Origin: Marinomonas sp. PE14-40
GTDB lineage: Bacteria; Pseudomonadota; Gammaproteobacteria; Pseudomonadales; Marinomonadaceae
Reading direction: 5' to 3'
Assembly (NCBI RefSeq): GCF_051623805.1
Contig: NZ_CP130700.1
Coordinates: 2,658,047-2,682,046 of the forward strand
DNA length: 24,000 nt
Shown: in pieces, positions 1-24,000 of the stretch
Layout of the letters: each line of letters starts with the position of its first letter
Position numbering within the stretch: the first letter of the stretch is position 1
The notes under the pieces: model-generated
The model's input: only the letters and a program-made list of their open reading frames with translations
Told to the model about the DNA's origin: nothing
Databases searched by the model: none
Position numbers and translations under genes: made by a program

Positions 1-404
1 GACAATGACACCTCAGGAATATTCATTTTCACTGGCACATCACCACCTTCATCCAAGGTAGCGACGTTTGTATTCGCCATGATTTTTTGACCCACTAGCG
101 TCGATGCAGAAATAGCCTGACTAGAGGTTAATGCACTTGTCATAGATTCTAATTGAGTCGAAATAGTTGATAGCTCTTCAAGCGAGCTCATTTCGGCAAT
201 CTGAGATACCATTTTGTTAGTATCTTGTGGTGCCGTGGGGTCTTGTGCTTTTAATTGCTCAATATAGAGCGTCATAAAAACATCTGTGTCAGTTAACGCT
301 TTAGAATCTTCCTTCGCCTCAACATCGACACCCGCCTTAACTTTGGCGTTATCTGTACCGTACTGGGAAATCAGTCCACTTAAGCTAGCATCAAAATCTG
401 CCAT
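1..404 (-). CDS. flgD: Flagellar hook assembly/capping protein FlgD, N-terminal part (gene runs off the left window edge)
   Basis: Absent from the ORF track because it is edge-truncated. Hand translation of the minus strand from ATG (404-402) gives MADFDASLSGLISQYGTDNAKVKAGVDVEAKEDSKALTDTDVFMTLYIEQLKAQDPTAPQDTNKMVSQIAEMSSLEEL..., open to position 1. The F-x-x-L-x-x-x-Q-L-K-x-QDP-x-x-P core is FlgD-like. A GAGGTAG ribosome-binding site overlaps the flgC stop codon, about 6 nt before the ATG. Synteny is flgB-flgC-flgD. Confidence 0.8.
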   Translation of the reverse strand, partial: MADFDASLSGLISQYGTDNAKVKAGVDVEAKEDSKALTDTDVFMTLYIEQLKAQDPTAPQDTNKMVSQIAEMSSLEELSTISTQLESMTSALTSSQAISASTLVGQKIMANTNVATLDEGGDVPVKMNIPEVSL

Positions 405-413
405 AAACTACCT

Positions 414-863
414 CTACGCCTGCCCAAGAGTTAGCATTTTCTGCATCATACTCTTAGCAGAATTCATCACTTCAACGTTAGTCTGAAATGACCTAGACGC
501 GGACATCATATCAGCCATTTCTTCTACTGGGTTCACATTAGAATAGTAGACATAGCCAGTCTCATTTGCCATTGGATGGTCAGGTTCATATCTCGGCTGC
601 AAAGGAGCATCAGATTCAACAATCCCTTTTACCTCAACCCCAACACCTGCTCCAAACTCATCATTTGAAACTTCATTCCAACCATAACCACGCATAGATT
701 CTTGCATCATGGTTGAAAAAACAGGTTTACGTGCTCGATAGGTTTGATCTTCCGAACTTGAAACCGTTTCAGCATTGGCAATGTTACTCGCTACCGTATT
801 TAAACGAATGGTTTGAGCACTCATTGCCGAGCCAGAAATCGCAAAGATATTATTAAGTGACAT
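414..863 (-). CDS. flgC: Flagellar basal-body rod protein FlgC
   Basis: 149 aa. The N-terminus MSLNNIFAISGSAMSAQTIRLNTVASNIANAET and C-terminal rod-protein motif (EEMADMMSASRSFQTNVEV) are typical of FlgC. It lies 2 nt after flgB. Confidence 0.9.
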   Translation of the reverse strand: MSLNNIFAISGSAMSAQTIRLNTVASNIANAETVSSSEDQTYRARKPVFSTMMQESMRGYGWNEVSNDEFGAGVGVEVKGIVESDAPLQPRYEPDHPMANETGYVYYSNVNPVEEMADMMSASRSFQTNVEVMNSAKSMMQKMLTLGQA

Positions 864-865
864 TC

Positions 866-1267
866 TTATAAGCCTCCATTAAGGGCTTTCTTCATCGAAC
901 TAATTTTTCGATCAAGGAACATAAAACTGGTATCAAACTGCAAAGAGTTCTGAGCAAATTCAGCTTGCTCTCGTTGCAAGTCCACGGTATTCCCATCCAA
1001 AGAAGGTTGAGACGCTACACGGTACGATAAATCTTCGTCTTCACGAATCGAACTTGAGGCCAAATCAAAATGCTTAGAATTAGTTGATCGCATTTTCATA
1101 GCATCACCCTGAACTCGAGACATAGCTGATGAAAAGCTAATATCACGTGCCTTAAAATTAGGGGTATCTGCGTTAGCAATATTATTCGCAAGAACAGCTG
1201 CACGATCACTTCGAAATTTCAAAAATTTATCATGACCTGCAAAAGCACTATCAAACGAAATCGCCAT
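866..1267 (-). CDS. flgB: Flagellar basal-body rod protein FlgB
   Basis: 133 aa. It has the rod-protein N-terminal motif (RAAVLANNIANADTPNFKARD) and C-terminal DGNTVDLQREQAEFAQNSLQF. It sits immediately upstream of flgC. Confidence 0.9.
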   Translation of the reverse strand: MAISFDSAFAGHDKFLKFRSDRAAVLANNIANADTPNFKARDISFSSAMSRVQGDAMKMRSTNSKHFDLASSSIREDEDLSYRVASQPSLDGNTVDLQREQAEFAQNSLQFDTSFMFLDRKISSMKKALNGGL

Positions 1268-1312
1268 TTATGAGCCTCTTTTATTCATTCAATTCATAGA
1301 GTCTCTTGATAA

Positions 1313-1328
1313 AGCAATTATGATGCCA
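1313..1328 (-). promoter_or_regulatory. Sigma54 (RpoN)-type -24/-12 promoter upstream of flgB
   Basis: The minus strand reads TGGCATCATAATTGCT, i.e. GG-N10-GC with flanks matching the TGGCAC-N5-TTGC(A/T) consensus. It lies about 46 nt upstream of the flgB ATG. flgB operons in polar-flagellum systems (Vibrio, Pseudomonas) are RpoN-dependent. Confidence 0.6.
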
Positions 1329-1476
1329 ATTCAGAAAGACACTCAAACCCAATAGAAACGCTTACACTTCTATTACTTTTTAGTTTGAACGGCAAAAAGC
1401 GGCAACAAAGTGGAGGACGAAATGCGGCAAGCAAGCCTATAAAGCGATTCGACCCTTTTTCATAAAAAATAGGCAT

Positions 1477-1505
1477 AAAAAAAGCCAGTTATCGAAATAA
1501 CTGGC
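1477..1505 (-). terminator. Rho-independent terminator downstream of cheR
   Basis: The minus strand reads GCCAGTTAT-TTCG-ATAACTGGC (perfect 9-bp stem, 4-nt loop) followed by TTTTTTT. It lies about 40 nt after the cheR stop codon. Confidence 0.7.
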
Positions 1506-1542
1506 TTTCAAATTTTCAACACCAAGCTAACTCAGGCTTTTA

Positions 1543-2373
1543 CTATTTAACCCGATAAACAATCCCTGGATGACACTGAACTATTTCAAACATATCAGAC
1601 AAACCACTTAACGCCTCTGAACCACCCAAGAAAAGGTAGCCACCAGGATTAAGGGCTTTATGCATTCTTGTCAGAATATCTAATTTCAAATCAGCAGAAA
1701 AATAGATCAATACGTTTCGACAAAAGATCACATCAAATTTACCTAAAGCGGTATAGCTCTCAATTAAATTTAAATATCTAAAGTCAACACGACTACTTAT
1801 TGCAGATTTGATTTTCCAAGAACCATTTTCTTGCTTATCAAAGTATTTCTTTTGTCTATCAACAGCGAGCCCACGAGCAATAGCAAGGTGATCATATTCA
1901 GCCTGCTTAGCGTGAGCCAATATATTCGTACATATATCTGTCGCTATAATTTTCTCACCAGACCTTAACACACCAGGATTAGAAGCTTTAAACTCATCAA
2001 TAACCATACTGATAGAATAAGCTTCTTGGCCTGTTGATGCCGCCGCCGACCAGATTCTCAACGCTGACTTTCCCTTTTCGGGAAGTATTCGGTCTTTTAA
2101 AATATTAAATGGATGAGCGTCACGAAACCACAAAGTTTCATTTGTCGTCATTGCATTTATTACTTCTTCTTTTAACTTAGCACTACCGAATCTCTTTAAT
2201 GCCTCAACCAATTGTTCGAGCTTAGTAAAGCCCTCTCGCTCCAACAATTTCCCCAAACGGCTCGCGACAAGATATTGCTTATTATCACTAAGCAAAATGC
2301 CACAGGCTTGTTCTAGGTAATTGCGAAAATGTTCATACCCCTGAGGAGTTATGGCATTTGTACTACTCAGCAT
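1543..2373 (-). CDS. cheR: Chemotaxis protein methyltransferase CheR
   Basis: 276 aa. It has the CheR N-terminal helical domain followed by a SAM-methyltransferase fold (RIWSAAASTGQEAYSI, FDVIFCRNVLIYF). It lies between cheV and flgB, as in Vibrio/Pseudomonas-type loci. Confidence 0.9.
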   Translation of the reverse strand: MLSSTNAITPQGYEHFRNYLEQACGILLSDNKQYLVASRLGKLLEREGFTKLEQLVEALKRFGSAKLKEEVINAMTTNETLWFRDAHPFNILKDRILPEKGKSALRIWSAAASTGQEAYSISMVIDEFKASNPGVLRSGEKIIATDICTNILAHAKQAEYDHLAIARGLAVDRQKKYFDKQENGSWKIKSAISSRVDFRYLNLIESYTALGKFDVIFCRNVLIYFSADLKLDILTRMHKALNPGGYLFLGGSEALSGLSDMFEIVQCHPGIVYRVK

Positions 2374-2436
2374 CTAGCCCCCGACACCATGTCCTTCCAA
2401 TAAAATTAATAGCACTAAAGATTATTCCTTTAGCCA

Positions 2437-3372
2437 TTAATTTGCTTCAATTTGCTTCTCAATTGCTTCAATCGCAATTTTAGCTAATTCATCCGGCTGG
2501 AATTTTGCTAAGAATCCATCTGCGCCCACTTTCTTAACCATCGCTTCATTAAATACACCACTTAATGAAGTATGTAATAGAATGAAAAGTTCTTTCAGTC
2601 GACTATCATTTCTGATTTCAGTTGTGAGGGTATAGCCATCCATTTCAGGCATCTCAATATCAGAAATAATCATGGAGAATTCTTTAGTAACATCACCACC
2701 GTCGTCTGCCATATTTCTTAGGAAGTCGATTGCTTCTCGACCATCACACAAAACGGTTGTAGCAAAGCCAACATCTTCCATACAACGCTTAATTTGTTTA
2801 CGTGCAACACTTGAGTCGTCAACAATTAAGATATGATGTTTTACAGCTTCTGTTTGGAATTCTTCACTAACAATACCCGTTGAAATATTTTGTTTTGTTG
2901 GGGCAACTTCAGAAAGAATTTGCTCAACATCAATAATTTCAACCATTTCTTTTTCTACCTGGCAAACAGCCGTTAGGTAGTTATCGTTGGATAGTCCTTT
3001 TGGTGGCGGCTGAATATCACTCCAGTTCATGTTAACAATACGCTCAACACCTTTAACCAAAAAGCCCTGAATTCTGCGATTATATTCAGTAATAATGACA
3101 AAGCATTGATCAATATTTTCAATCGGGCTGTCTCCAGTCGCCAAACCAAGATCAAGAATGGGAATAGTTCCACCTCGAATGTGCGCTACACCACGAACAA
3201 CTGGGCTACTGTGAGGCATGCTGGTCAACTTAGGACACTGAAGAACTTCCTTTACTTTAAAAACATTGATTCCATACACTTGCTTTCCATTCAAGCGAAA
3301 TAGCAATAACTCAAGGCGGTTCTCCCCAACTAACTGGGTACGCTGATTAACGCTTTCGAGAACTCCGGCCAT
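2437..3372 (-). CDS. cheV: Chemotaxis coupling protein CheV (CheW domain + receiver domain)
   Basis: 311 aa. The N-terminal CheW-like part (ELLLFRLNGKQVYGINVFKVKEV...) is followed by a C-terminal response-regulator receiver (ILIVDDSSVARK ... ISDIEMPEMDGY ... K). Confidence 0.9.
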   Translation of the reverse strand: MAGVLESVNQRTQLVGENRLELLLFRLNGKQVYGINVFKVKEVLQCPKLTSMPHSSPVVRGVAHIRGGTIPILDLGLATGDSPIENIDQCFVIITEYNRRIQGFLVKGVERIVNMNWSDIQPPPKGLSNDNYLTAVCQVEKEMVEIIDVEQILSEVAPTKQNISTGIVSEEFQTEAVKHHILIVDDSSVARKQIKRCMEDVGFATTVLCDGREAIDFLRNMADDGGDVTKEFSMIISDIEMPEMDGYTLTTEIRNDSRLKELFILLHTSLSGVFNEAMVKKVGADGFLAKFQPDELAKIAIEAIEKQIEAN

Positions 3373-3510
3373 AAATGCCTCCTACTTGTGATGACACGAT
3401 TTGAGATTAAACTCTTAAATAGAATATATCGTCCAATGATAGAGTGAATTCTGTTATTTTACTAATCCCTTTAACACCCACTTTTAAATTTTTATGGAAA
3501 TAACTGCTCT

Positions 3511-4200
3511 ATGAAGCAATACAAGTTAATTTCAATCATATTCGCGTTGCTGTGTAGTAATGTTTTTGCCGCAACAACAGAAGAACAAATTAACTATTTT
3601 ATAAAAAATATCGAGTTACCTAGATTAGCGTCTAGCTACCCGAATGCAGAAATCATTATTAACTTAGAAAACAGAGGCGGGTTAAATTACCTTCCCGCGT
3701 GTGACCAAGCAATATCAGTTGAAAACCAAAGAATAAACTCAAAAAAAAGAACAACTTACGCCATTTCCTGTCAAAATCCAGAATGGAAGTCATTTATCCC
3801 AGTATCACAAAAAATCCTGGTAGAAGCGATCAAAGCAATCGCACCAATAAGAAGAAAGCAAACAATTGACGCAAGCAATACTGTCTTAGGTAAAGTTGAT
3901 TTAACGCAAGTTAGAGGTCAGGTTTATTCACCAGAAAAACCACCTTACGGCCTCATTGCAAAACGTAACATAAATATAAATACCTTTATAACCAAAGAAT
4001 TAACAGAGCTCCCTATTATTGTTAAACGAGGTCAAAACGTACTTATTTCGGCTCAAAGTGGATTAATTAATGTCAAAATGAATGGCGTTGCTGCTGAAAA
4101 CGGTACCTTAGGACAACAAATAAAAGTTAAAAACGTAAGTTCTGGTCGTTTTGTGTACGGTAAAGTTGTCTCTGAAGGCGAGATTCGAGTAAACTATTAG
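3511..4200 (+). CDS. flgA: Flagellar P-ring assembly chaperone FlgA
   Basis: 229 aa with an N-terminal signal peptide (MKQYKLISIIFALLCSNVFA). The C-terminal motif GQQIKVKNVSSGRFVYGKVVSEGEIRV is typical of FlgA. It diverges from cheV and lies upstream of flgM-flgN. Confidence 0.8.
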   Translation: MKQYKLISIIFALLCSNVFAATTEEQINYFIKNIELPRLASSYPNAEIIINLENRGGLNYLPACDQAISVENQRINSKKRTTYAISCQNPEWKSFIPVSQKILVEAIKAIAPIRRKQTIDASNTVLGKVDLTQVRGQVYSPEKPPYGLIAKRNININTFITKELTELPIIVKRGQNVLISAQSGLINVKMNGVAAENGTLGQQIKVKNVSSGRFVYGKVVSEGEIRVNY

Positions 4201-4249
4201 GAAATCAGTGAAGAGATTAAAATAACTTTGTATTTATTCATTAAATACC

Positions 4250-4276
4250 TAAAGTTATAGGTCAATATGCCGATTA
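4250..4276 (+). promoter_or_regulatory. Sigma28 (FliA)-type promoter upstream of flgM
   Basis: TAAA-GTTATAGGTCAATAT-GCCGATTA, i.e. TAAA-N15-GCCGAT(T/A)A, matches the FliA consensus TAAA-N15-GCCGATAA with one mismatch. It lies about 50 nt upstream of the flgM ATG. Confidence 0.75.
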
Positions 4277-4327
4277 AAATGTTAGGCAGGTAAAAAGTTT
4301 TAGGCAAAAACTTAGAGGCGAAACAAA

Positions 4328-4639
4328 ATGGCATTTAATATCAATGGGTATGGCAATCAACCCAGCGTAACAAAGAATGATAGATTACAAAAATCTAACG
4401 ACGAACAAGAATCAAGCAAATCTGTTCAAGCAGAGAAAAGCGGCACACTCACTGATGATACAGTGAAACTAAGTGGTGCAGCACAATCAATGCAAAGTCA
4501 TCAAACTAAAATTAATAGTATGCCAGATATGGACATGGCTAAGGTCGAGCAAATTAAACTAGCGATCTCCTCAGGTCAATATAAAGTTGATTCAGAGAAG
4601 TTGGCGAGCAATATGGTTGCCATGGACTCAATGTTTTAG
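4328..4639 (+). CDS. flgM: Anti-sigma-28 factor FlgM
   Basis: 103 aa, hydrophilic and disordered-looking. The conserved C-terminal motif is KVEQIKLAISSGQYKVDSEKLASNMV. It sits between flgA and flgN. Confidence 0.8.
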   Translation: MAFNINGYGNQPSVTKNDRLQKSNDEQESSKSVQAEKSGTLTDDTVKLSGAAQSMQSHQTKINSMPDMDMAKVEQIKLAISSGQYKVDSEKLASNMVAMDSMF

Positions 4640-4660
4640 AGCTAAGACAAACTAATTACC

Positions 4661-5137
4661 ATGCTGCCTCTCATCCCTGTACTTAAACGAAATTTAGAAT
4701 TATTAAATATTCTTCTCGATCTTTTGACACAAGAAAGAATTGCTTTCGGCTCTTTAAATACAGCTCGCATCCAAGAAATATCTGAAGCTAAACAGTCTGC
4801 CATTGACGAATTAGATTCACTTGGAGAAAAACAGCACAAGATCCTCTGTAAATTTGGGGTCATTAACCCAAGGAAACCTGAACCAGGTACATTTAAAAAC
4901 TGGTTATCTCAACAGTCTCCCGATGATGAAACCCGCCTTCTAGTTGAAGAATGCGAAGAACTACTTGTCCAATGTAAAGGCAAAAACTTTGCCAACGAAA
5001 GAGTATTAAGTTCTGTACGTCGTCGTAATCAAGCCATGCTTGAAATCCTTAAAGGCCAAAACAAGAAACACAGAGTCTATACTGCAACAGGTGATAGCCG
5101 ACCTATCAGCAGCAAACATATCATTGGAAGCGCCTAA
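4661..5137 (+). CDS. flgN: Flagellar export chaperone FlgN (probable)
   Basis: 158 aa helical protein with the N-terminal pattern LLNILLDLLTQERIAF...EISEAKQSAIDEL. It lies directly after flgM. The call rests mainly on synteny and general FlgN-like character. Confidence 0.65.
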   Translation: MLPLIPVLKRNLELLNILLDLLTQERIAFGSLNTARIQEISEAKQSAIDELDSLGEKQHKILCKFGVINPRKPEPGTFKNWLSQQSPDDETRLLVEECEELLVQCKGKNFANERVLSSVRRRNQAMLEILKGQNKKHRVYTATGDSRPISSKHIIGSA

Positions 5138-5210
5138 TTAAGTGTTTATAATCAATGACTAATAATTGAAATAAACACAAATTTAAGGTATAAAATATCC
5201 CATATACGAA

Positions 5211-5286
5211 GTCCTCATAGGTAAACAGGATATACCTGCCGCCTCCTAAGCGGCTATTCCAGGTTCGAGTCCTGGTGAGGACACCA
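5211..5286 (+). tRNA. tRNA-Arg (anticodon CCT)
   Basis: A 76-nt cloverleaf folded by hand. Acceptor stem GTCCTCA/TGAGGAC; D arm GGTA-AACAGGATA-TACC; anticodon arm GCCGC-CTCCTAA-GCGGC (anticodon CCT); 4-nt variable loop; T arm CCAGG-TTCGAGT-CCTGG; discriminator A; encoded CCA. Confidence 0.9.
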
Positions 5287-5403
5287 TCTCTAATTTATTT
5301 CTCCCCAATTAAACCCAACCTTTTCACTTTCTTTACAATTCACTGAACTTTTTATATACCAGAATGTCCTAACTGAAGTTATTAAATTTCTCTGGATAAG
5401 CTA

Positions 5404-5973
5404 ATGATAGAAATGCTCATTAACTGGACTCAAAACCCAGCCTTACTCTTTATTGGCATCATTCTTATGTCATACCTACTAGAAGATGCCGCCATCATAA
5501 GTGCCGCTCTTTTAGGTGTAGAAGGTAGTCTTTCATACACTGCAGGCTTGATATCTATTTTCATTGGAATCGCCAGTGGTGATTTAATTCTTTACTACTT
5601 AGGCAAATCCAGCCACAAGGTTCAGTGGGCAAAAAAGAGACTAGAATCAAAGACAGGCATAGAAATTAGTAAACGCCTACAAAGGACTGCATTTTGGTCA
5701 ATTTTTATTATTCGCTTCATTCCAGGTTTAAGAAGTATTAGCTACTTAGCCTGTGGCGCATTAAAAGTCGACCTCAGAGTCTTTTTCCTTTCTGTCATGA
5801 GCGCCACTGCGCTATGGTGTATCTTTATCTACAGCGCTATTTTCTTCATTGGTGATGCCCTTTGGCTAACTGATTCAGCTTGGCGTTGGGCACTTGCCCC
5901 AGTTCTACTTTTGATTATTTATTTTGCTAATAGACAAGTTAGCCAGGCCATCACTAAGGAGCCTTCAGTTTGA
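5404..5973 (+). CDS. DedA/VTT (SNARE-associated) family integral membrane protein
   Basis: 189 aa with several hydrophobic helices. It has DedA-type motifs (LEDAAIISAALL..., GDLILYYLGK, FIIRFIPGLRS). Its stop codon overlaps the start of the next gene (TTGA). Confidence 0.7.
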   Translation: MIEMLINWTQNPALLFIGIILMSYLLEDAAIISAALLGVEGSLSYTAGLISIFIGIASGDLILYYLGKSSHKVQWAKKRLESKTGIEISKRLQRTAFWSIFIIRFIPGLRSISYLACGALKVDLRVFFLSVMSATALWCIFIYSAIFFIGDALWLTDSAWRWALAPVLLLIIYFANRQVSQAITKEPSV

Positions 5974-7094
5974 AAACACACAGCATCCCATTACCAAAAG
6001 GTATTAATGAAGGTATGCCTCCTCTTGAGGTGAGCGATAACATCACCTCATTTTTTGAGTTTTGGCCAGCATGGGCCATGTACACACCCGTCATCATTCA
6101 GTGGTTATTATTAAGTGCAAGATACAGAAGCCTGAGCCTCCCACTTATTGCTAATCCAAGCATTCCACTATCTGGCATGGTTGGTGAATCTAAATCTGAC
6201 ATTCTAGACTTAGCATCAGAGGCGTCGTCAAAATCAATCTGCCAATTCACCACTTACCATAGAGGCGAGGCGAACACGGCTGAAGCTGATGCGAGTCAAG
6301 CTTTAGAGAAATACTATCAAAAAGGCCTTTCCCTTCCTCTGGTTGCCAAACCAGACTTAGGCTGTCGTGGGGCAGGTGTCAGGCTAATTAATCAAGAAGA
6401 ACAACTAGTGGATTATCTTAAGGCTTTTCCACTGGGTGCTAAGCTACTCTTACAAGAGAGATCACAATACCAAGCTGAAGCGGGTATTTTTTATATTCGT
6501 TACCCAGGTCAAAGGCAAGGCAAGATCATTTCTATCACCTTGAAATATACGCCTTGGGTAATCGGTGATGGCGTAAGTACCTTAAAGCAATTAATCATGG
6601 CAGATAAAAGAGCAGGAAAGCTATCTCACATCTATCTAGATCGTCATGCAGACAAACTAGAGACAGTATTAGCCAAAGATGAAGCCTTCCGCCTCGCTTT
6701 TGCAGGTAGCCATAGCCGCGGCAGTATATTTCGCAATGGCAACGAATATATAACCGATGCTTTGACACAATCGTTAGACACTTTCTTTGATGGTGTTCCT
6801 GGTTATCACTTTGGTCGCTTAGATCTCAAATTTAAAAACATTGATGATCTTATGGCAGGTAAGAACTACCAAATTTTAGAGATGAATGGAGCAAGTAGTG
6901 AAGCTACTCACATTTGGGATAGCCGAACTAGCCTCAGAGAAGCATTCCAAACTTTATTAAAACAGTACCAAATTTTATTTAAAATCGGTTATTTGCAACG
7001 TAAAGAAGGTCATAAGCCCCCTTCTCTTTTAGAACTTTATAAAGCTTGGCAAGAAGAAAAACGTTGGGTTAAAGACTATCCTTCAACCGACTAG
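5970..7094 (+). CDS. ATP-grasp family carboxylate-amine ligase with an N-terminal hydrophobic segment
   Basis: 374 aa. ATP-grasp motifs are LPLVAKPDLGCRGAGVRLI (phosphate-binding region) and ILEMNGASSE (E-x-N Mg/ATP site). Hydrophobic stretch FFEFWPAWAMYTPVIIQWLLLSA lies near the N-terminus. The track start is TTG and overlaps the DedA stop; an internal ATG (MPPLEV) is an alternative start. Confidence 0.6.
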   Translation: MKTHSIPLPKGINEGMPPLEVSDNITSFFEFWPAWAMYTPVIIQWLLLSARYRSLSLPLIANPSIPLSGMVGESKSDILDLASEASSKSICQFTTYHRGEANTAEADASQALEKYYQKGLSLPLVAKPDLGCRGAGVRLINQEEQLVDYLKAFPLGAKLLLQERSQYQAEAGIFYIRYPGQRQGKIISITLKYTPWVIGDGVSTLKQLIMADKRAGKLSHIYLDRHADKLETVLAKDEAFRLAFAGSHSRGSIFRNGNEYITDALTQSLDTFFDGVPGYHFGRLDLKFKNIDDLMAGKNYQILEMNGASSEATHIWDSRTSLREAFQTLLKQYQILFKIGYLQRKEGHKPPSLLELYKAWQEEKRWVKDYPSTD

Positions 7095-7158
7095 CCCAAT
7101 GAAAGCAAACAAGTAATAACAAAGATACTTAGCTGCATAATTAATTTGAGACACATGT

Positions 7159-8949
7159 ATGGCAACTAGCAACGAAATAAATACTGAAATTGAAACAAGC
7201 CCTTTTCTGTTACCTAGGTCAAAAACTTTAAAGTGGTTTGCCCCTGCGATAGAAAGCATGACAGGCTTAAAGAGCTTACATAAGCACTATTTGGCTCGCC
7301 CATCAAATGCCAGCACAGAGTCTTTTTTAACACATACTTTAGATGCACTAGGTATCAGCTATCAGACACACAGACTTGATCAAGAAAACATCCCAGAAAC
7401 AGGCCCGCTATTAATTGTGGCCAACCACCCTCTTGGTGGTGTTGAAGGGGTTATTCTTGCAAAGATCTTACTCGCTTATCGATCAGACCTTCTGGTAATG
7501 GCTAATCACTTTTTAAAGCGTATTCCAGAGCTTTCTTCCTTGTTTATTGGCGTTGATGTATTCGAAGGCCCAGAAGCGATGAAAGCCAACTTAAAAGCCA
7601 TAAAGCAGGCTCATAAACATCTTGCGAATCAAGGTGCACTGTTAATATTCCCAGCAGGTGAAGTATCTACTTATGATAATGAAACTAATCAACTGCAAGA
7701 TAAAGAATGGAATAGGCTTGTCGGTAAGTTAGCACAAAAGCATAAAGCGGCTTGTCTTCCCGTATTTATTGGAGGCCAAAACTCCAAAACATTTTACCTA
7801 GCAGGAAAAGTCCACCCACGCCTTCGTACTTTACTTTTAGGCCGAGAGCTCCTCAATAAAAAAGGCAAGGAGATCCCTATTTATGGGGGCAACCTTATCC
7901 CTAATTCTGAGTTTTCAAAACTCAACAATGTGGATGACATTACCAACTATTTACGTCTGAACACTTATGTTATTGAACAAAGTAATCTTAGTGAAAATAG
8001 TCCACTTAACGCACTTGAGAATCCATCGGAAATCGAAGCAGATATTGATGCTGGCGTATTACAAGAGGCCATTACGGCACTACCTGAGGAGAGTTTGTTA
8101 CTAGAACAAAAGCAATTCAGCGTTTTCATCAGTGCTGCAGAGCATATGGGCCCAATACTGCAACAAATCGGTATTATGCGTGAGCGTAATTTCCGTGTAG
8201 TGGGAGAAGGCACAGGTAAATCGATTGACCTTGATGAATTCGATCAAGATTACATGCACCTCTTTATTTGGGATACAGATAAGAAAGTGATCGCTGGCGC
8301 TTATCGCTTAGGCTTAGTTGATCAAATTCTAGCTAAAAAAGGGATTAAAGGACTTTATAGCCGTACTTTATTCGACTTTGATGACAACTTCCTGAACCTA
8401 CAAGGTAAATCAATTGAGATGGGACGATCAGTCATTGATGCTCCTTATCAACGCAGCCTGTCGGCCTTATTACTCTTATGGAAAGGTATAGGCACCTTTG
8501 TTGCCAGAAACCCAAGTTACCAAACCCTATTTGGCCCAGTTAGCATTAGTGGTGAATACCAAACACTTACGCATCAACTCATAGTGCAATGTTTAACCGC
8601 CCATTATTACGACTCTGAGTCAGCAAACTTGGTCAAGGCAACTAACCCTCTGTTACCCAGTAAAAAACCTTTTTGGTCTCTAAGCTTGCTAAGCGGTTTG
8701 GGGGATTTGCAATTGCTATCCAATTTGGTGTCTCGTTTAGAAAAAGGTAAAGGCTTACCAGTACTAATCAGGCAATACCTTGCTCTAAAAGGAAGATTTG
8801 TCAGTTTTAATGTTGACCCAGACTTTAATCAAACGGTTGATGGTTTAATTCTTGTAAATTTACCGGACGTACCAGAGCGCATGCTGGGTAAATACATGGG
8901 CAGTGAACAAGCAAAAAGTTATTTATGTCATTATGAGAAAAGCGAGTAA
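7159..8949 (+). CDS. Bifunctional acyltransferase: N-terminal PlsC-type O-acyltransferase + C-terminal OlsB-like GNAT N-acyltransferase (OlsF-like amino-lipid synthase)
   Basis: 596 aa. The N-terminal half has glycerolipid-acyltransferase motifs (VANHPLGGVEG, FPAGEVS). The C-terminal half has the hemolysin-like GNAT pattern (MRERNFRVVGEGTGKSIDLDEFDQDYMHLFIWDTDKKVIAGAYRLG). The domain order matches the described OlsF architecture. Confidence 0.7.
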   Translation: MATSNEINTEIETSPFLLPRSKTLKWFAPAIESMTGLKSLHKHYLARPSNASTESFLTHTLDALGISYQTHRLDQENIPETGPLLIVANHPLGGVEGVILAKILLAYRSDLLVMANHFLKRIPELSSLFIGVDVFEGPEAMKANLKAIKQAHKHLANQGALLIFPAGEVSTYDNETNQLQDKEWNRLVGKLAQKHKAACLPVFIGGQNSKTFYLAGKVHPRLRTLLLGRELLNKKGKEIPIYGGNLIPNSEFSKLNNVDDITNYLRLNTYVIEQSNLSENSPLNALENPSEIEADIDAGVLQEAITALPEESLLLEQKQFSVFISAAEHMGPILQQIGIMRERNFRVVGEGTGKSIDLDEFDQDYMHLFIWDTDKKVIAGAYRLGLVDQILAKKGIKGLYSRTLFDFDDNFLNLQGKSIEMGRSVIDAPYQRSLSALLLLWKGIGTFVARNPSYQTLFGPVSISGEYQTLTHQLIVQCLTAHYYDSESANLVKATNPLLPSKKPFWSLSLLSGLGDLQLLSNLVSRLEKGKGLPVLIRQYLALKGRFVSFNVDPDFNQTVDGLILVNLPDVPERMLGKYMGSEQAKSYLCHYEKSE

Positions 8950-8953
8950 ATCG

Positions 8954-9469
8954 ATGCTTCCAGTTATTAAAGGTAATCTAGAAGGCCTTAAACAAGCCAA
9001 AGAAATCGTTGAACGCTTATCTGATAGCGCCTATACCCAAGTGTATACTCCCTATTTGCAAAGCAGCATTGGCCAACACTTAAGACATATTATTGATAAC
9101 TACTTTACTTTGATTCAAGGTTTAGAGAATAGCCACATTGACTATAATTGGCGTCGTAGAGGCGCCCAAGTAGAGCAATCAAGACAAACAGCTCTTGCTG
9201 AGCTAGAAGAATTAAGTCATTGGCTAACTAACTTAAATGAAAACGATATTGAGCAGCAACTCAGCCTAGTCTCAGAAGTTTGCTTGGCAGAAACTCAGTC
9301 AGATTTTGCTCGATCTAACTTACATAGAGAGCTTATCTTTGTGGCGAGTCATAGCATTCACCATATTGCCATTATTAGCATGAATATGCGTTTACAAGAA
9401 ATAGACGTGCCAGAGCATTATGGACTCGCTCCCGCAACGGCAACTTTTTTACGTCAACAAGATCAATAG
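8954..9469 (+). CDS. DinB-like metal-binding four-helix-bundle protein
   Basis: Histidine motifs HLRHIIDNY near the N-terminus and SHSIHHIAI near the C-terminus are typical of the DinB/DinB_2 family. The track ORF starts at 8903 and overlaps the upstream gene by 47 nt. I prefer the ATG at 8954 (MLPVIKG...), 5 nt after the upstream stop. Confidence 0.5.
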   Translation: MLPVIKGNLEGLKQAKEIVERLSDSAYTQVYTPYLQSSIGQHLRHIIDNYFTLIQGLENSHIDYNWRRRGAQVEQSRQTALAELEELSHWLTNLNENDIEQQLSLVSEVCLAETQSDFARSNLHRELIFVASHSIHHIAIISMNMRLQEIDVPEHYGLAPATATFLRQQDQ

Positions 9470-9484
9470 TTTCAGGATATTTAA

Positions 9485-10222
9485 ATGTGCACTCTTAGCT
9501 GGCTTAAGACCAATACTGGATATGAAGTATTTTTTAATCGTGATGAACAAAGAACACGATTAATTGCTTCTTTACCTGAGCGCTATAAAACCGCAACAGG
9601 TAACGAGTATATTATGCCAACAGACCTTAATTCAGGTGGTAGCTGGATAGGTGTTACCGATTCTGGAGTTGGTATATGCTTATTAAACTTCTACCAAGGT
9701 ATAACCCCTGAGGCTGATTTAATTAGCCGTGGACTACTCGTAAAGGATCTTCTGAGCCTTAGCAAGGCTGACAAGGTACTAAACCATATTAAGCACCTCA
9801 ACTGCCAGCATTATGCGCCTTTTACCTTAGTCATATTTGTGCCTGATCAAGCTCATCCTATTAGCGTTTGCTGGGATGGCATTCAATTAACAGACCTTAT
9901 TATTGAATCGCCATATACCTCATCTGGTGTGGAGTTCCCTCAAGTTTCACAAGCAAGGCAAGAGACTTTTAGACAATACTTCCAAGACAGAGAAGCCTGT
10001 ATCGAACATCTGAAGGCTTATCATGCGTCCCATTATCCTGAAAAATCAAAATGGTCTGTCTGTATGCATCGAGAAGATGCCTGCACAGTGAGTTTTAGCC
10101 ATATGTCTATTCAAGAGTTTAGCAGCACCTTTGATTATATTGATGGCTCACCCTGCCAGCACAATGCAACAAGATCCTCTATTAGTTTGGACAGAATTAG
10201 TCTGATGTCAGAAACAGCCTGA
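9485..10222 (+). CDS. NRDE family protein (TANGO2-like, Ntn-hydrolase-like with Cys2)
   Basis: 245 aa. The N-terminus MCTLSW...VFFNRDEQRTR contains the eponymous NRDE motif and a Cys at position 2. Confidence 0.75.
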   Translation: MCTLSWLKTNTGYEVFFNRDEQRTRLIASLPERYKTATGNEYIMPTDLNSGGSWIGVTDSGVGICLLNFYQGITPEADLISRGLLVKDLLSLSKADKVLNHIKHLNCQHYAPFTLVIFVPDQAHPISVCWDGIQLTDLIIESPYTSSGVEFPQVSQARQETFRQYFQDREACIEHLKAYHASHYPEKSKWSVCMHREDACTVSFSHMSIQEFSSTFDYIDGSPCQHNATRSSISLDRISLMSETA

Positions 10223-10272
10223 TGCTAAAAGCAAGCGATTAGAAGCAAGATTACAGAATAAATTTAAGACAC

Positions 10273-10298
10273 AAAAAAAGGCCATAAGGCCTTTTTTT
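10273..10298. terminator. Bidirectional rho-independent terminator between convergent genes
   Basis: AAAAAAA-GGCC-ATAA-GGCC-TTTTTTT. A short GC stem is extended by A/T-run pairing, with T-runs on both strands. It lies between the NRDE gene (+) and the OsmC gene (-). Confidence 0.7.
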
Positions 10299-10331
10299 AT
10301 TAGCTAGTAAGCTTGCGAATAAAGCGGCTAA

Positions 10332-10736
10332 TTAAGCTTCTTTAATTTCAAAACTATGTACTATCTTAACGCCGCCTTTTTCTAGCATTAAAGAAGCAGA
10401 ACAATATTGCTCAGCAGACAGTTTTACCGCTTTTGCCACAGCAGATTCTTTTAACTTGCTGCCTGTTACTATAAATTTAACGCGGATTTCAGTGAAAACA
10501 GATGGCACAGTGTCAGCTCTATCTGCATCAATTTCAGCGACACAAGATACGACATCCTGACGGGCTTTTTTAAGAATATTCACTACGTCATAAGAGGTAC
10601 AACCGCCAAGGCCTGCCAACAATAGCTCCATTGGTCTCGAACCTTTTTCTTGGCTACCGTCCATCTCAATAGAAAAACCCGAGCCAGTCTTAGCTGTAAA
10701 ATGTACGTCTTGGTTCCATTCAACTGTCGTTTTCAT
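10332..10736 (-). CDS. OsmC/Ohr family protein
   Basis: 134 aa. The OsmC-family pattern is present (MELLLAGLGGCTSYDVVNILKK ... SAEQYCSAS, with two conserved Cys). Its start lies 3 nt after the trpC stop. Confidence 0.75.
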   Translation of the reverse strand: MKTTVEWNQDVHFTAKTGSGFSIEMDGSQEKGSRPMELLLAGLGGCTSYDVVNILKKARQDVVSCVAEIDADRADTVPSVFTEIRVKFIVTGSKLKESAVAKAVKLSAEQYCSASLMLEKGGVKIVHSFEIKEA

Positions 10737-10739
10737 TGT

Positions 10740-11564
10740 CTACCCTTCAAATAATTCTGCTAATTTTGCCCCAGGTTCGTTAGCCTTCATAAAGGCTTCC
10801 CCGACCAAAAAGGCATTAATATCTTTTTCTCTCATTGCCGCCACATCATCACTAGTGTGGATTCCACTTTCAGTCACAATAAAGCGATCTGCAGGAATGT
10901 AAGGCAATAATTCAAAAGTATTCTCTAAGCTCAATTCAAACGTATGTAAATCACGGTTGTTAATACCCAACAACTCAGTTTCAGTAAATTCTAAAGCAAG
11001 GTCTAACTCAGCTTTATTGTGTACTTCAACCAATACGTCCATACCTAATTCACGAGCTAGTTGGTCAAGCGCTCTCAGCTTTTCACCAGACAAACAAGCA
11101 GCAATTAAAAGAATGCAATCGGCACCAATCGCTCTTGCTTCATAAACCTGATATTCATCCACAATAAAATCTTTGCGAATCACAGGTAAGGAGCAGGCAT
11201 TTCTAGCTTCTTCCAAATAGTCCTCATGGCCTTGGAAAAAATCTCTATCGGTTAAAACAGACAGGCAAGCTGCCCCACCTTTCTCATAAGACTTAGCAAT
11301 TTCGGCCGGAACAAAAATCTCTCTCAACACACCTTTACTCGGTGATGCCTTTTTTATCTCAGCAATAACGCCTGAATCACCTTGAGCAACTTTCGCTTTT
11401 AAAGAAGCAGCAAAACCACGAACACGATTATGTGAATTCGCTGCAGTGACAGCCACTTTTAATTTATCTAAGGGTGTATGATTTTTTCGCTCAGCAATTT
11501 CTTCATACTTTCTAGCAACAATTTTCTTTAATATTGTTGGCGTTTCAATTTGCATATTAACCAC
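10740..11564 (-). CDS. trpC: Indole-3-glycerol-phosphate synthase
   Basis: 274 aa with canonical motifs [29 protein letters not shown] and LVEVH. It lies downstream of trpD. Confidence 0.9.
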
Positions 11565-11576
11565 AATTCCTAAAAT

Positions 11577-12611
11577 TTAGTTATCTAGATAGCATTGTGT
11601 AAATGCTGCTAGTTCAGTTAGTTTCACTCGCGCTAAGCCACCGCCAATAACATCTTCTGCGATAGCAACACCTTCAGCTAGATCATCTGCAATACCCGCT
11701 ACATAAATAGCAGCACCGGCATTTAGAGCGACAATATCACGAGCAGGATTAACCACACCTTTACCTTCTAATGCGCTTTGCACCAACTCTAAACTCTCAT
11801 CAACATTCTCAGCTTGTAAAGGCATGATAGATTGAGTTTCAATATTAAAATCTTCTGGCTGAATACTGTATTCACGAATTTCATTGTCTTTAAGTTCAGC
11901 AACAAAAGTCGGTGCAGCTAAACTAATCTCATCTAGCCCATCTTGAGAGTGAACAACCATCACATGCTCACTGCCTAAACGCTGAAGTACTTCGGCCATA
12001 GGACGAACCCACTTTTTATCAAACACGCCCATGACTTGGCGTTTAGTGCCAGCAGGGTTTGTTAGTGGTCCAAGTAAGTTAAAAATGGTGCGAACAGCCA
12101 TTTCCTTACGAGGTACTATAGCGTGCTTCATTGCAGAGTGGTGATTAGGCGCGAACATAAAGCCTAAACCCACTTCTTCAACACAGGTTTTCACCTGCTC
12201 AGCAGACAATGCTAGGTTTACACCAGCCTTTTCCAATAAGTCAGCACTACCTGATTTTGATGACACTGAACGGTTACCATGTTTGGCAACCTTGCCACCA
12301 GCTGCCGCCACAACAAAAGACGATGCTGTAGAGACATTAAACAACTTGCCACCATCTCCACCCGTACCACAGGTATCGATAATATTATCAATATTTGACA
12401 ATTCGACTTTAGAAGACAACTCACGCATCACACTTGCAGCAGCGGCAATTTCAGCAACTGTCTCACCTTTCATGCGAAGGCCGACTAGAAAGCCACCAAT
12501 TTGTGACGGTGTCGCTTCTCCAGTCATAATTGCATGCATGACTTCATGCATTTCTTCTGCACTTAAATGCTGCTGTTCGATGACAGTGGCAATGGCGCTT
12601 TGGATATCCAT
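11577..12611 (-). CDS. trpD: Anthranilate phosphoribosyltransferase
   Basis: 344 aa with motifs DTCGTGGDG, FNVSTASSFV, KHGNRSVSSKSGSAD and NLLGPLTNPA. Confidence 0.95.
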   Translation of the reverse strand: MDIQSAIATVIEQQHLSAEEMHEVMHAIMTGEATPSQIGGFLVGLRMKGETVAEIAAAASVMRELSSKVELSNIDNIIDTCGTGGDGGKLFNVSTASSFVVAAAGGKVAKHGNRSVSSKSGSADLLEKAGVNLALSAEQVKTCVEEVGLGFMFAPNHHSAMKHAIVPRKEMAVRTIFNLLGPLTNPAGTKRQVMGVFDKKWVRPMAEVLQRLGSEHVMVVHSQDGLDEISLAAPTFVAELKDNEIREYSIQPEDFNIETQSIMPLQAENVDESLELVQSALEGKGVVNPARDIVALNAGAAIYVAGIADDLAEGVAIAEDVIGGGLARVKLTELAAFTQCYLDN

Positions 12612-12619
12612 TATGTCTC

Positions 12620-13198
12620 CTATCGCTTTAAAAAATTAGCAAGCAGATCATGTCCTGCTTCCGTTAATATTGATTCTGGATGAAATTGCACCCCTTCAAT
12701 CGGAAGGGTTTTATGTTTGAGTCCCATTATTTCATCTAACTCGCCCGTACATCCTTCAGTCCATGCCGTTACTTCTAAACACGCAGGCAATGAGGCTTGC
12801 TCTACCACCAATGAGTGGTAACGAGTAACAAGTTGAGGATTAGGTAACGATTGGAACAATGACGAATCCGTGTGATGTACCGATGATGTTTTTCCATGCA
12901 TTACTTGTTTGGCACGAACCACTTTACCACCAAACACCTGCCCAATACTCTGATGCCCTAAACAAATACCTAAAATAGGTATTTTTCCAGCAAAATACTC
13001 AATCGCAGCCAATGACACACCCGCTTCATTCGGTGTACAAGGTCCGGGAGAAATAACTAAATGGGAGGGGTTCAGTGCTTCAATTTTCTCTAGGGTAATT
13101 TCATCATTACGATAGACTTCTACCTCAGCACCTAGTTCCCTAAAGTATTGTACTAGGTTATATGTAAAGGAGTCGTAATTATCGATCATTAATAACAT
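12620..13198 (-). CDS. trpG: Anthranilate synthase component II / aminodeoxychorismate synthase glutamine amidotransferase
   Basis: 192 aa class-I glutamine amidotransferase: [19 protein letters not shown], catalytic GICLGHQ and FHPES. It is first in the trpG-trpD-trpC run. Confidence 0.9.
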
Positions 13199-13558
13199 AA
13201 ATAGTTCAAGCCATTGAAACTAAAGGTTTTGTTTAAATAACATGTTTGAGTTACCCCTATTATCACCCCTTTCAAACACTTGAATACAGATAAATAATGA
13301 CGTATTGGCGCGGATTTTATCTTATTTATCATCGTAACTCTAACACTAGATTTGTATTTCAATATAGCTGCAAAGCCTAAAATTAACTCCCTCTTTTAAA
13401 ACGACATTCATTTATCAAAAAATCCAGCCATGCCTGTATAGCAGAGCTTTCAACAGCTTAAGAATGACTAAACAAAGAAGGGATAAATTTAAAGGATAAT
13501 ATGAGGAAGATATAAGGCTGATATAACTAAATACCAACCATTTATCTTTGAAAAAAGC

Positions 13559-14299
13559 CTATTTTAGCAGCGGAGCGAGTTTACCCGCTTGCTCACTGGC
13601 TTGAGTACTTGCTTGGCTGTAACTTGAAGATTGCATCGGCGGGGAAGTTGTCCCTGCACCACCTGGATCACTCCATGAATACGAATGGTTATGAGAGCTT
13701 GCCACATTCGCAAGGTCAGCCACGGTATTCATTAAATCATGCAGCAGACGATAGATATTCGTCGACTCATCTCCCACATGATGCTTGGTCGCAATAATTT
13801 CACGTAGTTTGCCAATTTGCTCGGTTAAGTCATCCTCTATGGTGAGCTTGCTACTTTTGCCTTTCACTTCCCATTCATTATCTTGATTAACTTGAATATA
13901 CGCCTGCTCAGACTGCTGCCACCTTTGATCTGTCTCCGCCATATTAGGCAGTTTCAAACCATGGGGGAAAACAGAGCGTACAAAAGGATGGGCGGGGGAG
14001 CCATACATAAAGGCAATTTCAACCAAGGTACCAAGACTTGGCTTTGACCAGAAACCTCTCTGTTCTCCACCTGCATTCACAGGTAAAAGCACATCTTCCA
14101 GAATCGGCAACTCAGTGTCTTCCTCACCATTTACATCTAAAAGCTGTACTGAAACAGAATAAACAGGAGCTTCTTCTGTCACAACCTCACCTGCCAAAGG
14201 GGTTAAAATATCCGTTACTTTCGCCCACATAGGCAAATGCCAACCTGAGGCTAACTCAGGATATTTCTTTTGCATTAATCGCGTTAAGGCTTTTTCCAT
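13559..14299 (-). CDS. Baseplate central spike protein (gpV / Mu gp45-like)
   Basis: 246 aa. The N-terminal part looks like an OB-fold spike (WAKVTDIL...YSVSVQLLD...LPILEDVLLPVNAGGEQRGFWSKPSLGTLVEIAF). The C-terminal HNHSYSWSDPGGAGTTSPP fits the H-x-H...GG..T..P apex motif of phage spikes. The call is made from motif memory, not a search. Confidence 0.55.
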   Translation of the reverse strand: MEKALTRLMQKKYPELASGWHLPMWAKVTDILTPLAGEVVTEEAPVYSVSVQLLDVNGEEDTELPILEDVLLPVNAGGEQRGFWSKPSLGTLVEIAFMYGSPAHPFVRSVFPHGLKLPNMAETDQRWQQSEQAYIQVNQDNEWEVKGKSSKLTIEDDLTEQIGKLREIIATKHHVGDESTNIYRLLHDLMNTVADLANVASSHNHSYSWSDPGGAGTTSPPMQSSSYSQASTQASEQAGKLAPLLK

Positions 14300-14970
14300 G
14301 ACACCACCATTTTTGCTTCCTGCAATCTCACGCTATAAAGACGATTCCCATTAAGCAGGTAACCCGGCCTTAAACCCGGAATCGCCATTAATTCAGCGCT
14401 TTGAGTTGATAACTGTTTATCCAGTACAGCTGTTGGCACCTCTACGGGAGCATCGATCCAATGACTATCAGACCAAGCACCAATATAAATAAGACCATCT
14501 CGCTTTTGCTGCCAAGTAAAATCCTCTATGCCAAATACTTGGGCGATTTTATTTAGCAGATGAAAGCCAGAACCCGTATTAACAAAATAAGGCACAGGGG
14601 TAGAAGCATAACTGGACTGAGGTAAGCTAAAGCCACAACCCGTTATCGCTTTCACCTCTGTCAGTAAATCCTTGAGTGTTTTATTGCGTAATGCCAAAGG
14701 CACACGCATGCTCAACACATTAGACTTTTCTCGACAAAATAGGGTTTGAGACTGATTTGAAGCAGGCGTCGAGCGCTCAATATAACCATAAAAATGGCCA
14801 TGCTCTTGTCCGTTATTAATCCCAAAACTGAAATAGACAGACCCTGTTAAGGCTTTCTCAGACTGCACCACAAAGGATGCACGGCCAGCGGCCATCGCAT
14901 CCAATGCAACATCATGAGAAACCAAATTCACTCGCTTGCCATTAACCTTGAGCACAAAGTTATATTTCAT
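14284..14970 (-). CDS. Putative baseplate hub protein (gp27/gpD/VgrG-N-like, short)
   Basis: The pattern KYNFVLKVNGKRV...ASFVV...HFYGYIERST...LFCREKSNVL...LALRNKTLKDLLTEV resembles the N-terminal region of hub/gpD-like proteins. The preferred start is the ATG at 14970, preceded by AAGGA; the track start is 14985. Confidence 0.4.
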   Translation of the reverse strand: MKYNFVLKVNGKRVNLVSHDVALDAMAAGRASFVVQSEKALTGSVYFSFGINNGQEHGHFYGYIERSTPASNQSQTLFCREKSNVLSMRVPLALRNKTLKDLLTEVKAITGCGFSLPQSSYASTPVPYFVNTGSGFHLLNKIAQVFGIEDFTWQQKRDGLIYIGAWSDSHWIDAPVEVPTAVLDKQLSTQSAELMAIPGLRPGYLLNGNRLYSVRLQEAKMVVSWKKP

Positions 14971-15508
14971 TCCTTGTCCCCTCATCGGCTAGGGCAGAAT
15001 CCAAGTACTTGAGCACATTCTCCAGCCAATTACTGGTTTCGCTGTTCTCAGCTTCTGAGGCAACACTGGTATCCGCTGTCGCCATCTTAGGCTCATTTTG
15101 CGTAAGCTTCATGGCTTCCACTTTTTCAGGGATAGAGAGGTGTTCGACCAAGACAAAAGACACAGACCAGGCTTGATCATCATCCAGCTCTTGCGCCGAC
15201 ACCTTGTCGCTAAAGCGTACTTGTCGAACAGAAAAAGCTCTCGCCGTTTGGTTTTCTATGTTGTAAACCAAACGGGTACCTTTATCTTCATCCAAGGCCG
15301 TACTTAAACTCACAATATTGGCAAGCTCAGACGCATCGTCATATTTCACCTTCATCGCCACACGAAGACGTTTAGGCTTAAATCCCTTCTCAGCCGTAGC
15401 CGAAGAAGAGCTTTGACCAGACAAGTCCTCCTCTGGCAAAGCTAATTCACACGTCACCTTCACCCCATAGCCTGAGATTTTAGTATCGTTGAGAATAAGG
15501 GTAATCAT
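14960..15508 (-). CDS. Phage tail/baseplate-associated protein of unknown function
   Basis: 182 aa. Its start is coupled to the upstream gene stop by an ATGA overlap. It has an acidic C-terminal tail. Only the context (between the fibre chaperone and the hub) supports a structural role. Confidence 0.3.
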   Translation of the reverse strand: MITLILNDTKISGYGVKVTCELALPEEDLSGQSSSSATAEKGFKPKRLRVAMKVKYDDASELANIVSLSTALDEDKGTRLVYNIENQTARAFSVRQVRFSDKVSAQELDDDQAWSVSFVLVEHLSIPEKVEAMKLTQNEPKMATADTSVASEAENSETSNWLENVLKYLDSALADEGTRNEI

Positions 15509-16017
15509 GGGGTTTCATCCATACTAGCGACAACTTCAACCTCATCATTCAAAGCTGCAGGCCAAGGGTTTTGAGCTTGAATACTCGCACGCTCCTCCAC
15601 GGCCAGATCCATCAAACGAGCATATTCATCACTCTCACCAAGGTGAGCTTTAATCTCTGCCTCTTCAAGAAGCTGGCGCACTCTAGCGGTATAAGCCGCT
15701 TGTCTTGCATCATCAACAGCTTGATAAGCATCTTGGTAATCATCTTCAGCATTTCGAACACGCCAAACATCATTATCTTTAACCAAAGTATCGTTGAAGT
15801 GGCATTCTAACGCCTGCCAGTTTTTATTCGACACAATATGCTTTCTGCTGTATTCATCAATAAAGAAAGACGTCCTTTCTTCTATTGTCATATCAAGGCA
15901 CTTCACACCATCAAAACGTAGTTTAGTAATATCAACAGAACTTTCCAATTCAATATTATGGGTTTGAACTTGAGTGGTACGGCCTATAACTAGGTCATTA
16001 TTTAAAATTGCAAACAT
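15505..16017 (-). CDS. Putative tail fibre assembly chaperone (Tfa-like)
   Basis: 170 aa. Its start overlaps the stop of the 308-aa fibre gene (TAATG). The C-terminal helical region ending ...IQAQNPWPAAL recalls the L..W..Y...L...WP..P ending of Tfa/gpG-type chaperones. Confidence 0.4.
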   Translation of the reverse strand: MFAILNNDLVIGRTTQVQTHNIELESSVDITKLRFDGVKCLDMTIEERTSFFIDEYSRKHIVSNKNWQALECHFNDTLVKDNDVWRVRNAEDDYQDAYQAVDDARQAAYTARVRQLLEEAEIKAHLGESDEYARLMDLAVEERASIQAQNPWPAALNDEVEVVASMDETP

Positions 16018-16943
16018 TAGACAATCTCCGCTTTGATGTATGAAACAAAATCAATATGAGTCCAATGCCATTGGCAGTTAAAATAAACATTGCCAGATTC
16101 ATTAGTAGAGCTAAGAACTGCTGTTCGTTTTTCTCGCTTCATAATGGCGCCCTTCTCAGCTACGTTCGCTGTTTTATATTGGTAACCCCCACTATCCTTT
16201 CCAACATGAAAGCGCTCAGAAGAGTATAAAAGCTCTTCATCCAAACTAAGTATTGCGTATCCATGTCCAACACTTGTAGACGAATTAAGAAATTGTGTTT
16301 TAACACGAATATTAACTCTTCGAGCAAAACCGTGATCTATTTCTAAAGACATCAAATCTTGTGTGCCGCTAATCAAATAAGAATCCATAGTCTCAATAGC
16401 TGCAAATTCTCCTTTAGGAATATCAGATACGTTTTTATAAACTTTCAAAACACCACTTTTAAATTCAGCAAGAAGTAGATCGTCATAACTTGTATCAAAG
16501 GCGGTTTCAAAGTCTTCCAATGAATCAGGGTTATATTCAACATCCGACAAATCTTTAAGATAAAAACCATCTGTTAGATTAAATCGCAAATGGTAAGTTT
16601 TGGTATCATTGATCGAAAAGGTGCGGACTGCATAATCAGAAGTATTGATTTCTAACCAGCCATAAAGCCTGATGATTTGATTCGCTTCGATAGTTAACAC
16701 CGAGCTGTCTAACGTCATTGCTAACCTGCTATCATCTGACATAACTTCAGGGTAAATAGGCAGTTTTTTAACTTGCTCAAAGGTGTCGGTTTTAACATAT
16801 TGGGTGTGGGCATCTGCTTCAGATAAATGATCTGAAATGGCCTGCTCAGCATCTTGGCGCACAGTTTCAAATGACTCTTTAGCCAGGGTCATATCCGCAG
16901 TCGCATCACCTAATGCATTAATGGCATCGAGTATTTCACTCAT
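16017..16943 (-). CDS. Receptor-binding tail fibre protein 3 (shared N-terminal adaptor motif, unique C-terminus)
   Basis: 308 aa. The N-terminus MSEILDAINALGDATADMTLAKESFETVRQD aligns without gaps to the N-termini of the 296-aa and 284-aa proteins. SEADAHTQYV resembles the H-x-x-x-x-(D/N)-(P/A)-H fibre motif. It is followed by a chaperone-like gene. Confidence 0.5.
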   Translation of the reverse strand: MSEILDAINALGDATADMTLAKESFETVRQDAEQAISDHLSEADAHTQYVKTDTFEQVKKLPIYPEVMSDDSRLAMTLDSSVLTIEANQIIRLYGWLEINTSDYAVRTFSINDTKTYHLRFNLTDGFYLKDLSDVEYNPDSLEDFETAFDTSYDDLLLAEFKSGVLKVYKNVSDIPKGEFAAIETMDSYLISGTQDLMSLEIDHGFARRVNIRVKTQFLNSSTSVGHGYAILSLDEELLYSSERFHVGKDSGGYQYKTANVAEKGAIMKREKRTAVLSSTNESGNVYFNCQWHWTHIDFVSYIKAEIV

Positions 16944-16964
16944 AATAATTCATCCTTGAATTAA

Positions 16965-16986
16965 CCTAGGCTTAAAGAAGCCTAGG
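16965..16986. other. Perfect 9-bp stem-loop in the gap between fibre genes
   Basis: CCTAGGCTT-AAAG-AAGCCTAGG. On the plus strand it is followed by TTTGTTTATT (terminator-like). On the minus (coding) strand it is followed by TTAATTC (weaker). Confidence 0.5.
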
Positions 16987-17012
16987 TTTGTTTATTAGCT
17001 ACTTATAAAATT

Positions 17013-17903
17013 TTATAAACGAGTTTTTCCGTAATACGCGATAGAACGAGGTCGAGTCTCATATCCACCATCAGAGCCTGATTCAGAAGAACCTTGTGCA
17101 GTACCTCCCCCCCAATACATCTGATAATTATGAGCTCCACCTACATCGTTATAGGCATGCAATGTGTGTGAATGAGATTCGAACTCATCTTCTTGCCAGC
17201 TTCCAAAGACACGATCAGTATCAACACCGCGCCCATCATCAAACATACGGATAAATTCACCACCGACTATGGGCAAGGTAAAGGTGGTCGAACCATCCCC
17301 TTCACCCCAAAAACCACCATAGGTAATAGGGTCAGCATCTTTGGTGGCTTGATCAATGAGGTTTGAGGTGTTTTTGATTTTGGCCCAAGCAATCGCGAAC
17401 TCAGCTCGATTAAGCTCTGCACCATTTAATGCCACCTCCCCTATGCTAAGCAGATCCGTGGTATCGGTAACTAGCTTGCCAATATCTGCAACAGCATTAC
17501 CTGTCTTAGCGTTAATCTGTTCAATCACATAAAAAGCAGTGCCGTCATAACGCACTTTGACTAAAGCCTCCGCAAAGAGCTGACTAGCAGCGGTCACATT
17601 AACAATACTTTTTGCCCCTTGAGCATTCACATCAAGTGATACCAAGGCCTCATCATTTGTATTTGATATGATGAGGCTTATTTCATCACCCGCTGCTAAA
17701 TCAGAAACAATGGCCGTTGACGTCACAGTCAATGTATTTTTACCAAGCGCTTGTGCATAACGTTCCAAGTTACGTAGCGTTTGAATCGACTCAGCTAAGG
17801 CGCCTTGATAGCCATCATAGATGGATTCAAATACTTCTTTTGCTTGTACTAGCTCTTCTGTTGCATCCTTCATTGCCACTAAAGAGTATGTAAAATCACT
17901 CAT
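17013..17903 (-). CDS. Receptor-binding tail fibre protein 2 with C-terminal phage Tail-Collar domain
   Basis: 296 aa. It has the shared N-terminal motif MSDFTYSLVAMKDATEELVQAKEVFESI. The C-terminal TFTLPIVGGEFIRMFDDGRGVDTDRVFGSWQEDEFESHSH...GYETRPRSIAYY matches the Tail-Collar domain pattern (LPDLRGxFxR...GRG.D..R..GS.Q.D....H...ETRP.N). Confidence 0.7.
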   Translation of the reverse strand: MSDFTYSLVAMKDATEELVQAKEVFESIYDGYQGALAESIQTLRNLERYAQALGKNTLTVTSTAIVSDLAAGDEISLIISNTNDEALVSLDVNAQGAKSIVNVTAASQLFAEALVKVRYDGTAFYVIEQINAKTGNAVADIGKLVTDTTDLLSIGEVALNGAELNRAEFAIAWAKIKNTSNLIDQATKDADPITYGGFWGEGDGSTTFTLPIVGGEFIRMFDDGRGVDTDRVFGSWQEDEFESHSHTLHAYNDVGGAHNYQMYWGGGTAQGSSESGSDGGYETRPRSIAYYGKTRL

Positions 17904-17950
17904 TTTTAAATTCCTTTTAACTTTCAGCTTTCAACTTTTTTAAGCTGTAT

Positions 17951-18220
17951 TTATAACTCGTTATCAGTTAGCGGATATCTCGCTTTTATTTCTGCAACCT
18001 TGTTACGCCATGTTTGCTCAGCTTCTGGTGTATGATCGAACTGCCATTCCATATAGAGAAGGTCTGATTCTGATTTATAAGCGGCGAACCTAAAAGCCTT
18101 CTGTTTTTCATTAAAACCTATAAGAAGAGCATTATTATTAATTCCAGTTTTATTTAAATCTTCCTCCAGCCAGCCTATAAACTGTTTTCCACCAACATTC
18201 ACATTTATTTTTCCTGTCAT
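17951..18220 (-). CDS. Small hypothetical protein following fibre gene 1 (possible chaperone/accessory)
   Basis: The track ORF begins with GTG at 18229, directly abutting the upstream stop. An ATG at 18220, preceded by TAGGTGAT, is the likelier start (MTGKINVNVGGKQF...). No recognisable motif was found. Confidence 0.4.
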   Translation of the reverse strand: MTGKINVNVGGKQFIGWLEEDLNKTGINNNALLIGFNEKQKAFRFAAYKSESDLLYMEWQFDHTPEAEQTWRNKVAEIKARYPLTDNEL

Positions 18221-18229
18221 AAAAATCAC

Positions 18230-19084
18230 CTATATTGATAGTAAATATGCACCACTTCCAGGAATTTGTAGTGGCTTTAAGTCACTGGAAAACAAGCTTG
18301 TTTCTGCATCTAAAACACACGAATAGGTATTCAAAATAACAAAACAAGATAAATTTCCATCTATTAAAGAGAAGTTATTTTGTATAGATTCTGACGTATT
18401 TAGCTTTGTCATACCGACAAAACTGAAGGTTGAGCCAATTTTGTGATCACCAGTATGATAAGCGGCCTTAACAATCGATTTTAAACTAGGTGAATCATTA
18501 AAAATATTAACTGGATAATAGCCACCGAACTGGACACTCCCTCCATAGCCATAAACTAATGAGTCATTAGTTCGTGAAGATTCAATGTAAATGTTAAAAT
18601 CATACGGATTAGCAAATTTTATAGAGCCACCGCTCCTCACAATAAAGCCACCACCATCAAATACTTTTAAACCATTACCAGCACCATCATTTGAAAATAA
18701 AATAATATTTTTTGATGTAGCCTCAAGGCCAGTATCAACTGGATATAATAAAGGGCCCCCATTATCATCCGTAATGAGCATTAACTTTATTGCTCCCAAA
18801 GCACCTTCAGGTATCAAATTAAATGCCTTATCAAGTGTTTTAAGTGGGCTTGATGAACTTAAACCTGAATTTAAATCGTCTCCGTTATGCGATACATAAA
18901 GCGTCACGTCCATCACAGAGCTAATTACCTCATTTACATCTTGAGATAGCTGGCTTACGAAATTAGCCAATTCAGTCGCAGATGAGTCAACATCTGCTCG
19001 AATATCTTCAAAAAGCTCTTTCGCTTCCTTCATTTCAGACGCAGCTAGCGTTAACGCTGCTGTCGCTGTGCTTAGTTCACTCAT
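18230..19084 (-). CDS. Receptor-binding protein 1, tailspike-like (possible parallel beta-helix)
   Basis: 284 aa. It has the shared N-terminal motif MSELSTATAALTLAASEMKEAKELFEDIRAD. Then LYVSHNGDDLNSGLSSSSPLKTLDKAF matches the yVs..G.D.n.G....P.kTl..A entry motif of pectate-lyase-fold beta-helix proteins. Gly/Asn-rich repeats follow. Its start overlaps the stop of the 190-aa gene (ATGA). Confidence 0.5.
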   Translation of the reverse strand: MSELSTATAALTLAASEMKEAKELFEDIRADVDSSATELANFVSQLSQDVNEVISSVMDVTLYVSHNGDDLNSGLSSSSPLKTLDKAFNLIPEGALGAIKLMLITDDNGGPLLYPVDTGLEATSKNIILFSNDGAGNGLKVFDGGGFIVRSGGSIKFANPYDFNIYIESSRTNDSLVYGYGGSVQFGGYYPVNIFNDSPSLKSIVKAAYHTGDHKIGSTFSFVGMTKLNTSESIQNNFSLIDGNLSCFVILNTYSCVLDAETSLFSSDLKPLQIPGSGAYLLSI

Positions 19085-19653
19085 AGCTTCCCTTCCAAGG
19101 TTAATAATCTTTCATGATTTTTAATGGCGCTTGATAAAGCGGATATGGTCGCTGCGCTGTTTTGCATTATGCTGGTTTGCATAGCGAGCATTTCTGCTTC
19201 GTAATCAAACTGCCAAGATTCCAGTGGCAGATCTGCACCCGTCAACTGCTTCGCATTGCTAAAGGGCACGACTAAATTGCGGTTAATCACCTGCCCTATA
19301 TCTTTTCGCTTCTTATTCAGCGGAATATAGGAATAGGCTAATAACTCACCTGAGTCAGTGACTATGCCGTAATAATTGAAGTCATAATCACCCACACTAC
19401 TGTCTAGTACCAGTGAGTAAGTCACCGCATTGTCATCGTTATAATGAGGGTCTTGAACAAGGATATTGCCACCCACTAAATAACTATTATCTGGAATACC
19501 AGCCGCAGCATCTGCTGGTGTGGTTTCATCCACACCTGGTACATTAGCCAAGATAAAGTGGGTGACCACCACAGGTTCTAAACTCGCGGCTTTTTGGGCA
19601 ATGTAGCGTGCCCCTGCATCTGTTACTGTTCCACTTACTATATCTGTCATCAT
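19081..19653 (-). CDS. Short tail fibre proximal (collar/baseplate-attachment) protein, DUF3751-like
   Basis: 190 aa. The N-terminus GTVTDAGARYIAQKAASLEPVVVTHFILANVPG resembles the tail-collar fibre N-terminal domain of P2 gpH-type fibres. It ends in a helical segment (EAEMLAMQTSIMQNSAATISALSSAIKNHERLLTLEGKL) with no distal domain. Confidence 0.55.
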   Translation of the reverse strand: MMTDIVSGTVTDAGARYIAQKAASLEPVVVTHFILANVPGVDETTPADAAAGIPDNSYLVGGNILVQDPHYNDDNAVTYSLVLDSSVGDYDFNYYGIVTDSGELLAYSYIPLNKKRKDIGQVINRNLVVPFSNAKQLTGADLPLESWQFDYEAEMLAMQTSIMQNSAATISALSSAIKNHERLLTLEGKL

Positions 19654-19659
19654 TCGTCC

Positions 19660-20289
19660 TTAAATTGCATTTATCCTATCTTCGCTTCGTTCAATAAAGT
19701 GCTGAGCGATACTTGCCTTAGCAGGCTCTGTCGTATCAGCAAATACATATTCCGTTCGTCCACTTATTTGCTCTACCCCTCTATCAATACCAAAGCTAAA
19801 TCCCTCTACGGCTATGGATTCAATAGCATCCACCATCAAAAATTCATAACGGCGACAGGTTCGGCCATATTGGCGGATAATGTGATGAGCAAGCTCTGGA
19901 TTTTGGGTCAAGCTAGAGTCAGCCAACCAAAGAGTAATGACATCCCAGTCACTTTCACTGTCTCTTTCAATTTGTCCATATAAAGGCACATCAAAGCGAG
20001 CAAGAACCTCTTTAAAGCCTCCTTTACTGCCCGCATCTATGGCATTTTTCACCCCGTGTTTTACACGTTTACGAAAGAGCTCATCTGGTTCATCAGCAAA
20101 TCGGTCAATATCATTTTGATACGCCAAAAGCTTAAGCACATACACATGGCAGGTCTCGGCATCGAGCTGATTGAGTGGCGTCTTTATCCAGTCTTCCGTT
20201 TTATCCCAAAAGGTCACAAAAGCATCCGCTAGCTTGTTAATTTCTTTGCCTTCTCGAATCCATACAGGCAATTCAAATTTAGCAACCAT
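19660..20289 (-). CDS. Baseplate wedge protein, P2 gpI-like
   Basis: 209 aa, directly after the gpJ-like gene. LKLLAYQNDIDRFADEPDELFRKRVKHGVKNAIDAGSKGGFKEVL resembles the gpI pattern (L.wLAw...vd.W....e..KR..i..a...hr.KGT). Confidence 0.5.
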   Translation of the reverse strand: MVAKFELPVWIREGKEINKLADAFVTFWDKTEDWIKTPLNQLDAETCHVYVLKLLAYQNDIDRFADEPDELFRKRVKHGVKNAIDAGSKGGFKEVLARFDVPLYGQIERDSESDWDVITLWLADSSLTQNPELAHHIIRQYGRTCRRYEFLMVDAIESIAVEGFSFGIDRGVEQISGRTEYVFADTTEPAKASIAQHFIERSEDRINAI

Positions 20290-20291
20290 AA

Positions 20292-21485
20292 CTAACCCTC
20301 TTGCACACTGAGTGAGGCCAAACGTGGGATTTCAAGTTCAGCGCTTATGTGGCTTCCAATCACTTCTTCCCCATCAGTAATGGCCTTAAAATCAATACTT
20401 TCTATCTCAGGGAAGTTTTGATAAACCTCACTGGCTAAGCGAGTAAAAGAAAATCGTGAATAAGGCTGAGTTTGAGTCATTACATAAGCCGAATTTGACC
20501 TAAAAGCCGCTTCAATCGCCTGCTCAATACCAGTCAAACTAGCTGCCTTTTCTTCCGCCGTTAATGCCACAGGAAAGTAAACAGTGACACCAAGGTCTAC
20601 TAACAAATCAGGTACTTTCTTAACCTCTAAATCATCACCATGACCGTGATAGCCTTCATCTCTTATCATGCGATTAATAATCTCTAGATAACTGTCAGCA
20701 GGTGCATCAAGTTCGAACAAAACATAAGCGTCAGCCGCTCCTGGTACCACGCTAGTTCCACCTCTTTTCACACCATGTTCAAACCAAATCATGTCAGTGG
20801 AAACACCAGCAAACTTCGCAATCAAATGTCGATATACCCCATCCGTGTGATAATGACTTAAGGAGTTAAAAGCATTACGAATGCGTAAGCGATATGCTTC
20901 AATATCTTCATCATCATCTCCTACCACTTGAATCCAACTATCAGGGTTCGTCACAGTGACACCTTGGATATCACAGTTCACATACTGGCCAGTTTCCAAG
21001 TTATACGCCTTGCCTTCTGCTACAGCGCGAACTGGCACACTAATCGAGTTATCATCTTTACCCAGCACGATTGGATAAGTTGTTTCCAGTTCATAAACAA
21101 TGTCATTCAAGGGCTCGGTACGAATCCGTGTACCAAGCGGAATCTCAATATCTCCCTCTTGTCCTGCTCGAGTAAATTGCAACCGACCCTCTAGCCGTTG
21201 AGCTTTTTTTCGCTCCACCCCATAATTGTTACCCCACAGGTCAATAAAACCCTCTCCAACTGTCTTTAAAAAAAATTGTGGCATCACAGTTTGAACCAAA
21301 GCATTCACTAGCCAGATCACAGGCTGAATCGCGACCGCTGAGATCAAGCGCCAAAAAGGGCTATAGGCAGAATCATTACTGATTTTAGAGCCAGAGTCGG
21401 TCACGGTTTGCTTAAACGCCGCCTTAATCTCAGCTTCGGTAATGGGTACACCTTCATCCTTTAATAGGCTTTCAAATTCCTTCAT
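20292..21485 (-). CDS. Baseplate J / gp47 family protein
   Basis: 397 aa. Size, position (after the gpW-like gene, before the gpI-like gene) and general sequence character match baseplate J-like proteins. Its start overlaps the upstream stop (ATGA-type coupling). Confidence 0.65.
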   Translation of the reverse strand: MKEFESLLKDEGVPITEAEIKAAFKQTVTDSGSKISNDSAYSPFWRLISAVAIQPVIWLVNALVQTVMPQFFLKTVGEGFIDLWGNNYGVERKKAQRLEGRLQFTRAGQEGDIEIPLGTRIRTEPLNDIVYELETTYPIVLGKDDNSISVPVRAVAEGKAYNLETGQYVNCDIQGVTVTNPDSWIQVVGDDDEDIEAYRLRIRNAFNSLSHYHTDGVYRHLIAKFAGVSTDMIWFEHGVKRGGTSVVPGAADAYVLFELDAPADSYLEIINRMIRDEGYHGHGDDLEVKKVPDLLVDLGVTVYFPVALTAEEKAASLTGIEQAIEAAFRSNSAYVMTQTQPYSRFSFTRLASEVYQNFPEIESIDFKAITDGEEVIGSHISAELEIPRLASLSVQEG

Positions 21486-21793
21486 AGGGTTACCTCTATC
21501 GCTTCGTTATTTAACGTACGTGCACTACAGTTAAGTGCTTCCCCTATTAACGCCACCTTGGCCGTCCCTGGGTAAATACGTGTATCGTTTTCCATTTCAA
21601 TTTCTACCTGAGTGGTGAGAGTGGCCAGTTTTACCTGGCTTCTCTCACCTATCATGCTAAAGGCATAACCTTTTTCTCTAAGCATGTGTCTTAGGTCTTG
21701 TGCTATACAAACTGCCTCTGCCCTAAGCTCAGGTTCTCCCAATAGGTTTAGTACCAAGTCATCATCTATGATGCTTAAATCTATGCTGTCCAT
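21482..21793 (-). CDS. Small baseplate protein (gpW/gp25-like, DUF2590-like)
   Basis: 103 aa. IDLSIIDDDLVLNLLGEPELRAEAVCIAQDLRHMLREKG fits the DL....GDL......G.P......I.QD..H pattern of small baseplate wedge proteins. It lies between the tape measure and the J-like gene. Confidence 0.45.
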   Translation of the reverse strand: MDSIDLSIIDDDLVLNLLGEPELRAEAVCIAQDLRHMLREKGYAFSMIGERSQVKLATLTTQVEIEMENDTRIYPGTAKVALIGEALNCSARTLNNEAIEVTL

Positions 21794-23436
21794 TAGCCCA
21801 CCTGCATTTCCATTTCATGGGCCAATTCATCACCACGTACCCCTTGGCCATAATTATTCACTTCAATTTTTTCCACATGGCTTTGCTTACTGGTACTGGC
21901 AAATAGGTTGCTGAAAGATTGAAATAAGCCGCCTTGCTCACCCGTCTGAGATGACTCTGCCCCTGGTAAGGTTAGGTTTGCACCTTGTGCCATACCTTGC
22001 TCGGCAACTTTTTGTGACAAGCCCTGATTTGCTTGTATATCAGGGCTAGCATCCACACCCGGTAACCAACTGAACTTATTTTTAATCCAGTCAGCCGACT
22101 CTCCGATAAAGCCAAAAGGATTCAAACTAGTAAGCCAATTTTTTAGCTCACTCCAAGCACCTTTGATGGTTTCTATAAAGGCAAAATCAAAACTCATGTC
22201 AGGCATCAGAGATAACTCACCCAGCCAGACTTGAAACTCTCCCCACCATTGCGGAATTCGATCAAATACGCCTATCAAAAGATCAACGATTTCAATCACG
22301 GCATAGAGAGGAAAGAAGGCTAATTTAAGCCATTCATTGTCACTAAATAGCCCTTTAATAAAGCTAAAACCTTGGCTTAACGCAGAGAAAACCCAATCCG
22401 TAAAACGCCCTATGGCAGCACTCACCTCATCCCAGTAAACCACCATGGCGACTAGCGCAGCGATCAAGGCTGTGATACCCACCACAATCCAAGTAATCGG
22501 ATTCGCCAATAAAGCAGCGGTAAAACTCCAAATAGCCGGCAAGCTTGTGAGTACACCGGCTTTTAGAGAGGTAAATAACCCCATCAACAAAGGCCCAGTC
22601 GCCACCATTGCTTTCATAGCACCATTAAGAATCCAAACACCGGCGGCTTGTAATTTAAGCAGAGGCGTAATAACCAGATTCTTGACTAACCAATTTTGCG
22701 ACAGCGTTATGGCATGGCTTTTAGCTAAATTGAGCATTTCCTGAGCGACCCCCACCATATTAATCACTTCCATCATGGAGCCCAATGCCTGCTCTGCTGT
22801 ATTTACCCCTTGCGCAAGACTTGGATACTTGTCAGCCCAGCCATCAAGGCTTTTCCCCATGGCTTTTACCTCATCAATATAAGGACTTAACATGGGAGAA
22901 AGCTGTGTCATCAAGTTGCCAGAAAGCGCCTGAACTTTAGTATCCAATGCTGGCCAAAGCGCCAGTTGCTCATTCAAGCCTTGCTTCAATGTAGAAAAAG
23001 AATCCGTGTAAGCCGAGATATTCGATTCTCCGAATACACGGCCCATAATATTGTCACCACTTAAGGTTTTAAGGCTGGCAACCTGCCCTTTAATCTGCCC
23101 TAAACTGTCATGTAAAATCTGTAGTTTGGAGCTTGATTCGCCCGCGATATCAACAGAAGCAATAACCGAATTTGTTGTCACACCGCTGGAGAGATCGACT
23201 TGACCGGCAGCATTTTTTGTCGCATCAGACACGCCCATGCTAGTTATCAAGTTCTGTACTTCTAGCGTTAAGGTATCTAAACCTGCGGTTAGGCTTAAAA
23301 CCGCTTGATAAGGTGCCTCAAAGACAGTTTGCATTTGCTTCACTAACACTTGAATCCCGTTTTGAACTCCCTCAAGAGAGCTCGGAAACTGATTTAGCTT
23401 GCCAAGGCTTAGCTGTAATTTTTCAAGAGCTTCCAT
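21793..23436 (-). CDS. Tail tape measure protein
   Basis: 547 aa. It has a long helical N-terminal region and a central block of hydrophobic helices (…VITPLLKLQAAGVWILNGAMKAMVATGPLLMGLF…ITWIVVGITALIAALVAMVVYW…). It lies immediately downstream of the chaperone/frameshift pair. Confidence 0.8.
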   Translation of the reverse strand: MEALEKLQLSLGKLNQFPSSLEGVQNGIQVLVKQMQTVFEAPYQAVLSLTAGLDTLTLEVQNLITSMGVSDATKNAAGQVDLSSGVTTNSVIASVDIAGESSSKLQILHDSLGQIKGQVASLKTLSGDNIMGRVFGESNISAYTDSFSTLKQGLNEQLALWPALDTKVQALSGNLMTQLSPMLSPYIDEVKAMGKSLDGWADKYPSLAQGVNTAEQALGSMMEVINMVGVAQEMLNLAKSHAITLSQNWLVKNLVITPLLKLQAAGVWILNGAMKAMVATGPLLMGLFTSLKAGVLTSLPAIWSFTAALLANPITWIVVGITALIAALVAMVVYWDEVSAAIGRFTDWVFSALSQGFSFIKGLFSDNEWLKLAFFPLYAVIEIVDLLIGVFDRIPQWWGEFQVWLGELSLMPDMSFDFAFIETIKGAWSELKNWLTSLNPFGFIGESADWIKNKFSWLPGVDASPDIQANQGLSQKVAEQGMAQGANLTLPGAESSQTGEQGGLFQSFSNLFASTSKQSHVEKIEVNNYGQGVRGDELAHEMEMQVG

Positions 23437-23457
23437 GTTTTACCCCTAGCTACTTCC

Positions 23458-23670
23458 CTATTTGCCTGCAAAGGCCTTGGCAATACCATTGGCAATGGCT
23501 GCCGTTTCCCTCTTCATTTCTCGCTCTTCTAACCAAAGCGCCCGTCCTAGGCTTTCCGGTTCATCATCTTCATGAGGAAGCCAGCGCATCCTCAAGGTTA
23601 CGAGTTGCTCGAAGCCATTTTTGTCGATGCTGTCCCGGAACGCCTGCGCAGCTTTACCACCGTAGGCAGA
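23458..23670 (-). CDS. -1 frame extension ORF of the tail assembly chaperone (gpT / GT-like)
   Basis: By hand translation the -1 frame is open from 23670 to a TAG at 23460-23458. It overlaps the last roughly 24 codons of the chaperone ORF. It continues ...DKNGFEQLVTLRMRWLPHEDDEPESLGRALWLEEREMKRETAAIANGIAKAFAGK* and ends 21 nt before the tape-measure ATG. It has no ATG of its own. Confidence 0.5.
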   Translation of the reverse strand, partial: SAYGGKAAQAFRDSIDKNGFEQLVTLRMRWLPHEDDEPESLGRALWLEEREMKRETAAIANGIAKAFAGK

Positions 23671-23924
23671 TCACTGGAGAATTCGTCGGTTAGAATACCC
23701 ATCACATCCATGACCAATTTGGCTTTTGGCTGTGAATCTTCATTCACCATCAAGGCTTTCAAGCTTGCATGCTGCTCACTTTTAACCGTTGACGACAAAA
23801 GGTTATAAGCAGGCAAAACCGTTTGGCCTTTCGCCATGGCATCAACAAACTTGTTGTATTCTTTGTCTGTTACCTTAAATTCAAAATCTGTATCACCTAT
23901 GGTGATTTCAATTAGCTGTGCCAT
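23598..23924 (-). CDS. Tail assembly chaperone (gpG/gpE-like)
   Basis: 108 aa small acidic protein directly upstream of the tape measure. It has a strong AAGGAG ribosome-binding site and an overlapping -1 frame ORF (previous feature). Confidence 0.6.
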   Translation of the reverse strand: MAQLIEITIGDTDFEFKVTDKEYNKFVDAMAKGQTVLPAYNLLSSTVKSEQHASLKALMVNEDSQPKAKLVMDVMGILTDEFSSDLPTVVKLRRRSGTASTKMASSNS

Positions 23925-24000
23925 CTTTACTCTCCTTGTACTTGTTTCTGAGCCAATTTTAAGTGCTCTCGTTTAAACCAAAAATTGGTTAAAAATGTTG

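Follow-up and report, generated by a model that had tools for sequence, protein, structure and literature searches.

A head-less HP1-like contractile tail cluster upstream of trpG in Marinomonas sp. PE14-40, a strong candidate for an independently domesticated tailocin

We analysed a window of 24,000 nucleotides from Marinomonas sp. PE14-40, which contains the distal 10.4 kb of a phage-derived element of about 21 kb and 28 genes, the tail genes of the window being its right half. The cluster is best explained as an HP1-like (Peduoviridae) prophage that has been domesticated, most likely as an R-type tailocin. Selection has preserved this head-less, integrase-less cluster in several Marinomonas lineages, which makes a tailocin very probable, and it represents a strong candidate for an independent domestication of an HP1-like phage, unusual in that the replication initiator has been kept. 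As far as the tailocin is concerned, the original prediction of an independent tail domestication is supported by the HP1-like origin and by the presence of the head-less cluster in five lineages.

Tail genes in the window and exchange of fibres

An ORF listing combined with Pfam and PHROG scans identified 15 tail ORFs between 23924 and 13559 of the minus strand, 14 of them of at least 92 aa and one small. They run on the same strand as the host operon trpG-trpD-trpC (10740-13198; trpG, 12620-13198; trpD, 11577-12611; trpC, 10740-11564; Pfam GATase, Glycos_transf_3 and IGPS, E = 1e-64 to 1e-97), which lies outside the element. A gap of 360 bp separates the end of the spike stop codon, at 13559, from the start of trpG, at 13198, as the original prediction had described for this packed array. 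Also in agreement with it, ORF and Pfam scans detected no trpE in the window, in which trpG, trpD and trpC are contiguous, and no integrase, capsid or packaging gene was found there.

All features described below are located on the minus strand. The final 74 bases of the window (23927-24000) belong to the 3' end of a holin gene, which is cut by the window edge; they translate into TFLTNFWFKREHLKLAQKQVQGE followed by the stop codon, in agreement with the C-terminus of the holin of strain SBI22 (L001), a protein that matches Pfam Phage_holin_2_1 and the holin family phrog_20. The holin gene is followed by that of the tail assembly chaperone, a gpE analogue (23598-23924; Pfam Phage_TAC_10, E = 3e-9) found as an identical copy on 11 public contigs, and by a small DUF6890 ORF of 45 aa (23458-23595; PF21830 in the L001 homologue, 46% identity to gp26 of phage phi3), which is probably a frameshift extension of the chaperone, analogous to gpE'. 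The tape measure protein of 547 aa (21793-23436; PHROG tape-measure families, E = 7e-13) showed dN/dS values of 0.10-0.14 against L001 and the metagenome-assembled genome (MAG) L002. Next to it are encoded a DUF2590 baseplate protein in the gpW position (21482-21793; Pfam DUF2590, E = 3e-21), a Baseplate J-like wedge protein (20292-21485; Pfam Baseplate_J, E = 6e-20; dN/dS 0.04-0.08) and a gpI-like baseplate protein (19660-20289; Pfam Tail_P2_I, E = 5e-6; dN/dS 0.02-0.03).

The conserved, baseplate-anchoring fibre N-terminal protein (19081-19653; Pfam Phage_tail_fib, E = 3e-21) precedes three slots for receptor-binding proteins. The slot-1 protein (18230-19084; 284 aa) is strain-specific, and positions 18082-19008 have no nucleotide match in L001 or L002. 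When strains were compared, its first 23 residues were common to slot-1 proteins of 328 and 408 aa elsewhere and the remainder was replaced. The N-terminal adaptor motif is also present in slot 2, of the tail-collar fibre type (17013-17903; PHROG tail fibre/tail collar fibre, E = 1e-24), and in slot 3 (16017-16943; motif MS[ED]..A..A...AKE.FE; phrog_17588 match). Hence, the fibre exchange that a comparison of the locus among strains had been expected to reveal was seen as slot replacement. Amid the fibre genes, an ORF of 92 aa (17951-18229; phrog_5714 and phrog_2432, both families of unknown function) possibly encodes a chaperone. The last genes encode a tail fibre assembly protein (15505-16017; phrog_3916, E = 6e-8), an HP1 ORF34-type baseplate complex protein (14960-15508; Pfam HP1_ORF34, E = 1e-42), the baseplate hub (14284-14985; N-terminal half of the baseplate profile phrog_2258, E = 2e-58) and, at the end of the element, the central spike (13559-14299; phrog_4011, 6e-56; C-terminal half of phrog_2258; a weak Phage_base_V OB domain), which is homologous to the final structural gene of phage phi3.

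The complete cluster and its HP1-like ancestry

The content of PE14-40 to the right of 24000 was deduced from accession order and from relatives of 91-96% identity. According to both, the holin is followed by a membrane protein, an amidase, the tube, the sheath, gpR, a DUF7217 coiled-coil protein of 595 aa and a DUF4262 protein, and the cluster ends with genes for an esterase, Ogr, GPA (a replication endonuclease), p181 and an S24 repressor. This 28-gene layout was seen in SBI22 (L001/L092), L002, the metagenome contigs L007/L008, a MED121-like strain (L091/L093/L098) and the divergent lineage L115/L116. In PE14-40 it corresponds to the gap-free protein accession run XYG96339 to XYG96366, where sheath, tube and gpR were traced through the protein-cluster members XYG96356 and XYG96358. 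Only four CDS slots lie between the sheath (XYG96358) and Ogr (XYG96363); they match gpR and the DUF7217, DUF4262 and esterase genes, which leaves no room for extra genes.

As revealed by Pfam and PHROG scans, the contractile-tail set is complete (sheath, tube, chaperone, tape measure, baseplate, spike and fibres), the sheath matching DUF2586 and phrog_907 at 4e-110 and gpR being recognised as the terminator, and a gpS homologue is missing. Phage P2 requires gpS for its tails, so tail completion without gpS has to be assumed. The lysis cassette between tube and chaperone comprises the holin, an Amidase_2 protein and the membrane protein, of 141 aa. Neither a portal, terminase, scaffold, capsid, head-completion or gpS/Neck1 gene nor an integrase appears in the gene tables of the 28-gene cluster, and a tblastn search with the phi3 head proteins recovered no remnant of head genes in the element, whereas the same queries matched all complete relatives. 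Consequently, what had been predicted beyond 24000 was found with respect to sheath and tube, holin and amidase, a LexA/CI-like S24 regulator and the lack of portal, capsid, terminase and integrase genes, but the trpE expected on the far side was not detected in the left flank of any of five lineages.

Pseudomonas phage phi3 (NC_030940) and the IMG/VR phages L099-L103 are collinear with the element from gpR to the spike, the lysis cassette likewise being placed between tube and chaperone. Their sheaths are 42% (phi3) to 77% (L099) identical to that of the element, the closest complete phages being L099 and L100 (sheath 77%, tube 86%), and some relatives share the GPA/Ogr early module. In all these phages portal, terL, scaffold, capsid, terS, Ad1, gpR and gpS directly precede the sheath; hub and ORF34 are at the far end of the fetched stretches of L101 and L103, and in phi3 the series of structural genes ends with the spike/baseplate gene. 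The different tail architecture that had been proposed is simply the known HP1-type order. A putative divergent late-promoter region, that between terminase and scaffold, survives in the element: between the DUF7217 gene and gpR, 31 bp align at 90% (E = 5.6e-6) with the intergenic region that separates terL and scaffold in L101, and L102 and L103 match at the same position. No P2-type Ogr box (TGT-N12-ACA) was detected at this late promoter.

Complete HP1-like phages carry integrase, cox/cro, portal, terL, scaffold, capsid, terS, Ad1 and gpS genes that the element lacks, whereas the element has the esterase, the DUF4262 protein and an enlarged DUF7217 gene, and its tape measure is 547 aa long compared to 684 aa in phi3. 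An intact HP1-like temperate phage was ruled out, as the integrase, the lysogeny switch genes, the head module and gpS, present in L089, L099-L103 and phi3, are all absent from the element. Domestication would have removed from the prophage the integrase, the cro/cII-type switch genes, the entire head module (portal, large terminase, scaffold, capsid, small terminase and head completion) and gpS/Neck1, and would have kept all that is needed to build and release a contractile tail.

Chromosomal position of the element

The 96 bp past the spike stop (13463-13558) form an element-side tail that is common only to SBI22 and absent from L106-L108 and from the MED121-like L091. The adjacent positions 13199-13462 are the native trpG upstream region, that is, host DNA with 97-99.6% identity to the trpG-proximal 264 bp of L106-L108. 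Contrary to the earlier view that the 360-bp gap holds no convincing terminator, a terminator scan retrieved a terminator-like hairpin closing the tail operon (13516-13539; 9 pairs, -15.2 kcal/mol, z = -3.9), which begins 19 nt past the spike stop. Its U-tract is poor in PE14-40; the SBI22 version, with extra G-C pairs and a U-run behind it, is stronger. The element adjoins trpG in PE14-40 and SBI22. In L107 and L108 an SMR transporter gene is located upstream of trpG in place of the spike, and in the MED121-like strain LysR/HalD/BCCT genes occupy at least 10 kb beyond the spike, with no trpG seen there. Thus, the contact with trpG is a lineage-specific junction and the conserved anchor is the T6SS side, where the left flank is identical in five lineages (response regulator, histidine kinase, Ser/Thr kinase and a T6SS cluster with TssM/L/K). 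No att-like direct repeat of 11 bp or longer links both ends of the element, and no tRNA was found at either border. In view of the lack of integrase and att sites and of the same left site in diverged hosts, the element is predicted not to be mobile.

In four Marinomonas species that lack the element, the genes upstream of trpG are MgtE, MscS, gph and rpe, and no TrpE-like ORF occurs within 10 kb of trpD; therefore, trpE was already apart from trpGDC in Marinomonas. In Oceanospirillum, Halomonas and others, trpE abuts trpG. The idea of trpE-trpG as a shared tailocin address consequently finds no support, given that the far flank holds the two-component, Ser/Thr kinase and T6SS genes and never trpE, that the trpG side is variable, and that the element-free species have no trpE near trpG.

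The proximity of the T6SS cluster, together with cargo-like genes of unassigned role (esterase, DUF4262 and the DUF7217 coiled-coil protein), could suggest an extracellular contractile injection system such as Afp, PVC or MACs, with eukaryotes as targets or with another use, instead of an anti-bacterial tailocin. We consider this highly improbable, because the genes and their order correspond one by one to those of an HP1-like myophage, a holin-amidase cassette and phage-type collar fibres are present, and fibre swapping between close strains is a tailocin or phage pattern. Moreover, Pfam families for the hallmarks of such systems (an Afp15-type AAA+ ATPase, duplicated Afp-type sheath and tube paralogues, toxin cargo) were found in none of the 28 proteins.

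Selection, regulation and relation to known systems

Almost every gene tested had a dN/dS value between 0.00 and 0.27, a range that includes all 20 genes of the L001-L002 comparison and the comparisons of the window with each of these two. Between the SBI-like and MED121-like lineages, flanking genes were saturated (dS 1.7-2.8), and sheath, tube, amidase, GPA and S24 genes showed dS values of 0.7-1.1 with dN/dS of 0.02-0.11. Four of the five lineages have all 28 ORFs intact. The exception is L115/L116, in which a nonsense codon interrupts the tube gene, showing that maintenance of the element is not universal. That premature stop, the missing integrase and head module, and the strain-dependent variation of the right junction and of the 96 bp past the spike would fit the decaying remnant of a defective prophage that is now functionless and from which the head genes were deleted first. 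Such a remnant is nevertheless quite unlikely: neutral decay should have brought stops and frameshifts over a synonymous divergence of about 1, at which the ORFs remain intact in four lineages and dN/dS stays within 0.0-0.27, and the deletions took exactly the head and head-joining genes, sparing the late promoter between them.

The S24 repressor contains an HTH domain, an Ala-Gly site, a GDSM serine motif and a lysine, and three operator-like GAAC-N5-GTTC palindromes, clustered at 9270-9339 of L007, are located in the 213-bp divergent region. For the preferred tailocin, we infer the following course. DNA damage would activate RecA and lead to self-cleavage of the S24 repressor, by which the early operon p181-GPA-Ogr(-esterase-DUF4262) would be derepressed. 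Ogr, by analogy with P2, would turn on the late promoter, giving a single late transcript for gpR, sheath, tube, amidase, membrane protein, holin, chaperone, tape measure, baseplate, three receptor-binding proteins, hub and spike, which would end at the hairpin 19 nt past the spike gene. Holin and amidase would then lyse the producer and free head-less tails whose targets would be set by the swappable fibres. Late expression, or copy amplification in situ, might perhaps depend on GPA in cis.

The purifying selection that retains GPA and p181 (dN/dS 0.10-0.14) leaves room for phage-like or satellite-like behaviour. A second GPA-carrying prophage, the P2-like P0006 (XYG96472), lies about 106 genes from the element in PE14-40, and a counterpart on the JGI contig L089 has integrase, cro, GPA, Ogr and terminase genes, the contig ending at the terminase. 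As Ogr-family activators work in trans between P2 and P4, a replicating helper-dependent element could be envisaged, keeping GPA, origin and Ogr for cross-talk with a co-resident complete P2-like prophage; it might supply tails to prophage heads, or be amplified or mobilised by the prophage. We regard this in either form as unlikely, because precisely the head-tail joining proteins Ad1 and gpS/Neck1 are missing, and because integrase, excisionase and att sites are absent, so that excision is not expected. Furthermore, the second catalytic tyrosine of GPA is a histidine in several strains, which argues against full rolling-circle cycling.

The tailocin reading can be compared with three known systems. 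R-type pyocins of Pseudomonas aeruginosa are P2-derived and lie between trpE and trpG; to our knowledge, they have no replication genes. The element resembles them as a chromosomal head-less contractile tail cluster with a lysis cassette, strain-variable fibres and an S24-type (PrtR-like) repressor acting via a positive activator; in some strains it lies directly upstream of trpG. Unlike them, it is HP1-derived, with a DUF2586-type sheath and the order gpR-sheath-tube-lysis-TMP-baseplate-fibres-hub-spike, its activator is Ogr (Ogr_Delta) instead of PrtN, it keeps GPA and p181, and its far flank is T6SS/two-component and not trpE. Neither PrtR/PrtN regulation nor a P2-type or Mu-type gene order was found in the element, which has the S24 repressor with Ogr_Delta and the HP1-type order instead.

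The R-syringacin of Pseudomonas syringae is described as an independent co-option of a different, Mu-like myophage tail at trpE-trpG (PMC4542187). The element is similar to it as an independent myophage tail probably co-opted as a chromosomal killing complex, but the phage ancestor differs and the trpE-trpG address is not reproduced. Within the same genus, the MEDPRO2 R-type bacteriocin of Marinomonas mediterranea offers an experimental precedent, as it is mitomycin-induced, is released as particles of about 153 nm and kills other Marinomonas strains; it spans about 13 kb in P2/R2 order (baseplate, sheath, tube, TMP, gpD last) with an XRE regulator and a lysozyme, and its authors report no replication genes (PMC10870725). 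Both are chromosomal head-less tail clusters with holin and lysin. However, MEDPRO2 is unrelated to the 21-kb, HP1-ordered element, which has S24, Ogr and an amidase and which, by its retention of GPA together with p181, differs from both MEDPRO2 and the R-pyocins.

Gene content of the cluster and its continuation beyond the window

Six-frame ORF and Pfam/PHROG analyses showed that the tail genes described directly upstream of trpG indeed form an uninterrupted run on the minus strand, from 23924 to 13559. They encode, in order, a tail assembly chaperone (Phage_TAC_10), a 45-aa DUF6890 ORF, a tape measure protein (547 aa), a DUF2590 protein, Baseplate_J, Tail_P2_I, a Phage_tail_fib protein (fibre N-terminal), three fibre-like proteins and a 92-aa ORF lying among these, a fibre-assembly protein, HP1_ORF34, a hub and a spike. 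As a correction to the original prediction, the final 74 bases of the window correspond to the 3' end of a holin gene. The distance of 360 bp between the spike stop and the trpG start was also confirmed, and Pfam matches identified trpG, trpD and trpC as the next genes on the same strand. This gap, which had been described as devoid of a convincing terminator, contains a terminator-like hairpin at 13516-13539, 19 nt past the spike stop (-15.2 kcal/mol, z = -3.9), whose version in the related strain SBI22 has extra G-C pairs and a U-run. A second hairpin candidate at 13395-13470 was rejected, since shuffled sequence folded just as well (z = -0.3), and the region upstream of trpG was too diverged among Marinomonas species for the trpG leaders to be aligned. 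The sole match in an Rfam search of the window was a tRNA at 5211-5283 (tRNA-Arg CCT in SBI22). Together with five genes (VTT-domain, 374-aa protein, acyltransferase, DinB_2 and TANGO2-like) it occupies the FlgN to OsmC interval at 5211-10222; all six are missing from the same interval in four other Marinomonas species, and the segment looks like a small tRNA-adjacent island.

Beyond position 24000, the cluster was followed in relatives. An identical chaperone protein is encoded on SBI22 contig L001 and on L002, a contig of a Marinomonas MAG, where the tail genes are 91-96% identical to those of the window. Upstream of the chaperone, these relatives carry genes for a holin, a 141-aa membrane protein, Amidase_2, tube (HP1_Orf24), sheath (DUF2586) and gpR, then a 595-aa DUF7217 coiled-coil gene on the opposite strand, DUF4262, an alpha/beta-hydrolase esterase and Ogr/Delta, and finally GPA (a P2-type replication endonuclease), a 181-aa protein (p181) and a divergently transcribed S24 repressor. 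Members of 90% protein clusters provided the PE14-40 accessions for amidase (XYG96356), sheath (XYG96358), esterase (XYG96362), Ogr (XYG96363), p181 (XYG96365), S24 (XYG96366), spike (XYG96339) and the DUF2590 protein (XYG96350). The accession series accommodates the same 28 genes with zero slots left over, which is indirect but tight support for the same gene set in PE14-40. Hence the sheath and tube, holin and amidase, and S24 regulator foreseen beyond the window are present without head genes or integrase, as read from the relatives and, for PE14-40, from accession order, but the trpE gene expected at the far end is not there. Just upstream of the sheath gene, the 200-bp gap L001:7215-7414, located at the gpS/Neck1 position of complete phage relatives, holds a strong inverted repeat (CGCTAGGGCT GGAGT AGCCCTAGCG) with no U-run after it; this repeat may act in RNA processing or stability.

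The three fibre-like proteins of each locus (window 16017-19084; SBI22, L092:4780-8370; L002:14841-18349) are paralogous receptor-binding proteins that have in common an N-terminal motif of about 30 residues, MS[ED]..A..A...AKE.FE, in which M1, S2, A10, A14, A21, K22, E23, F25 and E26 are invariant. The fibre swapping anticipated across strains was observed: the protein of slot 1 is constant for 23 residues and the remainder is replaced outright, with lengths of 284 aa in PE14-40, 328 aa in SBI22 and MED121, and 408 aa in L002, the last with a weak FGE-sulfatase match. Such a three-slot cassette with a common N-terminal adaptor would offer retargeting a natural scaffold.

Borders of the element and the location of trpE

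In all lineages examined, the genes to the left of the S24 gene encode a response regulator, a histidine kinase and a Ser/Thr kinase, followed by TssM, TssL, TssK, TssJ and FHA, and this flank holds neither an integrase nor trpE. The T6SS genes belong to cluster #1 of MED121 (MED121_07350-07465; PMC2702493). The two-component system, the PpkA-like kinase and the T6SS always adjoin the element (metagenome contig L007:1-8093; MED121-like strain, L093:10926-20747; divergent lineage, L115:1-7377), so that two contractile weapons would stand side by side.

The right-hand junction is polymorphic between strains. The right flank of SBI22 is identical to that of the window, whereas in the MED121-like strain (L091:10856-20741) homology to the window ends exactly at the spike stop codon, and at least 10 kb of LysR, HalD, M24, MR_MLE and BCCT genes follow the spike. 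The 264 bp immediately before trpG are 97-99.6% identical between the window and three contigs that match trpG-proximal DNA (L106-L108). In two of these, which come from other close strains, trpG is preceded by an SMR transporter gene (L107:28-390 and L108:3-663); the trpG-proximal region is near-identical to SBI22 in L107 and to PE14-40 in L108. The match and the SMR-bearing contigs together place the element/host junction at about 13462/13463 of the window. The start of L106, a viral-fraction metagenome contig, coincides exactly with this junction. The longest word common to the left and right junctions was T-rich and 10 bp long, with none att-like, and no tRNA was found at either border of the element.

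The proposal that the trpE-trpG interval is a tailocin hotspot across lineages was not supported, because trpE is absent from the left flank and is also away from trpG in Marinomonas species that are free of the element. Among loci fetched with TrpD (L013-L044), those of Oceanospirillum, Halomonas, Alcanivorax, Methylophilaceae and others have a TrpE-like ORF that directly abuts trpG on its upstream side (positions ~7500-9400). In the TrpD loci of four element-free Marinomonas species, MgtE, MscS, gph, rpe, DUF3530, DjlA and LptD are found upstream of trpG, and trpE is absent within 10 kb of it; therefore, trpE and trpGDC were already apart in this genus, whether or not the element is present, and gene order indicates that trpE has been relocated in Marinomonas. 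The matches listed in the contig search with TrpD included other Marinomonas species, at 73-77% identity, and none of PE14-40's own clade. The order in these species (L009-L012) is rpe-gph, then MscS and MgtE, then trpGDC; a search with M. aquiplantarum MgtE and the corresponding cluster listing gave no orthologue from PE14-40, SBI22 or MED121. A tempting but wrong generalisation is thereby corrected, as Marinomonas does not share the trpE-trpG "hotspot" known from Pseudomonas.

Phage ancestry, selection and recombination

The sheath of the element is 42% identical to that of the Pseudomonas phage phi3 (Peduoviridae, HP1-like) and 59-77% identical to those of complete HP1-like phage contigs from IMG/VR (L099-L103). 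In the complete relatives, the genes directly before the sheath are portal(-), terL(-), scaffold, capsid, terS, head completion Ad1, gpR and gpS/Neck1, and the lysis genes are located between tube and chaperone; in phi3, the last structural gene is the spike/baseplate gene. Compared with them, the element has no integrase, cox/cro-cII, gpS or any of the six head genes, and tblastn detected no head-gene remnants in it. Between the DUF7217 gene and gpR lies a 330-bp region with homology to the divergent terL-scaffold intergenic region of L101 (31 bp, 90%, E = 5.6e-6), and L102 and L103 match it at the same position. The head genes were therefore lost from either side of this late promoter region, which itself was retained, and the deletion anatomy is unusually clean, with the head-joining gpS gone too. 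In L089, a contig carrying a co-resident prophage, a DUF7217 gene lies beside terminase-side genes; hence the 595-aa gene probably descends, in enlarged form, from the late operon that ran leftward.

That prophage, which does contain integrase and cox/cro-cII, is an apparently complete P2/HP1-like one that shares its genomes with the element, at a distance of ~106 genes (~90 kb) (PE14-40 XYG96472, P0006; L089, JGI contig 3300002038 BIB22012_10000008, 34458-56197). It also encodes an S24 repressor, cro, CP76, a p181 homologue, GPA (64-65% identity), Ogr and terminase, as well as a TIR-domain protein and an M78 peptidase.

Nei-Gojobori estimates for L001 versus L002, and for the window versus both, gave dN/dS values of 0.00-0.27 in all 20 genes, including GPA (0.14), the esterase (0.06) and the DUF7217 gene (0.20). 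Between SBI-like and MED121-like strains, the flanking TssM, histidine kinase and response regulator genes were saturated (dS 1.7-2.8), whereas sheath, tube, amidase, S24 and GPA had dS values of 0.7-1.1 with dN/dS of 0.02-0.11. Such lasting purifying selection on a cluster that has neither head genes nor integrase reads as a signature of domestication. Between PE14-40 and SBI22 (L092), dS was lower in the element (0.10-0.33; window 13559-21485) than in adjacent core genes (0.41-1.04; 9485-13198, with trpGDC/OsmC at 0.41-0.74). Within the element dS was mosaic, at 0.09 for the esterase versus 2.0 for gpR in one strain pair. Low and mosaic dS suggests that strains have exchanged segments of the element by recombination. 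The exception to this conservation is the divergent lineage, which has the same layout and flank, yet carries a nonsense codon at position 76 of tube (SWQ*LGVF) in two independent assemblies (L115:17539-17988; L116:9670-10119); in this lineage the element is probably inactivated.

The tail terminator gene gpR changes much faster than its neighbours (L001:6747-7214 versus L093:2977-3444 and L099:7840-8271). Identity between SBI22 and the MED121-like strain is 70% for gpR and 93% for sheath, and between the element and L099 49% and 77%, respectively. This may reflect adaptation to the loss of the partner gpS and of the head.

Regulation, the replication initiator and known tailocins

The S24 protein combines an HTH domain with an Ala-Gly site, a GDSM motif and a lysine further downstream, and the divergent region between S24 and p181 contains three GAAC-N5-GTTC palindromes within 70 bp. 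An induction cascade is proposed here on the model of lambda CI, PrtR and P2 Ogr. The P2-type Ogr box TGT-N12-ACA was matched three times in L001 (5.6 expected) and never in an intergenic promoter region, and such matches were rejected as evidence for Ogr boxes.

Only one feature of the element is truly unusual, namely that it has kept its replication initiator. Rolling-circle initiation and termination by P2 protein A involve two tyrosines, Y450 and Y454. The active-site motif Y-x-x-K-Y is present in 100 of 101 GPA homologues. The second tyrosine is replaced by histidine in the copies of SBI22 (L001:912-2660, motif residues ~406-410), L002, L003, L007 and L008, and is retained in the MED121-like (L093:7532-9280) and L115 (L115:10001-11743) copies. 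Even so, the gene evolves under purifying selection (dN/dS ~0.1). One reading, which we regard as improbable, is that of a replicating tailocin, in which the cis-acting rolling-circle initiator GPA has been kept, with p181, because late tail expression needs nicking or in-situ amplification of a non-excising locus after SOS induction. Such a template would need no termination or religation, which would explain the change from Tyr to His in one sub-clade under purifying selection. If this reading were true, replication or read-through could reach trpGDC where the spike abuts trpG. No tailocin with retained replication genes was found described in the literature searched, and searches for HP1-like tailocins, for tailocins with Ogr and replication genes, and for a description of a MED121 prophage returned nothing relevant. 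The long-term retention of a replication initiator offers a testable handle on whether late-gene expression and replication are coupled in P2/HP1-type systems.

The element is most probably an R-type tailocin, as every property of such a particle that can be tested in sequence was found. Tailocins are already well known as bacterial weapons, and one has already been demonstrated in Marinomonas mediterranea. What is new would be an independent domestication from another phage lineage (HP1-like, with a DUF2586 sheath) at one site in several species-level lineages of marine Marinomonas. The pyocin and syringacin loci of Pseudomonas are bounded by trpE, and the element lies outside this group because it has no trpE flank, a different regulator pair and an HP1-type gene order. 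It differs as well from MEDPRO2, the R-type bacteriocin of M. mediterranea, which spans 13 kb, is P2-ordered and was reported without replication genes (PMC10870725), whereas the element is HP1-ordered and retains GPA.

Follow-up and report, generated by a model that had tools for sequence, protein, structure and literature searches.

Phages K1-5 and SP6, with an adaptor and two tailspikes, carry receptor-binding proteins (RBPs) of differing specificity on one virion. In the baseplate tripod of TP901-1, three BppL trimers sit on a single BppU trimer. Among headless particles, tailocin clusters with several fibre genes are known in which, to our knowledge, the product of each fibre gene brings a complete baseplate-binding N-terminal domain of its own. 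The extra fibre sets of such clusters have been proposed to widen the killing spectrum, and their tips and chaperones recombine (PMC10598620). In KP32 and K11, which are podophages of Klebsiella, RBP2 has a conserved N-terminal peptide of about 35 amino acids that attaches to RBP1 at the latter's T4gp10-like domain (PMC13579863). A split fibre has already been described in the Pseudoalteromonas phage ACA1, as gp41 and gp42 (PMC10612066), and Marinomonas mediterranea MEDPRO2 is a mitomycin-inducible, headless contractile R-type bacteriocin active on other Marinomonas (PMC10870725). Marine HP1-like elements often have split fibres; the novelty of the locus described here lies in three tips on one anchor type.

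The fibre locus and its setting

The window, that is, the whole stretch of 24,000 nucleotides that was analyzed, comes from Marinomonas sp. PE14-40. Genes for proteins of 190, 284, 296 and 308 amino acids, all on the minus strand, were found at the positions given in the original prediction and represent one fibre anchor and three tips within an HP1-type contractile-tail module. Upstream of them on the same strand is a baseplate block of three genes (19660..21793), namely gpW-like DUF2590 (21482-21793), Baseplate_J (20292-21485) and Tail_P2_I (19660-20289). The downstream baseplate/spike block (13559..15508, minus strand) consists of HP1_ORF34 (14960-15508), a homologue of the N-terminal half of HP1 orf35 (14284-14985) and the C-terminal half of orf35, a gpV-like spike (13559-14299), where the element ends; trpG begins 360 nt beyond this end.

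The modules of the sister strains are devoid of head genes, so the element looks like an R-type tailocin, in agreement with the setting initially proposed. Because the window ends at the tail assembly chaperone, the PE14-40 element itself appears headless by comparison with the sister loci, which are 86-93% identical, and synteny with the same strains suggests that it is controlled by an SOS repressor and possesses its own lysis genes. MEDPRO2, although from the same genus, was rejected as the same element: its cluster of about 13 kb has the P2 order (V, J, tail protein, two hypotheticals, sheath, tube, tape measure, D), in contrast to the HP1 order of the element described here, which opens with sheath and tube, closes with the orf34/35 spike and also has gpA, Ogr and an S24 repressor.

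The 190-aa protein (19081..19653, minus strand) matches Pfam family PF12571 over residues 8-154 (E = 3e-21), whereas PHROG tail fibre families align to its first ~180 positions only, and it ends in a proline-free heptad segment of 39 residues (152-190, nt 19084-19200). Comparison with solved structures by sequence gave no match. Its ACA1 homologue, gp41, bears the annotation 'tail fiber hub attachment subunit'. The protein had been taken for a truncated stub, but this reading, and with it that of a truncated relic, has to be abandoned because, judging by its sequence, the protein is a conserved dedicated anchor subunit, with a PF12571 domain and a 39-residue helical tail, already known from ACA1 (PMC10612066). 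The stop codon of the anchor and the start codon of tip 1 overlap (ATGA).

The notion of a split fibre gains support from unsplit homologues, in which PF12571 is covalently fused to the same tip bodies. The tip 3 homologues P0011, P0012 and P0014 are fibres of this kind, with an N-terminal PF12571 domain and an RBP3-type body. Likewise, the unsplit fibre of locus L029 equals the ACA1 anchor and antireceptor minus the anchor tail of about 33 residues and about 62 N-terminal residues of the tip, so that these helices represent an extra joint. Split anchor-plus-tip fibres are present in about 40 of 80 IMG/VR loci (HP1-like elements). Six distinct Marinomonas loci each encode three motif-bearing tips, in differing combinations, and three diverged relatives encode one each; more than one tip was found in none of about 75 other loci, and two-tip loci were not seen among those surveyed.

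The shared N-terminal segment

The first 31 residues of tip 1 (RBP1, 284 aa, 18230..19084), tip 2 (RBP2, 296 aa, 17013..17903) and tip 3 (RBP3, 308 aa, 16017..16943), all on the minus strand, align without gaps, with 11-15 of 31 residues identical in pairwise comparisons and with M1, S2, A10, A14, A21, K22, E23, F25 and E26 invariant, as the original prediction had it. The similarity stops at about residue 36, which delimits a 36-residue adaptor in each protein (nt 18977-19084, 17796-17903 and 16836-16943, respectively). Past the N-terminus, the tips are unrelated, as expected: BLASTP comparison of the bodies from residue 41 on returned nothing better than E = 0.76. The common gene start, ATGAGTGA, is indeed present in all three genes but is trivial because it encodes an M-S-E/D protein start.

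The sum-of-pairs BLOSUM62 score of the motif is 157, compared to a mean of -32 (sd 19) in composition-preserving shuffles (z = 9.7), and was reached in none of 20000 shuffles, nor in any of 20000 triplets of segments drawn at random from these three proteins. Therefore, the similarity does not reflect generic coiled-coil composition, the bias that had been named as a possible source of it. A search of 1.84 billion representative proteins with the motif profile yielded only 8 true hits, each at residues 1-43 of a short protein (72-331 aa), and the bodies of these proteins differ. The three adaptors share one heptad register, which places the invariant A14, A21 and F25 at the a/d seam and the invariant surface residues K22, E23 and E26 outside this hydrophobic seam; in the AF2 monomer models, the adaptor helix has low confidence.

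The adaptor type follows the anchor tail rather than the body. A lectin-type antireceptor body (60-68% identity) is paired with ACA1-type, L015-type and Marinomonas-type adaptors, each adjoining its own anchor tail while the body stays constant, and in P0023 a Vibrio-type adaptor precedes the RBP1 body. With the anchor core controlled for, the partial correlation between adaptor and tail is 0.76 (permutation p = 5e-4), although in slot 1 it could partly reflect physical linkage because the tail and adaptor segments are adjacent in the DNA. In outlying loci, tail and adaptor diverge together while the anchor core remains steady: in comparisons with L008 and L010, pN is 0.22 and 0.41 in the tail and 0.37 and 0.45 in the adaptor, versus 0.09 and 0.11 in the core. 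Among the loci of the three-tip clade, dN/dS ranges from 0 to 0.05 in the tail and from 0.03 to 0.13 in adaptors 2 and 3 (pS 0.18-0.66); thus, anchor tail and adaptor are under strong purifying selection. Taken together, covariation with the tail and not with the body, co-divergence and dN/dS of 0-0.13 support, on comparative grounds, the proposed role of the shared N-terminal segment as an anchor-specific adaptor.

Tip bodies and cassette exchange

The body of tip 1 is a near-orphan, with P0023 as its sole body homologue (59% identity; the adaptor of P0023 differs from that of tip 1), and its AF2 model has a pLDDT of 36; there is one weak hint of the beta-helix-like fold originally suggested, with a possible cap motif YVSxNGxDxNSG. 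Behind it lies a candidate small fibre-assembly chaperone of 92 aa (17951..18229, minus strand; PHROG 5714/2432, E = 1e-16 to 1e-17), with an uncertain start codon (GTG at 18229 or ATG at 18220) and a conserved C-terminus, ...YKxESDxLYMEWQFD...KVAEIKARYPL. The same family is found 3' of the first tip in L006-L010 and of the unsplit fibre in L029.

Tip 2 combines a conserved shaft with a tail-collar-type C-terminal domain that has a variable tip. Its matches are to PHROG families of tail collar fibres (E = 1e-24 to 1e-15) and, over residues 168-263, to the long tail fibre PDB 8kec_A (E = 1e-6), and homology between strains is lost beyond codon ~239. No dedicated chaperone gene follows it. The spacer between tips 2 and 3 contains a perfect 11-bp stem-loop (16963..16988) immediately upstream of the ribosome-binding site of tip 3; the coding strand has no T-run, and the core ACCTAGG...CCTAGGT is kept in four loci.

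In tip 3, the adaptor leads into a DAHTQY connector, after which come an 'LPIYPE' module and stacked head domains that model as jelly-rolls of the TNF/C1q-like lectin type (AF2 mean pLDDT 78.6, about 90 over residues 60-308). The best Foldseek matches are the RBP of lactococcal phage 1358 (4l92) and the TNF-like lectins BC2L-C/PLTL, with further resemblance to viral tail fibre and C1q-like proteins. The collar label originally attached to the 296-aa protein thus holds, whereas that of an unknown fold for the 308-aa protein gives way to the jelly-roll model. Tip 3 is accompanied by a Tfa-like tail-fibre-assembly chaperone of 170 aa (15505..16017, minus strand; PHROG 3916 'tail fiber assembly', E = 6e-8), which varies in its N-terminal half and is conserved in its C-terminal half, with homology to sister loci picking up again at codon ~71.

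Mosaic breakpoints between strains coincide with the 3' edge of the motif-coding segment. Between PE14-40 and SBI8L, homology stops 77 nt into RBP1 and returns 16 nt before the RBP2 ATG. The same body-plus-chaperone cassette occupies slot 1 in MED121 and slot 3 in L094, a slot swap represented by P0027. Sequence comparison thus shows that tip bodies with their chaperones are exchanged across strains and slots precisely at the motif boundary. The DNA identity islands shared by the three 5' segments of one locus are just 8-15 nt long, including one of 15 nt at the AKESFE codons in slots 1 and 3 of MED121; in the PE14-40 window, the three segments have in common only ATGAGTGA and runs of 5-6 nt.

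Assembly of the three tips and relation to known systems

We consider it probable, on the whole, that the locus encodes a tailocin specificity module with one anchor, three adaptor-docked tips and exchange at the junction. The 190-aa anchor, presumably a trimer, would bind the gpI/gpJ baseplate wedge via its PF12571 domain and would end in an amphipathic helix of 39 residues. The 36-residue heptad helix that appears to open each RBP would pack as an adaptor on this tail, in a non-covalent helical bundle standing in for the covalent link of unsplit fibres. Given one adaptor family on all tips and an anchor tail of no greater length than that of single-tip relatives, a single docking surface would serve all three tips, so that the particles of one cell could show up to three specificities, those of the collar-domain tip, the jelly-roll lectin-like tip and the third fold. 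The adaptor/body junction would double as a swap point for bodies and chaperones, across strains and slots. We infer physical docking, the trimeric state, the production of all three tips and their stoichiometry, and prefer an arrangement with a single tip trimer on each anchor trimer and thus with mosaic particles. Strains would be able to swap and combine target specificities in a cassette-like manner.

A branched 'tripod', in which the C-terminal helix of each anchor-trimer chain holds a different tip trimer, with all three tips at each of six baseplate positions (18 tip trimers per particle), would explain why the tip number equals the chain number of a trimeric anchor, why no two-tip loci were seen in the survey and why each adaptor paralogue is individually conserved between strains; the TP901-1 BppU trimer bearing three BppL trimers is in line with such an arrangement. 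Furthermore, multi-specific phages mostly carry all RBPs at each vertex, as in KP32/K11 (PMC13579863) and Ackermannviridae (PMC11414711). However, the anchor tail has 39 residues in both single-tip and three-tip loci, so no docking element was added with the added tips; a T4 gp10-like or other branching domain was not found by Pfam and PHROG searches; and a plain heptad helix reads more simply as a coaxial trimer. Hence, we regard the branched geometry as rather unlikely. Purifying selection on adaptors 2 and 3 matches that on the anchor itself, and in the six loci each of the three genes has a ribosome-binding site and an intact ORF, whereas spare cassettes without use would decay. Together with the invariant K22, E23 and E26 on the surface, off the seam, and with the switching of adaptor type with tail type over an unchanged body, which a pure trimerisation helix would not require, these observations make it improbable that the shared N-terminus is a trimerisation or folding helix from tandem duplication, with only tip 1 joining the anchor and tips 2 and 3 placed elsewhere or kept as unassembled spares. 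What fits that scenario is that the motif shows the regular heptads of a coiled coil, that single-tip relatives imply a one-tip start of the clade, that tip 1 is translationally coupled to the anchor and the RBP2 and RBP3 genes are not beside it, and that tandem duplication with self-trimerisation would equally leave the adaptor on tips 2 and 3, although its retention there, away from the anchor gene, is the strongest argument for the preferred model.

The original prediction also allowed for the 5' segments acting as recombination handles. Exchange at the motif edge, with a move from slot 1 to slot 3, is borne out, and the match of breakpoints to the motif boundary, the cassette shared by MED121 slot 1 and L094 slot 3 and the 15-nt island of MED121 could all be expected of segments kept mainly as DNA, or of genes alternating by rearrangement as in the Mu G-segment or carotovoricin inversion. 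In contrast, adaptor pS is high (0.18-0.88) and non-synonymous divergence low, so that it is the protein, rather than the DNA, that is under selection. Given, in addition, the short islands, the few runs common to the 5' segments in this window, and three co-oriented genes with neither long direct or inverted repeats nor an invertase, such an explanation is very improbable.

The preferred module of one anchor and three adaptor-docked tips shares features with several known systems. TP901-1 provides a precedent for branched geometry, an anchor-trimer chain holding a whole RBP trimer, but it is a siphovirus with globular BppU C-terminal domains instead of a helix and with identical tips. The R-type tailocins of Pseudomonas and Kosakonia with several fibre genes (PMC10598620) are likewise headless contractile particles with more than one fibre-plus-chaperone set; here, one anchor gene serves three anchor-less tips. 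Ackermannviridae, such as CBA120 with TSP1-4 (PMC11414711), also display several specificities on one virion via conserved N-terminal modules. In these phages and in K1-5/SP6, however, the modules are large XD/T4 gp10-like N-terminal domains or a separate two-faced adaptor protein, whereas the Marinomonas module is a single 36-residue helix in a P2/HP1-type fibre.

In KP32/K11, too, a short N-terminal peptide (~35 aa) is the sole common part of unrelated RBPs, serving both as docking element and as boundary for horizontal exchange of receptor-binding domains (PMC13579863). These are podovirus tails in which the peptide docks onto a full RBP's T4gp10-like branching domain, a domain not found here; in Marinomonas, the partner would be a dedicated anchor that has a helical tail but no tip, and the peptide is present on every tip rather than on secondary ones alone. 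ACA1 (PMC10612066; GenBank OR438928) resembles the Marinomonas locus in its succession of gpJ, gpI, a short PF12571-only ORF, a distal receptor-binding ORF with overlapping start and homologues of HP1 orf33/34/35, in anchor size (191 versus 190 aa, 28% identity) and in its lectin-type antireceptor body, which is the tip 1 body of sister Marinomonas loci. Its anchor tail and adaptor are of another type, and the Marinomonas motif HMM misses the ACA1 adaptor. ACA1 is a complete phage with one tip diversified by a retroelement (DGR), whereas the Marinomonas locus belongs to a putatively headless element and offers three tips with three folds and no reverse transcriptase.

Anchor, tips and the surrounding tail element

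The fibre module is encoded on the minus strand, where the Tail_P2_I gene (19660-20289) precedes a 190-aa PF12571 protein, the anchor (19081-19653). The anchor stop codon is overlapped, as ATGA, by the start of the first of three receptor-binding proteins, tip 1 (284 aa; 18230-19084), and the module continues on the same strand with a 92-aa chaperone-like gene (17951-18229; PHROG 5714/2432), tip 2 (296 aa; 17013-17903), tip 3 (308 aa; 16017-16943) and a 170-aa chaperone-like gene (15505-16017; PHROG 3916 'tail fiber assembly'). The start of the 92-aa ORF is uncertain (GTG or ATG) because, downstream of the listed GTG that abuts the tip 1 stop, there is an in-frame ATG at a distance of 9 nt, and homologues of this protein start with MNTYIFNGQ. 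Between tips 2 and 3, directly before the ribosome-binding site of tip 3, lies a perfect 11-bp palindromic stem-loop (16963-16988) with a core (ACCTAGG...CCTAGGT) that is kept in four loci, and the entire junction, from 15 codons before the end of tip 2 across the spacer into the start of tip 3, is unusually conserved. Because there is no T-run on the coding strand, we rejected an intrinsic terminator of the canonical kind; the stem-loop may act in RNA processing or stability, or modulate translation.

The anchor matches PF12571, the tail-collar fibre N-terminal domain by which P2 gpH/HP1 orf31-type fibres attach to the baseplate, with 76.3 bits (cut-off 23) over residues 8-154, and aligns with PHROG tail fibre families over the first ~160-180 family positions only. 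It ends in a proline-free heptad tail of 39 residues, and searches of Pfam, PHROG and NCBIfam detected no further domain. The original prediction described this protein as a truncated stub. However, the reading frame is uninterrupted, conservation is at 74-94%, translational coupling is seen in all relatives and selection is purifying, which rules out a truncated pseudogene. In the Pseudoalteromonas phage ACA1, the antireceptor is a polypeptide of its own, apart from the N-terminal portion that binds the baseplate (PMC10612066, section 3.13), and the two are annotated as 'antireceptor' (gp42) and 'tail fiber hub attachment subunit' (gp41). The window has this split HP1-type layout, with a separate short attachment-domain ORF directly after the gpI homologue, as in ACA1, and the ATGA overlap (d = -3) between the anchor and the next ORF is found in ACA1 and in every Marinomonas-type locus.

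A profile scan of IMG/VR yielded 80 related loci, about half of which (~40) encode a short anchor (178-268 aa) and a separate tip, the remainder having unsplit fibres of 480-870 aa. One unsplit fibre (L029, 514 aa) corresponds to the ACA1 anchor joined to the antireceptor, except that the anchor part is ~33 residues shorter at its C-terminus and the tip part ~62 residues shorter at its N-terminus. The helices of the anchor tail and the tip N-terminus, being absent from this protein, are thus extras found only in split fibres and, judging from these alignments, are the parts that joining two chains non-covalently would call for. Homologues of the tip 3 body (P0011, P0012 and P0014) are likewise unsplit fibres with an N-terminal PF12571 domain. 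The split fibre that had been proposed is supported by a separate short PF12571 ORF followed by a tip ORF with a helical N-terminus that unsplit homologues lack. The anchors of Vibrio-type split fibres (L002 7004-8855; L035/L042/L074) are 250-268 aa long with heptad-like tails of 100-118 residues, against 31-44 residues in the ACA1-type and Marinomonas-type tails, so that the length of the presumed non-covalent joint varies about three-fold across lineages.

The order of the module is of the HP1 type: tail assembly chaperone (PF10963), tape measure, gpW-like DUF2590, Baseplate_J, Tail_P2_I, anchor and tips, HP1_ORF34 and a split orf35. The window covers this element from the tail chaperone through the spike, and the element ends 360 nt before trpG-trpD-trpC (12620-13198, 11577-12611 and 10740-11564, respectively). 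Sister loci, 86-93% identical over the shared tail and baseplate segments, additionally carry an S24-peptidase repressor on the opposite strand, a 181-aa ORF, a P2 gpA-type replication protein, Ogr/Delta, gpR, an HP1-type sheath (DUF2586), a tube protein (HP1_Orf24), Amidase_2 and a holin. When the window is joined with these loci, the contractile tail and baseplate set, the lysis cassette and the regulator are complete. No capsid, portal or terminase gene was detected from the repressor to the spike in four sister loci (L086, L097, L098 and L099), the window itself stopping at the tail chaperone. Because head genes are missing from the sister loci and the regulator and lysis cassette are present, we regard the element as a probably headless, tailocin-like P2/HP1 remnant; given the retained gpA replication gene, 'defective prophage' is an equally valid label.

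Several further features of the element deserve mention. The same 360-nt trp flank is present in the sister strain SBI8L (L004 16528-19345), whereas the sister strain MED121 has a LysR gene in this place, and the far side of L086 is occupied by a response regulator rather than trpE. R-type tailocin clusters of P. aeruginosa and P. syringae also lie next to trpG, between trpE and trpG. The HP1 orf35/PHROG 2258 protein (544 aa when fused) is represented in the window by two overlapping ORFs of 233 and 246 aa (13559-14985), the second of which contains a gpV-type OB domain; because the same split of this spike-complex protein occurs in ACA1 (gp48/gp49) and in a Vibrio cyclitrophicus element, it is recurrent in marine HP1-like tails. 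The tape measure (547 aa; 21793-23436) has no Pfam match and is much shorter than those of the Vibrio element (774 aa) and ACA1 (1164 aa), from which a markedly short tail is predicted. Between Ogr and gpR, all sister elements encode an esterase/lipase (COesterase), a DUF4262 protein and, on the opposite strand, an all-helical coiled-coil protein of 595-599 aa (L086 4697-8067; L097 3047-6414), which may be cargo or moron genes. Two features of the window are unrelated to the fibre, namely a tRNA-Arg(CCT) at 5211-5286 and two adjacent co-oriented ORFs with similar N-termini at 414-1267, which we read as the flagellar rod proteins FlgB/FlgC from their sequence pattern.

The N-terminal adaptor and the tips that carry it

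No gap is needed to align the three tips over their N-terminal ~31-36 residues; the invariant positions (M1, S2, A10, A14, A21, K22, E23, F25 and E26) are exactly as originally described, and each tip gene begins with ATGAGTGA, which follows trivially from the M-S-E/D start. The sum-of-pairs BLOSUM62 score of this adaptor is 157, compared to -32 ± 19 in composition-keeping shuffles (z = 9.7), and was reached neither by any of 20000 shuffles nor by any of 20000 random window triplets from the same three proteins. All three adaptors share one heptad register, with hydrophobic or small residues at 90-100% in positions 4, 7, 11, 14, 18, 21, 25, 28, 32 and 35; the invariant A14, A21 and F25 fall on the seam, and K22, E23 and E26 fall off it.

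The adaptor is rare. A word-indexed homologue search with the 43-position adaptor profile gave no match, so that an exhaustive HMMER search was needed; among 1.84 billion representative proteins, it returned 11 matches at E <= 1e-3, three of them low-complexity artefacts and eight genuine, all at residues 1-43 of proteins of 72-331 aa with at least 7 different bodies. The shuffles, combined with this rarity, exclude a generic coiled-coil bias as the source of the similarity. A local HMM confined the adaptor to the Marinomonas-type clade (anchor at least 74% identical) and, iterated over five rounds, held steady at 21 matches in 9 loci without reaching the adaptors of the ACA1 or Vibrio type. 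Split fibres of these latter groups have N-terminal helix types of their own, and because the iterated HMM never extended to them, homology among adaptor types is positional rather than demonstrated by sequence.

Beyond residue ~36, the similarity among the tips fades (best body-to-body BLASTP match, E = 0.76), in agreement with the original view of the tips as otherwise unrelated. The C-terminal half of tip 2 is of the tail-collar type, as had been proposed, with PHROG matches down to E = 1e-24 and a match to the long tail fibre of PDB 8kec (E = 1e-6) that includes the signature GDGSTTFxLP...GGxFxR. Tip 3, for which an unknown fold had been claimed, is modelled as stacked beta-sandwiches (pLDDT ~90 over residues 60-308), with the best structural matches to the receptor-binding protein of lactococcal phage 1358, TNF-like lectins (BC2L-C, PLTL) and viral tail fibre/C1q-like proteins. 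Tip 1 has almost no homologues, and its AF2 model (pLDDT 36, from an alignment of 2 sequences) allowed no fold assignment; the only hints of the proposed beta-helix are a cap-like YVSxNGxDxNSG motif and a match (E = 0.006) to the start of the lacto-N-biosidase LnbX.

Three tips with the adaptor, in the same order, are present in six distinct loci (the window, MED121, SBI8L/SBI22, L006, L098 and L007), and three more diverged loci (L008 = L100, L009 = L102 and L010) have a single tip and one small chaperone, followed by HP1_ORF34. No two-tip locus was seen among the adaptor-bearing loci, and no co-oriented ORF pair with a common N-terminus was found in any of the other loci retrieved. The adaptor of the single tips is closest to that of slot 3, the tip 3 position, which makes slots 1 and 2 look derived. 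The tip in the first position is an antireceptor of the FGE-sulfatase/C-type-lectin fold in four of these loci (L006 8594-9817, L007 2211-3416, L008 1970-3196 and L098 14841-16067). In ACA1 and VHML, a diversity-generating retroelement acts on that antireceptor; its Marinomonas form has the local adaptor and is followed by only a ~90-aa chaperone, with no reverse transcriptase.

Covariation with the anchor tail and exchange of tip cassettes

By sequence comparison, the adaptor type goes with the anchor and not with the tip body. The lectin-type body, 60-68% identical across lineages, has an ACA1-type adaptor beside an ACA1-type tail, an L015-type adaptor beside an L015-type tail and the Marinomonas motif beside the Marinomonas tail, and the body of tip 1 recurs at 59% identity in a protein (P0023) with a Vibrio-type adaptor. 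Across 33 non-redundant split loci, adaptor identity correlated with anchor-tail identity after anchor-core identity was regressed out (partial r = 0.76, permutation p = 5e-4), whereas body identity gave a weaker correlation (0.54). Physical linkage of the tail and adaptor 1 in the DNA could account for part of this covariation, a caveat that does not extend to adaptors 2 and 3, at distances of 1.2 and 2.1 kb. In the diverged single-tip loci L008 and L010, pN was 0.22 and 0.41 in the anchor tail and 0.37 and 0.45 in the adaptor, compared to 0.09-0.11 in the anchor core. Within the three-tip clade, dN/dS was 0-0.05 in the anchor tail and 0.03-0.13 in adaptors 2 and 3 at pS of 0.18-0.66, indicating that selection acts on the peptide rather than on the DNA. 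From this coupled evolution, we infer a putative helix-helix joint between the anchor tail and the adaptor.

Comparison of the window with SBI8L reveals an alternation of homologous and replaced segments. Nucleotide homology extends from the baseplate genes through the anchor but reaches only 77 nt into tip 1. It picks up again 16 nt upstream of the ATG of tip 2, is lost at codon ~239 of this gene and returns for a stretch that takes in its final ~19 codons, the spacer and ~144 codons from the start of tip 3; after a further break, it reappears at codon ~71 of the 170-aa chaperone. Slot 1 contains at least 4 body types in the assembled loci (284, 328, 401-408 (lectin) and 293 aa), and two short contigs encode additional adaptor-bearing tips with 258- and 265-aa bodies. 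A cassette of a 328-aa body and a 128-aa chaperone occupies slot 1 in MED121 and SBI8L. In L094/P0027, it has a slot-3-type adaptor and sits in the last slot, preceded by a non-coding spacer with a slot-3-type ribosome-binding site and followed by ORF34. The crossover of this slot swap lies just past a 15-nt identity island at the AKESFE codons and, taken together with the breakpoints between strains, marks the adaptor boundary as the exchange point.

The suggestion that the conserved 5' segment serves as a recombination handle accordingly holds in part. Exchange does occur at the adaptor boundary; however, within the window, the 5' segments of the three tips have in common only ATGAGTGA and runs of 5-6 nt, and it is the peptide that is conserved by selection. 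Such a handle is best regarded as a side effect of the functional constraint on the peptide and not as the reason why the peptide exists. The module has neither a recombinase or invertase gene nor the hallmarks of invertible fibres (Mu G, P1 C, carotovoricin), there being no inverted repeat longer than 24 nt (75% complementary) and all genes being co-oriented, which rules out an inversion or shufflon mechanism.

Proposed docking of alternative tips and comparison with known systems

Taking these sequence-based lines of evidence together, we consider it fairly probable that the anchor sits on the baseplate and that its helical tail pairs with the adaptor of any of the three tips. Under this model, the particles produced by one cell would display up to three specificities. 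A purely DNA-level role of the adaptor segment is highly improbable given the dN/dS values, which place selection on the peptide, and we also consider it improbable that the adaptor is a mere trimerisation helix passed on by duplication.

The arrangement of the tips on the particle allows for more than one possibility. The anchor tail comprises 39 residues in single-tip and three-tip loci alike, and because no added docking element came with the extra tips, these would have to share one docking site. We lean towards one tip trimer per anchor trimer, resulting in mosaic particles. Alternatively, each anchor chain could hold one tip trimer, such that all three tips would be mounted on each anchor trimer through the contact of the 36-39-residue helices, forming a branched, tri-specific tailocin with 18 tips. 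This tripod would fit the habit of phages with several receptor-binding proteins, which usually mount all of them at each vertex (PMC13579863, PMC11414711); still, we view it as a rather unlikely arrangement. If it were true, no smaller branching joint for receptor-binding proteins would be known from nature, P2/HP1-type tails would gain their first example, and the tips would be re-pluggable at will.

Tailocins and P2-like phages are being re-targeted by attaching receptor-binding domains of foreign origin to the N-terminal part of the fibre, a laborious procedure, as each construct requires its own search for the fusion point. Here, the interface is apparently reduced to a 36-residue tip helix and a 39-residue helix on a stand-alone anchor, and serves at least 7-8 unrelated bodies, with three slots per particle type. 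If docking is confirmed, this system would provide a compact pair of plug-and-play adaptors with which multi-specific contractile particles could be engineered, and a clear natural example of tip and chaperone cassettes shuffled among strains and slots. It would also offer a tractable way of asking whether engagement of only a subset of the fibres is enough to fire a contractile tail, which relates to the unsolved question of how many fibres have to be bound for contraction.

Most of the individual components have precedents. The one precedent within the genus for particles that kill related strains is the R-type bacteriocin MEDPRO2 of M. mediterranea, a different element that has the P2 gene order as opposed to the HP1-type module described here (PMC10870725), and several fibre genes in one tailocin cluster have been reported (PMC10598620). 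In the literature searched, we did not find a description of the combination of a tip-less PF12571 anchor with three anchor-less tips joined by a 36-residue helix, in a probably headless P2/HP1 element with slot-to-slot shuffling. The split between anchor and antireceptor was already known from ACA1 and is the same here, and the tips share a peptide comparable to the conserved N-terminal docking peptide of ~35 residues in Klebsiella podophages (PMC13579863). In the anchor-branch systems of receptor-binding proteins (KP32/K11, Ackermannviridae), the anchoring protein has a T4 gp10-like/XD branching domain, whereas the anchor described here has none; the module would thus work like a member of the anchor-branch family without belonging to it.
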